DNA of 64,000 bases, taken from the IMG/VR virus record IMGVR_UViG_3300037510_000655; one strand, given 5' to 3'. The DNA comes from a virus. This document shows, piece after piece, positions 1-64,000 of this stretch. Positions within the stretch are counted from its first letter, which is position 1. Every line of letters begins with the position of its first letter. The translations under genes and the position numbers were made by a program. The notes beneath the pieces were generated by a model that worked only from the letters and a program-made list of their open reading frames with translations, searched no databases and was not told where the DNA came from.

Positions 1-6
1 CGTTCG

Positions 7-570
7 ATGAGGATGAAGCGCAGCAAGGTCTGGGATGCGTTCCTGCGCATCCCCAATCCAGCAACCAGCGACATCGTGCCCGCAGCCGAGGCGCCCTATC
101 TCCAGGCGAGGGGCGTGGAGGCGAGCGCGCCCGAGGCGCTGCGCCTGCTCCGCACCTGCGTCGCGCCCCTGATGAATCGTCTGGAACATCTACCGGTGGA
201 TTACCGCTACTTCCTCGTGCACGACAAGCACAGTGGCGTGCCCACGAAGGAGGACGGGGCGTTCATTCATCTGCACGTGGCGTTCACACACCCGGTAGCA
301 CTGCGTGATGATGTGCGCGCGTGCGGGTACTTGCACTGGAATATCATCACCCCGGCGAAGGAGAGCGACCGCATCGCCGGTGTCGACACCTCGATCATGC
401 AGGTGACAGACGGGCTGCACGCAACGCGTCGGCTGCTTCATGCACAGTCGTCGTTCGTCCTCGAGCTGCTCGACACCTTCCGCGAGGACGCCGACCCGCT
501 CAAGGTGCTCAATCAGATTCGGCAGCAGATGCACTACTTCGCGAACATGATCCAGATGAGGATCGCGTAA
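7..570 (+). CDS. Hypothetical protein, possibly a lantibiotic dehydratase C-terminal (thiopeptide-type) domain; may be N-terminally truncated by the window edge
   Basis: Order of motifs YFLVHD..FIHLHV..ESDRIAG..QSSFVLELL..HYFANM resembles the Lant_dehydr_C pattern (F-x-RY, LRLR, E-x-x-RYGG, DS-x-x-VL, HM-x-x-NR). Frame is open to base 1. Confidence 0.35.
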   Translation: MRMKRSKVWDAFLRIPNPATSDIVPAAEAPYLQARGVEASAPEALRLLRTCVAPLMNRLEHLPVDYRYFLVHDKHSGVPTKEDGAFIHLHVAFTHPVALRDDVRACGYLHWNIITPAKESDRIAGVDTSIMQVTDGLHATRRLLHAQSSFVLELLDTFREDADPLKVLNQIRQQMHYFANMIQMRIA

Positions 571-578
571 GGAGCGAC

Positions 579-1061
579 ATGGCCAAGTACGAGAGCAACA
601 GCAACAAGACGGCGGGCTACCAGCTCTATCGAGCGTGGAAGTGGCTTGGGTTCAGCTACCGCGCCGACTCGATCGACCATGGCTACATGCGCCGCTGGGT
701 GTTTGGCACGCCGTGGTTCCTGATTCGGCTGCACCACATCATGCGCAGCGACAGCGACCGCCACTTCCACGACCACCCGTTCTCGTTCATCTCGTTCATT
801 CTGGCGGGCGGCTACATGGAGTACACGCCTGCCTGCCCGAATGGTCAGCCGTTCCTTCCAGGGAACGTCGTCAAGAAGAAGTCGACCGACCTGCACTACC
901 TCAAGCTCCTCAACGGGCCGACCTGGACGCTCGTCTTCACGTCGACCTACCACCGGACCTGGGGGTTCCAGACGGAGGAGGGGTGGGTGCCGGCTGCCGA
1001 GTACGACAAGTGGCTCGAGGCCCGAGGCAAGTCGAAGCATCTCGCCGAGGGGGCGGTCTGA
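579..1061 (+). CDS. Cupin-like phage protein
   Basis: RLHHIMRSD..HFHDHPFSFISFILAGGYME His-rich cupin motif; GGAG RBS before ATG 579; stop overlaps the next ATG. Confidence 0.55.
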   Translation: MAKYESNSNKTAGYQLYRAWKWLGFSYRADSIDHGYMRRWVFGTPWFLIRLHHIMRSDSDRHFHDHPFSFISFILAGGYMEYTPACPNGQPFLPGNVVKKKSTDLHYLKLLNGPTWTLVFTSTYHRTWGFQTEEGWVPAAEYDKWLEARGKSKHLAEGAV

Positions 1062-1756
1062 TGCTGCTCAGCAAGCCGCAGATCCTCCGCTATATGGAGT
1101 CGGGCGACATCACCATCGACCCGTTCAAGCCCGAGAACCTCGGTTCGGCGCAGTACGATCTCTCGCTCGGCGAGAACTTCTACCGCGAGCGCAAGAGGGG
1201 GCCGTACGACCGCGCCGGCGTCTACAACCCGTACGACGAGGCGCACGTGCGCGACAAGTGGGAGCTGTGCACGCCAATCACGCACGAGGACTGGATCGAG
1301 CGCAGCGGCAAGCCCCTCGTCAACGTCGGACGCGACGAGAAGTTGATCCTACTCGAGCCCGGTGAGCTGATCCTCGGCCACACCGAGGAGTTCATCGGCG
1401 GTAGCTGCAACTTCATCACCACCATGATGAAGGCCCGCAGCTCGCTCGGGCGCAACGGCATCGAGGTGTGCCGCTGCGCGGGCATGGGTGACGTTGGCTA
1501 CTTCACGCGGTGGACGATGGAGATCGTCAACACCAGCCGCTTCCAACCGATCGCGCTGCCTGTCGGCAGGCGCATCGCGCAGCTGCTTTTCTTCGAGGTC
1601 GAGCCGGTCAAGATGGCGGACGTCTACAGCGCCTCGGGCAAGTACCAGAACACGGATTCTCTGGAGTCGCTGAAGTTGAAGTGGACGCCGGAGCAGCTGA
1701 TCCCGAAGCAGTGGTGCGACCGTGAGGTGCGCCTCGTCCGCGATCTCGAGAAGTAG
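1061..1756 (+). CDS. dcd: dCTP deaminase
   Basis: I-x-P-F..SAQYDLSLG, ARSSLGRNG, AGMGDVGY, LPVGRRIAQLLF are dCTP deaminase/dUTPase motifs. Start taken at ATG 1061. Confidence 0.9.
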   Translation: MLLSKPQILRYMESGDITIDPFKPENLGSAQYDLSLGENFYRERKRGPYDRAGVYNPYDEAHVRDKWELCTPITHEDWIERSGKPLVNVGRDEKLILLEPGELILGHTEEFIGGSCNFITTMMKARSSLGRNGIEVCRCAGMGDVGYFTRWTMEIVNTSRFQPIALPVGRRIAQLLFFEVEPVKMADVYSASGKYQNTDSLESLKLKWTPEQLIPKQWCDREVRLVRDLEK

Positions 1757-1769
1757 GAGCAGCAGGGAA

Positions 1770-2003
1770 ATGTCCAAGGACAAGATGCAGCGCACTGCGG
1801 CCAAGTTCACCGCTCGCGAGCTGCTGGTCGAAGTGGCGGGGCAAGAGCATGCGGATCACACGGTGGTGGAGCGCAAGATGTCCAGACCGAAGCAGCCTCT
1901 GGTGTTCAAGTGCAGCTGCGGAGCGCGCTGCTCGACCGTGTTCACCGAAGACAGAGAAGCCGCGTTGCAGAACGTGGCCAAAATCATGAAGGATGAGCGA
2001 TGA
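1770..2003 (+). CDS. Small hypothetical protein with HxxxH/CxC (possible Zn-binding)
   Basis: Fills the gap between dcd and the next gene; stop overlaps the next start. Confidence 0.5.
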   Translation: MSKDKMQRTAAKFTARELLVEVAGQEHADHTVVERKMSRPKQPLVFKCSCGARCSTVFTEDREAALQNVAKIMKDER

Positions 2004-2557
2004 CGACCAATCGCGAGCGTGGAGGGCGCGCAGCCCAGCACTTCGGTGAGATGTGGGAGATGTGGGGCGACGGGCAGCTCGCCGCCGGCGTCTTCAAGGG
2101 AGTCATCGCCCACTACACACACACGCAGCCGGTCGCCAAGTACATCAACGGCGTGCTCACCTACGTCGACTCGGGTGTGTCTGACTTCGTTGGCATGCTC
2201 GAGGGCGGCAAGCAGTTCGTCGCCGAGTTCAAGTCGGTGGCCGAGGGGCGCCTGTACAAGTCGATCGTGGCCAAGGACCAGGCCGAGCAGCTCGAGGCGG
2301 TCGCCCGCGGCGGCGGGCTGGCCCTGCTCGTCGGCGAATTCCGCGACGACGGCAGCGGGCAGCGGTTCCGCTTTGCTGCGCCCTGGCTGTCCATGCCTTG
2401 GAAGGTCGCGCGCTCGGCCGAGAGCGTGCTGCCCGAGGACATGGTGAAGTGGCAGATTGGTATGAGCACCGAGTGCTTCGTCGAGCGCTGGCACCCGGCC
2501 GGGCCTCGCTCCGGCTCGTGGAGCCCCGTCAAGCGGCGCATCTACGCGACCGAATAG
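2000..2557 (+). CDS. RecU-like Holliday junction resolvase (PD-(D/E)xK nuclease)
   Basis: SDFVGMLEGGKQFVAEFKSV..QAEQLEAVARGGGLALLV matches the RecU pattern DF-x-G..E-x-K..Q..L..GG. Confidence 0.65.
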   Translation: MTTNRERGGRAAQHFGEMWEMWGDGQLAAGVFKGVIAHYTHTQPVAKYINGVLTYVDSGVSDFVGMLEGGKQFVAEFKSVAEGRLYKSIVAKDQAEQLEAVARGGGLALLVGEFRDDGSGQRFRFAAPWLSMPWKVARSAESVLPEDMVKWQIGMSTECFVERWHPAGPRSGSWSPVKRRIYATE

Positions 2558-2591
2558 TGGTATAAAACAGAAACCTCATCCAGGAGTCGAG

Positions 2592-5500
2592 ATGCACACC
2601 GATCCCGTGTCGCAGTCGCAGATGATCGAGATCCGCAAGAGGGATGGCAGCAAGCAGATGTTCACGAGGGACAAGATCGCGAACGCGGTGGCGGCGGCGT
2701 GGAAGTCGGTTGGGGGGTTCGACGAGGACAAGACCAAGATCATTGCCATGTCGGTCGCCAGCGACGCATTCGGCGCAGCTGAGGCGGGCGTGATTGACAT
2801 CGAGGAGGTGCAGAACCTCGTCGAGATCGCGCTCATGCGCAACAAGCTCTACGATGTGGCCAAGGCGTACGTGATCTACCGGCAAAGTCGCGCTGTGGCT
2901 CGTGGCGCGCGCAAGCACCCGGATCCGCGGGCCGTGGCCGACTACATCCACGCGGCGAAGTACGCGCGCTACCTGCCGGACAAGAAGCGCCGCGAGGTGT
3001 ACGAGGAGACTGTCGCGCGCACCGAGCAGATGCACATCCGCAGGTTCGGCCACCTGCCCAGCCTCGCCGGTGGCGACAGTTTCGCGCACGATATCCGTCG
3101 TGCATTCGATCTGGTGCGCGAGGAGCGCGTGTTGCCGTCGATGCGCTCGATGCAGTTTGGCGGAGCGGCCATCGAGGCCGTGGAGAACCGCATCTACAAC
3201 TGCTCGGCCACGCACGTCAATCGGCTCGAGGCGTTCTCACAGGCGTTCTACCTGCTCCTGTGCGGCTGCGGCGTCGGCTACTCGGTGCAGTTTCGGCACG
3301 TTGACCAGCTGCCCGAGTTCGGTTTCGTTGACCCCAAGCGCGTCGTGCACCACGTCGTCGGTGACTCCATCGAGGGGTGGGCAGATGCGGCGCTCGCCCT
3401 GCTGCGCTCGTTCGTCGACGGGACGCACATCGAGTTCGCCTACCACCTCGTGCGGTCGGAGGGCTCACCGCTCAAGACGTCGGGGGGCAAGGCGCCCGGC
3501 CACCTCGCGCTGAAGACGGCGCTGGAGAGCGTGCGCACCATCCTGCTGCAGGCTCAGGGCAGGAGATTGCGTCCGATCGAGTGCCACGAGATTATGTGCT
3601 TGCTCGCGGACGCTGTACTGTCGGGGGGTATCCGCCGCAGCTCACTCATCTCGCTCTTCTCGCTCGAGGACAGCGAGATGATGTACTGCAAGACGGGCAA
3701 TTGGCTCGATAAGAAGCCGTGGCTCAGCAACGCGAACAACTCGTGCGTCTTGAAGCGCAGCGAGGTCAGGCTCGAGCAGTTCATGCGCATCTTCAAGATG
3801 ACGAAGAGGTTCGGCGAGCCGGGCTTCATCTTCGTCAACGACGAGGAGGAGGTGACCAATCCTTGTCAGCCTAGGTGGGCGACTGTGCTCACTCCCGAAG
3901 GTATCAAGACGATCGGGGAGATTGAGATCGGCTCTACGATCTGGTCGGGCAAGCAGTGGACGAAGGTCACCAACAAGTGGTCGACCGGAGTCAAGCCGGT
4001 CTACGCATTCCGCACGCGCGCCGGCACGTTCTACGGAACCGAGAATCATCGAGTTGTATCAGAGGGGGAAAAAATCGAAGTCGGTCAGGCCGAGTCGATC
4101 GATACTGCTCAGGGGCCTGTCGGGGCGCATGAGGATCTCGACCCCCGCGTGATCATGGACGGGATCGTCTTCGGTGACGGGAGTGTCCACGAGGCGTCGA
4201 ATAATTTGGTGCACTTGTATATCGGCGCCAAAGACGGCGACTATCTCGACAGCGAAATCAGTCACCTGCTCAAGATGCAACGACCCAGGCTCAGTGAACA
4301 CGCCTGGGAGATTCGCACCTCGCTCACAGCGGCGGAATTACCGAAGACCTATTTGCGATCGGTGCCGCATCGTTTTCGATTCGGTTCGTCTGCGCACGTG
4401 CGTGCTTTCTTGCGCGGCCTATACACGGCGAACGGGTCGATCGTTTCGACGCGAGTCACATTGAAAGCAGCCAGTATTCAGGTGATTCGGCAGGTTCAGG
4501 AAATGCTCTCGTCTCTCGGCATCTCTTCGTATTACACCACCAACGCGGCTCACACCGTCCAGTTTGACAATGGTGAGTACGAGTGCCGCGAAAGCTACGA
4601 CCTCAACATCACAGGAGGCAGACGCGAATTTCAGCGACAGATCGGATTCATTCAGAAGGATAAGCAGCGTCGATTGAGTGAGATCTGCGAGATTCCTGCG
4701 CGAGAGAGTCGGGCCAAGAAGACGTTCGAGATCATCGAGCAGACTTTCATTAGCGAGGAGGAAGTGTTCGATTTGACCGTCGAAGCAGACGAGCACACCT
4801 ACTGGACGGGCGGCCTGCTCGTGTCCAACTGTGCTGAGATTCGAATGAACTGCAGGCTGCAGATCACCCACGAGGTGCTGCGCTTGCTCAAGGAGCGTAC
4901 CAAGCGCGGCAAGCCGATGCCCGACGTCAAGCTCGGGGAGGTCTATACCGGCTTCTCTTTCTGCAACCTGTGCGAGATCAACGCGTCGAAGATCTCGAGC
5001 TTCTCTGACTTCGTCGAGGCGGCACACGCGGCCGCGCTCATCGGTACCCTGCAGGCGTCGTACACCAACATGCCCTACCTTGGCTGGGTGTCCGAGGTCA
5101 TTGCCGAGCGCGAGGCGCTGCTGGGCGTCGGCATGACGGGGATGATGGACTCGCCCGACTACGCGCTCAACCCCGAGCACCAGCGGGAGATCGCCGGGCG
5201 CATCGTCGAGTGGAATGCGGAATATGCAGAGCTGATCGGCATCCGTCCGGCGGCTCGCACGACAACGGTGAAACCGGGGGGCACTACGTCTCTCAAGCTC
5301 GGAGTGGTGCCGTCGGGCATTCATCCGCAGCACGCGCGACGCTTTCTTCGCCTCGTGACGGCGAACGAGCTGGAGACGGTGTTCCAGAACTTCAAGTCGG
5401 TCAACCCGCACATGTGCGTGCGCAAGCCCGACGGCGACTGGGTCATCGAGTTCCCGGTGCAGGCGAGGGACGGCGCCAAGGTCAAGCGCGACTTCACCGC

Positions 5501-5885
5501 GGTGCAATTCTTGGAGGTGGTGAAGTCGACGCAGCAGAATTGGGTGGAGCCGGGCACAGCGCGCCCCGAGTCGAGCCCAGGCTACGTGCACAACGTGTCG
5601 AACACGGTGCAGGTGGAGCCGCATGAGTGGGGCGAGGTCGCCGAGTACCTGTGGCAGAACAAGGAGCACTTCTCGGGGGTCAGTTTCATCGAGAACAACA
5701 ACAAGATCTACCCGTTCATGCCGTTCCAGGAGGTCATCACGGAAGCTGACGAGGCTCACTTCAACCAGTTGGTTGCAAACTATAAGCCGGTTGATTATCT
5801 CTCTTTCGTGGAAGAGGATGACACCACCAGTTTCGTGCAGGAGCCAGCATGTGCTGGCGGGGCCTGCGAGATTCCTACCAGGTAA
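2592..5885 (+). CDS. nrdJ: Class II (B12-dependent) ribonucleotide reductase with N-terminal ATP-cone, interrupted by an intein
   Basis: ATP-cone IRKRDGSKQMFTRDKI; LPSMRSM, YNC, GCGVGYSV, GGIRRSS, NP|CAEI split by the intein, TTVKPGGTTS, C-terminal CAGGACEI. Confidence 0.9.
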   Translation: MHTDPVSQSQMIEIRKRDGSKQMFTRDKIANAVAAAWKSVGGFDEDKTKIIAMSVASDAFGAAEAGVIDIEEVQNLVEIALMRNKLYDVAKAYVIYRQSRAVARGARKHPDPRAVADYIHAAKYARYLPDKKRREVYEETVARTEQMHIRRFGHLPSLAGGDSFAHDIRRAFDLVREERVLPSMRSMQFGGAAIEAVENRIYNCSATHVNRLEAFSQAFYLLLCGCGVGYSVQFRHVDQLPEFGFVDPKRVVHHVVGDSIEGWADAALALLRSFVDGTHIEFAYHLVRSEGSPLKTSGGKAPGHLALKTALESVRTILLQAQGRRLRPIECHEIMCLLADAVLSGGIRRSSLISLFSLEDSEMMYCKTGNWLDKKPWLSNANNSCVLKRSEVRLEQFMRIFKMTKRFGEPGFIFVNDEEEVTNPCQPRWATVLTPEGIKTIGEIEIGSTIWSGKQWTKVTNKWSTGVKPVYAFRTRAGTFYGTENHRVVSEGEKIEVGQAESIDTAQGPVGAHEDLDPRVIMDGIVFGDGSVHEASNNLVHLYIGAKDGDYLDSEISHLLKMQRPRLSEHAWEIRTSLTAAELPKTYLRSVPHRFRFGSSAHVRAFLRGLYTANGSIVSTRVTLKAASIQVIRQVQEMLSSLGISSYYTTNAAHTVQFDNGEYECRESYDLNITGGRREFQRQIGFIQKDKQRRLSEICEIPARESRAKKTFEIIEQTFISEEEVFDLTVEADEHTYWTGGLLVSNCAEIRMNCRLQITHEVLRLLKERTKRGKPMPDVKLGEVYTGFSFCNLCEINASKISSFSDFVEAAHAAALIGTLQASYTNMPYLGWVSEVIAEREALLGVGMTGMMDSPDYALNPEHQREIAGRIVEWNAEYAELIGIRPAARTTTVKPGGTTSLKLGVVPSGIHPQHARRFLRLVTANELETVFQNFKSVNPHMCVRKPDGDWVIEFPVQARDGAKVKRDFTAVQFLEVVKSTQQNWVEPGTARPESSPGYVHNVSNTVQVEPHEWGEVAEYLWQNKEHFSGVSFIENNNKIYPFMPFQEVITEADEAHFNQLVANYKPVDYLSFVEEDDTTSFVQEPACAGGACEIPTR
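3864..4829 (+). mobile_element. Intein with LAGLIDADG homing endonuclease (~322 aa) inserted at the RNR active-site NP|C
   Basis: Starts with Cys (CQPRWATVLTPEG), ends VSN followed by extein Cys; LAGLIDADG-like motifs DGIVFGDGS and FLRGLYTANGS; DNA visibly less GC-rich than the flanks. Confidence 0.9.
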
Positions 5886-5894
5886 AGGAGAGAC

Positions 5895-6203
5895 ATGAAG
5901 CCCGTCATCGTCACGAGAGGAAATTGGCGCTGGGCCCGGGAGAAGGCCGCGCACCAGCTCGCGAAGTTCTTGCGGAAAGGTCACAGGACCACGAGCCAGG
6001 TGGCCGCGCACATGAAGTGTTCGTTCATGGTGGCGCGCCGTCGCATCCAGCTGCTTGGCCAGCAGTGGAAGCTGCAGGAAATCGAGGTGCGCCAGGGCGA
6101 CAGGGGACCAACGGCGAAGGCGTTCAAGATCGTGAAGAAGCTCTCCACTCGCCCCGTCGCTGCCAAGCGCGTCTCCAAGAAACGCAAGTCCTCCCGCCGC
6201 TGA
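5895..6203 (+). CDS. Small basic protein, possible winged HTH
   Basis: GGAG RBS; TTSQVAAHMKCSFMVARRRIQLL is HTH-like; K/R-rich tail. Confidence 0.5.
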   Translation: MKPVIVTRGNWRWAREKAAHQLAKFLRKGHRTTSQVAAHMKCSFMVARRRIQLLGQQWKLQEIEVRQGDRGPTAKAFKIVKKLSTRPVAAKRVSKKRKSSRR

Positions 6204-6218
6204 TCACGATTTTTCTTG

Positions 6219-6238
6219 ACTGCTAAACATTTAGCAGT
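6219..6238. promoter_or_regulatory. Perfect palindrome ACTGCTAAA-CA-TTTAGCAGT (operator-like)
   Basis: 9-bp arms, 2-bp spacer, intergenic, overlapping TTGACT (6216-6221); AACATTTAGCAGT recurs at 23.86 kb and 32.0 kb. Confidence 0.65.
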
Positions 6239-6274
6239 GATCCTGTGCCCCTCAACTGCAGGGGTGTCAAACAC

Positions 6275-7210
6275 ATGCCCGGTCCCAAGTTCACGGATAG
6301 CTACGGCGTCAAGGCCAAGCAGATCTACAGTGTGGATCCCGGCCCCGAGCGGCTGATCATCCCGCCAATCGGCCATTTCCTCTACGACGAGACCTCTCCG
6401 ACGGAGGTCGACGAGCAGAAGGTCAAGCAGTTCGACGAGGACGGCAGCGCGTTCTCGGCCGTCATCGAGGTTTACACCGACACCAAGAACAAGAAGCTGT
6501 ACGTGCTCGACGGCCGCGAGACCGTGATGACGGTGCGCGAGGTCAATCGGCGCCGCGCGCTCGAGAATCGCGAGCCCATCCTGTTCGACATCAAGCCTGT
6601 GGCCATCAACGAGAAGGAGGCGGTTGCACACATGGCGGTGCGCAACTTCCACCGCCGGCTGCCGACGCCGAGCGCATACGCCCTCCACATTCGCCAGCAG
6701 CGTCGTGCGGGCTGGACGTGGGAGGCCATCTGCCAGCACCTGCTGGTCAAGGTGGACGACCCGGAGGTCTGGTGCCGCCGGCGACTGCCCTTGGCTTACT
6801 GTGAGCCTGAGGTGCGCGCCGCCTTCGACAATGGCGATTTGCCGCTCAACAAAGCGGTGGAGTTCGGAGGTAGCGCTGAAGACGGGCTCGAGGCCGAGGG
6901 TCGCGAGGAGCAGCTGGGGCTCCTGGAGACGCTCCTCGCCGAGAAGTCCTTTCGCAAGCAGGCCCCCAAGCCGCCGGGCAAGAGCGCGCGGAAGAGGGTG
7001 CGCAAGGCGCTGCTCAACGGGGAGACGGCGAACCTCTGCTTCAAGGATGCGGAGGCCGCCAAGGTCGCGGCAGCCACGCTAGGGTGGCTCGACGGCGACG
7101 CCAAGGCGCTCGATGAGTGGCCGGAAGTGCGCGCCATCATGGAGAGCGCGGTGGAACGCAAGAAGGCCGAGCCGTCGGAGGAAGTGAAACGTGAAACAAG
7201 CGCTTCTTGA
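6275..7210 (+). CDS. ParB/Srx-like domain protein
   Basis: YVLDGRE.., then RNFHRRLPTP-x-x-x-A..G-WT-x-x-x-I HTH region, resembling ParB N-terminal plus HTH. Alternative start GTG 6245. Confidence 0.55.
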   Translation: MPGPKFTDSYGVKAKQIYSVDPGPERLIIPPIGHFLYDETSPTEVDEQKVKQFDEDGSAFSAVIEVYTDTKNKKLYVLDGRETVMTVREVNRRRALENREPILFDIKPVAINEKEAVAHMAVRNFHRRLPTPSAYALHIRQQRRAGWTWEAICQHLLVKVDDPEVWCRRRLPLAYCEPEVRAAFDNGDLPLNKAVEFGGSAEDGLEAEGREEQLGLLETLLAEKSFRKQAPKPPGKSARKRVRKALLNGETANLCFKDAEAAKVAAATLGWLDGDAKALDEWPEVRAIMESAVERKKAEPSEEVKRETSAS

Positions 7211-7394
7211 TCTAGAGAGGGTTGTCGCGGTGACGTTGAAGGGAGGCTTTCGTTATGATGTGAAGCCCGGCACGCTCAAGATCGTCTCCGACAGCAGCGG
7301 CGAGTATTTGCACTTTCAATTTTTTGCAGTTGACGAGTATTATCGTAATGTTTTCGTCGACTGTGATGAGATAGCCGCCATCGAAACGGTGTGA
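7191..7394 (+). CDS. Hypothetical protein (lower GC)
   Basis: ORF overlaps the previous stop; AT-richer codon usage. Confidence 0.4.
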   Translation: MKQALLDLERVVAVTLKGGFRYDVKPGTLKIVSDSSGEYLHFQFFAVDEYYRNVFVDCDEIAAIETV

Positions 7395-7442
7395 GCGTGA
7401 TCCGCTGGTTGTTCACCCTCGCCTTCGGCGGCGCGCTGGCCT

Positions 7443-7679
7443 TCATCGTCGGGAGCGCTTCTTTGGTGACGGCGCTTTTGCTGCTGCTACTCTGGGCCGG
7501 TGCGTCAATTGTGGCACGTCAGGCATGATGAGGTTAAGCGCCACCCACCGCACGTAGGCGGCCACGGTCCACCCCCTCGCTGTTGCTAATTCTATCACCT
7601 GGTTGTGCTCACAGTTGTTCATTGGCACTCGCACGATGTTGGTGCGCCGTAGCTCTTTGGAGATCTTCGGTCTCGACAT
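7443..7679 (-). CDS. Small ribbon-helix-helix-like DNA-binding protein, divergent from the sigma gene
   Basis: IVRVPMN..VIELATARGWTVAAYVR is a CopG/MobC-like RHH pattern; AT-rich spacer at 7680-7703. Confidence 0.45.
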   Translation of the reverse strand: MSRPKISKELRRTNIVRVPMNNCEHNQVIELATARGWTVAAYVRWVALNLIMPDVPQLTHRPRVAAAKAPSPKKRSRR

Positions 7680-7703
7680 GGTTGGCCATAATTTGGTATT
7701 AAT

Positions 7704-8399
7704 ATGGCCATGGTCAAGTACCCGCCGCTGACTGCGAAGCAACAGAAGCTCGTGGAAGATCATACGGGGCTCGTCTTTCAGGTTGCGCTTCCACTCGTGA
7801 AGCGTGCACCCCTGGACGATCTTATTGCAGAGGGGCGCCTCGGGCTGTGCTTGGCGGCGGGCAAGTTCGACGAGTCACGCGGCCTCATGTTCTCGACCTA
7901 CGCGGTGTATTGGGTGCGAGCGCGCATCTACGACTACATCATGAAGAATCAGAGTCAGGTGATCTTCGGTACCCGTCGTGAAGATCGACGCGTCTATTTT
8001 CAGCTCGGCCGCGCGCGTAGGTTAATCGGCGACGATCTAGATGCTGTCGCAGCGTACATGGGCATCGATCGACAAACGTTGGACGAGGCGCTTCCCCGAG
8101 TTGAGAGAACGGACGTCGTTCTCGACGTGGGAAAATTTGTGCTGAAGGACGAGCGACCAGGGCCCTTGAAGCAGCTACTTGTGAACGAGGCGTCGAAGAT
8201 TCGACGGAAGAGGATTCTCAAAGCACTGCGACGGCTGGATCCGCGAGAGCGCATCGTCACCGAGCAGCGGCTGCTGAAGGCGCCGGCGAAGCCTCTGCGT
8301 GTGCTGGGCGAGGAGTTTGGTGTGAGCCGGGAGCGGGTGAGGCAGATCGAGCTGAAGGCCAAGGAGAAGCTGCGGGTGTTGCTGGCGGACGTGGCGTGA
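7704..8399 (+). CDS. RNA polymerase sigma-70 family factor (RpoH/SigB-like)
   Basis: Region 2: DDLIAEGRLGL..KFDESRGLMFSTYAVYWVR; region 4: LRVLGEEFGVSRERVRQIE. Confidence 0.85.
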   Translation: MAMVKYPPLTAKQQKLVEDHTGLVFQVALPLVKRAPLDDLIAEGRLGLCLAAGKFDESRGLMFSTYAVYWVRARIYDYIMKNQSQVIFGTRREDRRVYFQLGRARRLIGDDLDAVAAYMGIDRQTLDEALPRVERTDVVLDVGKFVLKDERPGPLKQLLVNEASKIRRKRILKALRRLDPRERIVTEQRLLKAPAKPLRVLGEEFGVSRERVRQIELKAKEKLRVLLADVA

Positions 8400-8896
8400 T
8401 GAACTGGATCTTCCTCGACATCGACGGCGTCCTCAACACGCCCGACGATTACGCGCGGTGGTGCAACGCCAAGCCGAGCACGCTTGGACCCGACGACCAG
8501 GCCGAGCTGCTGTTCAATCCGCAGCTGGTGGCGCGGCTCAACCGCATCACCGAGGCCGCTAGCGCGCAGATCGTGGTGTCGTCGAGCTGGCGCCTCTACT
8601 ACTCAGGGCGCGGCAACCCGGAGTTCTCCGACCTGTACAATCTGCTTCGACGAGTCGGGGTGAGGGGCTACATCTTCGGCCCGACGCCGCTCGAGTTCCC
8701 GGAGCGGTGGTCCGCCATCGAGAAGTGGGTGTCGAGCAACGGGCTGCCACACGACCGCATCGCGATCCTCGACGACGATGTACCGCACGACGAGTGGCGC
8801 TGGAAGACGAGGCACGTCCACTGTCGGGCGCTGCCGGGCGGGTTGACTGAGGAGAACGAGCGGCAGGCGATCAAGCTCCTGACGGGGGAATTGTGA
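8399..8896 (+). CDS. HAD-superfamily protein (Swiss-army-knife RNA-repair-like HAD domain)
   Basis: IFLDIDGVLN, IVVSSSWR, AILDD. Confidence 0.75.
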   Translation: MNWIFLDIDGVLNTPDDYARWCNAKPSTLGPDDQAELLFNPQLVARLNRITEAASAQIVVSSSWRLYYSGRGNPEFSDLYNLLRRVGVRGYIFGPTPLEFPERWSAIEKWVSSNGLPHDRIAILDDDVPHDEWRWKTRHVHCRALPGGLTEENERQAIKLLTGEL

Positions 8897-9156
8897 GCGA
8901 AGGTAATAAACCTTCCTGGGGTGAAGGCGTCGAGGAGATCAAACTCGGTACCTGGCGTGATGCGCTCGAGAAGGCTAGCGGCAACATTTCCCGAGCTGCC
9001 AAGGCAATTCACATCGCCCGCAGCTACGCCATGACGCTGACCAAGCGATTCGAGCTGACCGCCTTCGCGGCCGAGCTGCGAGCGAGGGCTGGCGGTACGA
9101 AGGTGCGCGGCGGCCCCCGCAGCGGCGTCGTGACGGGCAGGCCGCGAAGTCGATGA
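8893..9156 (+). CDS. Fis-type HTH protein with C-terminal GRPR (AT-hook-like)
   Basis: ALEKASGNISRAAKAIHI; paralog at 39494-39688. Confidence 0.7.
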   Translation: MSEGNKPSWGEGVEEIKLGTWRDALEKASGNISRAAKAIHIARSYAMTLTKRFELTAFAAELRARAGGTKVRGGPRSGVVTGRPRSR

Positions 9157-9364
9157 GCTGCTGGTGCTCGCTTTGTCTTCCTCGCCGTCGGAGAAAGCGA
9201 CGGACAGTGCCGACGCCGGCTCGACCTGTTGAGCCCGCCTGCCGCGGGCACGTCTGGGCTGAGATCTACCACAGCACCGGCAAGGTCTCAGAAGCTTGCC
9301 TGCGCTGCAGCTGGCCAAAGCATCAGCATTCCAGAAAGTGACCTATTTTGAGGACACTTTACGC

Positions 9365-9377
9365 TAACTACTTGATT
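9365..9377 (-). promoter_or_regulatory. IHF consensus site
   Basis: Minus strand AATCAAGTAGTTA is an exact match to WATCAANNNNTTR, in an AT-rich intergenic gap upstream of the operon containing the recombinase. Confidence 0.55.
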
Positions 9378-9445
9378 TTCAGACGGGTGTCCCAGTGGGA
9401 AAATGCTCATTTTGGCATTGACGTCGAGGGTCGCTTTCGGGCAGG

Positions 9446-10075
9446 GTGAAGGACATGTTGGTTCGTTTTGAAGTGGATGGAATCTCGGTCACCGGTGAGT
9501 TGCTGACGTCCCCCAACGCCATTGGCGTGTGTCAGGTGGGACGTCTCGGCGTGAAGCTCCAGAGGCATCGAAGCCGCCTCTCGCCGGAGGATGATGAAGC
9601 GCGCGCCCGATTGGCGGCGGGTGATCGGTTCGTCACTCGCGACGGGGAGAACGCCATCGAGCGCGCGGCACAGGGTGAACGCAAAGAGAATTTGTTCGAC
9701 GGCTGGACAACCAACGACGTCGACAAGCTTCGCGAGTACGTCATTTCTCGATTGAACGAAGTGCAATCGGGTCGGCGTATTGGCCGTAGGGCTCGCGAGT
9801 ACAAGCGTCTTCACGACGCTGTGGTGCTGATCAACGCCTGGATCAAACAGTCGCATGTTCGCGCCAGCACGGCCGCTGCCGGGCTCACTGAGGAGCAGAT
9901 GCGCGATCCGGTTGCTCTTCTGGTGAGCGCAGGGAGCATGCTGCGCAGATTGTCTACGCGCATCTACGAGTTGAGCGGCGAGAACAAGGGAGATGATGTG
10001 TCAGCGCTATGCTGCGCCATTCAGAACTACATCGTTCAGCACGCTCCGCCGATCGATCTGAAAGCTGTGAAGTGA
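9446..10075 (+). CDS. Hypothetical protein
   Basis: Long ORF in a co-oriented operon. Confidence 0.55.
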   Translation: MKDMLVRFEVDGISVTGELLTSPNAIGVCQVGRLGVKLQRHRSRLSPEDDEARARLAAGDRFVTRDGENAIERAAQGERKENLFDGWTTNDVDKLREYVISRLNEVQSGRRIGRRAREYKRLHDAVVLINAWIKQSHVRASTAAAGLTEEQMRDPVALLVSAGSMLRRLSTRIYELSGENKGDDVSALCCAIQNYIVQHAPPIDLKAVK

Positions 10076-10149
10076 CCAGGCGCGAGCGCATCGAGCTGGA
10101 GCTGGAGCTGGCCGCCGTCGCAGAGAATTCGAACCAAGGGGAGCAGCAG

Positions 10150-10419
10150 ATGAACAAGGATTATCGCTTCGTTGCCGAATTCACGAATCTGAGGGCGAGA
10201 AATCGCTCGCTCGGCGCTGCGCTGACTCGTCAGAAGCAACTGACTCGTACGCAGAACACCACGCTGGACGTGCTGGATCGAGCGGTGGTCGCCGGCGAGT
10301 TGGCGCGCCAGGAAGCAGTGCAAGTAGCGAACGCGGCTGTCGACACGACGAAGAAACTCGCCGAAGCACTCGATTCGGTGGCTGAAAATCTGCGCATTTT
10401 GGCGGACCGCGTCCGGTGA
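10150..10419 (+). CDS. Small coiled-coil protein
   Basis: Heptad-like pattern; stop overlaps the recombinase start. Confidence 0.5.
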   Translation: MNKDYRFVAEFTNLRARNRSLGAALTRQKQLTRTQNTTLDVLDRAVVAGELARQEAVQVANAAVDTTKKLAEALDSVAENLRILADRVR

Positions 10420-11288
10420 CCGACTTCGAGCGCGCCGCTCGCAGGCACATCGCCTCTCGCGGCTCCATAGGCACGCGTAAGCTCTATACCGCCGACCTGG
10501 AGTCGTGGCTGGACCTGTGCCAGTGCAACGAGTGGGACCCCGATCACCCGCAGCTCGACGCCGCGGCCGCGTTCCGGGATGAGCTGGCGAAGACCAAGAG
10601 CCCGGCTACGGTGCGACGGTCGCTGTCGGCGCTGTGCTCGATGTACGACAGCTACGGCGGCGTGAACCCGTTCAAGTCGAAGCAGCTGACGCGACCCAAG
10701 CAGGACGAGGTCTCACCCACCGAGGTGTTCACGCCCGAGCAGTCGGCGGCGATCTTCGCCGAGATCGAGAAGGAGATCGCGGTGAACGAGCGGCTTGGCC
10801 TGCGCGACTGGGCGATCGTGAAGACCATCTACGCCACAGGCATGCGCGTGTCCACGGCCTGCGGCATGCGCCGCGACTGCATCCGCGAGCGCGATGACAA
10901 ATTCTTCTTGATCACGCCCGTGAAGATGAAGGGCCGCGTGGAGGTCGCGCTGCCCGACGAGGCAATAGGAGCCATCCACGCGTGGCTGGAGATCGCGCCG
11001 GCGTCTCCGTGGGTGTTCCCCCGCGATGGCCACCCGGCCGAGCCGCTGACCACCAAGGCGGCGGCGGCCCGCGTGGCGACCTACGGCGCGCGCTGCGGAA
11101 TCAAGAACGCCAGCCCGCACCGCTTCCGCGCCGCCTACATCACCGAGGCGCTCGACGCGGGCATCCCGCTGCACGAGATCCAGGCGTCGGTGCACCACTC
11201 GAGCGTGTCGAGCACGCTGCGCTACGACCGAGGGAAGCGTGGCGGGAACGTGGCGGAGACGCTGGCCAAGCACAGGAGCGGAAAATGA
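10416..11288 (+). CDS. Tyrosine recombinase (XerC/D-like integrase)
   Basis: RDWAIV..TGMRVS (R), K-x-KG, PHRFR (HxxR), HHSS..TLRY (H, Y) catalytic set. Confidence 0.9.
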   Translation: MTDFERAARRHIASRGSIGTRKLYTADLESWLDLCQCNEWDPDHPQLDAAAAFRDELAKTKSPATVRRSLSALCSMYDSYGGVNPFKSKQLTRPKQDEVSPTEVFTPEQSAAIFAEIEKEIAVNERLGLRDWAIVKTIYATGMRVSTACGMRRDCIRERDDKFFLITPVKMKGRVEVALPDEAIGAIHAWLEIAPASPWVFPRDGHPAEPLTTKAAAARVATYGARCGIKNASPHRFRAAYITEALDAGIPLHEIQASVHHSSVSSTLRYDRGKRGGNVAETLAKHRSGK

Positions 11289-11465
11289 CCAAGAAGCAGT
11301 TCGAGCAGGTGATGGTGCTCCTCGATAAAGCTACACTTGACGATCTTTCAGTTATTGGACAGGAGATCGTCGGTAGGCTTCGTGCGAAGGCGTGTCGCAT
11401 GTTGGGACGCTCGTTGGCGAATGTGTCGTTGCAGGAAAAGCAAAATCGTAGCCGGGAGATCTGAA

Positions 11466-11987
11466 ATGAAAACGTTCATTGCTTTGCTGCTTCTGGTTTC
11501 TGCTCCTGCATTCGCGGATCTCCCGCCCACGTCGTGCGAGGACAACCCCGTCCCCGGCACTGTGAAGGTGAAGTGTGCAGGCAACACGTCGCTAGTCGTT
11601 CGGTCGTTCGTGAACGGGGAAGCCAAGCTCTGGAGATTTCAAGAGGCTGGACGGGAGATCCTCTACGTCGACAGCAAGGGCATCGCACACGCGGGCGCGG
11701 GCGTGTCTGCGGATGAGGTGGCTCGCTTCGCTTTCGCGACCTTCCAGCGCTACGAAGACAATGCTCGCGGCAGCATGAGCATGTACAAGGCGCTCGACAA
11801 GGTCGCGGACGACGAGGCGCTGCAGATCGTTCAGCTGCAGAGAATGCTGGACGAGGCGCTGCACAGCCTCAAGATCAAGACGCGGGAGCTGCAGAAGTTG
11901 CAGCGGCTCGACGATCATCAGAAGCGCCTCGAGCGGAAGTTGTTCGAGACCGAGTGCAAAATCAGCTGGAGGAACGGCTGTCCGTGA
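11466..11987 (+). CDS. Secreted hypothetical protein with coiled-coil C-terminus
   Basis: Signal peptide MKTFIALLLLVSAPAFA. Confidence 0.55.
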   Translation: MKTFIALLLLVSAPAFADLPPTSCEDNPVPGTVKVKCAGNTSLVVRSFVNGEAKLWRFQEAGREILYVDSKGIAHAGAGVSADEVARFAFATFQRYEDNARGSMSMYKALDKVADDEALQIVQLQRMLDEALHSLKIKTRELQKLQRLDDHQKRLERKLFETECKISWRNGCP

Positions 11988-12355
11988 AGTGGCGTACCCT
12001 CAAGCAGGTCGAGGTGGCCTACATCGACTTGGTGATGGCAGCCGTCAACGGAAGCATCAACGCTGCAGCTCGGTTGCTCGGTCTTCATCGTCGCTCACTG
12101 CAGCGTAAGCTCGACAAGTTCGCCGAGGGACGCTGGCGCAGGCCGGCGAACGTGCATCGCCGACGGAAAGCCTCGCTGGATGTCGCTGTGTGCGATCAGG
12201 ACGAAGCGAACCGGATCGCAGCGTGGCTCGGCTCGCACATGTATTGGCCGGTCAAGGATCGCGTCGATTGGCGTTTGCAGCCGTGGTCGCACGAGATGCG
12301 CGAGCTGATCGAGCAGTACGAGAACGAGGCGAAGGGTTTCGCTCGTCAAGCCTGA
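11984..12355 (+). CDS. Fis-type HTH regulator (RegA/PrrA-like HTH)
   Basis: NGSINAAARLLGLHRRSLQRKL. Confidence 0.7.
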   Translation: MKWRTLKQVEVAYIDLVMAAVNGSINAAARLLGLHRRSLQRKLDKFAEGRWRRPANVHRRRKASLDVAVCDQDEANRIAAWLGSHMYWPVKDRVDWRLQPWSHEMRELIEQYENEAKGFARQA

Positions 12356-12365
12356 ACAGGAAAAG

Positions 12366-13214
12366 TTGATGAAGAAGAACGTTGTGAGCACTGTGCGCAA
12401 GCTCTTGCGTGTTGCTCGGCGGGGCGCGACGGAGCAGGAGAGGCAGACGGCTCGCGAGGCAGCCGATGCGCTCATGAAGAAGCATCGCATCGAGCTGTCT
12501 GACGAGGATAGTGACAGGTGCGAAAAGGTAGTGCGCGGCGCAGCAGCGGCGTTCTGGTCAGGCGCGCTGCTCAGCTCACTCGCTCGCGTGAACGAGTGCT
12601 TGGTGCTGCGAGGGTATGGAGACGATCCGGTCGTTGCAGGGTCGCCGGAGGCCGTGGAGAACACCGTCGGGCTCTATCGTCAATTGCATGCTGAGATCCT
12701 TCACCAGCTGCTGTCGCGGTGGGGGCGCTTCGAGAAGGAGGCCCTGATGATGAATGCGCCTCCCTATGTGATCGCAGGAGCGAAGAAGGTGCTCGAGGAG
12801 GACGTTAAGAGCATCTGGTGGCACGTGTTCTTGACTGCGGTTTCCGGGGAGATCGGTGAGGTGCTGGGCCGGTATCGCTGTCGCCCTGCGGAACCTACGT
12901 ATGAATCTGTGGAAGTACCCGGCGTCATCAATGCGCAGCAGGAGAGCAAAGCCCGGCGCACGGAAGAGAAGGAAAAGCTGTCGGCCGAATTGAAGGCGTT
13001 GATCGATGTCGTCGGGGACGAAGATGGGCGACGCTTCTATTTGATTGCGTACGGATCAGGCGTGGAGGGCGCGCAAGGCTTGCAGTGGAACTGGCGAGCG
13101 GTTCGTCTTCTGTCGGCGCAGTCGACCATCCCGCAGTCTCCCCCGCCTCCTGCACCGCCACCACCCAAGGCGCCGCCGCAGCCGGGGCGCTTCACGTTCC
13201 TCGAGATCGACTAG
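12366..13214 (+). CDS. DUF2786-like protein
   Basis: VRKLLRVA..ATEQERQTAREAADALMKKH; paralogous N-terminus at 53907. Confidence 0.6.
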   Translation: MMKKNVVSTVRKLLRVARRGATEQERQTAREAADALMKKHRIELSDEDSDRCEKVVRGAAAAFWSGALLSSLARVNECLVLRGYGDDPVVAGSPEAVENTVGLYRQLHAEILHQLLSRWGRFEKEALMMNAPPYVIAGAKKVLEEDVKSIWWHVFLTAVSGEIGEVLGRYRCRPAEPTYESVEVPGVINAQQESKARRTEEKEKLSAELKALIDVVGDEDGRRFYLIAYGSGVEGAQGLQWNWRAVRLLSAQSTIPQSPPPPAPPPPKAPPQPGRFTFLEID

Positions 13215-13915
13215 CTCCGGCTCACGATCTTGGTGTTCTCGGGCACGTGCGGCGAAGGGATTGGGGCCGCCTCGCCCACCTCCACCACCGGCGGTGGTTG
13301 CTGTGCCAGCTCGGCGCGCACAGGCGGTGCCGCCGAGGGCGCGACCTGCGCCAGGCCCCGCTGCAGCATGTTGGGCTGTGGCGGGCGCTCCATCTGCGGC
13401 GCGCGCACCACGTTCGAGCTGACCTTCGACGTGTTCACCGCCATCTGCGCATTGCTGAGGACGGTGCGCGTGTTGCTCGGCGCTGGGGGAGGCGTCGGCA
13501 TCACCGTCTGGGGAGCCGGTCGGTACACGGTCGAGATCGCCTCGCGCCGAGGGCCGATAGGAGCGGCGATCGGGATTGCGTTGGTCGGCGGCCGCTCGAG
13601 GTAGCGAATCGGGGTCGGCCGGGCATTCGCCACCGGCGGACCTGGCTCCGGCGGCGGGGCGAGTGCTTGCATGAATTCTTCGGTCGTGCGCACCAACCCG
13701 GCCGAGCACTCGGCGCAAAGACCACGCTGCAGACTGGAGCCGCTGTTCGGGCCCGCCGTCCAGCCCGGCGGCCGCTGCGTCGATTGCAGGGTCCAGCCGC
13801 CGCCGGCGTCATCCATCGCCTCGCTGCCGCCGGCACGCAGCGCCTGCGGACGCAAGGGCTCGACTTTTCCGCAGCGCATGCACGTTGCATCGGGAACTTC
13901 CACTACGATCTTCAT
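13211..13915 (-). CDS. Pro-rich protein with CxxC pairs
   Basis: CMRCG..CAEC followed by a low-complexity Pro-rich tail. Confidence 0.5.
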   Translation of the reverse strand: MKIVVEVPDATCMRCGKVEPLRPQALRAGGSEAMDDAGGGWTLQSTQRPPGWTAGPNSGSSLQRGLCAECSAGLVRTTEEFMQALAPPPEPGPPVANARPTPIRYLERPPTNAIPIAAPIGPRREAISTVYRPAPQTVMPTPPPAPSNTRTVLSNAQMAVNTSKVSSNVVRAPQMERPPQPNMLQRGLAQVAPSAAPPVRAELAQQPPPVVEVGEAAPIPSPHVPENTKIVSRS

Positions 13916-13962
13916 GACTACGAGTTTACACGAATTTTCGAAAAGTCAGCGGTGGTGTATTA

Positions 13963-14268
13963 TTGCACCCGAAGATGTCGGATGCAGCGGGCGACAGCAG
14001 CTCTAAGTGCCCGAATTGTGGAGCTGATTTAGATGAAGACCGCACGCCGGTCGAGTCTCGCTTCGATATCGCGAACGAGCAGTTGAGAGAGGCGGCGTTC
14101 AAGCAGCAGGCGGCGCGTATCGTGCAGCTCGAGGCCGAGCTGACGGAGAAAGAGGCGCAGCTGACGAGAGAGCGTCGAAAACTAGAGATCGAGAAAAATC
14201 GCTTAGATAAGCTCGCGCTCCAGAACGAGAAGCTCAAGATTCTCGTCAGGAAATTGCTCAAATCCTAG
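13963..14268 (+). CDS. Zn-ribbon plus coiled-coil protein
   Basis: CPNCG followed by a heptad-rich helix. Confidence 0.5.
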   Translation: MHPKMSDAAGDSSSKCPNCGADLDEDRTPVESRFDIANEQLREAAFKQQAARIVQLEAELTEKEAQLTRERRKLEIEKNRLDKLALQNEKLKILVRKLLKS

Positions 14269-14766
14269 CTAAGGCGCCTTCGCGCCCCTGATTATCGAGA
14301 TCGTCGCGGTGTAGTTGGAGCCCGACGCCTGGTAGGTGCACTGGCCCGCCATCCACAGCACCCAGCCCGACGAGTCCACGTAGACCGTCGGCGAGGTCGG
14401 TTGTCCCGGGCAACAGGGCGCCGTGCACGCTTCGTCGACATCGTCAACAGTGAAGGCGCAATGGTACAGCGACGGCGATATCAGGGGCCCTGAGGGCCTC
14501 ACGAATTCGCCTTGGGGTGACACAGCCGCGGGGGTCATGCTGTACGCCATCTGCACGCCCCCTCCTCCGAGCGGGGTGAACGTGTAGACCAGGGTCTCCT
14601 GATAGGAGCCTGCCGGAGGGCGCGTGCAGGACGCCACGCTGAAATCCGCCGGCACGGACAGGTCCACAAGCTCGACGAGGTCCGGCGGCGGTCCGTCGTC
14701 CGGGGTTTTCGGTGCAGCGTCACCGCAACCGAGCGCGAGGAAGGCAGCGATCGTCAAGTACCTCAT
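14269..14766 (-). CDS. Lipoprotein
   Basis: MRYLTIAAFLALGC lipobox; several Cys residues. Confidence 0.6.
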   Translation of the reverse strand: MRYLTIAAFLALGCGDAAPKTPDDGPPPDLVELVDLSVPADFSVASCTRPPAGSYQETLVYTFTPLGGGGVQMAYSMTPAAVSPQGEFVRPSGPLISPSLYHCAFTVDDVDEACTAPCCPGQPTSPTVYVDSSGWVLWMAGQCTYQASGSNYTATISIIRGAKAP

Positions 14767-15191
14767 GTGCGGAATATTACCGTTTCGACGGCCGAAAGGG
14801 ATCACAAATTCTTTGAGAATACTAGTTGACAGGTCTGATAATTGCGGTTCCACGAATGACTAATTTCTCAGTTCGCGTAAACAGTTAGCACACAACTTAC
14901 AATTTCTGCTTGCTGGCGAAAACAGTAAGGAGTAGATGTTGATCTCGTGGGCCTGTACAACGCACTTCGAAATTGGTGGCGCTCCCGCTTCTGCTGCATG
15001 TGTGGCAACACAAGACGCGAGGAGACCGTCCTCTACCGCAACACCAACGGCAAGTTCCGCATGTGCAAGAACGAGCGTGAATGTGCCGATCGCACACTGG
15101 CTCGTCTTCGTGGTGCCCATTGAGCCCGGCAGCGGTTCGATACACGCCTCGGTGCTGCGTCGACAACATCGCGCACGGGTTTGTGCTCGCT

Positions 15192-15449
15192 ATGCATGTC
15201 ATCCGCGGCACACCCGGTGAGGTTTTCGCGGACAGGTGGCAGGCAACGCTCATTGATGCGCTGGGGCAGACGCACATCATCGATACGTGTAACTGCCCCC
15301 GCTGCGGGGCGCTGCTCTACGGTCTGCCGCACGAGGAGGTTCGCACGTGGACGAGAAGCGAGGACGTCGCAATCAGCGAGGCCGTGCGCAAGGTGCGCGA
15401 AGCGCAGCGAGCCATCGAGAGCGTGGGCGAGGAGAAGAAGCCTCGATGA
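15192..15449 (+). CDS. Small Zn-ribbon protein
   Basis: CNCPRCG; stop overlaps the next start. Confidence 0.45.
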   Translation: MHVIRGTPGEVFADRWQATLIDALGQTHIIDTCNCPRCGALLYGLPHEEVRTWTRSEDVAISEAVRKVREAQRAIESVGEEKKPR

Positions 15450-15835
15450 GGCGCCGTCATCCTGAGCTGTGTGGCAACGATGTGCCGCGACACAGCCCTG
15501 GACAGCAGTACACGCAGTGCCCGCGTTGTCGAGCGATGGCGCTCGGAGCAGTTTCGGACACCGGTGAGGTGTTCGCCGCAGACTGCGTCGAGTGCAGGCT
15601 GCCGGGACTGACGAGTCGCCTCACGCTGTGGAATCTCAAGGAGCAGCTGGCGCTCCTGAGCATGCCGCACCACCCGGGTCCCGTCACTATCGCCGAGGCG
15701 GTAGAGCGCATGGATGAGTCCGGGTGGACCGGAGCCTGGGAGGTGTGGCAGGGCGACGTCAAGATCGCGCACTACACGCCGACGACAGGTGACCTGCACA
15801 TGTACGCCGGGCGCTGCCTGACGGATGGAGACTAG
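15446..15835 (+). CDS. Zn-ribbon protein
   Basis: CPRC..CVEC. Confidence 0.5.
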   Translation: MRRRHPELCGNDVPRHSPGQQYTQCPRCRAMALGAVSDTGEVFAADCVECRLPGLTSRLTLWNLKEQLALLSMPHHPGPVTIAEAVERMDESGWTGAWEVWQGDVKIAHYTPTTGDLHMYAGRCLTDGD

Positions 15836-15837
15836 AG

Positions 15838-16206
15838 ATGGATATGAAGCTCGACATGACCAAGCTGGATCCTGAAGTGCGTCGCCGCGTCGAGCGCGCG
15901 CTGCATCCGCGGGACACCCTCTTCTCACGCAAGTTCGCTGCTGCGGACGTGAGGAAGTGGCGAAAGGCCGCGAAGTTGTCGCGAATGACTATCCAGCTGT
16001 GGATGGAGATTCATTTGCGGCAGGCGCACACCATCGGGCTACGTCTGGATAAGCCGCGCAGCAACCCGCCGTTGCGCAACAAGGTGCTCTCGGCTCGTTT
16101 CACAGCTGAGGACGTCGAAGCGTGGGCACGGCTGGCTACGTTGACGATCTCCACCCGCGACTGGGTGGAGCACGTGCTCAACATCGCTTCGAGCTGGGTG
16201 TCATGA
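15838..16206 (+). CDS. Protein with tandem RHH-like repeats
   Basis: Two similar units: LFSRKFAAADVRKWRKAAK..TIQLWME and VLSARFTAEDVEAWARLAT..STRDWVE. Confidence 0.5.
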   Translation: MDMKLDMTKLDPEVRRRVERALHPRDTLFSRKFAAADVRKWRKAAKLSRMTIQLWMEIHLRQAHTIGLRLDKPRSNPPLRNKVLSARFTAEDVEAWARLATLTISTRDWVEHVLNIASSWVS

Positions 16207-16869
16207 GAGCGCTCGCCAGGTGGTGCGTCGTTGTGGCCGAGGACGCGGTGCTGATCGCGACTTTTCTGCCGGTCTACATGGTGCTCGAGGGAGCATTCAA
16301 GCTTGCGCAGCGCAAGCATCGTGTGCGGCCGTGAACCTTTCTGAGCTGGGAATGGAGATTGACCAGCAGGTGGCGCTCGGCTGGGGAGACGCAGAGGTGT
16401 ACGTACGCATCGGCGATGCACTTTTAGCTCTCACGAAGATCGAGGTGGCGACAGTTTCGCCGGCAGCGACTGGATTGCCCGACTATGTGGCAGTGGTCGA
16501 GGTGCGGCTGTGACGCACTACCGGGTCGAGGTCAGAGGCAAAAGAGCGCGGCTGGTTCGCGTGTGGACACCGGGCGAGAAGTTGATCGCCGGCTGCACAC
16601 TCGCGTTGCTGTTTGTTACCGGATTTCTACTGGCTGTTTTGCTGTAGGAGGCTGTTGCGGATGTACAGGGGAGATGCTTCGTGGATCGCGTTGTGGTGCT
16701 TCATCATGATGTTGTTGTCGCTCGGGATCGCCTACGAAGAGTCGCGGGCGCACGAGACGTCGGTATTGCAGATTCAGCAGTGCAGTGCCCGCCTTCGAGA
16801 AGCCCGAGCAGCAACACAGGCTGTGGCTGACGATCTCGACGCGTGCATCGACAGCAATCTGGTGAATCA

Positions 16870-17247
16870 GTGAGCGATTTCTACTGCACCGAGTGCGGCG
16901 TTGGTCTTCGCAGCCGCGTCGCTGGGTTCGTGCCTGCCAGCTGCACCAAATGCGGCAGTGGTAAGGTGAAGCTGACGCCGATGGAGCAGCGAGAGTTGAA
17001 TGCCCCTCAGGAGATTCCGCTGCCGACGCCGATAGACGCTTCGGTCGCCGTCGACAACTTGACCGAGAGCGACCAGCACCGAAAGCGCACGGTCGTCGGT
17101 GTCGACACTGGCAAAGTCGAAGCGGAGAGGCTCATCGCGCTCGAAGAGCGCCGCGGGCGGTGGGAGCGTAGGGCGCTGTGGGGCGGAGCAGTGTGCGGCT
17201 ACACGGCGCTGATTGTGGAGATCTGGCGCATGGCGTGGACTTTCTGA
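16870..17247 (+). CDS. Zn-ribbon protein with C-terminal TM helix
   Basis: CTECG..CTKCG; hydrophobic C-terminus. Confidence 0.45.
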   Translation: MSDFYCTECGVGLRSRVAGFVPASCTKCGSGKVKLTPMEQRELNAPQEIPLPTPIDASVAVDNLTESDQHRKRTVVGVDTGKVEAERLIALEERRGRWERRALWGGAVCGYTALIVEIWRMAWTF

Positions 17248-17268
17248 CGATACTGTGGGGAGGAGGGC

Positions 17269-17694
17269 ATGGAAATGAAGGTGGCGGTGATTGACGACGA
17301 TCAAGTGCAACTGAACATGATGAAGCGCTGGCTCCGCGGCGAGCCCTGGTGCGAGGAGGTGCTGGCGATCAAGAACGAGGTCGGCTGCACCAACACCGTG
17401 CGCGCGTTCGACCCGGACGTCGTGCTCATGGACCTGAGCATGCCCCATATCTCTGGGGCGGAGCTGCTCGAGATCATGATGCGACCCGACCAGCTACCGG
17501 ACGCGTGCTTCATCGTGTTCAGCGGTCGTGACGCGACGGAGTTGCGCCGCGTGCAGCTGGCGTGCGGTGCTGACTTGGCCCTGTCGAAGAACATCGAGCT
17601 GGTGCACATCGCCAGCCACATCCGCAGCTTCGAAGGCCGGCGCGACGCGAAGCGCAGGATGAGACTGTCTATGAAGAAAATAGGAGATACATGA
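17269..17694 (+). CDS. Stand-alone response regulator receiver (CheY-like)
   Basis: VAVIDDD, DVVLMDLSMP (phospho-acceptor Asp), FIVFSG, K in LSKN. Confidence 0.85.
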   Translation: MEMKVAVIDDDQVQLNMMKRWLRGEPWCEEVLAIKNEVGCTNTVRAFDPDVVLMDLSMPHISGAELLEIMMRPDQLPDACFIVFSGRDATELRRVQLACGADLALSKNIELVHIASHIRSFEGRRDAKRRMRLSMKKIGDT

Positions 17695-19271
17695 CCATGA
17701 GAACGATCGCCACCGTCTTCATCACCATTGCGGTCGCCGCTGCGGCTGAGACTGCTCCTGGAGCCGCTGTCGGTCTCGGCATCTACATCGCCGACGGCAC
17801 CTATTCCGACGCGCTCGACCCGAACTTGCCGGGCCAGCTGCGCGTGGTCGACGACGGCCGCGGGCGCTACCTGCAGGAGCTGGACATCGTCCAGGGCGCG
17901 CCCAGCTCGGATGCGCTCGGCATCGCGCCGGTCGAGGCCGCGGGCGCGTTCGCCCAGCTCGACTGGTCTGGTGTCCACCAGGTGCCGTGCCACCCGGACG
18001 GGGGGATGGAGGACTGGCGACTCGAGATCGACGGCGCCCACTACATGCGCTCGTGGTGCTACCGGGGCGCGGCGTGGATGGAGGGCGCGTCCATGATCCT
18101 GGTCTCGCCCCGCAATAGCGCTGGTGGCGAGGTCGGCGCGCCAATCCTCGACGTGGCCGGCGACGTCGTCGGCGACTTCTGGGAGAAGCGCTTCGTCGCG
18201 CGCGTGGTGGCGCACAACTGCGCGGCCGTCGGCGACTGCTCGGGCGCCTCTGTCCGCGCCGAGGCGCTGCTGCAGCTGCGCGGCAACCTGAGCCCGCAGC
18301 TCAACGCCCGCATCATCCGCGGCAACGCGACCTCGATCGAGGTGTGGCTGTCGACCTGCGGCCAGTGGTTCAGGATGGCGGCGACCGCCCTCGGCCACGA
18401 CGCTCTTGGCACCGTCGGCTACGGCCTGCGGGCGCAGCTCTCGCGGGAGACGCCGTATCCGGCGCGCGGCTTCTTCGTGCCCGGCGAGCAGGTCACTTTC
18501 CGCGTCGCGTACACCGACGGCGACGGCGACCGCCTCCACGCTGCAGGCCAGCTACCGAGCTACGGCGCGGCGCTCTTCGGCGACCCGGTGACCAACGGGC
18601 TGCGCTACCTGACCTTCACCGACGACCCGGTGCTCTACTGGGCGCACAAGAACACGCAGAGCGACATGACCTTCACCGTCGCTGGCCCGCTCGACCGCAT
18701 GACCACCATCGGCTCGGCGCCGATCACGATCACCGAGGCGTTCCTTCCGCAGATCCCGACGGCGACCGCGGCGGCGGACGGCTGGTCAGGCGCGGTGCAG
18801 ATCTTCCCGCCGACGTCGCTCGTCTTCCCGTGCCTGTTCTCGCTGGTGACGGGCACGCCGGCGGCCGAGTGCTTCCAGCCGGTGGCCGACACCTTTACCA
18901 TCACGGTGCCCGCGGACGCGTCGCCGGGCACGTGGCTGGCGACGGTCAAGGCGCGGCGCGTGTGGGAGGGCGAGCCGGTGCAGGCGGCCGCGAGCACCAA
19001 GTTCCAGGTCGGGCGCGTGGTGCCCACCGGCTTCACCCCGCACCTGACCGGCTGCGCGCGCTGCCACGTCGGCCCGTCGTCTCTGGCGATCGTCGGCCAC
19101 GGCTTCGACGTCGGCAACCACGAGCGCCCCGAGTGCCTGAGCTGCCACACGAGCGGATACTCGTCGTGGTTCGAGCCCGACGCCGGCTTCGACAAGCGCA
19201 TGACGTTCGTGCACCTCTTGTCGCGGCGGTTCTTCTCGATGGGCGGCCGGCCGGCCGATGTGACGTGGTGA
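17691..19271 (+). CDS. Secreted protein with a C-terminal di-heme c-type cytochrome domain
   Basis: N-terminal signal peptide; CARCH and CLSCH heme-binding motifs; distal His in VHLL. Confidence 0.7.
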   Translation: MTMRTIATVFITIAVAAAAETAPGAAVGLGIYIADGTYSDALDPNLPGQLRVVDDGRGRYLQELDIVQGAPSSDALGIAPVEAAGAFAQLDWSGVHQVPCHPDGGMEDWRLEIDGAHYMRSWCYRGAAWMEGASMILVSPRNSAGGEVGAPILDVAGDVVGDFWEKRFVARVVAHNCAAVGDCSGASVRAEALLQLRGNLSPQLNARIIRGNATSIEVWLSTCGQWFRMAATALGHDALGTVGYGLRAQLSRETPYPARGFFVPGEQVTFRVAYTDGDGDRLHAAGQLPSYGAALFGDPVTNGLRYLTFTDDPVLYWAHKNTQSDMTFTVAGPLDRMTTIGSAPITITEAFLPQIPTATAAADGWSGAVQIFPPTSLVFPCLFSLVTGTPAAECFQPVADTFTITVPADASPGTWLATVKARRVWEGEPVQAAASTKFQVGRVVPTGFTPHLTGCARCHVGPSSLAIVGHGFDVGNHERPECLSCHTSGYSSWFEPDAGFDKRMTFVHLLSRRFFSMGGRPADVTW

Positions 19272-19549
19272 AACCGAAGACGCTCGGACCGGCTCGCACC
19301 CTCGGTCAGTTTCGAGAGAACCACGAAAAGAAGGGTCACAAGGTCTTCGACGACGGCGTGCAGCACACGTGGCGCATCTACAAATGCGGAGGATGCACCT
19401 TCAGGTTCTACATCGAGAAGGCGCACGCCGTGAATGGTGCGGATGCGATCGGGGAGGAATGGGTCTGGGACTGAGCGAATAGTCAACCGCTAGCTCGAGA
19501 CCTCCTGTACAATTCTTCCTGGAATTCAAGGGAAAACAGGAGAAACCAC

Positions 19550-20072
19550 ATGGGCGGCGGCTACAGAATTCCAGATTTCAATCACCTGCCCCACCTCATC
19601 CCCGCCGTCACCCCCAGCTCCGACGGTGTGATGTCGTCGGAGGACAAGACCTCGCTCAACAATCTCCTCTCCTACGGGGTGAACGCTCCCTCTGAGATCG
19701 TTCAGCTGGTCAGCGGCGCGACAACGTCGATTCTCACCATCGATTTCTCGAAGGTCCCTGACCTCAGCAGCGCGATCAAGATCCGCTACGCGGTCGAGTG
19801 CACCGACGGGGGTCAACGCGCAAATTCAGTCGGGTGACCTCAACGCCAACGTTGCTCGCACGAGTGGTGGCACCTACGCGACGTCGCAGACGCCGACCGG
19901 CTCGACCAATACGGTGACTTCGGGAGGAATGACGGTCACGTTCTCGTGGGCGACCGCGGGGAACATCGCTACACTGCGCGTGCAGGCGACGACGAACCTG
20001 ACGCCGACGTTGCTGGTGATCACGTTCAACGTCCCGTTCGCCACTCACCCCCTGGCGGTGACCATTCTCTAG
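19550..20072 (+). pseudogene. Fibre/spike-related gene split by a frameshift at a G5 run (19808-19812)
   Basis: Removing one G joins ..YAVECTDG to VNAQIQSGDLNANV..VTIL* (TAG 20070-20072). The N-terminus carries the fibre-type motif DGVMSSEDK. Confidence 0.6.
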
Positions 20073-20674
20073 TGCCCGAACAGGTGCATGAGCTTCTGCC
20101 AGAGCGCCACCGCACCACCACCAGCTCCTGCAGCTAGTGCCGGCCACCGACCGAACAACCAGACCTTCTTGGCCACCTTCACCAGCCCGCGCTGCTGCGC
20201 CGGCGTCAGTGACAGATCCTCGGGCTCGGGAGCGGCGACCGCGATCTTGCCCGTCTGCTCGCGGTAGGGCAGCTGCGTGCCCATTGGCGGCGTCGGGTCC
20301 CTGAGCATCCCTGCCTGCATCGCCTCGTACTTGGCGGTGCGCCACTCGTTGATCTTGTGCTCGATGGCGCGCAGACCCTCACGCGCAGTTTTCTCAGGCA
20401 ACCCGCGCAGAGCCGCGCCGATGCCCTCGACGCGCTGCTTGACGTCGTCGACGTCCTTGGCCAGCTCCTCGCGCTCGCGCGCCTCAGCGCGCTCCAGGCG
20501 TTCCTGGAGCCGGTCGTCCTGCTCGAGGGAGCGGGCGATGGCCGTGATGCTGCCCTCGATGTCCGACAACGCTCTAGCGTTGCTCGCGGTGCGGGCCTCG
20601 ATCTCGTCGACTCGTCGACGGTCGCGGTGCTGATTCTCCAGCACCTCGCGGAGCATCGCCTTCAGCTCGTCCAT
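20069..20674 (-). CDS. Coiled-coil protein with C-terminal TM helix (holin/XhlA-like candidate)
   Basis: Long coiled coil, then WLFGRWPALAAGAGGGAVALW; lies downstream of the amidase. Confidence 0.45.
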   Translation of the reverse strand: MDELKAMLREVLENQHRDRRRVDEIEARTASNARALSDIEGSITAIARSLEQDDRLQERLERAEAREREELAKDVDDVKQRVEGIGAALRGLPEKTAREGLRAIEHKINEWRTAKYEAMQAGMLRDPTPPMGTQLPYREQTGKIAVAAPEPEDLSLTPAQQRGLVKVAKKVWLFGRWPALAAGAGGGAVALWQKLMHLFGH

Positions 20675-20969
20675 GTTCCCCTCTTCGGCGCGCCATCTCG
20701 GCGCGGTGCTGCAAGAAGCTCTGTACGGCCGACTTCATCTCGCTCATGGTCGCCTCCTGCCCGCCGCCCTATTACTTGCTGATGTGGAAGAGCCCGACGG
20801 AGGCCAGGATGATGCCCCAGCCCCAGTTCGGGACGCCAAGAAGCGACTTCTTTTTCATGAAAGTGGAGAAGTGGTCAGGTCCGGGAGCATCACCGCGAAC
20901 GAGAGATCTTTCCTGGGATGGTCCGGGTTTTCCCTTGGTGCGCATAGAACCTACCTCCTAGTGCAGATT

Positions 20970-21545
20970 CTACACCAGGAGAGCAGGGGTCTCGATGATC
21001 TTCTTGCGGGCGACGTACACGAGGTCCCTGTATAGGTCCCAATTCCACCCGCATCCGTCGGGACAGCGCGTGTGCTTCGTGTTTGGGTCGGCGACGTTGT
21101 GACCCTTGACCGTCTTCTCGCTAGCCTCGAGCCCGGCGGCAGCGAGCAACCAGGCGACCAACTCGGCCGACTTCTCGTACATGATGCTCGAAGGGGGGAG
21201 TCCAGGATCATTCTTGCCCAGCTCGCCCGGCGTCCTCGCGCAATGCTCTACACCGACGCTACGCGAATTGGCGGTGTGCGCGTGATAGGCGGCGTAGCGC
21301 AGAGGCACGCACTGAATGATGGAGCCGTCCTGGTCGGTGATGAAGTGCGAGCTGCGCGGGGGTTCGCCGCGGGCTTTGAGGTTCTTGGCGAACATCTCGG
21401 CGACGGGAAGTGCGTAGCTGTGCCCGTCGGTGCAGTGAATCGTGATCTCTTCGTAAATCGACAGCCCTGCACGCCCGATGCGCAGCCCGTAGTTGCTCGG
21501 GTGCGCGGGCACGAACTTCGACGCCATCGGCACCTCGGGAATCAT
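20970..21545 (-). CDS. N-acetylmuramoyl-L-alanine amidase (Amidase_2 endolysin)
   Basis: ITIHCTDG, SSHFIT..G-x-I-x-QCV, AYHA..N-x-x-SVGVEH, GHNV, CP. Confidence 0.85.
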   Translation of the reverse strand: MIPEVPMASKFVPAHPSNYGLRIGRAGLSIYEEITIHCTDGHSYALPVAEMFAKNLKARGEPPRSSHFITDQDGSIIQCVPLRYAAYHAHTANSRSVGVEHCARTPGELGKNDPGLPPSSIMYEKSAELVAWLLAAAGLEASEKTVKGHNVADPNTKHTRCPDGCGWNWDLYRDLVYVARKKIIETPALLV

Positions 21546-21546
21546 C

Positions 21547-22188
21547 TCAGTATTCCTGCGTCCAGTGGTAGGCGTCGGTTGTAATCCAAGAGTGCGTGCC
21601 ATAACCCGCCGAGCTACCGCTCCACGTGGACGCCGCCTTGAAGCGCACACACGGCTTGAGCGGGGATCCACACCACGTCGAGTAGAGGTCGACGTAATCC
21701 CACGCGATGGCGCGCCAGTAGCCGAGGTTGGTGTCCCAGTTTGGGTACCCGATGTAGTAGGCCGGCGGGTAGCCGGCGTGGGTAGTGTCGGGATCGATCT
21801 GCGTCGGAAACTTGTCCCAGCAGTTGGTCGCTCCCTGCCACCCGGAGGCGTTGGGGTTGGCCACGTACTGGCTGGTGATGTCGATCAGCTCCTTCTCGCC
21901 CGTCCACATGAGCTGGTAGGCGGCGCGGAAGAAGTACCACGTCCCGTCGCTCATCGGCCCCAGCCATGCCGACGGCACGATGACGTCGTTGTTGTTGTTG
22001 GGATCGGTGTAGAAGCACGGCGCGATGGCAATGTGGTACGCCTGCTGCGAGCTGCCGGTGCCCGGCTCGTCGGAGCTGCCCGCTGGCGGAGCGGGGCCGA
22101 GGTCAGCACTGCAGCCGGCGATGACAAAGAAGGAGATGCAGGCGAGTGCGAGTGCCCAGATGACGACGATGGCGGTGCTGCGCTTCAT
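21547..22188 (-). CDS. Trp/Tyr-rich lipoprotein
   Basis: Hydrophobic leader ending in VIAGC lipobox. Confidence 0.6.
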   Translation of the reverse strand: MKRSTAIVVIWALALACISFFVIAGCSADLGPAPPAGSSDEPGTGSSQQAYHIAIAPCFYTDPNNNNDVIVPSAWLGPMSDGTWYFFRAAYQLMWTGEKELIDITSQYVANPNASGWQGATNCWDKFPTQIDPDTTHAGYPPAYYIGYPNWDTNLGYWRAIAWDYVDLYSTWCGSPLKPCVRFKAASTWSGSSAGYGTHSWITTDAYHWTQEY

Positions 22189-22479
22189 TTACTTCGGCTC
22201 CTTGTCGTTGGCGGCGTCGCTCTTGTCGAACTTGTCATGCAGGAACTTCTCCGTCTCGGCGTCGAGCTTGGCCGACTCGGCGCGGGGATCGGCGAGCGCG
22301 GCGAGCATCGCCGAGAACTTGCCCTCAGCGACCTTGTCCGCCTCCTCGGCGGTGATCTTGTCGTTGCGCCAGTCCTCGAACGCCTGCTGCACGAGCGGCT
22401 CGACGAAGGTGACGCCGAACTTGACCAGCCACATGAAGAAGTCACCGAGGCTCATGCCGAGAACAGTCGTGTCGCTCAC
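22189..22479 (-). CDS. Small membrane-associated protein
   Basis: Hydrophobic N-terminal segment; coupled to its neighbours. Confidence 0.5.
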   Translation of the reverse strand: MSDTTVLGMSLGDFFMWLVKFGVTFVEPLVQQAFEDWRNDKITAEEADKVAEGKFSAMLAALADPRAESAKLDAETEKFLHDKFDKSDAANDKEPK

Positions 22480-23408
22480 CGGGCACCTCCGAGGGCGATG
22501 AATTCACATCCGATCTGGTGGAAACGCACACCGCCGCTTGGCTCCGAGAAGAACGTGTAGCATTTGTGCACGCGCGCCATCTCCCGCGCGTAGCCTCGCT
22601 GCACCGCCTGCGTCACCGACTTCGACTCCACGGTCGGCGGCGCCCACTTGACGCTGACACCAAACTCGGAGAGCACACCCACCATCGTCGTGATGGCGGT
22701 GATGACCTCCATGATCAGACCGTTCCAGTCCTTGCGCCTGGTCGCGCCGGTGGCGACGAGTGCCTCGCTGTACTTGCGTACGGCCTCGCGCCCGATGATG
22801 AGCGCAGCGTCCACCTTGGCCTCGGTGGAGCGCACCTTGTCGAGCTGGGCGAGACCGTCCTGGTAGGACGTGGCGCTCGTGCGGATGTTGTCGTGCATCA
22901 TCTGCCGGATCTGTGACCAGCCCGCGTGCGCGTCGACGACCACGTCCGAGACCTCACCCTTGACCTGCAGCGCGCGGACGTACTCGTTGGTCGGCCCGCA
23001 ACCTGCGAGGAAGAAGGCGAGGGCCATACCGACGGCGAAGATGCACAGCATCACGCCGATGTCGATTGCACCGACGTCACCACTCGAGCGCTTGGGCGAC
23101 TCCTCGTTGAGGATCTTGCGCGCCTGCTCGACGGGGTCGGCCGCCGGCCTCTGCGTGTAGCTGAGAAAGGGCACCGCCTTGCCCGGCACCACCGACCGGA
23201 CCTGGCCCTCCAACTCGCTCTCCCACGAGGGCCAGTTGACGAAGAGAAAGTGCAGCACTTTCACGTACCATTTCGCCCCCTGCGGAGGGATCGGGTACTT
23301 CTTGGCCAGCGCGTTGGCGAGCTTGACCGATCCAGCGAGGAGGACGAGCGTGATGGCGGTGCCGAGATGGGCGACCAGGTAGCTTGCGACGAGTTCCCCT
23401 GCGTTCAT
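22476..23408 (-). CDS. Multi-TM protein with an internal lipobox-like LAGC and a helical periplasmic domain (holin/spanin-like candidate)
   Basis: Several hydrophobic helices; FFLAGCGP; located in the lysis cassette. Confidence 0.45.
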   Translation of the reverse strand: MNAGELVASYLVAHLGTAITLVLLAGSVKLANALAKKYPIPPQGAKWYVKVLHFLFVNWPSWESELEGQVRSVVPGKAVPFLSYTQRPAADPVEQARKILNEESPKRSSGDVGAIDIGVMLCIFAVGMALAFFLAGCGPTNEYVRALQVKGEVSDVVVDAHAGWSQIRQMMHDNIRTSATSYQDGLAQLDKVRSTEAKVDAALIIGREAVRKYSEALVATGATRRKDWNGLIMEVITAITTMVGVLSEFGVSVKWAPPTVESKSVTQAVQRGYAREMARVHKCYTFFSEPSGGVRFHQIGCEFIALGGAR

Positions 23409-23486
23409 TTGGTGCTCCTTCGGACAAAGATTACACGATCTGCGCTACAGAAATAAATCGGGGAAAATTTGCTCAGGTGAGCAAAT

Positions 23487-23828
23487 CTACTTTTTGGTGG
23501 GAGCTGTCGGTTTGACGGGCGTCCTACTGATGGCGCCCTCGGGGCTCACCGTCACAGCGCCGGTGTCGAGATCGTCGAGGGTGAACTTGTACCGCTTGGC
23601 GACGTCGGCGAGCTTCGCCCGCTGCTCGTTGATCTGCATGTTCGCGGAGAGCTGGATGACCTGGATGCGCTGCTGCGCGCCGTAGAACTTGGCCGCGTCC
23701 AAATCGTTCATCTGCGCAGGCGGTGCAGGTGTCTCAGCCGCGGCCGGCTCATCGAACACGAGCGAGCAGCAGAAGACGAACGCGAAGATGATGGAGCTGA
23801 TGCCGATGTAGGTGAAGATTCGCTGCAT
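23487..23828 (-). CDS. Secreted/membrane small protein
   Basis: GGAGG RBS; N-terminal hydrophobic helix. Confidence 0.55.
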   Translation of the reverse strand: MQRIFTYIGISSIIFAFVFCCSLVFDEPAAAETPAPPAQMNDLDAAKFYGAQQRIQVIQLSANMQINEQRAKLADVAKRYKFTLDDLDTGAVTVSPEGAISRTPVKPTAPTKK

Positions 23829-23851
23829 GTGGCCTCCCTGGTTGAGGGAGG

Positions 23852-23869
23852 TGTATAACATTTAGCAGT
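23852..23869 (-). promoter_or_regulatory. Conserved 18-bp promoter motif ACTGCTAAATGTTATACA (copy 1)
   Basis: Identical 18-mer at 31995-32012; contains an extended -10-like TGnTATACA; lies 24 nt upstream of ATG 23828. Confidence 0.7.
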
Positions 23870-23886
23870 TAAACATGCAATCGAAG

Positions 23887-25515
23887 TTACGGGATGAGAG
23901 CGGCGGCGACCTCGTTGTACTGCAGGATCGCAGGCCCGGCGCCGAGCGACTGCTGCGCGATGGCGCCCGTCGCTGTGATGTACGCGTTCCAGCCGACGGG
24001 TCCGGTCGAGAAGACGTTCGCGGTGCGCGTGCAAACGAGGGTGCTGTCGATGTAGAACTTCACCGTCTTCGTCCCGCCTGCGACGGTGGTGCCCGAGCCG
24101 TAGTATTCGATGCGCAGCATCTGGACGTTGGTGGTGAAGGCAACGGTCGTGTCGACGGGCGTGTTGGCCGCGCCATCGTCGGTGACGCAGAACCAATTCG
24201 CCGACGCGCTCGTCTTCTGGAAGTAGTAGCCACCCGGGTTGGCCGCCGTCAGGTTCGAGTTGACCAAGCCGACCTTGACCGTGTACGCGCTGTTCGCTCC
24301 GGTGCCGGCGGTCGAGACGTTGACCGGCTCCTCGAAGACGATCTCGAGGTTGGTTAGGTTTTGCGGATTCACGAACTGGATGGAGCGCGCGAGCGTGAAG
24401 TTGGTGCTCGCGGTGCCCGACCCCAGCGACAGACCGTTGACGGGGGAGTTCGCCGCCAGCCCAGACGACGCCACGCTGCCGGTGGCGTTCGCGCTCGTCG
24501 AGTAGATCCAGTCGGGCGAGCAGCCTGTTGGGGTCTGGTTGGTCTGCGAGGCGGTGAGTGTGATGCTGGTCGACGCCCCGAGGCCACACAGGAACGACAG
24601 CTGGTACTTGTAGTTGCTGCCCAGGCTCGGTAGGCCCTCGACGTCGACGCCGTAGCGCGCGTTGCCGGACGAGTCGCTCCACGAGGCAATCGCCGCGGTC
24701 GTGCTCGCCTTCGCCTTGTTGTTGAGGACGCCAACGAACGCCCCGGTCCAGTAGAAGGAGGCGCTGCCGAGAGTGAGACCTGTACCGAAGCTTGTGCGCG
24801 GCCGCACCTCCGCGTTGAAGTCGGCGACGCCGTTGTTCGGGTCGAAGGTGACGGCGGTGCTGGTGACGGCCATACTACCGGCGCCGAAGTTGAGGCGCGC
24901 GGCCAGGCCCGTCGTACCTAGCGTGAGCTTGGCCGAGCCGCCGGTGTCCTGGATGACCGCGCCATCCACTGTGTTGATGTTGCCGGGGCCGGTGACCGAG
25001 AGCCTCTCTGCGCCGCCAGTGAGGACACGCAAAATTTTCGACGTCGCGTTGGACCAGCTGACGAAGGTGTCGACGCCCAGGCCGACCGAGGCCGCGCCGT
25101 CCGCCGCGCCAGAGCGGATGAACTGCTGCGACGTGGGTGTGATGCTGAGGAAGCTCGAGCCGCCGTTGTTCTGCACTGCAAAGAGCGGCGAGCCCGAGCT
25201 GGGCGAGCTGTCACGCACGATGACCGGACCGCGCGTGGAGTCGAGCAGCATGATCGACGATGCCGTGCCTGTACCGGCCGCGTAGGTGGATGCCAGCGTC
25301 GCTGTCGTGCCGAACGTGACGTAGGCTGCGCCGTTGAGCGACGCCTCGATCACGTTGGTGCCCGAGTTGTAGCGCAGCCTCGCGTGGCTGGCCGCGGACA
25401 CCGCCTGCGCGTTGTTGGCGCTGAAGTCGATGCCGAAGACGTTGGACGGCTGCGACTGCGCTGCCGCGAGCGCCGGGAGCAGCAGAATCGCGAGCGCTGC
25501 GAGGAGCTTCTTCAC
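23887..25515 (-). CDS. Beta-rich spike/fibre-like protein with a Sec signal peptide and lectin-like C-terminal domain
   Basis: MKKLLAALAILLLPALAAA leader; S/T/G/A-rich beta strands; ConA-like pattern WFCVTDDG..LRIEY..VKFYIDSTLV. Confidence 0.55.
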   Translation of the reverse strand: MKKLLAALAILLLPALAAAQSQPSNVFGIDFSANNAQAVSAASHARLRYNSGTNVIEASLNGAAYVTFGTTATLASTYAAGTGTASSIMLLDSTRGPVIVRDSSPSSGSPLFAVQNNGGSSFLSITPTSQQFIRSGAADGAASVGLGVDTFVSWSNATSKILRVLTGGAERLSVTGPGNINTVDGAVIQDTGGSAKLTLGTTGLAARLNFGAGSMAVTSTAVTFDPNNGVADFNAEVRPRTSFGTGLTLGSASFYWTGAFVGVLNNKAKASTTAAIASWSDSSGNARYGVDVEGLPSLGSNYKYQLSFLCGLGASTSITLTASQTNQTPTGCSPDWIYSTSANATGSVASSGLAANSPVNGLSLGSGTASTNFTLARSIQFVNPQNLTNLEIVFEEPVNVSTAGTGANSAYTVKVGLVNSNLTAANPGGYYFQKTSASANWFCVTDDGAANTPVDTTVAFTTNVQMLRIEYYGSGTTVAGGTKTVKFYIDSTLVCTRTANVFSTGPVGWNAYITATGAIAQQSLGAGPAILQYNEVAAALIP

Positions 25516-25525
25516 GGGGTCCTCC

Positions 25526-27829
25526 TTACGGGCTGGGAATGGACAGCTGCGACCACAGGGCGGTCGTGCCCGTCTTGGTCACGCCCATCCAGATGGTGTT
25601 GTCGTCGGTCTTGATGACCAGCTCGCCGACGTAGTAGGGCTTGGCGGCGGTCAGGGTCGCGAAGGTAGAGAACCGCCGCTTCATGTCGTAGATGTCGACG
25701 GTGGGGTTGTTCGAGCCGTAGTTGTCGTTGTTCGGCCCCCACTGGTACCAGGCCGCCTCGGCGAAGAAGTTGTCGTCGGTGGTGGTGATGTTGCCAGCGC
25801 CCGCCGGGAACGTGCGCGACAGGCTCGATCCCTGCACGCGGTACTTGGCGTAGACCGCGTTCATCTTGAACGTCGGGTTGCCTGCCGGCGTGAAGCCCGC
25901 CACGTTGAATAGTTCGTCGGTGATGCCGACGGCGTCGATGTCGAACTCAACCACGTCAGCGTTCGCCGTCCAGTTGGTGGCGTCGATCAACCAGCACCGG
26001 TGGCAGTTGCTGAGATAGCCCGTCATCCTGAGCTTGGAGAAGCCGCCCGTCGCACCTGCAGCTGTTGGTCCTGATACGCGCCACGGAGAAAAACCGTTCG
26101 CGCAGTTGGCGAAGTTGAAGTCGAGAATTGAGCCGGCACCAGAGCGCATGCGCACACCGTTGTAGTTGAAGGCGCTGCCGGAGTTCGTGCAGTCGAAGTC
26201 GAGGCGCGAGAACGTGGCGGTGATCACGAACGCGGACATGTTGGTCGCGAAATCGATGATGGCGTGATCATCGGTGCCCGCCCTCGTCGTCGAAACGTTG
26301 CGCACCTTGATGTTGTCCCAGACCCATTCGGAGGGGGTGCTGGTGTCGGGGTTACTGAACCTGGCGACCGAGATCACGAGATCGCAGTTGGTTCCGTTTT
26401 CTAGGGTGATGTCGCGCAAGGTCACGTTGCGCGGCGGCAAATTGTTGAAGTTGACGTCGTTCTGAATGAGGATGAACGGCGCTGAGTCGACCCCCTCGAT
26501 ATAGAGCTGACTGACATCGCACTCGGAGTAGATGCGCGCCCCGCGAAAATAATTCTGCTGCGCGACGCGGCCGGGTGAGGCGGTGTCGCCGCACACGTAG
26601 CGCTCGCCGATGCAGGTCGACTTGAACGTGCCGCCGTAGGTGATGGGCACGCCGCCCCCTGATCCCGACCCGTCGCCGTTGAACGTCTGCAACACCATGC
26701 CGTCGGGCACCTGGTAGCCCGCGGCGCTGTTGTTGGTCCGCTGGATGCCGACGTTGCCGATGCGCTCGTACCAGCCGCCCTCGCACCAGAAGTGCGCGCA
26801 GTGGAACGAGGCGGCCGGCGAGCGCGAGTAGCCGACGTTGAGCGAGTAGCAGTTGATCATCTTGCCCGGGAAGCACATGCGCTGGAAGAAACCCTCGACC
26901 TGACACTCCTCCGCCGAGCAGTTGACGAAGCTGACGTCGTAGTTCGGCAGGTTGTTGCCGTCGGTGGACGCGATCCACGGCATCTCGAGCTGCGCGGCGG
27001 TGAACGTGCCGAGCGCCTCGCGGAACTGGATGCCGGACCGGTCGCCGTCGTTGCCGTTGGCACCCACCGCCGGGTACGCCGCCGACACGCCGTCCCGGTA
27101 GTGCCTGGTGCCGTTGGCCAACCACGTGGTGCAGTTCTCGCCGCTGATGCCGTTGACGGTATTGTCGTGGGTGTAGACGTTGAACACCTCGGCGCGCTGC
27201 ACCTGCGCGAACACGATTCCGTTGAGGTAGCCGTTCTTGACCTCGATGTCGCCGGCGATGACGACGTCGCTGCACGGGGTCAAGTTATCTGTGCCGGCCA
27301 CGAACTCGAGGCAGCCGTTGAAGCGACGGCCCGCTGATGTAACTGCGTTGGTACCGCGACCGAAGTTCGGCTGCGTCGCCGGGTAGGTTTGGTTGTCGCG
27401 GTTGCCGTCGACGGTGAGCCTGCCGCAGAGGTAGAAGCCCTGCACACCACGCGTCTGCATGAAGGGCACGAAATTGTCGTGGCTGGCGTCGGTGTTGACG
27501 ATGGCGCCGTTGGCGATGCGCCACGTCGTGTTGTAGCAGACTATGTAGTGGCAGAGCGTGTTGATGATCGGCGCCGAGATCTCGTAGGTGCGGTCGGGGA
27601 AGGCCAGCGGCAGTCCTGAGTCGACGGCCAGCTGAATGGTGCCCTGGTCGGTCACACCGGCGGGCCGGAACCACTCGACGTTGGTCGGGACCACGGAGCC
27701 GCCCGGCGCCAGGTGGTCGAGGATGTACTTGTCCAGGGCCGACATCATGCCGTCGGCGTCCTCGGTCGCTGCGTGGAAGATGTGGCTCCCGATGGCGAAC
27801 GTCGGGATCTTGTACCTGGTGTCGGCCAC
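25526..27829 (-). CDS. Right-handed beta-helix depolymerase / receptor-binding spike
   Basis: IQLAVDSG..FPDRTYEIS, LTVDGNRDNQ, repeated N/G/I-rich coils typical of the pectate-lyase-like fold. Confidence 0.75.
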   Translation of the reverse strand: MADTRYKIPTFAIGSHIFHAATEDADGMMSALDKYILDHLAPGGSVVPTNVEWFRPAGVTDQGTIQLAVDSGLPLAFPDRTYEISAPIINTLCHYIVCYNTTWRIANGAIVNTDASHDNFVPFMQTRGVQGFYLCGRLTVDGNRDNQTYPATQPNFGRGTNAVTSAGRRFNGCLEFVAGTDNLTPCSDVVIAGDIEVKNGYLNGIVFAQVQRAEVFNVYTHDNTVNGISGENCTTWLANGTRHYRDGVSAAYPAVGANGNDGDRSGIQFREALGTFTAAQLEMPWIASTDGNNLPNYDVSFVNCSAEECQVEGFFQRMCFPGKMINCYSLNVGYSRSPAASFHCAHFWCEGGWYERIGNVGIQRTNNSAAGYQVPDGMVLQTFNGDGSGSGGGVPITYGGTFKSTCIGERYVCGDTASPGRVAQQNYFRGARIYSECDVSQLYIEGVDSAPFILIQNDVNFNNLPPRNVTLRDITLENGTNCDLVISVARFSNPDTSTPSEWVWDNIKVRNVSTTRAGTDDHAIIDFATNMSAFVITATFSRLDFDCTNSGSAFNYNGVRMRSGAGSILDFNFANCANGFSPWRVSGPTAAGATGGFSKLRMTGYLSNCHRCWLIDATNWTANADVVEFDIDAVGITDELFNVAGFTPAGNPTFKMNAVYAKYRVQGSSLSRTFPAGAGNITTTDDNFFAEAAWYQWGPNNDNYGSNNPTVDIYDMKRRFSTFATLTAAKPYYVGELVIKTDDNTIWMGVTKTGTTALWSQLSIPSP

Positions 27830-27846
27830 GAGAGCCCCCTACCCGA

Positions 27847-28221
27847 TTAGTTCGATTGGTTGTTCAGCCGCAGGTCGACGATGTTGAAGAAGGTGTTGAT
27901 CTGCTTCTGCGTCGTCGACGGCAGGACGTTGGTCAGATTCGGCGAGATGGTCGCCGCCGGCGTGAAGCTCACGAGGCCGCTCGAGGCCGGCGGCGGGATC
28001 GCCATCGGCGGAGCAGCTGCAGGAACGGCGGTTCCTCCGTTGAGCGAGGTCAGGAGCGTGTTCGGCCCCTGAGGCACGAGCGGAGGGTAGGAGCCCTGCG
28101 CGAACACGGACCAGCCGCGGCTCGCCGGCACGGGGCCGCTGAAGGTCAGCGCCTCGACGTTGGCGACGCGCGGGAACGGCGGATAGAGCAGCCAGGGCCA
28201 GATGGTCGCGTTGAACGGCAT
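27847..28221 (-). CDS. Pro-rich hypothetical protein (possible virion component)
   Basis: Co-oriented ORF upstream of the spike genes. Confidence 0.5.
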   Translation of the reverse strand: MPFNATIWPWLLYPPFPRVANVEALTFSGPVPASRGWSVFAQGSYPPLVPQGPNTLLTSLNGGTAVPAAAPPMAIPPPASSGLVSFTPAATISPNLTNVLPSTTQKQINTFFNIVDLRLNNQSN

Positions 28222-28223
28222 GG

Positions 28224-28547
28224 TCAGTCCCTCCTCATCGATTCGGCGCCGCGGTTGTACGTCTCCCGCATCTCGCGCCAGAAGTTGCCGAAGCCCTCGG
28301 CCTTGATGCGGTCGACGACGGCGCCGACCTTCTCGCCGAGAATTTCGTGCACGGCCGAGGCGCGCTTCTTCAGCTCGTCCAGCCCGTTGGCGGCGACCTG
28401 TCCGACGATGTCGGTGACGACCGCGGCGGCGTCCTTCGACACGTGGTCGACGACGCGCTTGGCAGCGTCGACGGGGTTCTTCGCGCCGCGGAGCGCGCCC
28501 TCGGAAATGAGGGCCAGGATGTAGCCTTTCAGGAATTCACGCCTCAT
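28224..28547 (-). CDS. Small amphipathic helical protein
   Basis: GGGAGG RBS; carries an EILG motif like the structural-block proteins. Confidence 0.5.
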   Translation of the reverse strand: MRREFLKGYILALISEGALRGAKNPVDAAKRVVDHVSKDAAAVVTDIVGQVAANGLDELKKRASAVHEILGEKVGAVVDRIKAEGFGNFWREMRETYNRGAESMRRD

Positions 28548-29550
28548 CTAGTGGGAGGGTAACACGAATCCGCGACTGGTGTCGATTGTAGCTGCGAAAA
28601 CGGTCAGGTTTATGCATACTGCCGCGATGCTCTGGTTTTTCATCGGCTGGTACGGCTTGCCCAAGCTCCTCAGGAAGCTCAAGAAGAAGAGCGCGCCCTC
28701 GACGGAGCACCTGAACTAGATGCACTGGCAGGGCTGGATGTACGAGGCGTTGTACATGCCCATGGACGCTGCTCTTCGCGCTCGCTCAACCCCTCCAATC
28801 ACAGGAGGCCGGCATGAGCAAGCAGATGCAGCTGGGCAAGGGCGCGAGGGGCTGGGAGCACCGGAGCGAGCACAAGCGGCGGGGACGCAAAGCCGAGAGG
28901 CGGCGGATCCAGCAGCTGGCGACTAGGGAGCTGCAGCTCGAGACGAGCCCGCGTCGGCGCTATCGATTCTGGTACTGAGAAGCAAGAGCGCGGTCGGGTG
29001 ATTCATGACCGTTACCGAGGCGGCGTCGCAGGATCTCCCTGCGCACCACAGCCCGACCGCGCGCTCCCTGCCAGGGTTCAAGCCTTACCTGGCATGGCTA
29101 TTCCGAGACGGGTTTTGCCGCCCCACGCGACCGCCTCGGGAATTCGCTCTTCGGTGGCCGCACCCACCCGTATTTGCGCCGATGCGCCTCGAGCATTTCG
29201 TGCAGCCAGAACACCCACCCAATCGTCCACCACGTGGCGCCGCATTCGAGACACTCGCATAGGTACGGCCACCTGCGCTCGTGCTTGATCGGCAGCGTCT
29301 TGCACCCGCACGGGCTCCGGTAGTAGATCGGCGTCTTACCCACCGATCTTCTCCTCGCAGATGGCGCATACGTCGTCTCGGCTCTGCTCGCAGGGTCTGC
29401 TGGTGCAGTCGTTCGCACATGCGCGGTTCCACAGCGACTCGGGGATGTGCTCGTCCATCCAGCACACGGCCAGCTGGTGGTCGCAGTCGATGCAGACAAC
29501 CGCCAGCGTCTGGTCGCAGACATCTACGGTCAGGCGCTCGTGCTTGCATA

Positions 29551-29874
29551 TCACGGCTTGTCCAGCTCCTGCGTCTTGTGCGCGCGCTGCACCGAGGCCC
29601 CGTCGTCGATCTCCTCACCGGCGACCGCGCGCTTGATGAGCGACACGATTCGCTGGTCGACCTCACCCATGAGCGCGTTGCGCTGCAGGTTGAGATCGCT
29701 GATCTTGTGCAGGCCGTCGTACAGCTCGCGTGTGCCGAGCATATCGATCACGAACCGCTGCAGGAACTGCTCGAAGCTCATGCGCCGGATCTCGTAGATC
29801 AGCTCCTGCTGCAGGAACAGCTTCTGGTTGACGGTGGCGAGCTTGTCGACGAGCGAACCAATGGTGTCGGCCAT
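29551..29874 (-). CDS. DUF4254-like protein
   Basis: DTIGSLVDKLAT-x-N-x-KL..LNLQRNALMGEVD. Confidence 0.55.
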   Translation of the reverse strand: MADTIGSLVDKLATVNQKLFLQQELIYEIRRMSFEQFLQRFVIDMLGTRELYDGLHKISDLNLQRNALMGEVDQRIVSLIKRAVAGEEIDDGASVQRAHKTQELDKP

Positions 29875-30362
29875 CTACTTGTTCTCCTTCTTCGCGATGC
29901 AAAAGTTGATCAGCACGCCATCGTCGTTGATCTCGAGCGTGACCTGCGCAGAGGCTTTACGGAGTATAGCGGCCACGTCATCCTTCCCCATCGTCTCGAC
30001 CGTGGACGCTGCCGACTCGTAGGCCATGTGGATGATGCGCAAGATGCCGTTCTCGTCGATGGTCCACGTCTTCACGTTGTCTCCTTGCAGCAGTCACAGC
30101 CACTGTCGCCGGGCTTGCCTGCCATCAGGTTCGCCCACATGCGGCAGTGCAGACAGAGCGCGTCATTGAACTCGGCCTCGTTGTCGCAGCACTCGTGTGC
30201 ACACTTCTGCTCGTTCATGTTACTTCCATCAGAGGCGCGGCGGCCCCGGTCCTCTTCGGCCTCGGCTGTGGGGGAGTGAGTCCCGACGCCTGGCGTACTA
30301 ATCCGGTTCGGGTCATCGCCCTGGCAAGCTCACCTTTCCGCCGCGCCCCTGACAGAACCTTG

Positions 30363-31079
30363 TCATTTCGTCGTCTTGCCCGTCACAGCCCCGTGGAAAG
30401 TGGCCTGCGCCGGCATCTTTAGCTTCTTCTTCTTCTTCCACGCCTCGAGCTTGGTGTCGGGCGCATACGAGAGCAGCCCCCGCCAGCTGTAGTACACGCT
30501 GGCGTTGAGCGTCCGCAGGCTGTCCACGATCTGCATGATGACGTTGTTCTCGTCCGCGTGCTCGTTCCCACTGTAGACGCCGTACATCGAGCGCACGCCC
30601 CGGGCCGCCAGTGCCGACGTCAGCGCCTCGATGAGCGGCCGCAGCGTGGCCAGGTTGACGAGCTTGCAGCCGCGCACGACCTCGCGCAGCTTCTCGTATT
30701 TGCGCTCGGCTCGCAGCGCCCGGGACTCGGCCTTCTGCGCGCGTCGGTGCATGTTGTTGAGCTTGCCGTGCAGCTCGGACATCTCGCCGCGGAGGTCCAG
30801 CTCGACCTTCAGCTTGTCGAGCGCAGGTTCTGTGGCCTCGGTCATCTTAGATCGCTGCACCACTACGTCATCGACCTGAATATGTGACGCCTCGGCGAAG
30901 ATCTTGGACAGAGGTGCGAGTCGAACATCGTGTTCCTTCGGCAGCAAGCACCAAAGCGGCCCGCCTTCTTCCTGGACCCGGATTCGACGACCGTCGTGCC
31001 CCTTGACAATACCGAACTTGTTCCTGGCTAAATAGTTGAAGATGACCTGGGCGCCGATGGGGAAATCTTCCGGCTTCAC
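30363..31079 (-). CDS. Hypothetical protein (SH3-like N-terminus, coiled coil)
   Basis: GTG start overlaps the upstream stop; LHGKLNNMHRRAQKAESR coiled coil. Confidence 0.5.
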   Translation of the reverse strand: MKPEDFPIGAQVIFNYLARNKFGIVKGHDGRRIRVQEEGGPLWCLLPKEHDVRLAPLSKIFAEASHIQVDDVVVQRSKMTEATEPALDKLKVELDLRGEMSELHGKLNNMHRRAQKAESRALRAERKYEKLREVVRGCKLVNLATLRPLIEALTSALAARGVRSMYGVYSGNEHADENNVIMQIVDSLRTLNASVYYSWRGLLSYAPDTKLEAWKKKKKLKMPAQATFHGAVTGKTTK

Positions 31080-31987
31080 TTCAGCACCCCCTCGACCAAG
31101 GCGCGCATGCTCTCGACCTGGTAGTGGTTCGACCACAAGATCTTGGCCTTCACCGCGTCGCTCATGTACACCCAATCGGCCACACGCCTGTCGTCGGTGA
31201 AGCAGACGAAGGTCTTGTCGGGCGAGAGAAGGTTCTCGGACAGGAGCGAGAACGAGTACGGCCCCGAGCCCCTGCCGATGATGACGTCGCAGAAGCCGGA
31301 CAGGTAGGCGACCTCGGGCAAGTCGCAGTCGGTGCGGCAGATGATGGTGCGCGTGCCGATGACGTTCGCGCCCGAGAACCTGTGCGTCTCCTCGTTGGTG
31401 ACGAGGAACAACGTCTCGGGGTGAGCGTCGATGATCGGCTGCATCGCCGCTTCGAACGCGCCCGGGGGCATGTTGGTCTGCCCGGACATCGGCTGCCCGT
31501 TGCAGAGCAGGACCCACCTCCGGTGGCCTTCGTGCTGACGCTGCTCGAGGTACCACCTGTCGACGGTGTCGGCCCCGACCACCAGCCGCCAGTCGTACGT
31601 CGGCAGGAACTTGCTCAGATCCGGGTCGATGTCGTGGCCGAACCACGCCCGCAAGTGCGCCTTGAACAGCTCGTGCAGGGTGTTGAGCGTGCAGAACATC
31701 GACCCGAAGACGGGCGAGGCCGCGTACCAGGTGTTGAGGTAGACGCCGTCGAGGTGCTGGAACGAGCTGACGCCCGGGGGAGCCTCTTTGAGCATGTCCG
31801 TCAGCGGCCGGTGCTCGACCTCGGGCATGTCCACGGTCAGCCGGGGCGAATTGCGGTGGTAGTAGGTGATCTTGGCGTCAGGGTGCTGCGCGCGAGCGAG
31901 CTTGACGGTGTACTTCACCAGCTCGCGCGAGACGTGGATGTCGCCGTTGTTGCACTGGTTGTAGAAGGCGATTTCGCGGTAGGACAT
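31076..31987 (-). CDS. Putative glycosyltransferase (GT-B/GT9-like)
   Basis: NNGDIHVSR at the N-terminus; DLPEVAYLSGFCDVIIGRGSGPY resembles the GT9 C-terminal motif. Confidence 0.55.
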   Translation of the reverse strand: MSYREIAFYNQCNNGDIHVSRELVKYTVKLARAQHPDAKITYYHRNSPRLTVDMPEVEHRPLTDMLKEAPPGVSSFQHLDGVYLNTWYAASPVFGSMFCTLNTLHELFKAHLRAWFGHDIDPDLSKFLPTYDWRLVVGADTVDRWYLEQRQHEGHRRWVLLCNGQPMSGQTNMPPGAFEAAMQPIIDAHPETLFLVTNEETHRFSGANVIGTRTIICRTDCDLPEVAYLSGFCDVIIGRGSGPYSFSLLSENLLSPDKTFVCFTDDRRVADWVYMSDAVKAKILWSNHYQVESMRALVEGVLK

Positions 31988-31994
31988 GATGGAC

Positions 31995-32012
31995 TGTATA
32001 ACATTTAGCAGT
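31995..32012 (-). promoter_or_regulatory. Conserved 18-bp promoter motif (copy 2); probable leaderless transcript
   Basis: TATACA ends 7 nt before ATG 31987 and no RBS is present. Confidence 0.7.
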
Positions 32013-32023
32013 GCGGAGGTCAA

Positions 32024-32725
32024 CTACTGGCGAATCGATAGGAGCAGATTGGCCGCGGTCTCGGCGTAGACGTCGACCTCGTACTTCTTCACGATGTCGT
32101 CGATGCCGGGGTCTTTCTCGACGCAGACCAGCTCGAGGCCGACGGCTTGCGACGCCCGCGTGTACAGCGAGAGCAGGTCGTCGAGCAGGGCGCAGTTGGT
32201 GCCCTCGGTGTCGATGCTGATGAAGTGCCACTGAGGCATCGGCCGAGCAATGCCTGCCGGGCCTTCCTGTCCGGCCGCGAAATCCGTGCAGATGAGCGTG
32301 ACCAGCGGCAGCGCGTGGAGCCACATCTTCCGATAGTGGACGTGCTGCTTGCCCTCCCACGCGCTGACGTGCTCGGGAGATGTCGTGCCGACAAACAGCC
32401 CACCGGCCTCGTAGAAAGGCATGAGTCCGTGAGGCCCTCGGCGTGCTCCCAGAGAACCGGCAGCATCGACCCACATCGGCACCGCAGCAGCGTTCACCAG
32501 CGCGATGTCGGGCCGCTCGGCGTACGTCGTGATGAGCTTGGAGAAGGCCAGGGGCGAAGGCTCGACCAGGGCGCCGCCCCAGCCGCGCTCGGCCAGGGCC
32601 AGGCTGTTGCTGCAGGAGATGCCGTCGTGCGCGCCGATATCGAGGAACCGACCCTTGGTGCGGCCGCGCTCCTCGAAGAACTTGAGGATGTGGGCCTGCT
32701 CGCCGAACTGGGAGTAGTCGCGCAT
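32024..32725 (-). CDS. FkbM-family SAM-dependent methyltransferase
   Basis: YSQFGEQ, FLDIGAHDG-x-x-x-SNS, LVEPSP, ISIDTEG. Confidence 0.85.
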   Translation of the reverse strand: MRDYSQFGEQAHILKFFEERGRTKGRFLDIGAHDGISCSNSLALAERGWGGALVEPSPLAFSKLITTYAERPDIALVNAAAVPMWVDAAGSLGARRGPHGLMPFYEAGGLFVGTTSPEHVSAWEGKQHVHYRKMWLHALPLVTLICTDFAAGQEGPAGIARPMPQWHFISIDTEGTNCALLDDLLSLYTRASQAVGLELVCVEKDPGIDDIVKKYEVDVYAETAANLLLSIRQ

Positions 32726-32726
32726 G

Positions 32727-32972
32727 CTATACCTTTCGCTTCGTCTTCGGAGGTTGAGGCTGCCCAGGATAGTGCGAGCGGATGACGATCTCAGAGCGGC
32801 TGGTGGCTTTGACCGCGTCCTCGCTCTTGGCCGGGTCTTCCTGCTCGCCGAGGCAGTCGACCACCGTCACGTTCTTGAAGCCGCACCGTTTGAGCGTGCG
32901 CACGAGCAGGTGGATGAGCGTGGTCTTGCCGGCGCCGGGGTGGCCGGACACCGTGACGGTGAGCTTGCTCAT
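32727..32972 (-). CDS. Small P-loop-containing protein
   Basis: VTVSGHPGAGKTT Walker A; only 81 aa. Confidence 0.5.
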   Translation of the reverse strand: MSKLTVTVSGHPGAGKTTLIHLLVRTLKRCGFKNVTVVDCLGEQEDPAKSEDAVKATSRSEIVIRSHYPGQPQPPKTKRKV

Positions 32973-33415
32973 TTGTCGAGCGCGATCTCACCCTCGACGG
33001 TGATCGAGACCTCGCAGTCGCGCATGAACTTGAGGTCGATCTCGAAGGGATCACCGATGCGCAGCGTGTCGAGAAGCAGCTCGTTGTAGCGCGCGGTCGG
33101 ACCGAACACGACTGACGGAATGCCGTCGGGGTTGGGTGGGAACTGATTCTTACCGTTGACGCGGGCCGCCATGACACACGTGCCAATGCCTTCGCTGATC
33201 TCCTCGATGATGAGCTTCGTGCCGCGGAACAGGTGCGCGCACTTCTGCGAGAGCGTGACGAGGTCGCCGGCCTTGCCGCTGTGCTTGAATTCGAGCTTGT
33301 GGGGTTGCTTCATCGGCATGGCCTTCTTGATCTCGTCAAATTTCGCGTAATTTTCGAGATCCTCGCGCGAGAGGAATTCTTCGTGTGGAGGCGACGGAAT
33401 GTCCTTTTTCGTCAT
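32969..33415 (-). CDS. Hypothetical protein
   Basis: GGAG RBS; coupled stop/start. Confidence 0.5.
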   Translation of the reverse strand: MTKKDIPSPPHEEFLSREDLENYAKFDEIKKAMPMKQPHKLEFKHSGKAGDLVTLSQKCAHLFRGTKLIIEEISEGIGTCVMAARVNGKNQFPPNPDGIPSVVFGPTARYNELLLDTLRIGDPFEIDLKFMRDCEVSITVEGEIALDK

Positions 33416-33416
33416 T

Positions 33417-33689
33417 TCACTTCTCCTCGTGTTTACGTAAATGCTCGAGCAATTTCGGGATAGCCTCTTCATCCGTCATGTACGGACGCTTCACACGCTT
33501 GCCTTCGATTACGTGCAACATCTCCATTGGAGACAACCCTCCGCGCTCGTTGAGGCGCTCGAGACTCTGGTCGTGGTTGATCAGCGCCTGCTCTTCGTGA
33601 GGCGCCACAAAAGACCAGGGCACAGTACACGGGCAACCGAGTGCTTCTCGAACCGCCTTCTCAGCTCGCGAGAGCTGGCCCCAATGCAC
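33417..33689 (-). CDS. Small phage-type hypothetical protein
   Basis: VPWSFVAPHEEQALINHDQSLERLNERGGLS, a pattern I recall from phage hypothetical proteins. Confidence 0.5.
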   Translation of the reverse strand: MHWGQLSRAEKAVREALGCPCTVPWSFVAPHEEQALINHDQSLERLNERGGLSPMEMLHVIEGKRVKRPYMTDEEAIPKLLEHLRKHEEK

Positions 33690-33703
33690 TCGAAATGCCC
33701 GTC

Positions 33704-35293
33704 TCACTTCTCCTCTTTCTTCTCCGACCGGGGCCAGTAGAAGTAGTAGTACAAGGGCTTCTCCCCCGCCGAGACCTCGGTCTTGAGCAGCGGCAGGAGC
33801 CGGCGCGAGTAGTCGTGGTCCTCGCCGTAGGACGTCCTCGGGAACCCGGCCTGCAGCGCCAGCTCGCGCTTGACCGGGCTCAGGTGCGTCGGCGTGCGGA
33901 AGTGCACCCCATCTTTGGAGTGCCACTCCTTGTACTTCATCGAGTTGTGGAAGGGCTCGGGCGCGGCGCCGGCCGTGGTCATGACGCCGCTGATGGCGAC
34001 GGTGTCGGGCGCGCTCGACGACAGCGCATCCACGATGCTCTCGATGTAGTCGTGCGCCACCCAGTCGTCGTCGTCAACGAAGCAGACGTAGTTGCCCCTG
34101 GCGTGCTCCAGCAGCCGCTGGCGCTTCTCCCCAATGGAGGCCGAGGGCTGCATATCGAAGATCACTTCGACCAGCGAAGATCCGGCCCCGCTGTATTTCT
34201 TTGTCTGGTGCTCCAGCTCGTCAACGAGCTTGTCGAGCATGGCCGAGCGCTCGGGCATCGAGCAGATGAGGACGCTCAGAAAGGGAGGAGAAAACAGCGA
34301 AAAATCACCCTGCTTGCGCTTCTCGTAAACAGCCTTGTCCTCATCCCACAGCGCGTCGTTGCGCTTGTAGGTGGCGTCGACGTTGCTCTTGCCCGTCACG
34401 TGGTGGCGATGCTCGATCAGCATCTGGTCGATGTACGCGAGCCTGTTCATTGCCCGCAGCACCTCCGTCTGCTCCTGGTCGCACCACAGCGACTTGTACG
34501 CCGGATGGTAGACGTAGCCAAAGAGGTCGTAGAGCTTGCGCCCCATGATCGGCAGCGTGACGATGTTGTCGTGCTGGTAGCCATCGTCGAAGTAGATGGC
34601 GCCGTCGAGCTGCGGCCAACGCTTCAACATCTCGTCGCGGATGGTGACCGCGTACATCTCGCCCACCGGCACCATGTCGTCGGACGCGAGCACCAGGATG
34701 TCCCAGTTGTCGACCCGGCCACCGTTGACCGCCGCGACCTTGCTCTTGTGGGCGCCAACGGTGATGACGCAGTCAAGCGCGCGCAGCCTCTGCAGCACCT
34801 CGGCCCGCATCATGGTCTCGTCGTCCTCGTCAATCACGACCTCGATGGTGATCGGCATGCCGGCCATGCCACGGTAGCGCGCCAGCACGTCGAGCGCCTG
34901 GCGCGGCCGCCCTCGCGTTGGCATACGCACGAGCACGTGCGGCTGGCCCGCGGAGAGCATCACCGACGGCGCGAGCATCGACGTAACAGGTGGAAGTGCC
35001 GGCTTGCTCGCGGCCTTCATCCCCTGCACCGGCGGCAAGTTCATCGGCACGAACGAGATGGCGCCCCGACTCGCATCGGTCATCACGCGCCAGCCTCCGT
35101 CCTGCTCGTAGCGCCGCTGCAGGGCCGCCAGCAACTTCGGCGTCAGCTCGTCCCCGGGGAACTCGATGCGCATGGGCGTGCCGTCGAACTTGGACGCCAG
35201 CTCGTAGTCGATGCGGGCCTCGAGCTTGGCGAGCCTGGTCTTCTCCTCGGCGCTGAATGTGACGAGCGCCAGGGCATCCTGCACGGTGATCAT
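33704..35293 (-). CDS. Double-domain family 2 (GT-A) glycosyltransferase
   Basis: Domain 1: PTRGRP..DILVLASDDM; domain 2: LSVLICS..RQRLLEHARGNYVCFVDDDD..GEDHDY. Confidence 0.8.
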   Translation of the reverse strand: MITVQDALALVTFSAEEKTRLAKLEARIDYELASKFDGTPMRIEFPGDELTPKLLAALQRRYEQDGGWRVMTDASRGAISFVPMNLPPVQGMKAASKPALPPVTSMLAPSVMLSAGQPHVLVRMPTRGRPRQALDVLARYRGMAGMPITIEVVIDEDDETMMRAEVLQRLRALDCVITVGAHKSKVAAVNGGRVDNWDILVLASDDMVPVGEMYAVTIRDEMLKRWPQLDGAIYFDDGYQHDNIVTLPIMGRKLYDLFGYVYHPAYKSLWCDQEQTEVLRAMNRLAYIDQMLIEHRHHVTGKSNVDATYKRNDALWDEDKAVYEKRKQGDFSLFSPPFLSVLICSMPERSAMLDKLVDELEHQTKKYSGAGSSLVEVIFDMQPSASIGEKRQRLLEHARGNYVCFVDDDDWVAHDYIESIVDALSSSAPDTVAISGVMTTAGAAPEPFHNSMKYKEWHSKDGVHFRTPTHLSPVKRELALQAGFPRTSYGEDHDYSRRLLPLLKTEVSAGEKPLYYYFYWPRSEKKEEK

Positions 35294-35321
35294 GAGAGAG
35301 GTCCCCCTAGTTGGGTAGAAG

Positions 35322-35669
35322 CTACGACTGCGCCTTCGGTCCCGGAACCGGCGTGAAAGCTTGCGGCGACTCTTCTCCGTACGCGGCTTCAATGGCCGCG
35401 TAGGTGTCACGCGTCTGGCGCTCCCGGTGCATCATCATGGCGCCGGCCATCTTCCAGGCCGCCCGTGCCACGTCGTCGAACGGGATGCTGAGCGGCTCGC
35501 CCTTCTGCATGGCCGCCATCGTCACGCCAGTCATGAGCTGCGTCATGGCGATGGTGGCGAAGCTGTCGAAGGCCCGCTGGTCGAGGCGCGACTCTTTGTT
35601 GCTCTCGAGCGCCTCGACGGACTCGACAATCTTGTTCAAGAACTCCTGGACGTGCTCGTCGCTCACCAT
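35322..35669 (-). CDS. Hypothetical protein
   Basis: Coupled ORF; DDVARAAWKMAGAMM motif seen in small phage proteins. Confidence 0.5.
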   Translation of the reverse strand: MVSDEHVQEFLNKIVESVEALESNKESRLDQRAFDSFATIAMTQLMTGVTMAAMQKGEPLSIPFDDVARAAWKMAGAMMMHRERQTRDTYAAIEAAYGEESPQAFTPVPGPKAQS

Positions 35670-36604
35670 AGCTTCTCCGTCTCCTCCAGCGCGCGCCGGA
35701 CTTCGTCGACCTGTTGAAGCGCCCCGAACTCGGCGTGCCCTTTGATCTCGTAGTACCGACGCTTGTCGCTGTTCTTCACCATGTCCGCACACACGTCACC
35801 AAGCTTCGCGTAAGGAACACGCACCATGGTCTTGGCCGCGAAATTCTCCAGCTCGCTGTCACAACCCCCGTCCTCCGTCACCACGCATTTGCTGTTCGCC
35901 AACGCATGCGAAGTGCGGAAGATCTCGTGGATGGGGTTGTCGTAGAAGTGCGCGTTGAGGATGACCTTCGATCGTAGCATCCAGTCGTCACGCTCCTGGC
36001 CGTAGACGCCGAACAGCGTCTTCAGCTTGAGGCCGCGGGCTGCGAGATCGATGAACAGCATTGCTCGGCGAGCGTTGACCGAGCCGATGAAGAGCACGTC
36101 GACATCCTGCTCGACGGGCAGGACTTCGCTTCCTCCACAGACTGAACACCTTCCCACATATCCGCCCATCTGATCAGCGAAGTGCTGTGCGCCATGGCAC
36201 GGCGGCAATCTCACTCGCAGACCCGGCCACCAGCCGACCCGACAGTGCACCAACTTCTCGACGCCGTACCTCCGCAGTCGCTCGATGTTGGTCGTGCTGT
36301 AGTCCCACACGACGCGCTTGCGCATGACGTCGAGGTACTTTTGCCAGCCCGGCGACAGCTGCGTCAGAGGGGCCGTCGGCACCTGCTCGGCGTTGTAAAT
36401 GATCGCGCCGTCGAGCTGCACCTCGGTCACGTGCGGCGGAAGGGTGCCGTCGAAGCGGTGGATATTGAAGACGACGAGTCGATCGCGATGATGAGCTGCA
36501 CCGAGCTGCAGAAACGACCACTCGATGCCGTTGGCGACCTCCGACAGCGCCCTCCAGTGCTCTCCTGGCGCATTCGGCCGGACGATGTGCACCCGTCCAC
36601 CCAC
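35663..36604 (-). CDS. GT-B glycosyltransferase (Glyco_trans_1_2/CgeB-like)
   Basis: DVLFIGSVNARR, GVYG-x-ERD, SKVILNAHFY, EIFR, CVVTE. Confidence 0.75.
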   Translation of the reverse strand: MGGRVHIVRPNAPGEHWRALSEVANGIEWSFLQLGAAHHRDRLVVFNIHRFDGTLPPHVTEVQLDGAIIYNAEQVPTAPLTQLSPGWQKYLDVMRKRVVWDYSTTNIERLRRYGVEKLVHCRVGWWPGLRVRLPPCHGAQHFADQMGGYVGRCSVCGGSEVLPVEQDVDVLFIGSVNARRAMLFIDLAARGLKLKTLFGVYGQERDDWMLRSKVILNAHFYDNPIHEIFRTSHALANSKCVVTEDGGCDSELENFAAKTMVRVPYAKLGDVCADMVKNSDKRRYYEIKGHAEFGALQQVDEVRRALEETEKLW

Positions 36605-36605
36605 G

Positions 36606-37829
36606 CTACGCTCCCCTCTGCGCCGGCTCCTGGTCGACGACGATGTTCTTGAACGCCTCCCAGCCTCCGCCCGCCTTCATGCCCTCGCTGACGTGCTCGC
36701 GCATCAGCTCGATGTACGTGCGCTCGGGGTTGTCGCCGAGCTTGACCTTGACCTCGGGGTGCTTGCGCGCCAGCTGCTTGGCCACGGCCGCCGCCAGGTG
36801 GTGCGCCTTCCACGCGATGTCGACGGGCACCGGCAGCGAATTGTCGATGCCCGAGGCCGCCTCCGCCACCTTGGCCGCATGCGCCGCCAGCTCGTACACC
36901 TTGACCGCCGGCAGCACCTGCATCGCGAAGCGAGCGACGAAGAGCGCGACCTCGGGCCTGGTCGGGTCGTCCGCCGCCAGCTCCTGCGCGCGCCGGAGCA
37001 GCTCCGCCGGCGTATACACCGCCGTCTCGCGCGCCACGTCGATGTACTGCAGCCGGATGTAGTTGCGCTCGATCTCGTGGCCGGTCGGGATGGCGAGCCT
37101 GCGCAGGTACAGGCCCATCAGCTCGAACGCGTAGCGCATCCGCTCGCGCTCCTCGAAAAACGGGAAGAGAGACTTGTAGCTCTGCGCCAGGAAAGTGAGC
37201 GCGCGCTCGTCCTCGGGGTGCTCCTCCAGGTGCTCGCGCAGGAGCGGGATGTGGCGCTCCCAGATGTTGTTGAAGCGCACCTCGGGATCGGCGACGACGT
37301 GCTCGATGTACGCCCCGGGCACGCCGATGGTCTTGGCGCCGGGCTCGTCGCGATTGACGACGACCTCGTGCAGACCCATCGGCAGCGAGCTGTCGTACTT
37401 CCACTTGCTACCGGTGCGCAGCACGCGCGCCTGGTAGCTGCGGTCGCCCTCGAGCAGGAGCTGCATCCAGTGGCAGTCGACGTCGCTGTCGCGGTGCTGC
37501 TCGAGGTGCTCGCGGAGCTTCTCGCCGTCGCGCAGGTACTCGTCGCCGGAGAGCATGAGTTGGAAGACAGCGTCGTGCGTGACCGCGTCAACACCGAGGG
37601 CGAAATTCCTCGCCTCGTCGTAGCGAAACTCCAGCATCGGCTGCACGACGAGTCGCTTACTGCTCACCCCACCGAACATCTCGCGCACGATGCTCTGCGT
37701 GTCGTCGGTCGAGCCTGTGTCGACAATCGTCGCTCGGTCGACGTGTGGGAGCGCCGCCTCGAGCACGGCCTTGATGTTGGACGCCTCGTTCTTGACGATC
37801 ATCACGAGACTGAGCAAGGGGCGCGTCAT
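36606..37829 (-). CDS. Family 2 glycosyltransferase with a TPR-like C-terminus
   Basis: LSLVMIVKNEA, IVDTGSTDDT, SGDEYL, LHEV, YL-x-QSY helical repeats. Confidence 0.85.
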   Translation of the reverse strand: MTRPLLSLVMIVKNEASNIKAVLEAALPHVDRATIVDTGSTDDTQSIVREMFGGVSSKRLVVQPMLEFRYDEARNFALGVDAVTHDAVFQLMLSGDEYLRDGEKLREHLEQHRDSDVDCHWMQLLLEGDRSYQARVLRTGSKWKYDSSLPMGLHEVVVNRDEPGAKTIGVPGAYIEHVVADPEVRFNNIWERHIPLLREHLEEHPEDERALTFLAQSYKSLFPFFEERERMRYAFELMGLYLRRLAIPTGHEIERNYIRLQYIDVARETAVYTPAELLRRAQELAADDPTRPEVALFVARFAMQVLPAVKVYELAAHAAKVAEAASGIDNSLPVPVDIAWKAHHLAAAVAKQLARKHPEVKVKLGDNPERTYIELMREHVSEGMKAGGGWEAFKNIVVDQEPAQRGA

Positions 37830-38341
37830 CGCTGACCGTTACGCGCCTGCTTCGGCGCCTTGTCGGCGGGCGTCGGAATCGGCGCCGCGTTCCTGGCCGG
37901 CTGCGGAGCCGACGGGCGCGGAATCTCCGCGTCCTCGTCGTCAGGCAGGGGGCCGGTGCCGTTCTGCACCACGGTCGGCGTCACGCCCGTCGGAAACGGT
38001 GGGTGACCCTCGGCGGGCTCCTCGGCTGCCTGCTGCGCCTGCGGACCGGGAGCAGCAGAGGTGGCGGACTGCGCCTGCGGTTGCTCCTCGGCACCGAACA
38101 CGTGCGCGGCGACCGCCTCGATGGCCTCGCCCAGCTCTTGATCTTGCAGCCCGAGCTGCACCGCGGCCGACGCCACCTTGTCGACGTTCTCGGCCAGCTC
38201 AACGATGATGGAGGCGAGCACGTACTCGCGCTGCGTCTCTGGCACGAACTTCTCGAGGAGAAGCTTGCGATAGGTCCCCGCCCGAGGCTTCCACCGGGGC
38301 TTGGGGGGCGTCTGTTGCTGTTGCTGCGTGGTCTCGGGCAT
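37826..38341 (-). CDS. Hypothetical protein with a Pro/Gln-rich tail
   Basis: Coupled to the GT2 gene; contains HVFG. Confidence 0.55.
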   Translation of the reverse strand: MPETTQQQQQTPPKPRWKPRAGTYRKLLLEKFVPETQREYVLASIIVELAENVDKVASAAVQLGLQDQELGEAIEAVAAHVFGAEEQPQAQSATSAAPGPQAQQAAEEPAEGHPPFPTGVTPTVVQNGTGPLPDDEDAEIPRPSAPQPARNAAPIPTPADKAPKQARNGQR

Positions 38342-38356
38342 GTTCCTCGCTCTCCT

Positions 38357-39457
38357 TCAGCCTTCGAGCTGCTTTTTCTTCATGGTCATGATGAGGGTCA
38401 TGAGCGGCATGAGCTGCTGCGGCGACAAAATGGTCTGCGCGCGGGTGAGCTGGTCACCCTGCACAGCGAGCGGGCCCTCGAAAAGCTGCTCGAGAGCCGC
38501 CGGCTCCATATCACACTGCGCCACGCCGGCGAAAATCTTCGTCTGCTCGGGAGTGAAAACGCCGCCGCCCTTCATATCACCGCTATCGGTGATCTCGCCG
38601 AACAGCTCGACCGCCTGCTGCTTGGACAGGCTGTCGAGGAACGACCTGATCGCCATGCTCTCCGCGGTCTCTTTCGTCGGGATGGTCTGCTTGCCGGTGA
38701 TCTGGTTGACGGCGACGGGCACCATGCCCTTCAAGAAGTTGAAGCCGTCGGACATCATCTGCATCTTGAACTTCTCTTTTTCCGCCGCCAGCTCGCGCTC
38801 CATCTTGTGCGAGAGCGCCTCGTCGGTCTGCTTGACCATGGTGCGGTGCTCCTGCATCAACTCGAGGTTCTGGCGCATCAGCATCCCGGCCAGCGCCTGG
38901 TAGTGCTCGAGGATGCCGCCGGTCGACTTGGCGAACTGCTCCTGCCGCCAGCGCTCGTTGAGGTCGGACTCCTCCATGTGGCGCAGCGAGTACGCCAGGA
39001 GCGAGTCGCGGCGCTTGGCGTCGGGCACGACGTCGTCCAAACCATCACCCTCACCATCTCCCTCGACGTGACGGGCCTTCGGCGACAACTTTTTGTAGTA
39101 AACGGCGTAGTATTTGTCGCTCTTCTGGTGGTTCTTGAAGAGGAAGCCGTAGCCGGTGGTACGCCCCAGCTCGTCGCAGTTGTGCTGCGCCGAGTCCAAG
39201 AACCAGTTGACCAGCTCGCAGATGTCCGAGTGGGATGGAATCGGCGAATTTGCTCGAAATTCCTTGCTGTCGATCGTCGACTCGCTGTACGTACGACCAC
39301 CTTGGCCGTACGCCTGACGAAGCTCGATGATCTGCGGCATGCTCTCGGCACTCATGTGCCGGACGAAGAACTCGAACATGCGGACGTCGGCGGGTTCGGG
39401 AGCTACTGAGGGGCGCTTCTCCAGCTCTTTTTCGCGATCCTTCTCTTTGTCGGCCAT
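38357..39457 (-). CDS. Hypothetical protein with a long coiled coil and hydrophobic C-terminal domain
   Basis: Long ORF with good codon usage; function unknown. Confidence 0.6.
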   Translation of the reverse strand: MADKEKDREKELEKRPSVAPEPADVRMFEFFVRHMSAESMPQIIELRQAYGQGGRTYSESTIDSKEFRANSPIPSHSDICELVNWFLDSAQHNCDELGRTTGYGFLFKNHQKSDKYYAVYYKKLSPKARHVEGDGEGDGLDDVVPDAKRRDSLLAYSLRHMEESDLNERWRQEQFAKSTGGILEHYQALAGMLMRQNLELMQEHRTMVKQTDEALSHKMERELAAEKEKFKMQMMSDGFNFLKGMVPVAVNQITGKQTIPTKETAESMAIRSFLDSLSKQQAVELFGEITDSGDMKGGGVFTPEQTKIFAGVAQCDMEPAALEQLFEGPLAVQGDQLTRAQTILSPQQLMPLMTLIMTMKKKQLEG

Positions 39458-39493
39458 GCTCGCCAACAACTCTCACCGTAAAAAACGGTCATG

Positions 39494-39688
39494 TCAAGCA
39501 CCGACCTTACGGGGACGGCCGGTTGCCTTGCCACCGGCGGCCTCCCTCAGCCCCCGCGCCCAGCCCCTCAACCGGTGGTGCTCGACGAGCCACATCATGT
39601 ACGGCTTGGTGATCCCGAGCGCGCCGGCGGCCCTGGTGATGTTGCCGGTGGCGACATCGAGGGCAGCGCGCACGCGCTCGGGGTCCAT
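39494..39688 (-). CDS. Fis-type HTH protein, paralog of 8893-9156
   Basis: ALDVATGNITRAAGALGI..GRPRK. Confidence 0.65.
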   Translation of the reverse strand: MDPERVRAALDVATGNITRAAGALGITKPYMMWLVEHHRLRGWARGLREAAGGKATGRPRKVGA

Positions 39689-39699
39689 CGAGAGAGGAA

Positions 39700-39906
39700 T
39701 CACCGTTTCTTGCGACGGCGCATCTTGCGAAGGGTGAGGGCCAGGCGTGCCCGCTTCCCGAGAATTCCGGGAGCGCGGGCGGCCTGACGAAGAAGCGCCA
39801 GGGGGATCCTTTTCTTCCTGGGAACCCCCAGCTGCCGGTGCAGAGACCCCGGCTTGTGCTTTCGGAGCGCCTTCTGAATCCAACGCTTCTTTCCTCGACG
39901 AGGCAT
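39700..39906 (-). CDS. Small highly basic protein (WIQKA..PGSLH..LGVP..IP family)
   Basis: K/R-rich; the motif recalls small basic proteins of large DNA viruses; stop/start coupled. Confidence 0.6.
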   Translation of the reverse strand: MPRRGKKRWIQKALRKHKPGSLHRQLGVPRKKRIPLALLRQAARAPGILGKRARLALTLRKMRRRKKR

Positions 39907-42062
39907 TAGTCGCCCCTGTTGCGAGCCGCCCTCTTCAGGCGGTGCTTGTCCAGCCCGCGCACGTGGCCGAGCACGTCCTCGTTGTCGAGCGAGTATTTGG
40001 CGTCCTCGAACGAGTCCATCGAGTGGTCCCCGCCGTCGTCCGCGTACTCTCCGCCTTCGTCCGACGCGTACTCGCCTCCACCGTCATCGGCCGACGGCAT
40101 CTGACCCGTGGCCTGCGCCTGCATGGCTGCGATGCGGGCCTGCGTCTCCGCCGCCTGCTGCTCGATGCGGGCCTGCGACTCCATGGCCTGTTGGTCGATC
40201 TGCGCCTGCATGAGAGCCTGCGCCTGCATCGTCTGCGTGGCCTGATCCGACTGCCGGGCCTGACCCTCCCAGTCGATCTGCGCCTGGCGGTACGCCTGTT
40301 CATCGGCCATCTGCTGCTGGCTCGCCGTCTGCTGGTCCTGCACCGCCTGCAGCTCGGCCTGGTGAGCCGCCTGAGCCTGCTCCTGCTGCATCTGACGCGC
40401 CATCTGCGCGTCCTCGGCCGCCTGCTGCTTGGCGAGGTCGCGCGCATTCTGCGCGTCGATCTGATCCTGCATCTGCTGCGTCGTGTAGTCCGTCTGCGCA
40501 GCGGTGAACATGGCCTGGTAGTCGAGCAGCGCCTGGTTGTCGCGCTTCATCTTGTCGGCGGCGGTCGCCCAGCTCGGAGCCTTGTCGTAGTACCAGAACC
40601 ACTGATTGCCACCCTGGTCGTAGCGCATGCCGGCGGTCCAGCCACCCTGCGGGTTGCCGATGAGCGGACCCCAGTGGTGCTTCTCGCTGGCCTGCGCCAT
40701 GAACGGCAGGCTCGCGGCCTCCTCTGGCGTCACCGACTGCTTGCGCGTGTCGATGGCGACGTTGTCGTGGTACGCACTGGCCCACCAGCAGTTCCAGTGG
40801 TCCTTGTTCCAGTAGAAGCCCGACCCCGCGTTGCCGTCCGGCTTGGCGCCGCCGGGGATCGTCTTGTGGAAGTACGTGTACGAACCCGCACCCTTGGTCG
40901 GAATCGCCTGCGAGCCGTCGTAGATGACCGCGCCCTCAGGCAGAGGCACGGTGCCAGGCTCGCCCGTCGACGAGTAGACGTTGAAGTCGCTGTCGAAACC
41001 CGGATCCGGGATGTAGTCCTGGTTGGCGACCAGCGGCGGCGCGCCCTTCGGAGCAGGTCCGAGCCCGTAGTCCGGCGGCCCGGGCAGCGCGGTCGCCGTC
41101 TGATCGGCGCCGCTGGTGGCGTACGGGTCGCTGGAGTCGAGCGAACCCGTGTAGCCCGGCGCGACTCCACCGTAGGCAGGATCAGGCGAGCCGTCGAGCA
41201 GGTAGCCCGGGTTGGTCGGATCCGGCAGCGCCGCGCCGAGAATCTCGAGTGCGAGGTCGGTCTCGCTGGCGATGATGTCGAAGTCCTCGTAGTCGTCGCC
41301 CTTGATCTTGGTCGACTTCGACGGGTCCATCTTCTGCGCCACCGACTTCGTGCCCGCCGAGAGCTTGCTCTGCGCGGTCTTCACCAGCTGCTCGTGCTTA
41401 GACGCCGCGGCGACGGTCTTCTTGCCCTTGTCGGCGAGCTTGTCGAGCATCTGACCCATCTTCACAACGACGGTCTTGGGCACACCCTTGGGCGCAACCT
41501 TCTTCGCTGTGGACGTCGCAGCGCCGAAGAAGGCTTCGTCACCGCGGATGACGGTCACCTTCTTGAGGTGGTCCTTCATCTTCGTCGCTGCGCTGATGGC
41601 GCGGTTGCCTGCGTCCTTGGCGTTCTTGATCGACGATTTGTCGTCACCCTGCTTGGGCTTGTTGACGACGAGAGACGTGTGCGTGCGCCCGCCCGGCGTC
41701 TGCTTCTGCACGAAGCCTGCGCGCACCGGCACCGCCACCTTGGCGCCCGACTGCGTCTTGACGGTGGTCGTCAAGTTGGTCGTCTTGGGCTTGATCACGC
41801 TGACCTTGGCCGCACCGAGGACGTCGAGTCCGTGCGAGTAGTCTTCACCGAGAACCTCGATCTCCTCTTCCGGTCGCATGGCTCCTCCTTCTTGGCCGCC
41901 GGAAGTACCGTGCGGCGGGTACGTGACATCCTGCAGGTAGGCCGCGCCCCGATGGACGGAACCGCGGCGGCGCTCGTAGTCCGTGTCTTCGTCGGTGATC
42001 TGACGTTGCCACTGCTCAACAAAGATCTCGTCGTCATCGTCGAAGCTGATGTCGTTGCTCAT
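39906..42062 (-). CDS. Large modular putative virion protein (acidic / Lys-rich / aromatic globular / Gln-rich coil)
   Basis: Segments are delimited by EVLG, YSHGLDVLG, TKIKG, EILG and DVLG motifs. Confidence 0.7.
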   Translation of the reverse strand: MSNDISFDDDDEIFVEQWQRQITDEDTDYERRRGSVHRGAAYLQDVTYPPHGTSGGQEGGAMRPEEEIEVLGEDYSHGLDVLGAAKVSVIKPKTTNLTTTVKTQSGAKVAVPVRAGFVQKQTPGGRTHTSLVVNKPKQGDDKSSIKNAKDAGNRAISAATKMKDHLKKVTVIRGDEAFFGAATSTAKKVAPKGVPKTVVVKMGQMLDKLADKGKKTVAAASKHEQLVKTAQSKLSAGTKSVAQKMDPSKSTKIKGDDYEDFDIIASETDLALEILGAALPDPTNPGYLLDGSPDPAYGGVAPGYTGSLDSSDPYATSGADQTATALPGPPDYGLGPAPKGAPPLVANQDYIPDPGFDSDFNVYSSTGEPGTVPLPEGAVIYDGSQAIPTKGAGSYTYFHKTIPGGAKPDGNAGSGFYWNKDHWNCWWASAYHDNVAIDTRKQSVTPEEAASLPFMAQASEKHHWGPLIGNPQGGWTAGMRYDQGGNQWFWYYDKAPSWATAADKMKRDNQALLDYQAMFTAAQTDYTTQQMQDQIDAQNARDLAKQQAAEDAQMARQMQQEQAQAAHQAELQAVQDQQTASQQQMADEQAYRQAQIDWEGQARQSDQATQTMQAQALMQAQIDQQAMESQARIEQQAAETQARIAAMQAQATGQMPSADDGGGEYASDEGGEYADDGGDHSMDSFEDAKYSLDNEDVLGHVRGLDKHRLKRAARNRGD

Positions 42063-43823
42063 TTACAAGACCTCCAAATCCAGCTCGTCGAGACCGACGA
42101 TGCTCTCGGTGCCGTCGGGGTTGCTGATCACCGCCGCGTCAGGTGCCGCGCTCATATCCTGCAGCGGATCCTGCGCAGTGGGGGCAGCCTGCGAAGATTG
42201 CAGCACAGCCTGCGCGTGCAGACGGTATTGTTGCTGCAGCCGCGCGAGCTTGGCCTTCGACGCGGCGAGCTTGGCGGCGACAGCCGGGCTCGGCTGCCCG
42301 TGAATGACCTTGCTCGACACGTTGCCGATCTGCTTGGCACTCGGATCGTCCGACGCCTGATACGCACGAATGGCGTACCCCGCGGGGTTGAACACGTCGT
42401 ACCACTTGAACTCGACCCCGAGCACGTCCTCAGCCTCGGCGTACGCTTCGGCGTCGTATTCCCCGTCGTCGACCATCTCCGACAACAGCTCGGGGTCGAA
42501 GTCCCCCGCCTCTTGATCGAAGGGATCACCAGCATAGCCGCCACCACCGCCGCCGCCGCTGTCGCTGCTGCCTTCGTCATCCATACCACCGCCTCCGCCT
42601 CCAGAATACCCTCCACCCGCCGTTCCCGGATCGAAACTCGACGACGAGGAAGACGGAGTCGCGGGCGCAGCTGGCGTCGTCGTGTCCGTAGACGTCGGCG
42701 TCGCGGGTGTGGGCGCGGGCGTGGTTGTCGTCGGCGTCGGAGTGCTCGCCGGCGACGATGTGGCGGTCGACGACGGAGCAGAGCGCGGCGGTTGCGTCGC
42801 TGGCGTGTGCACAACAGGTGCGGTCGGCGCCAACGGTCTCACAGTCGCCGGGGGCGGAGCTGGAATCGCCGACTTCGACGCCGTGACCGGTTTTGCAGCC
42901 GCCGGTGGCGTGCGCGTCGCCATCATGCCGAGGAAGTCGAGCCCAGCCATGTACGTCCGCGATGTACTGCCCGGCAACGAGAGCACAACCGCACCCATCA
43001 CTTCTTCGGTGGACGGATCGTAGCTGTTGAGCAGCTCTTTTGCTTCGGCCATACGGTCCGCTTGTGGCTCGCTGGTATACCCGTCGCTGCTGCCGTCTTC
43101 GGCGGCCGCGAACGGATCTTCTTCAGCAACTGCTCCCGCGTCAGCAAAGGGGTCTTCTTCCGCATACGCTCCTTCATCGCTGTAGCCGCTATCAGCAGCG
43201 GCGGCGCCGCCGTCGTCGTCCTCGAACGGATCCCACGTACCCCCACTCTCGCGGAAGCGCTGCACCGCGCTCGTCTGATCCGATGCGCCGTCCTCGAACG
43301 GATCCGGGTAGCTTCCTCCTCCTCCGCCGCCCCCGCCGCCCGTTGGCATGGATCCACCATCAGAGGCCGTTCCCGGGTTGAACGGCAAGCCACCGCCCCC
43401 GGGCGTAGCTCCTGCGGCAGGATTCAGCGCCTGCGTGATGGTCGACGCTGCTGCGTTCGCTGCGTCGGTGGCCTGCTGCGCCTGCTGCATCCACGCCGTC
43501 GCGTCAGTTCCCGACGTCATGGCCGCGCCCTGCTGCGCAATGTTGAGCGCGTTCTGCCCGGCAGTCTGCGCCGCCTGCGCCTGCGCAGTGAGTCCGTAGG
43601 CGATGGCCGTGTTCGCAGCGTTGATCGCCGCCTGCCCTGCGGTCTGCACCGCGGTGAGCTTGGCCTTGAACACGTCGCTCCCTACCGTCGTGTGGGTTGC
43701 ACCACTCGTGTCGATGGTGGCACTGACGCCGGCCGCCTGCACACGTGCAATCCACGAGTTCGCCGCCGAAGCGAGGCTCGCGATCTGGTCGTCCCACGTA
43801 TTGCCGAGGATGGTATGGCGCAT
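42063..43823 (-). CDS. Large modular putative virion protein (Ala-rich helix, Gly/acidic and Pro/Thr linkers)
   Basis: TILG, EVMG, YMAGLDFLG, DVLG, VIHG, IVGLD; DPF repeats. Confidence 0.7.
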   Translation of the reverse strand: MRHTILGNTWDDQIASLASAANSWIARVQAAGVSATIDTSGATHTTVGSDVFKAKLTAVQTAGQAAINAANTAIAYGLTAQAQAAQTAGQNALNIAQQGAAMTSGTDATAWMQQAQQATDAANAAASTITQALNPAAGATPGGGGLPFNPGTASDGGSMPTGGGGGGGGGSYPDPFEDGASDQTSAVQRFRESGGTWDPFEDDDGGAAAADSGYSDEGAYAEEDPFADAGAVAEEDPFAAAEDGSSDGYTSEPQADRMAEAKELLNSYDPSTEEVMGAVVLSLPGSTSRTYMAGLDFLGMMATRTPPAAAKPVTASKSAIPAPPPATVRPLAPTAPVVHTPATQPPRSAPSSTATSSPASTPTPTTTTPAPTPATPTSTDTTTPAAPATPSSSSSSFDPGTAGGGYSGGGGGGMDDEGSSDSGGGGGGGYAGDPFDQEAGDFDPELLSEMVDDGEYDAEAYAEAEDVLGVEFKWYDVFNPAGYAIRAYQASDDPSAKQIGNVSSKVIHGQPSPAVAAKLAASKAKLARLQQQYRLHAQAVLQSSQAAPTAQDPLQDMSAAPDAAVISNPDGTESIVGLDELDLEVL

Positions 43824-43825
43824 CT

Positions 43826-44443
43826 TTACATGCTCCCGCCGCCGGTCATCGACCGCTGCATCTGATCGAGCGTGATGATGATGTAGTTGGCTGCATTCAC
43901 CATCGTCTCGCCCTCGTGCGCCAAATCCGACTTACCTGCGGTGTAGAGCTTGTCGACGATGGGCAGGATCTGCGTTGCGATGTCCCCGGCCTGCGCCATC
44001 TGATCAGTGATGCCCGAGTCCGCGGAAACGTCATTGACCGCGGTGTCATCACCGAGCACCTCAGCCATGCCCTTGATCTTCGTCGCCTTCGTCGTCAGGT
44101 TCGACGCGTGCTTCTTCAGAAGCCCGCTCATGTTCTTCGCCAGCGGGTGCTTGAACTTCGCCAGCTTCGCCGCCGTCGCGTTGGCGTGCTTGGCAGCGGA
44201 CGCGGCGCGCAGTTGCGTCGACTTCTTCACTTCCGTCGAGACCTTGGCCGGCGTCTTCGGGGTCGTAGCAGGCTTGGGCGTCGAGGTTGTCTTCGCGGCC
44301 GCGGACTTGGCCGCAGGCGCGGGGCGCGTGACGACCGGGCGGCCGGAAGCAAGAGCCTGCTGAGCAGCCTGCGCTGCCGTCAGCTTGCGTGGCAGCACCG
44401 CAACAGCACCGAGAACGTCGAGACCCGAGTAGTAGCTCTTCAT
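43826..44443 (-). CDS. Putative core protein with a Lys/Ala-rich segment
   Basis: Starts MKSYYSGLDVLG; basic segment ends TKIKGMAEVLG; ATGA overlap with the upstream gene. Confidence 0.65.
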   Translation of the reverse strand: MKSYYSGLDVLGAVAVLPRKLTAAQAAQQALASGRPVVTRPAPAAKSAAAKTTSTPKPATTPKTPAKVSTEVKKSTQLRAASAAKHANATAAKLAKFKHPLAKNMSGLLKKHASNLTTKATKIKGMAEVLGDDTAVNDVSADSGITDQMAQAGDIATQILPIVDKLYTAGKSDLAHEGETMVNAANYIIITLDQMQRSMTGGGSM

Positions 44444-45555
44444 CGCGTTTTCCTCAGCAGCTCGAGAGCACCGACGACGGCGACGGTCCTCAAACCTTTG
44501 TTCGCATGTCCCTGCCGCACCATATCCGCCGGAGCGAAGCCGGCATACTTGGCGTACTCCTGCGCCGTCGCGCCGTCGCCAGTGCGCAGCGCCTGACGGT
44601 ACACGCTTCCGAGCTGATGCATGCGATTCTGCTGCTCGGGCACCCAAAAATCTGTCGCGCCTCGCGTCGGGTCGAAATCACTGTCAGCACCCAGCACTGC
44701 AGCGGCCACAGCGTTGGCTCGCGGGCTCGCTGCCCTGCGGGTCGAAGCGAAGCCTCCGGTCTCGCGCGCGGAACCGTACCTGCCCGCGGGCGCGAGCAGC
44801 TCCTGCATGGACTTGCCCTCCGCGAGTGCGCGGTTGCGCATCACCCACCCCGCGGCGTGCTGCTCCTCGACGGGTCGGCCGCCTAGCTCGCTTTCGATGG
44901 CTCGCGCCAGCACATCTCGATTGACCTCGCCGTCGAGTCCCAGCACCACGCTCTGATCGCGGATCCCCGTGGTGGCTACGGCCTTGCCCTTCTCAAAATT
45001 GTCACCCGCGATGATGCGCGCCGTCGTTCCCGACTTCGGCACTGCCGTCTTGGAGCTGTCGACGCAGATGTCGAGAGGCTCGCGACCGAGCGCGCGGTAC
45101 ACTTTGCCGGCGCCGCGGAAATGCCCGCCCGTGTCCACGACACGGAACACGGCTCGTGGCCAGGCGCTGATCTCCAGGCGCTGCCCGTACGGCCACACCG
45201 CATCGTCGCCTGACACCGCGACGTAGGGGTGCGCCACCGGATCAGTCAGGTGCTGCTCGAGCGTGTGCAGCTTGTTGCCTCGGCGATCGTTGAGCCCGCC
45301 CTCCATCTTGCGCTCTTCGTCGGTGGCGGTGAACGGCCAGTAGCCGGTGAGGCGCACGTCAATGACGCCCTTCTTCGGATCCGAGAAGTCGCCCGTCGCG
45401 CCTCCACCGCCGAACTGGCCGGTGTCCTTCACCGCTTCGCGGATGAACTCGACGGTCTCCTGGCTCCTGCGCGAGGCCCACCACACAGCGCCGAGCGCGA
45501 GCCCGCCGCCGCCGATAAGGAACCCCGCACCGATGTATGCCGTCTTCCGCTTCAC
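44440..45555 (-). CDS. Membrane-anchored two-domain muralytic enzyme (3D/RlpA-like plus SleB/Hydrolase_2-like)
   Basis: N-terminal TM; LTGYWP..VAVSGD..YGQRLEI..VVDTGG..LDICV (3D domain); LARAIESE..AAGWVMRNR..DPTRGATDF (SleB-like). Confidence 0.7.
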   Translation of the reverse strand: MKRKTAYIGAGFLIGGGGLALGAVWWASRRSQETVEFIREAVKDTGQFGGGGATGDFSDPKKGVIDVRLTGYWPFTATDEERKMEGGLNDRRGNKLHTLEQHLTDPVAHPYVAVSGDDAVWPYGQRLEISAWPRAVFRVVDTGGHFRGAGKVYRALGREPLDICVDSSKTAVPKSGTTARIIAGDNFEKGKAVATTGIRDQSVVLGLDGEVNRDVLARAIESELGGRPVEEQHAAGWVMRNRALAEGKSMQELLAPAGRYGSARETGGFASTRRAASPRANAVAAAVLGADSDFDPTRGATDFWVPEQQNRMHQLGSVYRQALRTGDGATAQEYAKYAGFAPADMVRQGHANKGLRTVAVVGALELLRKTR

Positions 45556-45556
45556 G

Positions 45557-46165
45557 TCAGCCTCTCAGCAGCGTGCGTGCCGCCACCTGTCCCGTCGGAC
45601 CGGATGCGATCTTGTAGAGCCCGTAGCCGATGAGTCCGACGCCGGCGACAGCCAGAGCGATGGTCCACTTCGCAGCAGTGTTGACGTCGTCGACGGTGCC
45701 CTTCACACTCTTCGCCGCTGCCGATGCCGCTGCCTTCACATCGTCCCACTTGACCGAGCCATCGAGCGTGCCCTCGAGCGCGTTGACGAGCTTACTGCCG
45801 TCGATGACGTAGCTCTCCAACTCGCTCCAGTACGGGCACGGGTTGCTGTCGAGGGGCAGCGCGCTGATCTTCGGTCCCAGTGCATTGGCACGTGCCGCGA
45901 ACGCCATCACCTGATCGTGTAGCGGAAACTCGTTCGTTGGCAGCACCGCCTTGGCGATGATGTCCTGCGCATCTTGGGTCGCTCTCGCGGCAAGATCATA
46001 GCCGTGCGCGGCCCAGATGCGGCGAGCCGTGTCGTTGTCGTGCGGCAATTCCGCGAGCCGGTCGATGAGGCCGTCGACATCAACGGCACCGAAGACCTCC
46101 CCAACCGGCTCGCGGGCGAGCGGGCGCGAGGAGAGCGCATCGAGCCCGATCATGTAGTTGCGCAT
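45557..46165 (-). CDS. Tail-anchored membrane protein
   Basis: N-terminal YMIGLDAL and EVFG; C-terminal TM WTIALAVAGVGLIGYGLYK. Confidence 0.65.
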   Translation of the reverse strand: MRNYMIGLDALSSRPLAREPVGEVFGAVDVDGLIDRLAELPHDNDTARRIWAAHGYDLAARATQDAQDIIAKAVLPTNEFPLHDQVMAFAARANALGPKISALPLDSNPCPYWSELESYVIDGSKLVNALEGTLDGSVKWDDVKAAASAAAKSVKGTVDDVNTAAKWTIALAVAGVGLIGYGLYKIASGPTGQVAARTLLRG

Positions 46166-46572
46166 CACTTCTTCCCTCCGGTGCCTCGACTGCCGATTCG
46201 ATAGACCCCGTATCCGACAGCCGCTGCGCCGAGTGCCCCCAGGCCGATCATCCACCACGGGATGCTCGCCTTCGTCACGACTCTGCGCTCCACCATCGGC
46301 AGCGCACGAACCACGGCCCCCTTCGGCGTCACCTCGACCGTCGCTGATTGCGGACCGCCCTTGGCTCGTTCTTGTACGAGCTGAGTGTCCGCCGCCTTCG
46401 ACTGCCAGTCGGTAACGGCCTGCTGCTCGACGGGTGTCAACGCGCGGTTGAGATCCGCGAGCTGATCCGGCGACAGCGGACCGTACTCGGCGCCGTAGTC
46501 GCTGGCCGGGTTGGCTACTGCCGATTTGCTCGGCACCGAAGCTCCCAGCAGGTATGGTGCGAGGTGGCGCAT
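46165..46572 (-). CDS. Tail-anchored membrane protein
   Basis: YLLG near the N-terminus; C-terminal TM WWMIGLGALGAAAVGYGVYR plus basic tail. Confidence 0.65.
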   Translation of the reverse strand: MRHLAPYLLGASVPSKSAVANPASDYGAEYGPLSPDQLADLNRALTPVEQQAVTDWQSKAADTQLVQERAKGGPQSATVEVTPKGAVVRALPMVERRVVTKASIPWWMIGLGALGAAAVGYGVYRIGSRGTGGKK

Positions 46573-47060
46573 TACCGCGACTTCACCTTGTGCCACCAGT
46601 CCTGCTCGTTGGTGCCGTCGACGTTGGCGGCGACGATGGTGCCGACCACCATCGCGCCGATGAAGCCGAGCACCGGGTGCTTCTTCATCTTGAGCGAGCC
46701 AAGAACTGCCGCGCCGGTGACCGCCGCCGACACGGCCGCCTTCTTGTACTCGCCGTGGCGCAGGTTGTCCCACGCGATGTTGGCCGCCGCCGAGCCGGCG
46801 AGGAAGCCGAGCACCTTGTGCTTCTTCCACATCGTGTAGCCGACGCCGCCGCCGACTGCCGTCGGGACGAGACCGCCGAGCGCCGTGGCAACGGTGGCCG
46901 AGCGATCCCTCTTCGGAGCGGGCATGGACGTGCCGTCACCCAGCACGCGGATGTCGCCCATCGGCGGGGTGAGCGCCGCAACGATGTCGGCGACGTGCTT
47001 GGCCCCGGCGCTCATGGGTGACGCCGCCCCGAAGATCTCGATCTGGTCTTTCACGCTCAT
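46572..47060 (-). CDS. Multi-TM Gly-rich membrane protein
   Basis: EIFG and RVLG; 3-4 Gly/Ala-rich hydrophobic helices; repeat KKHKVLGF / KKHPVLGF. Confidence 0.65.
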   Translation of the reverse strand: MSVKDQIEIFGAASPMSAGAKHVADIVAALTPPMGDIRVLGDGTSMPAPKRDRSATVATALGGLVPTAVGGGVGYTMWKKHKVLGFLAGSAAANIAWDNLRHGEYKKAAVSAAVTGAAVLGSLKMKKHPVLGFIGAMVVGTIVAANVDGTNEQDWWHKVKSR

Positions 47061-47064
47061 GTTC

Positions 47065-47631
47065 TTACTTTCTCCCTCGCAGCAGCTTGTACGTCAGAAA
47101 ACCCCCGCCGATGACTGCGACACCGCCGAGAGCGTACATCAACCAGGACATGTCGGAACCGCCACCGCTGCGCGTCTTCTTCCCCTTCTCCGAGTCGACG
47201 ACGGCAAGACCCGTCGACGGCGAGAAGTACGCCAGCTTGGACATCGCCGACTTGGCCGCCACAGCAGCGAGGTCGGCCAGCTTCTTCTTGTCAGAGGCGA
47301 CCTTGTGCAGCGGCCCGTTGGGGTCCTGCTCGACGGCATTGGCCTTATCAGCGGCCTCCTGCGCGTCGATGGCGGCCATGGCAGCGGCCTTCTTCGCAGC
47401 GTCGGCGGCCTGCTGCGCCTGCAGCTGCTCGGGCGTCGGAGCAGCGGCCTTCTTCGCTGCGGCCGCGCTCTTCTTGGCCTCCTCCGACGCCTGGTACTGC
47501 GCCGCGAGTCCGCCGCCCGTCTTGGCCAGCTCGGCGACGGCGCTCGAGATGAGCGACGTGGTGTCGCTGTCGCCCGCCAGAGCATCGAGACCCTGCTTGT
47601 ACGCGATCTTGTGTCGCCGGATGGTGCTCAT
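47065..47631 (-). CDS. Tail-anchored membrane protein with an Ala/Lys-rich coil
   Basis: YKQGLDALAG; C-terminal TM plus KLLRGRK. Confidence 0.65.
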   Translation of the reverse strand: MSTIRRHKIAYKQGLDALAGDSDTTSLISSAVAELAKTGGGLAAQYQASEEAKKSAAAAKKAAAPTPEQLQAQQAADAAKKAAAMAAIDAQEAADKANAVEQDPNGPLHKVASDKKKLADLAAVAAKSAMSKLAYFSPSTGLAVVDSEKGKKTRSGGGSDMSWLMYALGGVAVIGGGFLTYKLLRGRK

Positions 47632-47948
47632 CACTTTCTCCTCGCGAGCAAATACGCCCCTGTGCCGACCACGGTGAGCCCGAGGAATCCGAAGAGGACG
47701 AGCTGCATGGTGCGCGCCTTGGCCTCGGCTGCCTCCTTGGCGCGCCGCACCTTCTCCTCCTCGAGCGCCTTCTTGATGGCCGCGGCTTGCGCTTCCTGCG
47801 CCGCCTTCTTGTCCTTATCACCGCCGCCGGTGAGCGCCCCCGCCGCCGAGGACACGACGTTGAGCCACGGCACGAAGTCGCCGAGACCGACGCCGAGCAC
47901 GTCACCGTGGACCTGGATCTTCGGAATTCTTGTCCTCAACCGGCTCAT
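47631..47948 (-). CDS. Small tail-anchored membrane protein
   Basis: IQVHGDVLG; C-terminal TM plus ARRK. Confidence 0.65.
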   Translation of the reverse strand: MSRLRTRIPKIQVHGDVLGVGLGDFVPWLNVVSSAAGALTGGGDKDKKAAQEAQAAAIKKALEEEKVRRAKEAAEAKARTMQLVLFGFLGLTVVGTGAYLLARRK

Positions 47949-48301
47949 TTCTTGTGGTGCCTCCCGACGACGAAGTGGTAGATGAGCGCGAAGAAACCGA
48001 TGACACCACCGATCGCCACCGCACCCACCACCGCGTCGTGAGCGAGGTGGCTGTTCGTCGGCGACTTGAAGTTCTTCGGTTCGACGACGCTAACATCCGC
48101 GTCGACGTTGTTCGCTTTCAGGCTCTCGACGAGCTTGGCTTTCATCTCGTCGTAGACCTTGGCCTCGACGGTGCCGGGCACGAGAGCGGCAGCCAAGGTA
48201 CCGAGAGCACCCTGCGAGCGCGCCAGCTCCGCTGCGTTGCGCACACGGATGAGGATGGCGCGATTGGTGGCCTGGTCAGCTCCAAACACAGTACGCCGCA
48301 T
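47945..48301 (-). CDS. Small tail-anchored membrane protein
   Basis: TVFG at the N-terminus; C-terminal TM plus RHHKK. Confidence 0.65.
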   Translation of the reverse strand: MRRTVFGADQATNRAILIRVRNAAELARSQGALGTLAAALVPGTVEAKVYDEMKAKLVESLKANNVDADVSVVEPKNFKSPTNSHLAHDAVVGAVAIGGVIGFFALIYHFVVGRHHKK

Positions 48302-49329
48302 CAGATCCCCAGCTCGTAGATGATACGCCCGCCGAGATTGGCCGACGGAATGATGAAGAGCGACACCGCATCCGTCGTCAACGGAAACGGCGCAGTCATT
48401 GGCGCAGCCGCGGTGAAGGTTGTCGTGTACAGCGAGTTCGTGTTGCTGGCGAGCACCGCGACTTCAACCGTGGCCGGCGGCGGATCGTTCACCAAAAACC
48501 GAAAATTCTTGGCAAACGCCGGGATGGCATAGGTGGTAGATACGGTAGAATCCAACACCTGCGTGCAGGTGACCGGTGCCGTACGCACGCACGGATAGAA
48601 CGAGAGCATGGCGCCGAGCTTCATCGTCATGGTGCCAGTAACACCTAGCACACGACGCACACCGACCTGTGCGGTGACATAGCTCGCGTTCACTGTGAGC
48701 TGCATGCCCTTGCCGATATCGATTTCGGCCTGGGCGAGCGCCGCCCGCGTGCCCCACTTCAAAATCATATATGGCGACGCAGCTCCGTTGCCGAACGTTG
48801 CCGCATTTGCGATTTGCTCGACAGGGAACCCGGTAACCGTGACCGGCAACGTCTCCTCGTCCTCGCCGCCCCAGTTCACCGTCTGAATCGGAGCGACGTC
48901 AGTCGAGTTGACGATCTGGTACCCGCCGAGAACACCCTGCATGACCGATGGCGGGTTGATGCGCGCGAACTTTGCAACGTCCGCGAGCCCCTTCCAACCG
49001 TGGTTGCGCAGCTCGACCTTCTGCACGAGCCCGTCGGCGTTGTTGAACTTCTGCGCGATGAAGTCGGCCTGCTCCAGCTTGTCACCCTGAAACACCCGCT
49101 CCTCGCCCTCGATGGCCTCGGCCTCCTGCTCGGCGCCGCGAACGATTTCTTCAGCAGCTTCATCGGTGGCGCGATCGAGCGCCGCGGCCTGCATCAGACG
49201 CTTCTGCTGAATACCGATCGCGCGCAACTTCCGCAGCTCGGCGATGGCCAGCTTGTCGCCCTTGGCGGCGCGCTCCTTCAGCTTCTGCACGAAGGCCAGA
49301 GGACCCGTCTTGGCGCTCACTTGAACCAC
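48301..49329 (-). CDS. Protein with a C-terminal all-beta region (candidate penton / minor jelly-roll capsid protein)
   Basis: Helical N-terminus ending GVLG, then ~200 aa of alternating beta strands (GMQLTVNASYV, YAIPAFAKNF, RIIYELGI). Confidence 0.5.
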   Translation of the reverse strand: MVQVSAKTGPLAFVQKLKERAAKGDKLAIAELRKLRAIGIQQKRLMQAAALDRATDEAAEEIVRGAEQEAEAIEGEERVFQGDKLEQADFIAQKFNNADGLVQKVELRNHGWKGLADVAKFARINPPSVMQGVLGGYQIVNSTDVAPIQTVNWGGEDEETLPVTVTGFPVEQIANAATFGNGAASPYMILKWGTRAALAQAEIDIGKGMQLTVNASYVTAQVGVRRVLGVTGTMTMKLGAMLSFYPCVRTAPVTCTQVLDSTVSTTYAIPAFAKNFRFLVNDPPPATVEVAVLASNTNSLYTTTFTAAAPMTAPFPLTTDAVSLFIIPSANLGGRIIYELGI

Positions 49330-50306
49330 CTCGCGATACGTTCGAACAGCGACGGCTTGTCTGCCGCCACGCGACGATCAACCTCAGCGAGCAGCGGCGC
49401 CGCAACGCGCTGACCGTCGCCCCACTTGGAGGCTGCGCGCAGCATCAGCATCTCCCGCCGCGCCTGCGGGTGCCCTGCGTCGGCCATCTTCTGCACGTGA
49501 ACGAGGGCATTCAATGGTGCCGTACCCTGCGTGCCGGCGCTCACGGCCAGCACCGGGCCGTTACCCATGCCCAGCACCTCGTCACGAGCGTGGTTGCGCC
49601 ACGCCCAGCCGGCGATGTCACGCGCGAGTCGACGACCCGTAGCCGTGTACACCCCGGTCGCGACTGCACCGAGCACGTCTTCAGAGACGGCAGGCATGCG
49701 CGGCCGAGACGCCGCCGTCGCCACTCGCGGCGTACCGTCCGCCGCGGCGAAGCACACGGCCACCACGACGCAGTTGCCGTCGAGCCAGCAACGCACGTTG
49801 CCCTGCGCGTAGTCGGGCAGCCCAAGAGGCACCTCAGGCAGCGCATTCAGCGCCTCGCCGGGCGTGCGTGCCGCCTCGAGAGCCTGCACCCCTAGAATGT
49901 CCGCTCGCGATGCGGCGTGCATCTTACCGCCCTCGTGCGTGTGCGGGTGCGCGAACGGGTCAGCCTCATGCGCTGCGAAAGCCGCTTCCACACGACTCAG
50001 CCTCCGCTCGATCTCTCGAGCTGCTGCGTCGCTGACGAGGTCGGGAAACGACTGCGTGGTATCGACGCGCACCAGTCGCGGCGGGCGTTCAGCGGCCGCG
50101 TACTGACGCAGCGCCTCGGTGAACACAGGGAACGCGCTCTCCGTCGCCGGGTGCAGCTCCTGCGAGGGCGCGTCGTCCCCAGCGAAGAGGTACTCTGCCT
50201 CGTCCGCCGTCATGTTCGCCTCATCACGCGATGCGTAGTCGAACTCGGAGGGATCGCCCGCGCCGCCGACCGGCATACGACCGAAGACGATGTCTTCGTC
50301 ATCCAT
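49317..50306 (-). CDS. Hypothetical putative virion protein
   Basis: IVFG, DILG, DVLG and EVLG motifs; C-terminal amphipathic LFERIARWFK. Confidence 0.6.
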   Translation of the reverse strand: MDDEDIVFGRMPVGGAGDPSEFDYASRDEANMTADEAEYLFAGDDAPSQELHPATESAFPVFTEALRQYAAAERPPRLVRVDTTQSFPDLVSDAAAREIERRLSRVEAAFAAHEADPFAHPHTHEGGKMHAASRADILGVQALEAARTPGEALNALPEVPLGLPDYAQGNVRCWLDGNCVVVAVCFAAADGTPRVATAASRPRMPAVSEDVLGAVATGVYTATGRRLARDIAGWAWRNHARDEVLGMGNGPVLAVSAGTQGTAPLNALVHVQKMADAGHPQARREMLMLRAASKWGDGQRVAAPLLAEVDRRVAADKPSLFERIARWFK

Positions 50307-50917
50307 CAGAACACCTCGTTGACGCGCTCGACCAGCTCGACCGTGCCGGGGAAGCGCTCGCCGTTTGCCCAAATCTCCGCACCCTTCGGACCGCAGCGGT
50401 GGAGCACCGCCAGCATACCCGACAGCGTCAGTTCCTCGGGAGGATCGATCTCACCCGTCTCGATGCGGCGCACGTAGTCGCGCATCGACTGGCAGAACAC
50501 TTGGTACTGCGCCCGCACGCTGCGCAAGAATGCGCGCGGCGTGAGCGGCTCGACGAACTTGCCCACCCAAATCGTGCGTCGCTTGCCGCTCGGCGCCTCA
50601 CGGTAGGCCCGCTGGAGCGTGCTGGCGTCGACGTATCCGAAGTCCGCCAGCCGGCGCGGCGACAGCTCGAACATGCCGAGCGCATTGGAGTCGGACACGG
50701 AGTCGAGCGGCGCCGTCATCATGCGGCGCACGAAATCGGTCCACTTGTCGTCGCTGACGCCCTCGACCTCGCTCACGAGCAGCACCTCGTCGGAGAGATC
50801 GTCGCCGCGGGCCACGTCGGACTCGGCGTAGCCGATGACGTCGCTCTTGACCTCCTCGAGCCGCTCTCGTGCGGCGAGCGCGTCGAGAGCGCGCAGGTAC
50901 TTGTCCGAGACCTTCAA
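50306..50917 (-). CDS. Lysozyme-like fold protein (candidate virion muralytic enzyme)
   Basis: SNALGMF..RLADFG..FL-x-S..Q..F..LTLSGMLAVLHRCGPKG..W resembles lysozyme-like phage domains; YLRALDALA and DVIG in the leader. Confidence 0.55.
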   Translation of the reverse strand: MKVSDKYLRALDALAARERLEEVKSDVIGYAESDVARGDDLSDEVLLVSEVEGVSDDKWTDFVRRMMTAPLDSVSDSNALGMFELSPRRLADFGYVDASTLQRAYREAPSGKRRTIWVGKFVEPLTPRAFLRSVRAQYQVFCQSMRDYVRRIETGEIDPPEELTLSGMLAVLHRCGPKGAEIWANGERFPGTVELVERVNEVF

Positions 50918-51693
50918 CCGAGCCTCCGCATCTGCTTCTTCAGCTCGCGCTCGAACTTGCGCTGCGTACCTCGCGTCGGGATCTGACTGCCGAGCACCGT
51001 CGTGAAGCTCGGAAGACCGTGAACCTTGGTGGCGCGGCGCTCGCGGTTGCGGCGAGTGATCGCGCCGAAGACGTCAGTGGAGGCAGTGAGCCCGCCACCG
51101 AGCACCTTCAGGAACTCGGCGCAGCGCTCCCCGAGCTTGCGCTCCTCCTCGCGGCGGTCTGCGGCGCGCGCTTCGCCACCCATACCGAGCAGTAGCGACG
51201 GATCCTCGGAGCTACCATCGGGCCACAGCACGATGACGTGGTAGGTATAGCCGCCGTCGGGGCGCTGCCTCCACGTGATGTACGGCTTGGCGTCGATGCC
51301 TAACTCGCGCAGCTCCGCGGCGCGCCAGCTGGCAACGTTGTCGCAGTCGCCGCCACCATTCTCGATGATGCGCGGGATCTCCCGGAAGTGCTCGCCACCG
51401 CCGCACATGTCCGAGAGCGCCTTGAAGGCGCGCATGACATCGTCTCCGGCGCCCTTGCTCTTGAGGAACTTGCCGACGGTGTCGATCTCCGGCAACTTCT
51501 CCTTCTCGAACTGCGCCGGCACCTTGTACTTGATGCCCGACTTGTAGATGAGCGGTGTATCGGGATGCTGCTGCAGGTAGAGACGATTGCACCAAACGAG
51601 CGCTTCGAGAAGGCAGAGCACGCGCTTCTGCGAATTGGCGCGGTCAGCCTCGTCGGCGAAGAACTCAACGTCGAAGAGGATGTGTCGGAGCAA
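50914..51693 (-). CDS. Transglutaminase-like (papain-fold) cysteine protease, candidate maturation protease
   Basis: GDCDNVA..AAEL (Cys), YHVIV (His), EDPS (Asp) in the canonical order; C-terminal tail carries KVLG, DVFG, TKVHG and TVLG. Confidence 0.7.
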   Translation of the reverse strand: MLRHILFDVEFFADEADRANSQKRVLCLLEALVWCNRLYLQQHPDTPLIYKSGIKYKVPAQFEKEKLPEIDTVGKFLKSKGAGDDVMRAFKALSDMCGGGEHFREIPRIIENGGGDCDNVASWRAAELRELGIDAKPYITWRQRPDGGYTYHVIVLWPDGSSEDPSLLLGMGGEARAADRREEERKLGERCAEFLKVLGGGLTASTDVFGAITRRNRERRATKVHGLPSFTTVLGSQIPTRGTQRKFERELKKQMRRLG

Positions 51694-51788
51694 CGCTACT
51701 CTCCTTTGTAGAAAAGCCGCGCTCCTCGTTTAACAAGCGAAGAGCGCGGCTTCCCGGACTACCTAACTACTACCGCGTCCGTCCCTAA

Positions 51789-52361
51789 TTACAGGACGGT
51801 GTGGCCGATGATCGAGGCCGACCAGGTCAGCGTCGCCGACGTGGTATTCTGAATCTGCCACGTGATGAACAGTGCGGGATCACACGTATCGAGCATCAGC
51901 TCGTTGTCCAGCACGGTGCCGGCGAAGACCGCCATCGCGATCGGGTTCTGGAAGGTCGGCAGCTGCGACTTCTGCCCGACGAACAGACCCTGGATGAAGA
52001 GGCCGGTCACGTCGCCCGAGTTGACCAGCTTCTCGCCGCGGAAGAGGCACTGCGGCTGAGCCTGCACGGTCACGGTCGACAGCGGCGGAATGGCGGTGGG
52101 GCCGAAGCCCACGACCCACCGGCGCTTCTTGGTCGGCTGGACCTTCTGCACGACGGGCGCGCGACGGGCCAGCTTGTTGGCGAGGGCGGCCTGGAACGTC
52201 GGGCTGCCCTTGATCCGGCTCGAGGCGAGCGCGGCGGCGCCCAGGATCTCCTCGTGCCCCAGGATCTCCTCGTGACCGAGATACTCGGCCATCAGCTCCT
52301 GGTCGCGCGACTGGCCCTGAAGGCCGTGAATGAAGATATCGTCGTCATCACCGTAGCTCAT
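51789..52361 (-). CDS. Candidate single jelly-roll major capsid protein with an acidic propeptide
   Basis: C-terminal ~110 aa splits into 8 alternating beta strands; N-terminal acidic leader with EYLG-HEEILG-HEEILG, then a basic amphipathic helix. Confidence 0.6.
   Translation of the reverse strand: MSYGDDDDIFIHGLQGQSRDQELMAEYLGHEEILGHEEILGAAALASSRIKGSPTFQAALANKLARRAPVVQKVQPTKKRRWVVGFGPTAIPPLSTVTVQAQPQCLFRGEKLVNSGDVTGLFIQGLFVGQKSQLPTFQNPIAMAVFAGTVLDNELMLDTCDPALFITWQIQNTTSATLTWSASIIGHTVL
52241..52274. repeat. In-frame 18-bp-period tandem duplication encoding HEEILG twice
   Basis: CCAGGATCTCCTCGTG at 52241 and 52259. Confidence 0.85.
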
Positions 52362-52423
52362 GTTGCTTTCTCCGTTTCGCGCCTACCCGCAGGTGACGCT
52401 TCGTTTTTGGTTTTCCCCGTCGA

Positions 52424-52912
52424 TCAACCGGCGTTGGCGAGTCGATCGAGCTGCGCGGCCGAGAGGAAGTCCCCGTGGGGGGCCTTCGGAATCTCGCCGA
52501 GGATCGTCGACCCCGGAACCGCCGCCTTGACCTTCGGGATGTCGCCCTTCTTGACCATGACGCGGGCAACGCCGCTGTGCTGCGACCCGCGGCCCGCGCC
52601 GAGGGTGTGGCAGAACGCACCGATGCCGGCCAGGCCGACCATCTTGGTGGCGTGCGACAGACCACCGACGACGCCGCCGACCCCGTACCAGTCCCCGAGA
52701 AACGACAGAGCGGTGAAGCCAATGCCCGCCGCCAGGTCCGCCGGCACGCCCTTGATGTGGGCCTTCTCGCGGTAGCGATTCATCAGGTACCCGTACCCGA
52801 AGGAAGCGCCGCCGAACACAGCCGCATCGACAGCCGTGCGCGAGAGAGCGTGCGTGAACGAACCCTTTCGCCCGAGGGAAAGCTTGTCCAAGTAATTCGC
52901 CATCTCGAACAT
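52424..52912 (-). CDS. Gly-rich multi-TM membrane protein, first gene of the structural operon
   Basis: GGAG RBS; hydrophobic helices; AVFG, HIKG and TILG. Confidence 0.6.
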   Translation of the reverse strand: MFEMANYLDKLSLGRKGSFTHALSRTAVDAAVFGGASFGYGYLMNRYREKAHIKGVPADLAAGIGFTALSFLGDWYGVGGVVGGLSHATKMVGLAGIGAFCHTLGAGRGSQHSGVARVMVKKGDIPKVKAAVPGSTILGEIPKAPHGDFLSAAQLDRLANAG

Positions 52913-53112
52913 CTCCGCTAGTACAGCGCCCTCGCCGATAACCCGTTACCGACAGGCGCCTGGGATCAACGAGACGAAGGTATCCGAGGCAACTAGCGGA
53001 GATCAATGAATTTTTCAGCGCTCATAAAACGCGAAAACGTGCATCCCGATGCATAGCTCCGACGAGAATTCCGTTATGCATGGAAGTTACTGTCGTGCTA
53101 AATTAGCAATCG

Positions 53113-53637
53113 ATGGGACGAAAATTTCTACCTGGTAGGTCTGAACTTCGCATCGAAGTAGGGCTCGAGCACCGCAAGAGACTCGAGCACCACGCCGTGA
53201 GGCTGCGTTTCCCGATGGCGACCATCGCTCTGACGGGAATTCTCGAGCACCTCGACAGACTCGATCAGCAAGAGGCGATCGTGAAGCAGGCCCGTCGCAC
53301 AGCCGAAGGAAAGCGCGGCCCCGACGGTAAACAACTGCAATCGGCGACAGGCATAGGCCCCGTAAAGCGCCTCGAGCACCTCTTTCCAGAGAAGATCGAG
53401 CGCAGCTTTCGCCGCTTCGCTGAATTCATGGATCAGGCAACCAGCGACGCAAACCGCGAGCAACGCGCTCAAGTCGTCGTCGATGAAATCAAGAACCGAG
53501 TCGATCAACCTGAAGTAGCCGACAAAGCCATCGAGGCGTTCAAGACCTTCATGAAAGATCGCGCCGCTTCGAAATCGGGAAACAAGCTGAGCATCGACGA
53601 GACCGTTGTTGTCGCTGGTGACATAGAGGGAACGTAG
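53113..53637 (+). CDS. Hypothetical protein with an RHH-like N-terminus, divergent from the structural operon
   Basis: ELRIEVG..RLEHHAVRLRFPMATIAL; TGCTAAATTAGCA palindrome directly upstream (53096-53108). Confidence 0.55.
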   Translation: MGRKFLPGRSELRIEVGLEHRKRLEHHAVRLRFPMATIALTGILEHLDRLDQQEAIVKQARRTAEGKRGPDGKQLQSATGIGPVKRLEHLFPEKIERSFRRFAEFMDQATSDANREQRAQVVVDEIKNRVDQPEVADKAIEAFKTFMKDRAASKSGNKLSIDETVVVAGDIEGT

Positions 53638-53663
53638 TACACTCGCCAGCAGGAGGTACATCC

Positions 53664-53873
53664 ATGGCAACTCCCGCTGGCAAACTCGTCCCTGTCCCGC
53701 CCGTCAAGGTGCAGCCCAACGTATCCACCGAGCACGTGCACAGCCCCGTGATGCCGGCCGGTGGTCACGTGCAGCCGGCCAACACCGTCGTCAAAGTGCA
53801 GCCGAACGTGATCTCGAAGCCTGCCGAGCCCTCGCACGTCGCAGCCACCAAACGCCTGTTCGGCATCTACTGA
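53664..53873 (+). CDS. Small Pro/Val-rich protein with an internal repeat
   Basis: GGAGG RBS; VKVQPNV occurs twice. Confidence 0.55.
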   Translation: MATPAGKLVPVPPVKVQPNVSTEHVHSPVMPAGGHVQPANTVVKVQPNVISKPAEPSHVAATKRLFGIY

Positions 53874-53906
53874 GCACCCGACCGTTTCGTGATAGCGTAG
53901 TCGTCG

Positions 53907-54323
53907 ATGGCTGACGACAAGACGCTGGAGCGCATTGCAAAGCTACTCCGGCTAGCAGCACCTTCATCCGGCACGAGCGAGCACGAGCGAGCCTCAGCAG
54001 CCTTGGAGGCGGCGCGACTCATCGAGCAGCACAACCTCGTCGTGCAAGACGCTCCTCCCCCTCGCAAAGAACGTCGCAAGCGTCGGGATGAACCTCGTCG
54101 AGAAGAGCCCCGAAACAGCGGATGGAGCGGTTCCTTCTACGAGCCGCCAAGACAGCAGCAGCAACGACCACAGGGTGACTGGACCATTTCTGTCGCGTCC
54201 GCAGACGCCATGTGCGCTGACAACGAGTGCGCGGAAATGATCCACCGAGGTGAGCGCGTGTGGCGACGCATGAACGGCTTCACCGTCGAGTACATTCACT
54301 TCCAGGGACCGTGCGGCTGGTGA
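53907..54323 (+). CDS. DUF2786-like protein with a C-terminal Cys/His cluster
   Basis: ERIAKLLRLA..SEHERASA..AARLIEQHNL. Confidence 0.6.
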   Translation: MADDKTLERIAKLLRLAAPSSGTSEHERASAALEAARLIEQHNLVVQDAPPPRKERRKRRDEPRREEPRNSGWSGSFYEPPRQQQQRPQGDWTISVASADAMCADNECAEMIHRGERVWRRMNGFTVEYIHFQGPCGW

Positions 54324-54390
54324 TGCATCGATGCATCCGTGTACATCGCTTGCATCGATGCATCGATGCATGTTATGCATGATGTACATC
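54322..54390. repeat. Cluster of overlapping palindromes (GATGCATC)n and GATGTACATC
   Basis: Perfect 16-bp palindrome at 54322-54337 and 20-bp palindrome at 54351-54370, directly upstream of a GGAGG RBS. Confidence 0.8.
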
Positions 54391-54403
54391 GGAGGTACAC
54401 ACC

Positions 54404-54889
54404 ATGGCTCGTCGCGGAAGCAAGAAGGGTCACAAGAAGGGGCACAAGAAGGGCTACAGCAAGAAGCGCCGTGCCGCCGCCGCCCGCAAGGCGTGGCGCA
54501 AGCGCAAGGCGAAGTACGGCAAGGCCGGTCGCAAGCGCGGTCGTCGCGGTGGCAAGAAGAAGGGCACCAAGAAGGGTGGGCGCCGCGGCAGCAAGAAGAA
54601 GGGCGGCAAGAAGAGCAGTCATCGCCGAGGTGGGCACCACAAGTCGCACGCTCACAAGGCGCGCAAGGGCCGCCGAGGCGCTCGTCGCCGCAGTGCGCGG
54701 CGTGAGATGATGGGTGGCTTCCGCGTCTCGCGCGGCTACGCCAAGCAACTCGCGAGGAAGCGCCGGGGCTTCGCCGCCCGCGCCGCGCGCGACGCCGCTC
54801 TCTCCGAGCACCGCAGCGCGTACCGCAACGAGCTGCTCGCGCGTCTCGCCGCCAGAAAAGAAGCCGCCGACGCCGCGAGGTTCTCGTAA
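54404..54889 (+). CDS. Protamine/histone-H1-like K/R-rich DNA-condensing protein
   Basis: Strong RBS; roughly half of the residues are K/R; repeats KKGHKKGHKKG and KKGG. Confidence 0.7.
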   Translation: MARRGSKKGHKKGHKKGYSKKRRAAAARKAWRKRKAKYGKAGRKRGRRGGKKKGTKKGGRRGSKKKGGKKSSHRRGGHHKSHAHKARKGRRGARRRSARREMMGGFRVSRGYAKQLARKRRGFAARAARDAALSEHRSAYRNELLARLAARKEAADAARFS

Positions 54890-55110
54890 TGGCTCGCCGG
54901 GGTAAGCGCGGCAACGCCCGCAATCTCGTCCGCATGCCGATGGCGAAGTGCAAGAAGTGCCGCCGCATGATCTTCGGCGGCCCCAAGGGCATGGCCACGC
55001 ACAAGCGCAATTCCTGCGGCAAAGGCAAGAAAGTGCGTAGAAATAAGAAGCGCCGACTTGCTGCCTTAGCTCAACTCAAAGCGCGCCGCTACGGAGCTGT
55101 TCGCCGTTAG
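54889..55110 (+). CDS. Basic protein with a C2HC Zn finger
   Basis: CKKC..HKRNSC; R/K-rich; TAATG overlap. Confidence 0.6.
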   Translation: MARRGKRGNARNLVRMPMAKCKKCRRMIFGGPKGMATHKRNSCGKGKKVRRNKKRRLAALAQLKARRYGAVRR

Positions 55111-55130
55111 CTCGCCGGACGCCGCAGAAA

Positions 55131-56036
55131 CTAGATCAGCCTCAACAGCTTCGACTTCGTCACGGGCTTGAGGCCCTTCTCCGTCATTTCGTAGTACGCC
55201 TTGAGCCCGGACGGGCCGAGACGATTCTTCTCGTGACATTCGAGGACGCGCACCGGCTCGCCCTCTTTCGGATCACCCTCATCGTTATACTCGTAGTGCC
55301 GGTCAAGACGAAGGAGCGTATCGACGTAATGCTGCAACGTCTCGGTGCCGGCGAACTCACCCTGCTTCTCGAGGTGGGTGATGATGATCGCCGCCATCTC
55401 GTTCTCTTTGCAGTAGCTGTTGATCATGTTGGCCACGGCGTTGATCTGCGCAGGTGAGCCTTCGTTACCCTTGGAGTCATCGACGGTCATGGCCTGGATC
55501 GAATCGAAGACACAAAGCGCCGCCTTCAACTCCTTGCAGCGCTGAAGCACGGTGTCGATGTTGTTGGCCTCCTGGTTCTCGTTGCCCATGATCTCGATCT
55601 TGTCGTTGGTGACGCCGATACGGCGAATGTTACGACCAACGTTCTGTGCCGTCTCCTCGCCACTGGCATAGAGCACTCGACGCCCAGTGTTCTTGCTAAC
55701 GCCGTCGCACACCTCAATAAGCAACGTGGTCTTGCCGACGCCGCGTGAGCCGCCGATGAGCGTGGCACAGCCTAGTTCGAGCCCGCCATTCATCACGCGA
55801 TCGAAATCTGGCAAACCCGTCTTGACCACGGTGCCTCCGGCTTCCTTAGCCAATTCGGCAGCCGTCCAACGCTTCTGCTTGTCTTTGGTGACCACCGCAC
55901 CGATACGACGCACGTCGTAGTAGCAGGCGCAGCCGGGGCAGCGCTTCCCTCGCCACGAGATCTCCGACTCGTAGTCGCACGCCTTGTTGCCACTGTCATC
56001 CAGGACCCACTGACCCCCGCATTTGAAAACGGCCAT
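55131..56036 (-). CDS. radA: RadA/Sms-like ATPase lacking the C-terminal Lon-like domain
   Basis: N-terminal Cys finger (CPGC), GGSRGVGKTT, YASGEE, FDSIQ, KNRLG (KNRFG motif). Confidence 0.8.
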   Translation of the reverse strand: MAVFKCGGQWVLDDSGNKACDYESEISWRGKRCPGCACYYDVRRIGAVVTKDKQKRWTAAELAKEAGGTVVKTGLPDFDRVMNGGLELGCATLIGGSRGVGKTTLLIEVCDGVSKNTGRRVLYASGEETAQNVGRNIRRIGVTNDKIEIMGNENQEANNIDTVLQRCKELKAALCVFDSIQAMTVDDSKGNEGSPAQINAVANMINSYCKENEMAAIIITHLEKQGEFAGTETLQHYVDTLLRLDRHYEYNDEGDPKEGEPVRVLECHEKNRLGPSGLKAYYEMTEKGLKPVTKSKLLRLI

Positions 56037-56038
56037 TT

Positions 56039-56395
56039 TCAGCGAGCTGCCAACGCGTCGAGGCCGCGCCCGTACGTGGACTCAGCGACGTCGTCTCGCG
56101 TGGACCGGATGATGCGCCAGAACCCATAGACGCCGGCGAGGGCGACCGCGACCAGCGCTACGTCGATGAGGTCGACACTTCCGACAGGTGCGGCGGCGAC
56201 ACGCGAGCCAACGTGCGCGGCCTTCGACGCAACAGCGTCTCTCCGCATCGTCTCCGTACTGGAGAAGGTTGGAGCGACGTGCGGCTTATGTGCCTCTCGC
56301 TTCTCTCGAACTCGACGCCACCTCTCCAGCTCTGCGTTCGCTGCTTCTGGCCCGCGAGCGATGCGCTTGGCCGTCATCCACGTTTTGGTTTCCAT
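56039..56395 (-). CDS. Single-TM protein carrying the YxxGLDAL motif
   Basis: TM VALVAVALAGVYGFW; ends TYGRGLDALAAR. Confidence 0.55.
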   Translation of the reverse strand: METKTWMTAKRIARGPEAANAELERWRRVREKREAHKPHVAPTFSSTETMRRDAVASKAAHVGSRVAAAPVGSVDLIDVALVAVALAGVYGFWRIIRSTRDDVAESTYGRGLDALAAR

Positions 56396-56453
56396 CGAGC
56401 GCAGAATAGCACACTTGACTCCGGTGCAAGCACGGTGCACTGTTGACACCACT

Positions 56454-56690
56454 GTGGGACTCAAGAACAAAACGACTCGCGTCAACGTACATTTCCCCGA
56501 CAAGTTGATCGCAGCCATCGACGCACACGCGGCGCGCATGACCGCAACGGATCCGGCCGGGCGCACGTATACCCGCGCCGACGCCATGCGAGCGCTGTTA
56601 GTGGCCGGACTCGTGGCGGAGCGCGCAGGGGCCGACCCTGGCCCCGAGGCGTACGAGGGTGCGCCCGCACGCCCCGGGCGCGTGACGTAG
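56454..56690 (+). CDS. CopG/RHH DNA-binding protein
   Basis: TRVNVHFPDKLIAAID..TRADAMRALL. Confidence 0.65.
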   Translation: MGLKNKTTRVNVHFPDKLIAAIDAHAARMTATDPAGRTYTRADAMRALLVAGLVAERAGADPGPEAYEGAPARPGRVT

Positions 56691-56757
56691 CGCGTACCCC
56701 CGTACGCGCGCGTAGGTGGGGCCCCTCACGCGCGAGGCGTACGCGCGTACGCGTAGG
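56691..56757. repeat. Nested TACGCG palindromes
   Basis: CGCGTAC-cccc-GTACGCG; TACGCGCGCGTA; 16-bp GCGTACGCGCGTACGC at 56737-56752. Confidence 0.75.
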
Positions 56758-56812
56758 CCAGGGGAGTGGGGCGTTTTGGCACTCCCGTCGAGGCAAGAAC
56801 GCCACACAGGAC

Positions 56813-56928
56813 CTAACCCCTTGAAATCATTAAGGTTCTCGGCTGTCAGGGCCGATCGGCCGTGAGGCGGTTTGCCACACGGGCTGAAGGTATCCGTTTG
56901 TCCCACACCAATGATTTCAATAGGTTAG
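56813..56928. repeat. 19-bp inverted repeat (17/19 match); each arm is a near-consensus IHF site
   Basis: CTAACCCCTTGAAATCATT (56813-56831) and AATGATTTCAATAGGTTAG (56910-56928); cores TTTCAA-N4-TTA versus WATCAANNNNTTR. Confidence 0.7.
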
Positions 56929-57128
56929 CCCGGTGCAGACTTGGCACCGACCATGCACTAGTCCCCAATCACGAACGGCAACGCGAAAGCGAGCAGGGGC
57001 GTCGGGCCCCGGGGACAGGGACACTAGCAGGGGCATCGGGCCCCGGGCGATGCGTAAGCGGGTGTGAGCCGCGACGCAGGTGCAGATCGGGAGCGGCTAC
57101 CGTAGGGCCGTGTACCGGCGCGCTTTCT

Positions 57129-57156
57129 TTGACAACTGAATAGCCGATCACGTAAT
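57129..57156 (+). promoter_or_regulatory. Sigma70-type promoter facing the small-gene array
   Basis: TTGACA-16 nt-CGTAAT in a non-coding region. Confidence 0.55.
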
Positions 57157-57687
57157 CCAGGGCCAAGCCAGGCCCTAAACCCGAGAATCGAAAACTCGTG
57201 TTTCATGCGGTCCGAGGGACATAACGTGCGCTGATTTGCCTACGGGTAATCTGAGCGCTTTCGAAGCGGCAGCGCCGCTAAACGTTGATGCTAACTTGAG
57301 TGGATCGCGCTCCTGATGACGTCCTAGCCAGGGCCATGCGCCCGACGCGGAGCGAGCGAGTCAGAAATTCTCGTCACAACGTAAAATACCAAAGCCCCAT
57401 CTCGGGGCACGCCAATAGGCAACAGATTGCGAGCCGCAACATCCGGGCGCGCAATCGCTGACTGAAGGCAACGCGCTAGCACTGCTACCACCTGCGAATG
57501 CGTTGCCCCGTCACTAAAACCGGAAACCGCATCTAGTTCCCGCTTTCAGTGACGGAGGCTCTTCAGTGACTGACAACGATATCCCACCTGACGAATTTGA
57601 CGACGAGCCTACTACCCGCGAGATTCCGCGCGAAACGATGGCAGCGCTCGTTTTCGGTGTCGGGTACAATCACAACCGAGGCGACCA

Positions 57688-58074
57688 ATGAAAAAGCTGC
57701 TCGCAGGCTTCGGCCTTCTCCTCGCATCAGGGTGCGCCGACGGTTCACTCGGTGCAGCGCCCGACAGCTTCACCACTGATTCCACACACCCGACCGTCTA
57801 CGCCGTGACGATCGACTGCGGCGCCTTCCAGTGCCCCTACGGCAAGCTGGGGCGCTACGTGTTCCTGGAACGCAACGCAGCGAGGGCGGCGCAGCGGTTC
57901 AGCGACGCGGGCAAAGACTTCTACGCCGCGAATCCCGACATCCCGCTTACCAGCGTCTCCGTCGGCGACGCATGGGACGGCAAGGCAGCGCGCGCTGTCC
58001 ACATCGCGGTGAGCAACGGTCCGGGCAACGGCTACAGCAATGCGGCTTTCTTCCTCGACATGACTAGCCTCTAA
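57688..58074 (+). CDS. Lipoprotein
   Basis: MKKLLAGFGLLLASGC lipobox. Confidence 0.65.
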   Translation: MKKLLAGFGLLLASGCADGSLGAAPDSFTTDSTHPTVYAVTIDCGAFQCPYGKLGRYVFLERNAARAAQRFSDAGKDFYAANPDIPLTSVSVGDAWDGKAARAVHIAVSNGPGNGYSNAAFFLDMTSL

Positions 58075-58141
58075 TTCCTCGGCGAGGAAACTCGCCCCTC
58101 TACCTGGCGCGCTTGACGGCGCGCGAGGCGGAGGTATCGCT

Positions 58142-58654
58142 ATGCTCAGACTTCAAGCGCAACTCTCGACCTTCACCGAAGGCGTTGTGTTCAAGCGCGG
58201 CAACCGTCGCCACAAGGCGCGCCTCGGCGAGATCGAAGCGTCCGCAAAGACGGAGCGCGAGGCGCAAGATGCGCTCGCGTTGGCAGTGCAGACCGCCATC
58301 GAGAACATGGGGCGACCCCTGCTCATGTTCGATCTCGTCGAACCGGGCAAGATGTGGCACGCGCACCAAAACAGCAGCGGCTCGTGGTGGTACACGATCG
58401 TGCGCCGCGCCCCTGTCACGATCCTCAGCGGCGCGATGTGTGAGGGCGGCAGTTGCGGCTCGTGGAAGACGCGCGATGAGGCTATCGAGCACATGCGCGC
58501 GCACTGGTATCAGTGCAACATCGAGCCGATCGTGATGGGCATCGTGGCGCTGTGTACCGGATATCGGCAGTGGATATGCAAGAAATGCCGATACGTACAG
58601 CACGGGCACGAGCCGTACGTCTGCACTGCGCCCGGTTGCGGCGCACGTCGATAA
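58142..58654 (+). CDS. Hypothetical protein with a C-terminal rubredoxin-like Zn/Fe ribbon
   Basis: GGAGG RBS; WICKKCRY..CTAPGCG. Confidence 0.6.
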   Translation: MLRLQAQLSTFTEGVVFKRGNRRHKARLGEIEASAKTEREAQDALALAVQTAIENMGRPLLMFDLVEPGKMWHAHQNSSGSWWYTIVRRAPVTILSGAMCEGGSCGSWKTRDEAIEHMRAHWYQCNIEPIVMGIVALCTGYRQWICKKCRYVQHGHEPYVCTAPGCGARR

Positions 58655-58722
58655 CGAGATGGGCGAGCACCCGCGGCTCGCCCCTCCTCGTGAGCGCTTC
58701 GGCGCTGACGAGGAGGATTCCC

Positions 58723-59352
58723 ATGATCACAGCAGAAGCAATCGCTCGCGCCCTCGCGTCTGACGAGATGGCCACGGCCATCGAGACCGCGATCGAGCGC
58801 CAGCAAGTGGAATACATCTACGGTCTGACCGGTGGCGAATTGAACGATTCGCCGCTGCGGTACTGGTCCGAGGATGACTCCGAGGGATTCTGCCGCTACC
58901 ACTACGACGGTGTTCCCGAGTGGGCGACGGAAGACTTCAAAGACGCCAACTGCCGCAACGTCGACTACTTCACCACGATCAACATCGACAACCCCTACGG
59001 GTGGTTTGCACAGTCGATGCGCATGGCCGACGGCCGCGTCTACCACCTCGTCAAGACCTACGCGAGCGGCGGGGAGGCGGAGTGCCCGTGCAGCTCGTCC
59101 GGCTGTGACGAGAAAGTCGGCGAGGGCTGCACCAAAGGATACGTCGAGTGCCCGCTGTGTGAGGCTACCGAAGGCGAGGATCACGGCATGATCTACCTGG
59201 GCACGGGTAGCGAAGCCGTGTACAAGCACGTCGAATTCGAATGCGCGGAGTGCTCGGAAACGCGCGCCGACTGCGTCATCGGATACGTCGGCGAGACCTA
59301 TACGGATCTCTTCGGCATGTGCAGCTGCGACGACAGCAACCCGGAAGCATAA
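58723..59352 (+). CDS. Acidic Cys-rich hypothetical protein
   Basis: GAGGAGG RBS; several CxxC pairs. Confidence 0.6.
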   Translation: MITAEAIARALASDEMATAIETAIERQQVEYIYGLTGGELNDSPLRYWSEDDSEGFCRYHYDGVPEWATEDFKDANCRNVDYFTTINIDNPYGWFAQSMRMADGRVYHLVKTYASGGEAECPCSSSGCDEKVGEGCTKGYVECPLCEATEGEDHGMIYLGTGSEAVYKHVEFECAECSETRADCVIGYVGETYTDLFGMCSCDDSNPEA

Positions 59353-59377
59353 AACGAGAACACGCGAGGGTGCGCCC

Positions 59378-59461
59378 CTCGCCGACGGCCTATCGCGACC
59401 CTCCGCCAATTCTCCGAGCGATCGGGTGTGGAGCGGGTGTAAGTGACGGGCCGTCGGCGAG
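59378..59461 (+). ncRNA. Structured cis-RNA motif, copy 1
   Basis: 13-bp closing stem CTCGCCGACGGCC/GGCCGTCGGCGAG; inner CCGA-GCGA-TCGG GNRA hairpin; 3' arm overlaps the GAGGTG RBS. Confidence 0.65.
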
Positions 59462-59842
59462 GTGCACACGTGACACACAAAAATACCGAGGAGCCGAAGT
59501 GCCGTGCCTGCGGTAAGACGCTGGCGCAGTGTAATGATCGGCCCGAGTGCTCGGAAACGAACGATTACGAGCACGACATTCCTGGCTATCGAATGGTAAC
59601 CACGGTGACTCCGATCAAAAAGGAGCGCGCGTGAACCGGTTTCAGCGCGAGCTGGCGAACAAAATTCGCCGCGGTCAAGCCGTCGGCAATCTCTACGTGG
59701 TGACGCAGCGGCCGATCGGCAACTCCACGATCACCGCCTCGTTCGACACCGAGGAGGAGCGCGATGCATTCATCGAGTGCGCCGAGCGCAGCGACTTCGC
59801 GACCACGGGGCTGATCTTCCCGACGGTACAGGAGAGCTAGCC

Positions 59843-60013
59843 ATGGCGAACGAGGCGCGCAAGGCAACAAACAAGCTCCTGGATATGGTCGACGACGGCG
59901 TACTTGACGCGCGAAAGGTGCTCCTGTCCGCGCTCAACTACATGTCCGAGGCGGACGTCGCCGACATGGCCAGTTGCGAGGGTTTCATCGAGGACGAAGA
60001 GGAATCCGAATAG
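59843..60013 (+). CDS. Small phage-type hypothetical protein
   Basis: RKATNKLLDMVDDGVLD..LNYMSEADVADM, a pattern I recall from other phages. Confidence 0.6.
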   Translation: MANEARKATNKLLDMVDDGVLDARKVLLSALNYMSEADVADMASCEGFIEDEEESE

Positions 60014-60039
60014 GAGTAGCAGCGAGCGCGCGCCTCGCG

Positions 60040-60120
60040 CGCCGACGGCCTATCGCGACCCTCCGCCAAGCTCCGAGCAATCGGGTGTGACGCGGGTGTA
60101 AGTGATGGACCGTCGGCGAG
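60040..60120 (+). ncRNA. Structured cis-RNA motif, copy 2
   Basis: About 7 differences over ~81 nt from copy 1; loop GCAA is still GNRA; followed by GAGGTG RBS and ATG 60132. Confidence 0.65.
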
Positions 60121-60131
60121 TGAGGTGCAGC

Positions 60132-60644
60132 ATGAAAATCATCCGCCAGCGCGAGCGCATCGAATCCGTCTCCTACACGCGCCAGTTCGATTACGAGCAC
60201 GATCCCGGCGCCGGCTTCGGCTTCGACTGCGACGAGCACGGCAACGTCAACGTCGACAAACTCAACTCGTGTGCGCGCAAGAATTACGAGGACTGCTTGC
60301 GCGGCCACGTGGTGCTGCGCCGCTGTGCGCAGTATGTGATCGGCCGCGACGCCGAAGGTGAGACCGTCTACATGCTCATCCCCGGCAGCGGCTACCTGAC
60401 CAAGGTCAAGATGGTCGACCTGGGTGTGCAGACGCACCGTCACAGCTACATGCAGCCCGCCGTCGGGGTGTGCGCGTGCGGCGCGCACGTCGAGCTGGAC
60501 CGCTTCACGAACACGTGCGAGTGCGGCCGCGACTACAACAGCTCCGGCCAGCTACTCGCACCCCGCGAATTCTGGGGCGAGGAGACGGGCGAGTCGGTGA
60601 GCGATATTCTGATGGCGGACGTCGACGCGTTCGGCGGCGAGTAG
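60132..60644 (+). CDS. Hypothetical protein with a Zn ribbon
   Basis: CACG..CECGRDYN-x-SGQLL. Confidence 0.6.
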   Translation: MKIIRQRERIESVSYTRQFDYEHDPGAGFGFDCDEHGNVNVDKLNSCARKNYEDCLRGHVVLRRCAQYVIGRDAEGETVYMLIPGSGYLTKVKMVDLGVQTHRHSYMQPAVGVCACGAHVELDRFTNTCECGRDYNSSGQLLAPREFWGEETGESVSDILMADVDAFGGE

Positions 60645-61075
60645 CCGTGACCATCGTCAAACGCACCGCGCTCAAGAGCGAGATCGTCTACACCGTCGAG
60701 CGCGAGGGTATCCTCTGCACCGCAGTCGTGGACTTCTACACGCGCCGCGACGGCAGCAAGGCCCCGCGCCTAGGCGTCGTCACGAGCTGCGGGAAGCTGA
60801 TCCGCAGCACCAAAGCGCGCGAGGAGATCGCCGCGCTGGTGCTGCCGGACGCGGAAAGGAACATGCCATGACGCGGCTCTATCACGTGCTCGCCGTTAAC
60901 GATCGGACGCACACAAAAGTGTACATGACGGCCACGCCGATCGAACACAGCCCGGCGTGCGTCTTCCTGTCCAAAATGACGCCGTATCCGAAACACCCGC
61001 ACCTCCGCTACCAGCTCGAGGAGCTGGGCAGCCCTCACCCGTACGAAAACCGCGACGTGGCCTGGGAGATCGCCG

Positions 61076-61357
61076 ATGGCTGAGACCCCCGAACAAACCA
61101 AAGCCCGCCACAAGACCAAAGACGAGGAGTACGCGCGCAATGCGCGCCTCAGCAAATGGCCGATGTTCGAGTGCCGCGCCTGCGTCCGCTACGCCTGCAT
61201 CAAGTGCAGCTATTGGACGCCCGAGACGCTCACACCCGCGGTCAAGTGCCCGCAGTGCGCCTCTGCCCTGCAGCAGACGCTGGTGTGCTGCAAGCGAGTG
61301 GGGCACCACGTCGGCGACTGCTGCACCCACTGCGGCAATGACGAGCGGAAGCTGTGA
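61076..61357 (+). CDS. Cys-rich small protein
   Basis: CRAC, CIKC, CPQC, CTHC. Confidence 0.55.
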   Translation: MAETPEQTKARHKTKDEEYARNARLSKWPMFECRACVRYACIKCSYWTPETLTPAVKCPQCASALQQTLVCCKRVGHHVGDCCTHCGNDERKL

Positions 61358-61634
61358 GCACGACGGAGGGCACGACGATGACGAAATGTCGGCAAGAGCA
61401 AGACCCAAAGTACCGTTTTGTCGACGGCAAATGTGAAGCTTACAAGCCGCTCTGTCCAGACTCGGCACGCTACACGACGGTTCTCGGAGAGCGCCGCTGT
61501 CTTCGGCACGCAAAGATGGATCAACCTACTCAACGAGTAGTGAACGCGTTTATCTCGTTCATCCGCGGTGCGCTTGACTGCGATTAGTCCCTGCACAGCG
61601 CGCCCGGTGCGACGGACGCGCGATGGAGGGATCT

Positions 61635-62024
61635 ATGAGCCTCAAAGAGCGCCGCAAGCGCATCGACAAGCACATCTCGCAGCTGCGCATGATCTTCCCC
61701 GCGCTGCTGCGCCAGCCCGACCACATCATCGAGGGCCGGCTCTACCACCACGAGCGGCGCGCCCACCGCGCGGCCGAGCGGCTGTGCAATGACTCCAGCT
61801 ACGGGAACGAGAGATACGAGCGCGACGTCGAGCCGATCAAGGCCGAGCTGCGCCGCTTCCTCGGTCTCGACGAGACCAAGATCCGCGTGATCGTCAACGG
61901 CGACCCGCGCGGCTACGCACTCAAGATCGACGACGACGATATCCGCGCCCTGTACGAGAAGGGTGTGAACTTCGATCACCGCGACTGGGGCGGCTACGGG
62001 ATCATCTGGCCCGACTTCGACTAG
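61635..62024 (+). CDS. Phage-type hypothetical protein
   Basis: GGAGG RBS; NGDPRGYALKI..DWGGYGII-x-P. Confidence 0.6.
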   Translation: MSLKERRKRIDKHISQLRMIFPALLRQPDHIIEGRLYHHERRAHRAAERLCNDSSYGNERYERDVEPIKAELRRFLGLDETKIRVIVNGDPRGYALKIDDDDIRALYEKGVNFDHRDWGGYGIIWPDFD

Positions 62025-62669
62025 GAGCCCGCCATGCGCGAGCAGTGCGCCCCGGCCGAGCTGTTCCCCGACACGCCCACGCGCCCGCAGGATCTGACGT
62101 GGGTGTTGTTCGAGGCCGACCTGATGCCGCTCGTTGAGGACATCGCCTGCAAACTGGAGAGCGAGACCCCGCGCATGCTGAGGTACCAGTGCGCGCTGTG
62201 GGTCCTGTAGAGGAGACGATCATGAAATTCAAGCTGCTCACTTTCCAAGACGAGGACGTCCTCGGCGGCGCCGTTGCCCTCGGGAACGCCTACATCAGCG
62301 CGTACGGGATGCTCGTCCGCGGCAAACCCCCGGCCAAGCTGGCCGTCGGCGAGTCGTGCGTTAAGCGCTACGCATTGTCAGGGCAGATGCCGACCGAGTA
62401 CAAGATCGTCCGAGTCGAGTAGATTTCTCGCGGGAGTCGCCTCCCGCCCGGGCGCGCGCTCACTAGAGCGCGCACGCGTGCGAGGTGCGAACCATGCCGA
62501 TCAAAATTGGTTACGACGGGCCAAACAAGTGCCCGATCTGCGACGAGCCGATGCTCTCCTGGTTTCATCTCGAAACCCACGAGTACGAGCTGAAGCAGCG
62601 CGCGAAGAACCCGACCGACCGCGTGATCCTCGAATTGAAGAACTACGGCTGTGTAGTGAGGAGCGAACC

Positions 62670-62928
62670 ATGAAAACGCTTGCTGACGTCCGACGCTTGA
62701 TGGTGCCGGGCACCGAAGTCTACGTGACCAACCACATCCGCCCGTAAGCCAGCGGCCCTCGCGTAGTCGAGAAGAACCAGACCAAAGACATCGCCTGGAA
62801 ATTGCCGGACGGCAAGGTCACCTGGCTCAAGTGGCCGAAGGCGAGCGAGATCGAGATCGTCGCTCTCGACAAGGTGACCTTCCTCGTCGAGGGCAAGCCG
62901 TTCGTGACGATCAGATTTCCCACGCTGA
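62670..62928 (+). pseudogene. Small gene interrupted by an in-frame TAA at 62745-62747 (end coordinate approximate)
   Basis: MKTLADVRRLMVPGTEVYVTNHIRP*ASGPRVVEKNQTKDIAWKLPDGKVTWLKWPKA reads as one protein across the stop; the natural stop is unclear. Confidence 0.5.
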
Positions 62929-63028
62929 CGCCTCCGTGCGCCGCGACCATGGGGCGCCTCTGCGCCGGGCACGCGCGCGCGCGCGCGGGGCTGCGGCGAA
63001 CGAGCCCTGCAACACTATGGAGTAGCCC

Positions 63029-63310
63029 ATGCCCCGCATCTACCACTACGCGACCGACCTCAAGGACTTCTGCGCCGCTCGCGAGCGCGGCGAGCTGTGC
63101 GAGATCGACCACGCCATGTACATGTACTACCTGGAGGTGCTGCCGCCGGTCATGTGGCAGCGCCACGTTGTCCTGTCCGACGGCACGGCGCGCTACGCCG
63201 ACTTCGGATTCGCCGAGGGTATGGAGCCCATCATCGCCTTCTGGCAGACGCGCGAGCCGTTCGTGCGCTACTTCGCGCAGCGGACCAAGTTCATGAATAA
63301 GGGAGGCTAG
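63029..63310 (+). CDS. Phage-type hypothetical protein
   Basis: GGAG RBS; EID..MY-x-YYLEVLPP. Confidence 0.6.
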   Translation: MPRIYHYATDLKDFCAARERGELCEIDHAMYMYYLEVLPPVMWQRHVVLSDGTARYADFGFAEGMEPIIAFWQTREPFVRYFAQRTKFMNKGG

Positions 63311-63395
63311 ACGACCATGAAAAACGCCGGCTAATCCCCGGCACCCCGCAGCGTGCGCTCGCAGATCGGCGCTGCGGACTAAAGGAGGCAGCCGG

Positions 63396-63743
63396 ATGCA
63401 CCCCGACATCACCGAATTCATGCCCGACGCCAACGGCTCACGGCGTCGACAGATCAAGATCGACGGCATCACCGTGCACATCGAGCCGCACGAGGACGAC
63501 ACCGCCGCCAAGCGCCTGGCACTCCACCTCATCGGCGCCGACAAGCAGCGCATCTTCAGCCCCGGCTACGTTCGCATGCACGGCAAGCTGGTGTGGCTGC
63601 TGGGCTCCCGCGAGAAGGGTTGGTCCGCGTTCGGCTACCCCTTCGCCGGCTGGGATCCCCTCTTCCGCCGCTTCGATGTCATCGTCACGGAAGTCGGCTC
63701 CGACGAGCACGGCCCGTGGTGGAAAGTCGAAAACAGAACCTAA
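63396..63743 (+). CDS. Hypothetical protein
   Basis: AAGGAGG RBS. Confidence 0.6.
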   Translation: MHPDITEFMPDANGSRRRQIKIDGITVHIEPHEDDTAAKRLALHLIGADKQRIFSPGYVRMHGKLVWLLGSREKGWSAFGYPFAGWDPLFRRFDVIVTEVGSDEHGPWWKVENRT

Positions 63744-63754
63744 AGGAATAGCCC

Positions 63755-64000
63755 ATGTTCGCCATCGAGATCACCGAGAAAGAAATCAAGAGCCTGCTCT
63801 GCACCGCCTTCGACGGCGGGATCTTCTACTGGTGCCACAAGTTCGACTACCAGTTTCCCGAGGGCATCAGCGAGGCGGACTTCCGCGAGGGCGGCAAGTT
63901 CGGTGCCGACCCTGACGAGAAATACTTCGACGCCCGCGAGCGCGCGCCCCTCATGCACGGCTGCTCGCTCATCCTGCACGACCTCGTCGAGGGCAAGAAA
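63755..64000 (+). CDS. Hypothetical protein, runs off the window end
   Basis: AAGGA RBS; MFAIEITEKEIKSLLCTAFDGGIFYW; no stop before base 64000. Confidence 0.55.
   Translation, partial: MFAIEITEKEIKSLLCTAFDGGIFYWCHKFDYQFPEGISEADFREGGKFGADPDEKYFDARERAPLMHGCSLILHDLVEGKK

What the first reader, a model, noticed from the sequence alone, without database searches (positions are those of the whole stretch)
39906..52912. Shared [DE]-[VI]-[LF]-G signature across the structural block, next to a Cys protease: putative global maturation-cleavage code
Seen: about 18 strict [DE][VI][LFMI]G hits in 10 proteins of this 13-kb block (EVLG, DVLG, EILG, EVFG, EIFG, DILG, DVIG, DVFG), plus variants TILG, TVFG, IVFG, YLLG and TVLG placed very near N-termini or at domain boundaries. 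I noticed only about 3 strict hits in likely-real proteins over the other ~50 kb (12366, 28224, 62222). The adjacent ORF 50914-51693 has a Cys-His-Asp transglutaminase-like triad and several copies of the motif in its own tail. Known: adenovirus and ASFV Cys proteases cut many virion precursors after Gly at a short consensus. Inference: a transglutaminase-fold protease processes most virion proteins, and itself, at x-[VI]-x-G. I know of no bacterial virus described with proteolytic maturation on this scale.
Basis: partly seen in the sequence, partly recalled or inferred. Interest (0 to 1): 0.92.

Follow-up and report, generated by a model that had tools for sequence, protein, structure and literature searches.

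The report
Shared cleavage-like motif in virion genes
An uncultured, undescribed bacterial virus carries the short peptide [D/E]-[V/I]-[L/F]-G in most proteins of its particle-building gene block, next to a conserved transglutaminase-like cysteine enzyme, which most likely marks sites where that enzyme trims the proteins during particle maturation.

Summary
The block 39906-52912 (minus strand, 15 ORFs, 4262 aa) holds 18 strict [DE][VI][LFMI]G hits in 10 proteins, against 0.75 +/- 0.86 in shuffles. The rest of the window is at chance (4 hits against 2.4).

- **Selection on the peptide:** only this residue order is enriched, and the codons differ between sites.
- **Replication:** the enrichment recurs in the syntenic blocks of five divergent metagenomic relatives (GC 49-67%).
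- **Position:** the motif glycines are among the few invariant columns in N-terminal leaders, propeptide/core junctions and linkers.
- **The enzyme:** ORF 50914-51693 has an invariant Cys117/His152/Asp164 and a transglutaminase-like fold. The tails of its homologs are about 10x enriched for the motif.
- **A small relative:** a 13.5-kb relative with a protein-primed polymerase keeps the enzyme next to one substrate that carries five tandem motif copies.

The best reading is a viral cysteine maturation peptidase cutting after Gly. Cleavage itself is not shown.

What is new is the enzyme class, the Gly at P1, and the probably tailless, PRD1-like lineage. This lineage is absent from Pfam, PHROGs, IMG/VR and deposited phage genomes. 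Earlier scan notes cover only this same window.

The parts
52424..52912 (-). 162-aa conserved protein, first gene of the block. It has a near-strict site S-T-I-L-G|E-I-P near the C-terminus (nt 52487-52513).
   Evidence: Orthologs in L001, L002 and L005 keep [ST]-[LIV]-L-G|[EA]-I-P at the same place. Homologs stand upstream of the enzyme in L010 and L011.
51789..52361 (-). 190-aa protein: an acidic N-terminal propeptide with tandem E-E-I-L-G/H-E-E-I-L-G (nt 52239-52271), then a basic helix and a beta-rich C-terminal domain. It is the most conserved candidate substrate and always lies immediately upstream of the enzyme.
   Evidence: Alignment A3: E32, I33, G35, E38 and G41 are invariant within a variable N-terminus. 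L001 has 3 tandem copies and L011 has 5. L010 has D-E-I-L-G at residues 8-12. hmmsearch of A3 against L010 and L011 gives E about 2e-15.
50914..51693 (-). 259-aa transglutaminase-like cysteine peptidase. The core is residues 1-195 with Cys117 (51343-51345), His152 (51238-51240) and Asp164 (51202-51204). The disordered tail carries KVLG (51097-51108), DVFG (51064-51075) and TVLG (50989-51000).
   Evidence: Invariant columns in A1. AlphaFold model pLDDT 78.7, with Cys at a helix N-terminus and His on the following strand. AFDB best hit is a transglutaminase-like domain protein, E 7.6e-10. PDB: 3kd4 Z 7.2, PeiP 6.2, PeiW 6.0, LapG 4.7. Pfam Transglut_core matches weakly in 11 of 28 members. Tails of homologs hold [VI][LF]G 40 times against 4.0 expected.
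50306..50917 (-). 203-aa protein of unknown role, with one strict site (S-D-V-I-G, P1 at residue 29) that is not conserved in orthologs.
49317..50372 (-). 351-aa protein with four conserved sites: IVFG|RM (50280-50291), DILG|V (49890-49901), DVLG|A (49668-49679) and EVLG|M (49569-49580). It is a candidate scaffold or core protein that would be cut into five pieces.
   Evidence: Alignment A4 of six orthologs: G31, G161 and G235 are invariant, and the fourth site is kept in 4 of 6.
48301..49329 (-). 342-aa candidate major capsid protein. It has an N-terminal helical extension with a disordered hinge (residues 61-82), then two tandem jelly-roll-like beta domains (134-246 and 247-342).
   Evidence: Model pLDDT 76. 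The only PDB hits that span both beta domains are double-jelly-roll capsid proteins: phiCjT23 Z 7.5 over 181 aa, PRD1/PR772 P3 Z 6.7-6.8 over 192-196 aa, FLiP Z 6.6. Orthologs carry DEVLG, EDIVG, PDILG, DDILG or EEVFG at the end of the N-terminal extension. The L002 ortholog lacks both the extension and the motif. The window copy is degenerate there (EEIVRG, AIEG, VFQG).
45557..48301 (-). Five small proteins (118, 105, 189, 162 and 233 aa), four of them with a predicted C-terminal membrane helix. Several have short N-terminal leaders ending in the motif: MRRTVFG|A, ...HGDVLG|V, MSVKDQIEIFG|A, MRNYMIGLDALS|S ... GEVFG|A.
   Evidence: Translations and hydrophobicity. Orthologs have 5-12-residue leaders ending in [VI][LFI]G|[AVM].
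44440..45555 (-). 371-aa protein with an N-terminal membrane helix and a weak SleB-like cell-wall hydrolase signal. It has only relaxed motif hits.
   Evidence: NCBIfam TIGR02869 at E 0.019, far below its cut-off. Relatives carry PG_binding_1 proteins at the equivalent place.
43826..44443 (-). Lys-rich protein that probably starts at the ATG at 44443. Its leader is MKSYYSGLDVLG|A and it has a second site, AEVLG|D. The piece between the two sites has net charge +20.
   Evidence: The leader type (M)xNYxxG[LC]DVLG|A recurs at N-termini in L001, L003 and L005.
42063..43823 (-). 586-aa low-complexity acidic protein with sites MRHTILG|N, EEVMG|A, GLDFLG|M and EDVLG|V at domain boundaries.
39906..42062 (-). 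718-aa protein laid out like a polyprotein. An acidic head ends EIEVLG|E...GLDVLG|A. It is followed by a basic segment (84-276, net +18) that ends LEILG|A, a globular part with a Gln-rich coiled coil, then EDVLG|H and a basic tail.
38357..39469 (-). It belongs to the conserved module.
   Evidence: phmmer against L011 8402-9211 gives E 1.3e-20.

Best explanation
The block is the particle-assembly module of an uncultured lineage of bacterial viruses. ORF 50914-51693 is a transglutaminase-like (papain-type Cys-His-Asp) endopeptidase.

It most likely recognises [D/E]-[V/I]-[L/F/M]-G followed by a small residue, usually Ala, and cuts after the Gly during maturation. On this reading it would do the following:
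- remove short N-terminal leaders from membrane and internal proteins. These leaders may also serve as targeting signals;
- remove the acidic propeptide of the 190-aa protein and the N-terminal helical extension of the capsid candidate;
- chop the 351-aa scaffold-like protein at four sites;
- release Lys-rich segments from the 206-, 586- and 718-aa proteins;
- trim its own tail.

Shown here: the enrichment, its replication in relatives, the conservation of site positions, the fold and catalytic-residue conservation, and the conserved enzyme-substrate adjacency. Inferred: that the sites are cleaved, that the scissile bond follows Gly, and that this enzyme does it.
For: - Enrichment: 18 hits against 0.75 expected, only in the block. 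It is specific to this residue order, tops an unbiased k-mer scan, and is not a DNA repeat.
- Independent replication in five relatives with GC 49-67%: 8, 8, 17, 8 and 11 hits against about 0.75 expected. Non-block genes have 0-2.
- The motif glycines are invariant columns in otherwise variable regions of orthologs (A3, A4). Sites lie in leaders, at propeptide/core junctions and in low-pLDDT linkers.
- The capsid ortholog without an N-terminal extension (L002) has no motif.
- Positions that were not required by the pattern are also biased: P1' is Ala in 33 of 69 sites, P5 is acidic, P6 is Gly and P9 is Tyr. A hydrophobic Leu/Phe one residue before the cut (P2) fits the known S2-pocket preference of papain-type enzymes (my own knowledge).
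- Enzyme: invariant Cys117, His152 and Asp164; transglutaminase-like fold; weak Pfam Transglut_core match; inteins in some homologs.
- The enzyme's own tails are 10x enriched for the motif.
- In a 13.5-kb genome with a protein-primed polymerase, and in a 2.4-kb fragment, a minimal tail-less enzyme still follows the ortholog of the 190-aa protein. Its N-terminus carries five tandem copies in the first and one copy in the second.
- No other peptidase family was seen in the roughly 50 window ORFs scanned or in the precomputed Pfam hits on the relatives' flanks, apart from one weak, non-conserved M10 hit.
Against:
- The fold matches are only moderate (PDB Z at most 7.2). The closest solved relatives include phage cell-wall isopeptidases (PeiW, PeiP), so the enzyme could be a lysin.
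- The window's own capsid candidate has only degenerate versions of the site in its hinge.
- The extended Y-x-x-G-L-D-V-L-G leader is longer than a typical protease site and could mainly be a docking signal.
- About 34 kb of this genome were not seen, so another protease may exist there.
Confidence: 0.6

Rival explanations
1. The motif is mainly a docking or targeting signal that brings proteins into the assembling particle or its membrane, like a capsid-targeting sequence. It would be bound by a scaffold or capsid protein and would not itself be cleaved.
For: A longer shared leader, (M)xNYxxG[LC]DVLG, sits at the very N-terminus of several unrelated proteins. The motif is confined to the assembly module.
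Against: Many sites are internal, tandem or C-terminal, for example four in the 351-aa protein and three in the enzyme's tail. The invariant Gly followed by a small residue, and the placement in disordered linkers, are typical of protease sites. In T4 the targeting leader and the cleavage site coincide (my own knowledge), so the two roles do not exclude each other.
Confidence: 0.15
2. The sites are cleaved, but by another protease, either from the host or encoded in the unseen part of the genome. The transglutaminase-like protein would then be a virion-associated cell-wall isopeptidase, a lysin or a protein cross-linker that is itself a substrate.
For: Among the closest solved folds are the phage pseudomurein endoisopeptidases PeiP and PeiW (Z 6.2 and 6.0). 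About 34 kb of the roughly 98-kb contig were not examined.
Against: The module already has a separate lysin candidate (44440-45555), and the window has an Amidase_2. The enzyme lies immediately downstream of the motif-bearing 190-aa gene in genomes from 13.5-kb to 345-kb contigs. The motif has no Gln or Lys, the residues a transglutaminase cross-links. No other conserved peptidase was seen in any flank.
Confidence: 0.15
3. The enrichment is a by-product of amino-acid composition, paralogous small proteins, low-complexity sequence or a nucleotide-level repeat.
For: Some hits lie in paralogous small membrane proteins, and one pair comes from an 18-nt in-frame duplication in the 190-aa gene.
Against: Shuffles that keep each protein's composition never exceed 6 hits against the 18 observed. 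The 23 other residue orders give at most 4. 17 distinct codon strings are used. The result replicates at GC 49-67% in unrelated protein families.
Confidence: 0.02

Closest known systems
Prohead proteases of giant tailed phages (PhiKZ gp175, 201phi2-1, SPN3US gp245) and T4 gp21
   Same: One virus-encoded protease cuts many particle proteins at a short consensus. It mostly removes N-terminal propeptides, propeptides can hold several motif copies, and the enzyme cleaves itself (PMC10052503). In T4, roughly 10-residue N-terminal targeting leaders end at the cleavage site (my own knowledge).
   Different: Those enzymes are serine proteases of the assemblin/gp21 type that cut after Glu in HK97-fold tailed phages. 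Here the enzyme is a Cys-His-Asp transglutaminase-like protein, the presumed P1 is Gly, and no portal, terminase, HK97 or tail family was detected.
Adenovirus protease AVP (adenain), and the Ulp1-like cysteine proteases of polintons, virophages, ASFV and poxviruses
   Same: A cysteine protease matures many capsid and core precursors at a consensus with Gly at or next to the cut and a hydrophobic residue upstream, for example IVGL|G and M-R-G-G (PMC4246237). It releases basic DNA-binding core proteins, and the capsid is of the double-jelly-roll type. Ulp1-type proteases are a hallmark of eukaryotic double-jelly-roll viruses (PMC11161782).
   Different: Those enzymes belong to clan CE, in which His precedes Cys. 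Here the order is Cys...His...Asp, and the fold search found transglutaminase-like proteins and no adenain. The host here is bacterial. The resemblance is analogy, not homology.
LapG and other bacterial transglutaminase-like cysteine proteinases
   Same: Transglutaminase-like Cys-His-Asp fold acting as a sequence-specific endopeptidase at small residues (LapG Z 4.7; LapG specificity from my own knowledge).
   Different: LapG is a periplasmic, calcium-dependent enzyme with a single adhesin substrate. There is no sequence-family match and the genomic context is unrelated.
PRD1-type membrane-containing viruses (Tectiviridae), FLiP and phiCjT23
   Same: The capsid candidate aligns over both beta domains with their double-jelly-roll capsid proteins (Z 6.6-7.5). 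There is a run of small membrane proteins. A small relative encodes a protein-primed family-B polymerase.
   Different: I know of no maturation protease described for these viruses, and two literature searches found none. Their genomes are 9-19 kb, whereas contigs of this lineage reach 61-345 kb. No FtsK-type packaging ATPase was identified here.

Membership tests
Transglutaminase-like / papain-type cysteine peptidase superfamily (Pfam Transglut_core PF01841) | Catalytic Cys at the N-terminus of a helix, then His on a beta strand, then Asp, in that order | tested here: met
   Cys117 starts helix 117-130 and His152 lies in strand 149-156 of the model. Cys117, His152 and Asp164 are invariant in 28 homologs.
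Transglutaminase-like / papain-type cysteine peptidase superfamily (Pfam Transglut_core PF01841) | Structural similarity to members of the superfamily | tested here: met
   The AFDB best cluster is a transglutaminase-like domain protein (E 7.6e-10, probability 1.0, TM by hit 0.78), and most further rows carry the same name. PDB: 3kd4 Z 7.2, PeiP 6.2, PeiW 6.0, TglA 5.4, LapG 4.7. The Z values are moderate.
Transglutaminase-like / papain-type cysteine peptidase superfamily (Pfam Transglut_core PF01841) | Sequence match above Pfam's gathering score | tested here: not met
   The window protein scores 15.2 bits against a cut-off of 23 (E 0.027). 11 of 28 homologs match weakly, with a best E of 4.6e-5. 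It is a divergent branch, not a curated member.
Transglutaminase-like / papain-type cysteine peptidase superfamily (Pfam Transglut_core PF01841) | Peptidase activity rather than cross-linking or amidase activity | not testable with these tools
   This needs an enzyme assay.
Tailed-phage/herpesvirus prohead (assemblin-type) serine proteases | Match to the prohead-protease families and a Ser-His catalytic pair | tested here: not met
   No Pfam or PHROG hit for any block protein. The conserved residues are Cys, His and Asp.
Adenain/Ulp1-like clan CE cysteine proteases | Catalytic order His...Asp/Glu...Cys and the clan CE fold | tested here: not met
   The order here is Cys...His...Asp. No adenain or Ulp1 structure appears among the fold matches.
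Double-jelly-roll major capsid proteins (PRD1-adenovirus lineage) | Two consecutive eight-stranded jelly rolls in one chain | tested here: inconclusive
   The model has two beta sandwiches (134-246 and 247-342). The only matches that span both are double-jelly-roll capsid proteins and comovirus large coat proteins, at Z 6.6-7.5 and rmsd 6-7 A. These values lie within the range the tool calls middling.
Double-jelly-roll major capsid proteins (PRD1-adenovirus lineage) | Companion FtsK/HerA-type packaging ATPase and a single-jelly-roll penton protein | tested here: inconclusive
   The only ATPase near the block is RadA/KaiC-like. About 34 kb of the genome were not seen.

The most novel reading that the evidence does not exclude
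A widespread and so far unrecognised lineage of membrane-containing, PRD1-like (double-jelly-roll) bacterial viruses spans 13-kb genomes with a protein-primed polymerase to contigs of 60-345 kb.

This lineage evolved adenovirus-style global proteolytic maturation independently, using a transglutaminase-like cysteine peptidase that cuts after Gly. The system would have begun as one enzyme with one adjacent substrate. Its site then spread over the whole virion module as the genomes grew.
Probability: 0.4. Interest if true: 0.9.

Novelty: new variant of a known kind. Interest (0 to 1): 0.8.

Why it matters
Proteolytic maturation by a virus-encoded protease at a short consensus is known in two settings: tailed phages and herpesviruses, which use serine proteases, and eukaryotic double-jelly-roll viruses, which use clan CE cysteine proteases.

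If this reading is right, it adds three things:
- a third, unrelated enzyme class, the transglutaminase-like cysteine peptidases;
- the first candidate maturation protease in a PRD1-like bacterial virus lineage;
- a striking convergence with adenovirus, ASFV and poxvirus sites, where Gly sits at the cut and a hydrophobic residue lies upstream.

The motif also gives a sequence-only way to find virion proteins and their mature ends in a lineage with no annotation. None of the 16 block ORFs scanned (the 15 called ORFs and one alternative-frame ORF) has a significant Pfam hit; only two weak matches lie far below the curated cut-offs. The enzyme has no relative in IMG/VR, and neither it nor the capsid candidate has one in 50,697 deposited phage genomes. 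Yet the enzyme family counts 2119 representative clusters in metagenomes.

The hypothesis can be tested directly with two small proteins in E. coli.

Tried and rejected
- **Deposited phages:** tblastn of the enzyme and the capsid candidate found no match.
- **IMG/VR and 185,579 prokaryotic species genomes**, queried with the protein and with the alignment: no relative found. This gives no prophage and no host clue.
- **Profile of the enzyme family against PDB sequences:** nothing meaningful.
- **Profile-profile comparison of the capsid candidate with the 190-aa protein:** no relation.
- **Extending the window's own contig** by exact-protein look-ups returned only short duplicate contigs. These added a DHFR gene on the left and small ORFs on the right.
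- **Walking along the relative L004** gave a replication module (VapE primase-helicase, a PolA-like protein) and no portal, terminase or capsid family. I stopped because of the cost.
- **Searching the records behind the loci:** they are not held.
- **Two distant homologs** lay on contigs too short to use.
- **Literature:** four searches for a transglutaminase-like virion protease or for this lineage found nothing relevant.
- **Other roles considered and rejected:**
  - The motif is not a glycosylation sequon, since it has no Ser, Thr or Asn.
  - It is not a classical transglutaminase cross-link site, since it has no Gln or Lys.
- **The conserved Q-G-x-L-G-G** at the start of the capsid beta domain (48919-48942) may be structural and not a cleavage site. 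The L011 ortholog begins almost directly with it.
Full report
**1. What is in the sequence**

The window is 63% GC, and no host genome is held for it. I called genes from codon-position GC. This gives 15 co-oriented minus-strand ORFs between 39906 and 52912.

The rest of the window marks a bacterial virus. It encodes:
- a ribonucleotide reductase with a LAGLIDADG intein, and a dCTP deaminase;
- a sigma-70 factor and a tyrosine recombinase;
- an Amidase_2 lysin;
- several glycosyltransferases;
- a RadA/KaiC-like ATPase;
- a NosD-like beta-helix protein about 30% identical to a 'tail protein' of Sinorhizobium phages.

None of the 16 block ORFs scanned (the 15 called ORFs and one alternative-frame ORF) has a significant Pfam hit. 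Only two have weak matches far below the curated cut-offs: DUF1206 in 45557-46258, and, in a later low-stringency scan, Transglut_core in the enzyme. The only PHROG hit among the 13 block ORFs scanned is a weak match (E 4.5e-4) to a family of unknown function.

**2.

The strict motif [DE][VI][LFMI]G occurs 18 times in 10 block proteins. Within-protein shuffles give 0.75 +/- 0.86, with a maximum of 6 in 2000. The other 77 ORFs have 4 hits against 2.4 expected.

Three controls support this:
- Without any preset pattern, VLG and DVLG are the most over-represented tri- and tetrapeptides of the block, apart from GGG.
- Of the 24 orderings of the four residue classes, only this one is enriched.
- The sites use 17 different codon strings, so selection acts on the peptide.

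Positions that the pattern did not require are also biased. P1' is Ala in 33 of 69 sites, P5 is acidic, P6 is Gly and P9 is Tyr.

**3. Independent replication and positional conservation**

The enzyme has 167 metagenomic homologs. I fetched five syntenic loci on contigs of 61-345 kb with GC 49-67%. Their blocks hold 8, 8, 17, 8 and 11 strict hits against about 0.75 expected. Their other genes hold 0-2.

The sites are conserved in position:
- The ortholog of the 190-aa protein always has two or three tandem E-E-I-L-G-like copies around residues 20-45. The Gly, Ile and Glu columns are invariant.
- The 351-aa protein has four sites, three of them with an invariant Gly.
- The 162-aa protein keeps x-T-[IL]-L-G|E-I-P near its C-terminus.
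- Small membrane proteins have 5-12-residue leaders ending [VI][LFI]G|A.
- Several larger proteins begin with (M)xNYxxG[LC]DVLG|A.
- In the capsid-candidate family the variable N-terminal extension usually ends in the motif. The one ortholog without an extension has no motif.

**4. The enzyme**

Cys117 (in G-D-C-D-N), His152 and Asp164 are invariant.

- In the AlphaFold model (pLDDT 78.7), Cys sits at a helix N-terminus and His on the next strand. The tail is disordered.
- The best AFDB cluster is a transglutaminase-like domain protein (E 7.6e-10), and most further rows carry the same name.
- The best PDB matches are transglutaminase-like cysteine peptidases: 3kd4 Z 7.2, PeiP 6.2, PeiW 6.0, LapG 4.7.
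- Pfam Transglut_core matches 11 of 28 members weakly, below its cut-off.
- Across the family the unalignable tails carry [VI][LF]G 40 times against 4.0 +/- 2.0 expected.

**5. A minimal ancestral-looking version**

A profile search finds 2119 representative clusters, including a class of about 145-aa proteins that are the catalytic domain alone.

One of these lies on a 13.5-kb contig with a protein-primed family-B polymerase (PF03175), a hallmark of PRD1-type viruses. That contig holds, in the same order, homologs of the following window proteins:
- the 162-aa protein;
- the 190-aa protein (E 2.5e-15);
- the enzyme (E 7e-40);
- the 370-aa protein at 38357-39469 (E 1.3e-20);
- the capsid candidate, weakly (E 9e-5).

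There the ortholog of the 190-aa protein starts with five tandem motif copies, and no other late protein carries the motif. A second fragment shows the same gene pair, with D-E-I-L-G at residues 8-12.

So the enzyme plus one adjacent substrate is the conserved core. In the large genomes the site appears to have spread through the module.

**6. What kind of virus**

The 342-aa protein folds as N-terminal helices followed by two tandem beta sandwiches. Every PDB match that covers both sandwiches is one of two kinds: a double-jelly-roll capsid protein of a membrane-containing bacterial virus (phiCjT23, PRD1/PR772, FLiP; Z 6.6-7.5) or a comovirus coat protein.

Several further observations make a tailless, PRD1-like virus the likeliest reading:
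- the run of small membrane proteins;
- the small relative with a protein-primed polymerase;
- the absence of any portal, terminase, HK97 or tail-tube family in the ORFs scanned in the 64-kb window, or among the precomputed Pfam hits of five 20-kb flanks.

I put this at about 60%. It is not proven. No packaging ATPase was identified, about 34 kb of the contig were unseen, and some Atlas clusters are labelled Uroviricota by automatic taxonomy.

**7. Mechanism**

The most economical reading is a maturation peptidase that cuts after the Gly. A hydrophobic Leu/Phe one residue before the cut suits the S2 pocket of papain-type enzymes (my own knowledge). Tandem sites in propeptides and self-cleavage parallel what is documented for SPN3US gp245 (PMC10052503).

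The predicted products include three very basic pieces:
- residues 84-276 of the 718-aa protein, net charge +18;
- residues 14-132 of the 206-aa protein, net charge +20;
- possibly the 68-aa ORF at 39700-39906, net charge +27.

These recall the adenovirus core precursors released by AVP (PMC4246237).

Cleavage itself, the exact bond and the responsible enzyme remain inferences.

**8. Comparison with what is known, and verdict**

PhiKZ and 201phi2-1 each have at least 19 cleaved head proteins.

The system works like those, and like adenovirus AVP, but it is a member of neither enzyme family. The catalytic order is Cys-His-Asp, the fold is transglutaminase-like, and there are no prohead-protease or adenain matches.

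No paper describing this lineage or a transglutaminase-like virion protease was found. The earlier scan notes on this stretch all come from the same window and reader, so they are not independent evidence.

I rate it a new variant of a known kind, with high interest. It is directly testable with two small recombinant proteins.

Noticed in passing
window 39700-39906 (-): A 68-aa ORF at the 3' end of the block is extremely basic (net charge +27) and contains P-G-I-L-G|K-R. It may be a DNA-condensing core protein, loosely like adenovirus mu/VII. Its coding status is uncertain (GC3 0.71).
   Followed up: partly
window 46572-47060 (-) and orthologs in L001, L003, L004, L005: A second recurring signature, K-K-H-[PR]-[VI]-L-G, stands just before hydrophobic segments of the small membrane proteins, up to twice per protein. 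It lacks the acidic P4, so it may be structural and not a cleavage site.
   Followed up: partly
window 2592-5885 (+); protease homologs P0028 and P0072: The ribonucleotide reductase carries a LAGLIDADG intein. Some homologs of the transglutaminase-like enzyme carry an intein as well (PF14890), inserted near the catalytic Cys region. This suggests the enzyme is essential and highly conserved.
   Followed up: no
window 25526-27829 (-): A 767-aa NosD-like beta-helix protein is about 30% identical over 93% of its length to a 'tail protein' of Sinorhizobium phages phiM12, phiM7, phiM19 and phiN3. It may be a receptor-binding depolymerase, and it weakly hints at an alphaproteobacterial host.
   Followed up: partly
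L002 (345-kb contig), L001 (160 kb), L003 (117 kb): Relatives lie on very long contigs that also encode RF-1, DksA, RRM_1 proteins, a 2OG-Fe(II) oxygenase and NlpC/P60. If these contigs are whole viral genomes with a double-jelly-roll capsid, they would be far larger than any described PRD1-like bacterial virus.
   Followed up: no
window 62189-62422 (+) and 28224-28547 (-): Two small ORFs outside the block carry strict motif hits (D-E-D-V-L-G-G and H-E-I-L-G-E). They may be further substrates encoded elsewhere, or chance.
   Followed up: no
window 43826-44647 and 45557-46258 (-): The longest-ORF starts are probably wrong. The starts at 44443 (a 4-nt overlap with the upstream stop) and 46165 give N-termini MKSYYSGLDVLG and MRNYMIGLDALS, which match the leader type seen in relatives.
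   Followed up: partly
L011 1559-2422 (+): In the 13.5-kb relative, the gene upstream of the protein-primed polymerase encodes a 287-aa protein whose first 130 or so residues are almost entirely Lys, Ala, Val and Thr repeats. It may be a terminal protein or a DNA-binding protein.
   Followed up: no
window 29551-37829 (-): Directly downstream of the structural block lies a cluster of GT2 glycosyltransferase genes (33704-35410, 36606-37829) and an FkbM-type methyltransferase gene (32024-32725). This suggests that virion or host-surface components are glycosylated.
   Followed up: no

What the first reader, a model, noticed from the sequence alone, without database searches (positions are those of the whole stretch)
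51789..52361. Single jelly-roll capsid candidate with a duplicated cleavage-like propeptide
Seen: an acidic leader, then EYLG-HEEILG-HEEILG (an 18-bp in-frame duplication of exactly the shared motif), a basic amphipathic helix, and about 110 aa that divide into eight beta strands. The strand layout parallels one jelly-roll half of the PM2-type capsid protein (similarity of pattern only; no alignment was run). Inference: the major capsid protein is made as a precursor, and the exposed basic helix then anchors it to the membrane or DNA.
Basis: partly seen in the sequence, partly recalled or inferred. Interest (0 to 1): 0.75.

Follow-up and report, generated by a model that had tools for sequence, protein, structure and literature searches.

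The report
Jelly-roll virion protein with cleavable leader
This gene encodes the most conserved structural protein of an uncultured group of large viruses linked to soil myxobacteria: a small jelly-roll protein, probably a main shell component, that appears to be made with an acidic leader which a neighbouring viral protease cuts off.

Summary
The 190-aa ORF lies on the minus strand at 51789-52361. It has an acidic leader (net -10), the run EYLG-HEEILG-HEEILG, a basic helical segment (net +10) and a confidently modelled eight-stranded jelly-roll (residues 78-190).

The 18-bp repeat is not a recent duplication. A tandem [DE]x[IL][LV]G motif ending in an invariant Gly runs through the family, down to relatives about 30% identical in Myxococcales genome bins.

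The family is large (1,595 cluster representatives) and matches no Pfam or PHROG family and no cultured phage. Its gene travels with a small membrane protein upstream and a transglutaminase-like Cys-His-Asp enzyme downstream. A protein with two jelly-rolls follows further down.

The motif is about 24-fold enriched in the structural block. The protein is the best conserved in that block. Its gene is followed by a strong intrinsic terminator in the window and in most relatives.

Best reading (about 0.5): an abundant shell protein made as a precursor and trimmed by the neighbouring protease. A vertex (penton) role, or an accessory head role in a tailed phage, is not excluded. No oligomer could be modelled and no cleavage is shown. 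Earlier notes on this same window had already flagged the shared motif; no related finding on other DNA turned up.

The parts
51789..52361 (-). ORF of the 190-aa precursor (P0001), stop codon included
   Evidence: 82 close homologues; 1,595 cluster representatives at E<=1e-3
52370..52373 (-). Shine-Dalgarno GGAG, 8 nt before the ATG
   Evidence: read from the sequence
52239..52361 (-). acidic leader, residues 1-41, net charge -10, modelled as disordered
52239..52286 (-). EYLG-HEEILG-HEEILG. The two 18-nt units are 52257-52274 and 52239-52256 (17/18 identical). G41 is invariant and is the proposed P1 residue of the cut.
52116..52238 (-). basic segment, residues 42-82, net +10, with predicted amphipathic helices and the conserved PTKKRRW
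51792..52130 (-). jelly-roll domain, residues 78-190, pLDDT mostly above 90
51705..51755 (-). GC-rich hairpin followed by a U run just after the stop codon (intrinsic terminator or attenuator). The same feature, with a different sequence, follows the orthologues.
52424..52912 (-). upstream partner gene: 162-aa glycine-zipper membrane protein, always next to the jelly-roll gene
50914..51693 (-). downstream 259-aa transglutaminase-like enzyme with invariant Cys117, His152 and Asp164; the proposed leader protease
48301..49329 (-). 342-aa protein of the same operon: N-terminal helices followed by two tandem jelly-rolls (132-246 and 247-342). The start is probably the GTG at 49320.
32969..33472 (-). 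167-aa paralogue of the jelly-roll domain, without the leader motif

Best explanation
The gene encodes the precursor of an abundant jelly-roll virion protein, most likely a main building block of the capsid shell. The virus belongs to an uncultured group of large dsDNA viruses (at least about 70 kb here) associated with Myxococcota.

The protein has three parts: a disordered acidic leader with two copies of the EEILG motif, a basic amphipathic helical segment, and a C-terminal eight-stranded jelly-roll.

Inferred mechanism:
1. The acidic leader (-10) neutralises the basic segment (+10) during synthesis and assembly.
2. The transglutaminase-like Cys-His-Asp enzyme encoded just downstream then cuts after the Gly of the motif. 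It would cut the other block proteins that carry the same motif in the same way.
3. The freed basic helix binds the inner membrane or the DNA beneath the shell.

Shown here: the architecture, the fold, family-wide conservation of the motif, its enrichment in the block, the gene linkage, and the terminator. Inferred: cleavage, the enzyme-substrate relation, virion location, and copy number.
For: Fold: the AF2 model has pLDDT mostly above 90 over residues 78-190. All best matches are jelly-rolls. They include P23-77 VP17 (Z 7.2-7.5), SPV1 (7.7-7.8), HCIV-1 VP4 and VP7 (8.2, 7.4) and SH1 (7.0).

Conservation: the protein is 70-79% identical to its orthologues in four related contigs. The neighbours are 65-68% (enzyme), 48-58% (lytic enzyme) and 30-40% (two-jelly-roll protein) identical.

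Abundance signals: ATG start with its own GGAG. A strong hairpin with a U run sits right after the stop in the window and in L001, L002 and L003. A terminator-like site follows 32 of 72 family ORFs, against 3 of 28 enzyme genes and 2 of 13 two-jelly-roll genes. The stems differ in sequence between relatives.

Leader: disordered, with an invariant Gly at the end of the motif. Two or more motif copies occur in 53 of 83 homologues, and repeated variants occur in relatives about 30% identical. Motif enrichment in the block is 18 observed against 0.75 expected.

Enzyme: invariant Cys-His-Asp, and an intein inserted exactly at the Cys in one relative. Weak matches to Transglut_core and Peptidase_C93. 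It lies downstream of the jelly-roll gene in 21 of 27 loci.

Paralogy: some relatives have two or three tandem paralogues, each with its own leader and basic helix, and there are fused two-domain forms. This fits hetero-oligomeric capsomers.

Known analogue: the mavirus cysteine protease cuts its major capsid protein at repeated Gly-ending sites and does not cut the penton (PMC6048507).

No terminase, portal or HK97-type capsid family was detected among the window proteins scanned, or in the precomputed Pfam hits of related loci.
Against: Structural Z scores of 7-8 are at the level the tool calls common. Cellular jelly-rolls score the same (peptidylglycine monooxygenase 8.0, GOLD domains 7.9).

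The single best match is a penton protein, HHIV-2 VP9, which has the same layout of an N-terminal helix followed by one jelly-roll.

A second protein with two jelly-rolls, weakly like the phiCjT23 and FLiP major capsid proteins, is present in all 8 related loci long enough to show it. It could be the true major capsid protein.

Paralogue number varies from 1 to about 5 per genome, which is unusual for a major capsid protein.

The window is only part of a genome, so capsid genes of another type could lie outside it. A 767-aa beta-helix protein matches a PHROG family annotated as 'tail protein', from Sinorhizobium myoviruses.

No packaging ATPase of the FtsK/HerA type was seen; the only P-loop protein in the window is RadA/KaiC-like.

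No cleavage, expression or oligomer data exist.
Confidence: 0.5

Rival explanations
1. It is the vertex (penton) protein. Five copies of the jelly-roll would plug each fivefold vertex, and the N-terminal helix would dock on a pentamer of the neighbouring membrane protein. [quoted passage not shown] The block would then be a PRD1/virophage-like module of double jelly-roll capsid protein, single jelly-roll penton and cysteine protease.
For: The best structural match is the HHIV-2 penton VP9 (Z 8.3). In HCIV-1 the corresponding protein has an N-terminal helix tilted on the membrane and engages pentamers of the membrane protein VP13. A membrane-protein gene is always adjacent. The 342-aa model aligns over both of its domains with the phiCjT23 (178 residues, Z 7.6) and FLiP (184 residues, Z 6.7) major capsid proteins. 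That family co-occurs in 8 of 8 loci. Multiple and fused jelly-roll paralogues are typical of vertex and turret complexes such as STIV A223 and C381, which are also among the matches.
Against: It would make the 60-copy protein the best conserved in the block (70-79%) and the shell protein the worst (30-40%). The terminator after this gene, but not after the 342-aa gene, predicts more of this protein, not less. The whole-span matches of the 342-aa model have high rmsd (5.5-6.8 A) and background-level Z. In mavirus the protease cuts the major capsid protein, not the penton.
Confidence: 0.2
2. The virus is a tailed phage whose HK97-type capsid, portal and terminase genes lie outside the window or are too diverged to detect. 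This protein would then be an abundant accessory head protein: a jelly-roll cement or decoration protein, or an internal DNA-binding head protein trimmed during head maturation.
For: The window is a fragment of a larger contig, and relatives sit on contigs up to 122 and 345 kb. Atlas clusters of the family are labelled mostly Uroviricota, by automatic taxonomy. The 767-aa protein matches a 'tail protein' PHROG (E 1.6e-58) from Sinorhizobium myoviruses. Jelly-roll cement proteins of tailed phages appear among the weaker structural matches. Processing of many head proteins at one short motif is known from T4 and phiKZ-like phages (established knowledge).
Against: About 70 kb of this genome (the window plus L018 and a Logan contig) and six related 20-kb loci show no terminase, portal, capsid, sheath or tube family. 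Three related contigs are all 71-72 kb long, which suggests genomes of about that size. Compact elements of about 10-17 kb in Myxococcota genomes carry the same jelly-roll, enzyme and basic-protein set with little room for a tail module. Prohead proteases of tailed phages are serine proteases, not transglutaminase-like Cys enzymes (established knowledge). A basic membrane- or DNA-binding helix and a membrane-protein partner fit an outer decoration protein poorly.
Confidence: 0.17
3. It is not a virion protein. The jelly-roll protein would be the substrate of a true transglutaminase that cross-links it into a matrix, fibre or coat, or the three genes (membrane protein, jelly-roll protein, enzyme) would serve some cellular or mobile-element function.
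For: The three-gene set also occurs on contigs binned to Myxococcales, Polyangiaceae and Gemmatimonadaceae, next to ParA-like and regulatory genes. The enzyme's fold class includes real transglutaminases. The best match of the 342-aa model is a Bacillus endospore appendage subunit (Z 9.6).
Against: In the window and its close relatives the gene heads a long one-directional block of lytic enzymes, membrane proteins and basic proteins, inside a virus-like genome that also carries ribonucleotide reductase, an integrase and a sigma factor. The conserved motif contains neither Gln nor Lys, the residues a transglutaminase joins. The leader is disordered and ends in an invariant Gly, as a cleavage site would.
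Confidence: 0.07

Closest known systems
Penton protein VP9 of HHIV-2 and HCIV-1 (Sphaerolipoviridae), PDB 6h82 and 6h9c
   Same: One jelly-roll of similar size, preceded by an N-terminal helix that faces the inner membrane. It works with a small membrane protein (VP13). It is the best structural match (Z 8.3).
   Different: No sequence similarity. The match is at background strength. VP9 has no known cleaved acidic leader. This protein looks abundant and is the best conserved in its block, which is unlike a penton.
Vertical single jelly-roll major capsid proteins: P23-77 VP16/VP17, HCIV-1/HHIV-2/SH1 VP4/VP7, SPV1 VP4/VP10
   Same: Small single jelly-roll proteins that build shells over an inner membrane. 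They are encoded as adjacent paralogues, as in the relatives L004, L017 and L003 here. Structural matches reach Z 7.0-8.2.
   Different: Those viruses have genomes of 16-31 kb, infect thermophiles or haloarchaea, and have an FtsK/HerA-type packaging ATPase, and no protease-trimmed leader is described for them. Here the genome is about 70 kb or more, no such ATPase was seen in the window, and the window has only one leader-bearing copy.
Capsid maturation by a virus-encoded cysteine protease: adenovirus adenain with precursors pVI, pVII, pVIII and pX; mavirus protease with its major capsid protein (PMC6048507)
   Same: A short motif ending in Gly recurs in several virion and core proteins. It is repeated several times in the terminal extension of the capsid protein. 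The protease gene sits in the same module, and basic core-like proteins are present.
   Different: Those proteases belong to clan CE (Ulp1-like) and cut at GG|X or GX|G. Here the enzyme is transglutaminase-like and the motif is [DE]x[IL][LV]G. The host is bacterial.
Jelly-roll cement and decoration proteins of tailed phages (Bordetella BPP-1, Helicobacter KHP40, cyanophage Pam1)
   Same: Small, abundant jelly-roll proteins encoded in the head module. They appear as weak structural matches (Z 5.9-7.2).
   Different: They bind the outside of an HK97-type shell and have no acidic leader, basic helix, membrane-protein partner or cysteine protease.

Membership tests
Eight-stranded jelly-roll beta sandwich (capsid-type fold) | About 100-120 residues forming eight strands in two four-stranded sheets | tested here: met
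   The AF2 model has pLDDT mostly above 90 over residues 78-190. Every top match is a jelly-roll, with 100-113 residues aligned at 2.4-3.3 A.
Vertical single jelly-roll major capsid proteins (P23-77 VP16/17, sphaerolipovirus VP4/VP7, SPV1) | Structural similarity standing clearly above unrelated jelly-rolls | tested here: inconclusive
   Z is 7.0-8.2, the same as for peptidylglycine monooxygenase and GOLD domains. A profile search of PDB sequences found nothing.
Vertical single jelly-roll major capsid proteins (P23-77 VP16/17, sphaerolipovirus VP4/VP7, SPV1) | Two capsid-protein paralogues encoded side by side that form the capsomers together | tested here: inconclusive
   The window has one leader-bearing copy and one distant paralogue 19 kb away. 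Relatives have 2-3 tandem copies or fused two-domain forms.
Vertical single jelly-roll major capsid proteins (P23-77 VP16/17, sphaerolipovirus VP4/VP7, SPV1) | Strands perpendicular to the shell; pseudo-hexameric capsomers | not testable with these tools
Vertical single jelly-roll major capsid proteins (P23-77 VP16/17, sphaerolipovirus VP4/VP7, SPV1) | FtsK/HerA-type packaging ATPase in the same genome | tested here: inconclusive
   The only Walker A protein in the 64-kb window is RadA/KaiC-like. The genome is incomplete.
Single jelly-roll penton proteins (PRD1 P31, HHIV-2/HCIV-1 VP9, virophage penton) | One jelly-roll, often with an N-terminal helix reaching the membrane | tested here: met
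   The model has helices at 37-66 followed by the jelly-roll, and the best match is HHIV-2 VP9.
Single jelly-roll penton proteins (PRD1 P31, HHIV-2/HCIV-1 VP9, virophage penton) | Pentamer at the twelve vertices, so low copy number relative to the major capsid protein | tested here: inconclusive
   No oligomer model could be made. Indirect signals point to high abundance: a terminator after the gene, its own ribosome-binding site, and the highest conservation in the block.
Single jelly-roll penton proteins (PRD1 P31, HHIV-2/HCIV-1 VP9, virophage penton) | [quoted passage not shown] | tested here: inconclusive
   The 342-aa protein has two jelly-rolls. Its whole-span matches to the phiCjT23 and FLiP capsid proteins have Z 6.7-7.6 and rmsd 5.5-6.8 A.
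Virion precursors cut by a viral cysteine protease (adenain / virophage protease type) | One short Gly-ending motif recurring in several virion proteins, at termini or domain borders | tested here: met
   18 motif hits in 4,173 aa of block proteins against 0.75 expected (0 of 2000 shuffles), and 3 hits in 11,186 aa elsewhere. G41 is invariant.
Virion precursors cut by a viral cysteine protease (adenain / virophage protease type) | The protease belongs to clan CE (Ulp1/adenain-like) | tested here: not met
   The linked enzyme has a Cys-His-Asp signature. Its only matches, both weak, are to Transglut_core and Peptidase_C93.
Virion precursors cut by a viral cysteine protease (adenain / virophage protease type) | Cleavage at the motif demonstrated | not testable with these tools
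   This needs protein chemistry.

The most novel reading that the evidence does not exclude
The window belongs to a widespread, undescribed lineage of large (about 70 kb and more) tailless, membrane-containing viruses of Myxococcota and other soil and freshwater bacteria. Their shell would be built from this single jelly-roll protein, with paralogues and fused two-domain forms that capture steps on the path from single to double jelly-roll capsid proteins. Their particles would mature in an adenovirus-like way, with a transglutaminase-like cysteine protease cutting a common [DE]x[IL][LV]G motif in shell, membrane and basic core proteins. Compact elements of 10-17 kb in myxobacterial genomes would be small relatives.
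Probability: 0.3. Interest if true: 0.9.

Novelty: new variant of a known kind. Interest (0 to 1): 0.66.

Why it matters
Known bacterial viruses with jelly-roll shells are small (10-20 kb) and few. Those with single jelly-roll shell proteins are known only from Thermus and from archaea.

This protein marks a very large and so far unannotated family: 1,595 clusters at 50% identity, with no match in Pfam or PHROGs and none in cultured phages. It sits at the head of the structural block of viruses at least about 70 kb long that show no recognisable tailed-phage genes.

If it is a shell protein, it gives a marker for finding and classifying a hidden virus lineage in soil and groundwater metagenomes. 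It would also offer a bacterial example of protease-driven capsid maturation with a new protease type and cleavage motif. The tandem and fused copies would bear on how double jelly-roll capsid proteins arose.

Even on the more modest readings (penton or head accessory protein), the repeated leader motif and its linked enzyme are a directly testable enzyme-substrate pair.

Tried and rejected
- Pfam and PHROGs on P0001 gave no family. Pfam and PHROGs on 87 diverse family members, and Pfam on ten long members, also gave none.
- tblastn of P0001 and of the enzyme against 50,697 phage records found no match.
- A profile of the family against PDB sequences gave nothing meaningful. The same was true for the enzyme family.
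- The IMG/VR scan matched patterns 65 times, but no relative was confirmed.
- Foldseek against PDB with the P0001 model gave nothing at E<=0.001. Furin P domains and IBDV VP2 led the weak rows.
- PM2 P2 and the FLiP capsid protein were not among the 50 best rows for the P0001 model. This is an absence only.
- A profile-profile comparison of the P0001 family with the 342-aa family showed no relation. The two jelly-roll families are therefore not detectably homologous in sequence.
No capsomer model and no expression data were obtained.
- No whole genome is held. The window's own 50-200 kb contig could not be read beyond about 5 kb past the 3' end and about 1.7 kb past the 5' end. Records behind metagenome loci cannot be searched. 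The complete gene content therefore remains unknown.
- No terminal or inverted repeats were found in the window.
- Literature searches for a described group matching these features found none.
- I considered and rejected a recent slippage duplication as the origin of the 18-bp repeat.

Full report
WHAT IS THERE. The finding's coordinates hold a real gene on the minus strand (51789-52361; ATG start, GGAG 8 nt upstream; 190 aa; GC3 0.91). The product has three parts.
- Residues 1-41 are acidic (net -10) and modelled as disordered.
- Residues 42-82 are basic (net +10), with predicted helices at 37-66, the largest helical hydrophobic moment of the protein at 58-71, and the conserved PTKKRRW.
- Residues 78-190 form a beta sandwich of about eight strands with pLDDT mostly above 90.

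Residues 26-41 read EYLG-HEEILG-HEEILG. The two 18-nt units are 17/18 identical.

THE REPEAT IS OLD, NOT RECENT. Of 83 close homologues, 53 carry two or more copies of [DEQHM][DEQ][ILV][LVIF]G in the leader, at spacings of 5 to 9 residues, and 10 of those carry three. The Gly that ends the second copy is invariant in a 33-sequence alignment. Relatives only 27-31% identical, on contigs binned to Myxococcales and Polyangiaceae, start with RDMIVG-REMIVG or REMIVG-REEIVG. A still more distant one has ADLVSG-ADLIAG-...-ADLISG. Between their two copies these relatives share only 10-15 of 18 nucleotides. The near-identity in the window follows from identical residues and strong codon bias. The repeat is a selected feature of the family.

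THE FAMILY. A profile search found 1,595 cluster representatives (50% identity clusters) at E<=0.001, and 619 at E<=1e-10. None of 87 diverse members matches a PHROG or a meaningful Pfam family, and no cultured phage encodes a relative. Contigs come from soil, sediment and groundwater metagenomes. In species genomes, relatives lie in Myxococcales, Polyangiaceae and Gemmatimonadaceae bins. Many genomes hold several copies:
- three tandem genes, each with its own leader and basic helix, in L004 and L017;
- three in a row in L003;
- fused two-domain proteins (P0054, P0086, P0194);
- a leaderless 167-aa paralogue in the window at 32969-33472.

FOLD. A full search of 48,161 PDB representatives puts the following at the top:
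- the HHIV-2 penton VP9 (Z 8.3);
- the third jelly-roll of STIV C381 (8.2);
- HCIV-1 VP4 (8.2);
- SPV1 (7.7-7.8), P23-77 VP17 (7.2-7.5), HCIV-1 VP7 (7.4) and SH1 (7.0).

Cellular jelly-rolls score the same (peptidylglycine monooxygenase 8.0, GOLD domains 7.9), and the tool itself says that Z of 7-8 is common. The fold class is therefore settled as an eight-stranded jelly-roll, but kinship with capsid proteins is not shown by structure alone.

GENE NEIGHBOURHOOD. In the window and in all close relatives the order is as follows:
1. a 150-160 aa glycine-zipper membrane protein;
2. this gene;
3. a 259-aa enzyme;
4. 203-aa and 351-aa proteins;
5. a 342-aa protein;
6. several small membrane proteins;
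7. a lytic enzyme;
8. long Lys-rich or low-complexity proteins.

Across 55 metagenome loci, the enzyme gene lies within 2.5 kb downstream in 21 of the 27 with enough sequence. The 342-aa family is present in all 8 loci with 6 kb or more downstream. The set of membrane protein, jelly-roll protein and enzyme also occurs in compact elements of Myxococcota genomes. In one of these (G235:C4) it sits with a member of the 342-aa family and an AT-hook-like basic protein.

THE ENZYME. Its family has invariant GDC, YH and EDPS signatures (Cys117, His152, Asp164). Members give weak matches to Transglut_core (E 0.027) and Peptidase_C93 (E 0.015). In L003 an intein is inserted exactly at the catalytic Cys, the kind of site inteins favour in essential enzymes.

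THE MOTIF IN THE BLOCK. The motif [DE][IV][LFMI]G occurs 18 times in the 15 block proteins (4,173 aa), against 0.75 expected from shuffles (0 of 2000 shuffles reach 18). It occurs only 3 times in 41 other window proteins (11,186 aa; 2.2 expected). Hits sit near N-termini or at borders between low-complexity and globular parts.

The simplest reading is a shared cleavage or targeting signal read by the linked enzyme. This parallels adenovirus, and also mavirus, whose cysteine protease cuts the major capsid protein at repeated Gly-ending sites but not the penton. Cleavage itself is inferred, not shown.

MAJOR SHELL PROTEIN OR VERTEX PROTEIN? Three points favour an abundant protein.
- It is by far the best conserved block protein: 70-79% identity in four relatives, against 65-68% for the enzyme and 30-40% for the 342-aa protein.
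- It has an ATG start and its own ribosome-binding site, whereas the 342-aa gene starts at a GTG that overlaps the previous stop.
- A strong hairpin with a U run follows its stop codon in the window (z -3.3) and in L001, L002 and L003, with quite different stem sequences. A simple scan found such sites after 32 of 72 family ORFs, against 3 of 28 enzyme genes and 2 of 13 genes of the 342-aa family.

A terminator inside a one-directional structural block is what one expects after the gene whose product is needed in the largest amount.

Several points argue against this reading.
- The best structural match is a penton protein with the same helix-plus-jelly-roll layout, and that penton docks on a membrane-protein pentamer.
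- The 342-aa protein folds into N-terminal helices plus two tandem jelly-rolls. Weak whole-span matches link it to the small double jelly-roll capsid proteins of phiCjT23 and FLiP, and single-domain matches link it to PRD1/PR772 P31 and STIV A223.
- The two jelly-roll families show no sequence relation to each other.

Either protein could be the shell and the other the vertex. I favour the shell role for this protein on conservation and expression signals, but only moderately.

IS THE VIRUS TAILLESS? No terminase, portal, HK97-type capsid, sheath or tube family was found among about 55 window proteins scanned. None was found in the precomputed Pfam hits of six related 20-kb loci, or in about 6.6 kb beyond the window ends. 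Three related contigs are all 71-72 kb long, so the window may hold most of a genome. The only P-loop protein in the window is a RadA/KaiC-like ATPase.

On the other side, a 767-aa NosD-like beta-helix protein matches a PHROG annotated as 'tail protein' from Sinorhizobium myoviruses at 30% identity. Relatives also occur on contigs of 122 and 345 kb. The question stays open.

VERDICT. The protein is a jelly-roll protein with a leader that looks made to be cut off, and it is probably abundant. Neither its place in the particle nor the cut itself has been shown. It is a new variant of a known kind, a protease-matured jelly-roll virion protein, in an apparently undescribed virus group.

Noticed in passing
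window 48301-49329 (-): A 342-aa protein with N-terminal helices, a conserved PPSVxQGxLGG stretch and two tandem jelly-rolls. It gives weak whole-span matches to the phiCjT23 and FLiP major capsid proteins. It evolves much faster than its neighbours (30-40% identity where P0001 keeps 70-79%).
   Followed up: partly
L003 8256-9452 (+), aligned with window 50914-51693 (-): In one relative the transglutaminase-like enzyme carries an intein inserted exactly at the catalytic Cys (GGGD|C...HN|CDNVASW).
   Followed up: partly
L004 1706-3320; L017 9465-11151; L003 5573-8240; L005 10001-11289: Arrays of two or three tandem paralogues of the jelly-roll protein, each with its own leader. There are also fused two-domain forms (P0054, P0086, P0194), which look like steps from single to double jelly-roll proteins.
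   Followed up: partly
L006-L012 and L020 (G235:C4), contigs of Myxococcales, Polyangiaceae and Gemmatimonadaceae bins: Compact elements carry the set of membrane protein, jelly-roll protein and short (134-aa) enzyme, followed by a LysM protein and unknown genes. G235:C4 adds a member of the 342-aa family and a basic protein with KKRGRPAKS repeats. They may be small proviruses of the same lineage.
   Followed up: partly
window 25526-27829 (-): A 767-aa NosD-like beta-helix protein matches phrog_25268 ('tail protein', E 1.6e-58) and is 30% identical to proteins of Sinorhizobium phages phiM12, phiM7, phiM19 and phiN3. It is probably a receptor-binding or depolymerase spike.
   Followed up: partly
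window 54404-54889 (+): A 161-aa extremely basic, protamine-like protein (runs of K, R and G), encoded between the structural block and the RadA-like ATPase. It is a candidate DNA-condensing core protein.
   Followed up: no
window 55131-56036 (-): A RadA/Sms-like ATPase (zinc ribbon, Walker A, KNRxG-like motif). It is the only P-loop protein in the window, and a homologue sits next to the structural block in all larger relatives.
   Followed up: partly
window 2592-5885 (+): A 1,097-aa protein with an ATP-cone domain, probably a ribonucleotide reductase, interrupted by a LAGLIDADG homing-endonuclease or intein segment.
   Followed up: no
window 52424-52912 (-), C-terminus: The partner membrane protein ends with STILG followed by a short tail containing AAQLDRLA. 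It may be trimmed by the same enzyme.
   Followed up: no
window 33704-37829 (-): Several glycosyltransferase genes lie directly downstream of the structural block, next to the leaderless jelly-roll paralogue at 32969-33472.
   Followed up: no

What the first reader, a model, noticed from the sequence alone, without database searches (positions are those of the whole stretch)
59378..60131. Duplicated ~80-nt structured RNA motif that sequesters the ribosome-binding site
Seen: two copies (59378-59461, 60040-60120) about 91% identical. Both have a GC closing stem, a conserved internal segment (TATCGCGACCC..GGGTGTAAGTGA, able to pair around an asymmetric G/GUAA loop) and a CCGA-GNRA-TCGG hairpin whose loop changes GCGA to GCAA but stays GNRA. 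The 3' arm runs into the GAGGTG RBS of the next gene in both copies. It lacks the cores of the hammerhead, twister, pistol and c-di-GMP riboswitch families as I remember them. Inference: an undescribed cis-regulatory RNA (riboswitch, protein-binding or processing element).
Basis: partly seen in the sequence, partly recalled or inferred. Interest (0 to 1): 0.7.

Follow-up and report, generated by a model that had tools for sequence, protein, structure and literature searches.

The report
Two-state hairpins locking phage early genes
The duplicated RNA fold is real but is not a new riboswitch: it belongs to a family of long hairpins in an uncultured virus group that hide the ribosome-binding site of early genes and carry a second, competing small hairpin able to free it, most likely after a cut by the host enzyme RNase III (not shown experimentally).

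Summary
The two copies are real (91% identical, no Rfam match). The riboswitch-like core is not what is conserved. In 15 homologous elements from 9 contigs of this virus group, the 15-bp outer stem covaries (12 of 15 pairs) while the interior is replaced by unrelated sequence of 4 to about 65 nt; the one other contig type with this interior has a non-GNRA loop. The element is thus a two-state lock on the next gene's ribosome-binding site, one of about eight hairpins in the early gene array. Best model: RNase III cuts in a register that ends exactly at H1 and just before the SD, releasing the downstream mRNA (0.45). Rivals: MS2-like folding delay without a cut (0.2); DNA-level site (0.12). Against RNA-only readings: no G.U over A.C bias, unlike T7 controls. 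attC, Frpo and nested sigma-70 promoter tests failed.

The parts
59364..59472 (+). Copy 1, whole element from the upstream arm U to the GTG start of the next gene
59364..59382 (+). Copy 1, alternative hairpin H1 (59364-59370 with 59376-59382); takes up the anti-SD bases and forms first in prefix folding
59380..59394 (+). Copy 1, 5' arm of the conserved 15-bp upper stem
59395..59444 (+). Copy 1, variable interior (type A) with the CCGA-GCGA-TCGG hairpin
59445..59464 (+). Copy 1, 3' arm (59445-59459) running into the SD GAGGTG (59459-59464); model RNase III cuts after 59382 and 59458
60026..60134 (+). Copy 2, whole element to the ATG of the 170-aa gene
60026..60042 (+). Copy 2, alternative hairpin H1 (60026-60032 with 60036-60042)
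60040..60054 (+). Copy 2, 5' arm of the upper stem
60055..60103 (+). Copy 2, variable interior (type A) with the CCGA-GCAA-TCGG hairpin
60104..60127 (+). Copy 2, 3' arm (60104-60118), G.A mismatch base 60119, SD GAGGTG (60122-60127); model cuts after 60042 and 60117
58723..59352 (+). Gene upstream of copy 1 (209 aa, no family); stop codon 11 nt before U
59470..60013 (+). Three overlapping or abutting small genes between the copies (59470-59634, 59631-59840, 59843-60013)
60132..60644 (+). 170-aa Cys-rich phage gene behind copy 2; 283 homologues, used to fetch related loci
57508..57565 (+). Hairpin before the first gene of the array, 3' arm next to the RBS; same arm sequence before the first gene in L206
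   Evidence: read by eye
58075..58141 (+). Sister twin hairpin of different sequence, SD paired
   Evidence: z -5.4
58655..58722 (+). Sister twin hairpin, SD paired
   Evidence: z -5.4
61588..61634 (+). Sister hairpin, SD paired
   Evidence: z -4.3
62423..62493 (+). Sister twin hairpin, also present in L202
   Evidence: z -2.6
63311..63395 (+). Weaker sister hairpin
   Evidence: z -2.1

Best explanation
A cis-acting, two-state RNA element at the head of each 1-4 gene unit of the virus's early transcript. Its parts are U - anti-SD - 15-bp stem arm - free interior - stem arm - SD. In the closed state the long stem zips through the SD to near the start codon and blocks ribosomes. In the open state U pairs with the base of the 5' arm (H1) and the SD is free. 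The most likely trigger is a double cut by host RNase III. The register that best fits the E. coli enzyme's rules cuts the 5' strand exactly at the end of H1 and the 3' strand 0-4 nt before the SD. H1 would then cap the upstream mRNA and let go of a downstream mRNA with a free SD. Shown by sequence: the repeat, stem covariation, interior turnover, H1 conservation, anti-SD complementarity. Predicted by folding only: the two states and their energies. Inferred: that the array is early, that RNA is the acting molecule, that RNase III cuts, and where.
For: Stem: 12 of 15 pairs change on both sides, 94.9% of cells paired, 0 of 500 shuffles reach it; a model built on 13 members found an unseen member, L377, with a different but paired stem. 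Interior unrelated, 4 to about 65 nt, as expected if a structure-reading enzyme needs only the stem; loop sequence and position do not set the RNase III site (PMC1540722). Opening the RBS costs a median 15.6 kcal/mol in 6 early gaps against 6.4 in 14 other gaps (p 0.008). H1: 14 of 15 members have a perfect or near-perfect 6-bp hairpin at a fixed register, with changed pairs at four positions; summed score 175 against a shuffled maximum of 138 (the exception is cut by a contig end). Register: only with pb2 at the A-U pair (12 of 15) does the stringent db2 position fall on the U.G pair of both window copies (U.G 4, U-A 6 of 15); after such a cut the halves bind by only about 1-6 kcal/mol in 13 of the 14 full-length members (rules from PMC1540722). 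RNase III release of an occluded RBS is known for adhE and lambda cIII, and T7 RNAs are RNase III targets (PMC5371410). L206 has the same layout with an ArdA gene.
Against: No strand bias: G.T 34 against A.C 35 (strict count 13:10) and the sense strand is the more stable in 16 of 26 hairpins, whereas six T7 RNase III hairpins give 8:2 and 6 of 6. Four of six box positions differ from the E. coli optimum (pb1 C-G, pb3 G-C, pb4 C-G in 9 of 15, which lowers cleavage 7-fold in E. coli, db1 A-U), and the register was picked after the fact from seven. A cut 6-9 bp higher would leave the halves bound by 14-22 kcal/mol in most members. In T7 the SD lies outside the processing hairpin. Host and its RNase III are unknown; no RNA data could be had. 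Members are related, so counts overstate independence, and template-switch repair of palindromes can also give covariation.
Confidence: 0.45

Rival explanations
1. Folding-delay timer without cleavage, as in the MS2 maturation-gene leader: H1 forms first, holds the anti-SD while the SD emerges, allows a short burst of translation on nascent mRNA, then the long stem closes. A ribosome stopping 6-12 nt before U could tip the balance by melting H1.
For: Prefix folding gives H1 first in both copies; the computed barrier from open to closed is 3-12 kcal/mol with H1 and mostly about 0 without. A purine.purine mismatch sits where the invading strand meets an H1 pair in 12 of 15 members, which would slow strand exchange. 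U starts 6-12 nt after the stop codon in 13 of 13 measured (L209 has a longer gap). Precedent: PMC4615214.
Against: Several barriers are only 3-4 kcal/mol (including copy 2), too low for a delay of seconds; the invading strand is directly stacked on H1's arm; does not explain the conserved A-U and U-containing pairs of the upper stem; same lack of strand bias.
Confidence: 0.2
2. DNA-level folded sites (attC-like or cruciform) at which early gene blocks are shuffled, possibly by the virus's Xer-like tyrosine recombinase (10416-11288).
For: Conserved stem with a variable tip resembles attC anatomy; no strand bias; gene order differs between relatives; identical interiors at different places and different interiors at the same place show exchange between copies; the L001 loop looks like the inverted copy-2 loop with one change; a tyrosine recombinase is encoded.
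Against: No RYYYAAC or GTTRRRY in 11 elements; only 5 single-base bulges in 27 hairpins, none conserved; the recombinase scores 34 bits against a 265 cut-off for integron integrases; L001 gained a gene behind the hairpin with no extra hairpin and L377 lacks a hairpin after the same upstream gene; H1 lies only on the 5' side and the 5' arm mirrors each gene's own RBS spacer.
Confidence: 0.12
3. Mostly neutral: palindromic spacers kept paired by template switching and spread by gene conversion, with little regulatory effect.
For: No strand bias; loop inversion; stem sequence differs widely among sister hairpins in the same genome.
Against: Confined to early-array gaps; strong predicted RBS occlusion would be costly if unregulated; H1 is a third, separately covarying arm.
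Confidence: 0.1
4. T4-type RBS-masking hairpin with a nested promoter: only transcripts started inside the hairpin lack the anti-SD and are translated.
For: Removing the 5' arm lowers the opening cost to about 1-10 kcal/mol; the virus encodes its own sigma factor (7704-8399); precedent in T4 e, soc, 49, I-TevI (PMC3014915).
Against: No sigma-70-like promoter in 56500-64000; best match inside 11 elements 6-8 of 12; stem sequence can change wholesale (L203, L377); H1 unexplained.
Confidence: 0.07
5. One reading: the interior is a riboswitch aptamer, ribozyme or protein-binding fold that drives the switch.
For: Interior A is kept at 91% in two paralogous places and in L001; a second interior (type B) is kept in L202, L211 and L377 while the stem around it changes, so some interiors may be under selection.
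Against: Orthologous sites carry unrelated interiors or 4-6 nt loops; GNRA lost in L001; no compensatory change inside A; G/GUAA loop not favoured; no Rfam similarity even below threshold except miRNA-type hairpins; no other A-type match in three collections.
Confidence: 0.06

Closest known systems
RNase III processing signals of the phage T7 early mRNA (R0.3, R0.5, R1, R1.1, R1.3)
   Same: Repeated long hairpins between genes of an early polycistron, conserved stem, helix long enough for the enzyme, partial match to proximal and distal boxes.
   Different: Here the SD lies inside the stem, a competing 5' hairpin H1 is conserved, interiors are large and interchangeable, stems are G+C-rich, and there is no sense-strand bias (T7 6 of 6). 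No cut shown.
RNase III-relieved RBS occlusion (E. coli adhE, lambda cIII)
   Same: RBS buried in structure until RNase III acts (PMC5371410).
   Different: Single genes there; here a repeated family with a built-in alternative hairpin.
5' leader of the MS2 (Levivirus) maturation gene
   Same: SD paired with an upstream complement across a variable structured domain; a short, earlier-forming, mutually exclusive hairpin holds the anti-SD (PMC4615214).
   Different: Single copy in an RNA phage, cloverleaf fold, no sequence similarity; here many intercistronic copies in a DNA virus and a continuous stem.
T4 RBS-sequestering hairpins with nested late promoter (e, soc, 49, I-TevI)
   Same: SD and start region held in a helix on read-through RNA (PMC3014915).
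   Different: No nested promoter found; much longer stems; H1.
Integron attC sites
   Same: Imperfect intergenic palindrome with conserved stem and variable terminal structure, between a stop codon and the next RBS.
   Different: No R boxes, no conserved extrahelical bases, no IntI, not one site per gene (PMC5027507).

Membership tests
Known riboswitch or ribozyme families (Rfam 15) | Match to a family covariance model | tested here: not met
New riboswitch or ribozyme | Core nucleotides and loops conserved across homologues | tested here: not met
   interior replaced at orthologous sites, GNRA lost in L001
New riboswitch or ribozyme | Covariation inside the core | tested here: inconclusive
   only three versions of interior A, no compensatory change
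New riboswitch or ribozyme | Ligand binding or self-cleavage | not testable with these tools
   needs in-line probing or a cleavage assay
T7-type RNase III processing signal | Hairpins between genes of an early polycistronic region | tested here: met
   'early' is inferred from layout and ArdA in L206
T7-type RNase III processing signal | At least 11 bp of helix above the cut, about 22 bp in all | tested here: met
   12 bp above the model cut; 15-bp stem plus 3-12 pairs below (PMC1540722, PMC3867540)
T7-type RNase III processing signal | Proximal and distal box determinants of the E. coli enzyme | tested here: inconclusive
   pb2 A-U 12/15, db2 U.G 4/15 (both window copies); pb1, pb3, db1 and mostly pb4 non-optimal; host unknown
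T7-type RNase III processing signal | Fold favoured on the mRNA strand (G.U over A.C) | tested here: not met
   34:35 and 16/26 against T7 8:2 and 6/6
T7-type RNase III processing signal | Cleavage by RNase III | not testable with these tools
MS2-type delayed-folding leader | SD paired with an upstream complement in the final fold | tested here: met
   predicted
MS2-type delayed-folding leader | Conserved, earlier-forming, mutually exclusive hairpin over the anti-SD | tested here: met
MS2-type delayed-folding leader | Delay long enough for ribosome binding | tested here: inconclusive
   barriers 3-12 kcal/mol by a heuristic path
T4-type hairpin with nested promoter | Promoter between anti-SD and SD | tested here: not met
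   no sigma-70-like site; a phage-sigma promoter of unknown consensus cannot be excluded
Integron attC | RYYYAAC and GTTRRRY boxes | tested here: not met
Integron attC | Conserved extrahelical bases | tested here: not met
Integron attC | Variable terminal structure | tested here: met
Integron attC | Integron integrase; one site gained or lost with each cassette | tested here: not met
   only 64 kb of the genome is seen
Frpo/ssi single-strand promoter | -35 and -10 hexamers in the folded stem | tested here: not met
   PMC11541004

The most novel reading that the evidence does not exclude
A repeated, modular 'cut-and-release' translation switch: every early gene block of this virus group is silent until RNase III cuts, a conserved helper hairpin then frees the SD and caps the upstream message, and the excised, interchangeable interiors (types A, B and others) are released as small RNAs with functions of their own.
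Probability: 0.12. Interest if true: 0.75.

Novelty: new variant of a known kind. Interest (0 to 1): 0.45.

Why it matters
If right, it joins two known tricks (T7-type processing hairpins and an MS2-type alternative hairpin over the anti-SD) in one repeated unit, and would make early gene expression of an uncultured virus group depend on a host ribonuclease or on folding time. That is directly testable with reporters in E. coli and suggests a compact synthetic switch. It also removes a false riboswitch lead. The missing strand bias is unexplained and leaves a DNA-level role open.

Tried and rejected
Rfam at gathering and E-value thresholds: nothing but miRNA-like hairpin noise. Pattern scans for interior A: none in IMG/VR, one hit in JGI metagenomes (L001), 66 GTDB and about 80 viral loose hits all chance. 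Stem patterns in IMG/VR: 83 loci, none above 26 bits against 45-83 for members. Distant phages carrying the 170-aa gene lack the hairpin, so the family is clade-limited. RadA and capsid queries found no IMG/VR relatives; cultured phages gave no match; no host could be assigned; no genome or reads held. Simple translational coupling: modelling a ribosome over stop+12 or +18 nt did not open the RBS in most elements and often raised the cost. HDV-like reading of interiors A and B considered by eye and dropped: no P1 partner, no catalytic C. Resemblance of interior B to a type I-F CRISPR repeat recalled from memory, not tested. A first, looser H1 test was significant overall (mean z -2.0) but not for copy-2-type members. 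Literature searches found no description of this element.

Full report
Observation. They are 91.5% identical, there is no third copy in the window, and the likeness is confined to 59364-59461 and 60022-60120. Both lie in non-coding gaps of 117-118 nt between co-oriented genes and fold better than shuffles (z about -4). Rfam has no match. The CCGA/TCGG hairpin is well predicted; the G/GUAA internal loop is not the favoured fold.

Setting. The window is part of a G+C-rich bacterial virus genome with a ribonucleotide reductase, a sigma factor, a Xer-like recombinase and a RadA-like ATPase. The motif lies in an array of small genes of no known family that starts after a long gap near 56700-57560. 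A relative, L206, has the same layout and an ArdA gene in the array, so I read the array as early genes; this is inference. About six more gaps in the array hold long hairpins of other sequence whose 3' arm covers the RBS. Opening the ribosome footprint costs a median 15.6 kcal/mol in these gaps and 6.4 in comparable gaps elsewhere (6 against 14 genes, p 0.008).

Homologues. DNA patterns for the interior found one relative only, L001, later seen again in three identical contigs. Its tetraloop is ATGC, not GNRA, and resembles the inverted copy-2 loop. Fetching DNA by the neighbouring proteins gave 15 elements from 9 contigs. A 15-bp stem is kept; 12 of its 15 pairs change on both sides and no shuffle reaches this (related sequences inflate such counts). 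A covariance model found an unseen member, L377, with a quite different but paired stem. The interior is not kept: 4-6 nt loops in three members and at least five unrelated interiors in the rest. One of them, type B, recurs in three contigs with different stems, which I cannot explain. Distant phages with the same downstream gene lack the hairpin.

The missed part. Upstream of the stem, 6-12 nt after the stop codon, lies a 6-7 nt arm U that pairs with the base of the 5' arm. This hairpin H1 is present at a fixed register in 14 of 15 members, with changed pairs at four positions, including both window copies; its summed score is 175 against a shuffled maximum of 138. H1 encloses or overlaps the anti-SD and excludes the SD helix. 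It forms first in prefix folding and raises the computed barrier to the closed state from about 0 to 3-12 kcal/mol. The closed state is more stable by 11-14 kcal/mol in the two window copies. A G.A or G.G mismatch sits just above the SD helix in 12 of 15 members.

Mechanism. E. coli RNase III needs an 11-bp helix, A-U or U-A at proximal box position 2 and prefers U.G at distal box position 2; loop sequence does not matter (PMC1540722). Of seven registers only one puts pb2 on a conserved A-U (12 of 15), and it puts db2 on the U.G of both window copies. It would cut after 59382 and 59458 in copy 1 and after 60042 and 60117 in copy 2: exactly at the end of H1 and just before the SD. The halves would then hold by only about 1-6 kcal/mol in most members and H1 would cap the upstream message. 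The fit is suggestive, not strong: four of six box positions are non-optimal, the register was chosen afterwards, and the host is unknown. Release of an occluded RBS by RNase III is known (adhE, lambda cIII; PMC5371410). The same anatomy also fits an MS2-type folding delay (PMC4615214); the two are not exclusive. I put an RNA-level RBS lock of either kind at about 0.65-0.7.

Evidence that does not fit. A strand-symmetric count of mismatches gives G.T 34 and A.C 35, and the sense strand is the more stable in 16 of 26 hairpins; T7 RNase III hairpins give 8:2 and 6 of 6 by the same method. So selection for a maximally stable mRNA fold is not seen, and a DNA-level role or template-switch upkeep stays open. 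The attC reading fails on R boxes, extrahelical bases, integrase type and cassette logic (PMC5027507). No sigma-70-type promoter lies in the elements, which speaks against Frpo and T4-type nested promoters (PMC11541004, PMC3014915).

Verdict. A real, undescribed, clade-limited family of RBS-locking hairpins with a conserved alternative hairpin; works most like T7-type RNase III signals combined with an MS2-type anti-SD trap, and is not shown to be a member of either. Not a riboswitch on present evidence. New variant of a known kind; interest 0.45.

Noticed in passing
window 57127-57137 and L206 2316-2326: An identical 11-nt box containing TTGACA lies in the long gap before the early array in both viruses, without a shared -10 hexamer; both gaps also hold ACGCGT-rich repeats (window about 56700-56755). 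Possible promoter or origin region.
   Followed up: partly
L202 795-835, L211 245-285, L377 32-72: A second interior (type B, about 38 nt) is better conserved than the stem around it in three contigs; no Rfam match; function unexplained.
   Followed up: partly
L001 530-630: The tetraloop region equals the reverse complement of the copy-2 loop but for one base, suggesting a micro-inversion; an extra 58-aa gene follows the hairpin and the 5' arm has changed to pair with the new sequence.
   Followed up: partly
window 10416-11288 (+): XerC/D-like tyrosine recombinase, not an integron integrase; its target site was not sought.
   Followed up: partly
window 7704-8399 (+): Virus-encoded sigma-70-family factor, best hits RpoH-like.
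   Followed up: no
window 2592-5885 (+): ATP-cone protein (ribonucleotide reductase-like) with an internal LAGLIDADG domain, probably an intein.
   Followed up: no
window 54404-55110 (+): Two adjacent, extremely Lys/Arg-rich small proteins, protamine- or histone-like, between the structural block and RadA.
   Followed up: no
L331 about 9920-9990: In an unrelated phage, a hammerhead-like core (CTGATGA ... GAAA with flanking stems) precedes the homologue of the 170-aa gene; below Rfam gathering score.
   Followed up: partly
L205 2678-7060: A related 117-kb contig carries a TnpB/Cas12f-like gene and a Cas4-Cas1 fusion just before its small-gene array.
   Followed up: no
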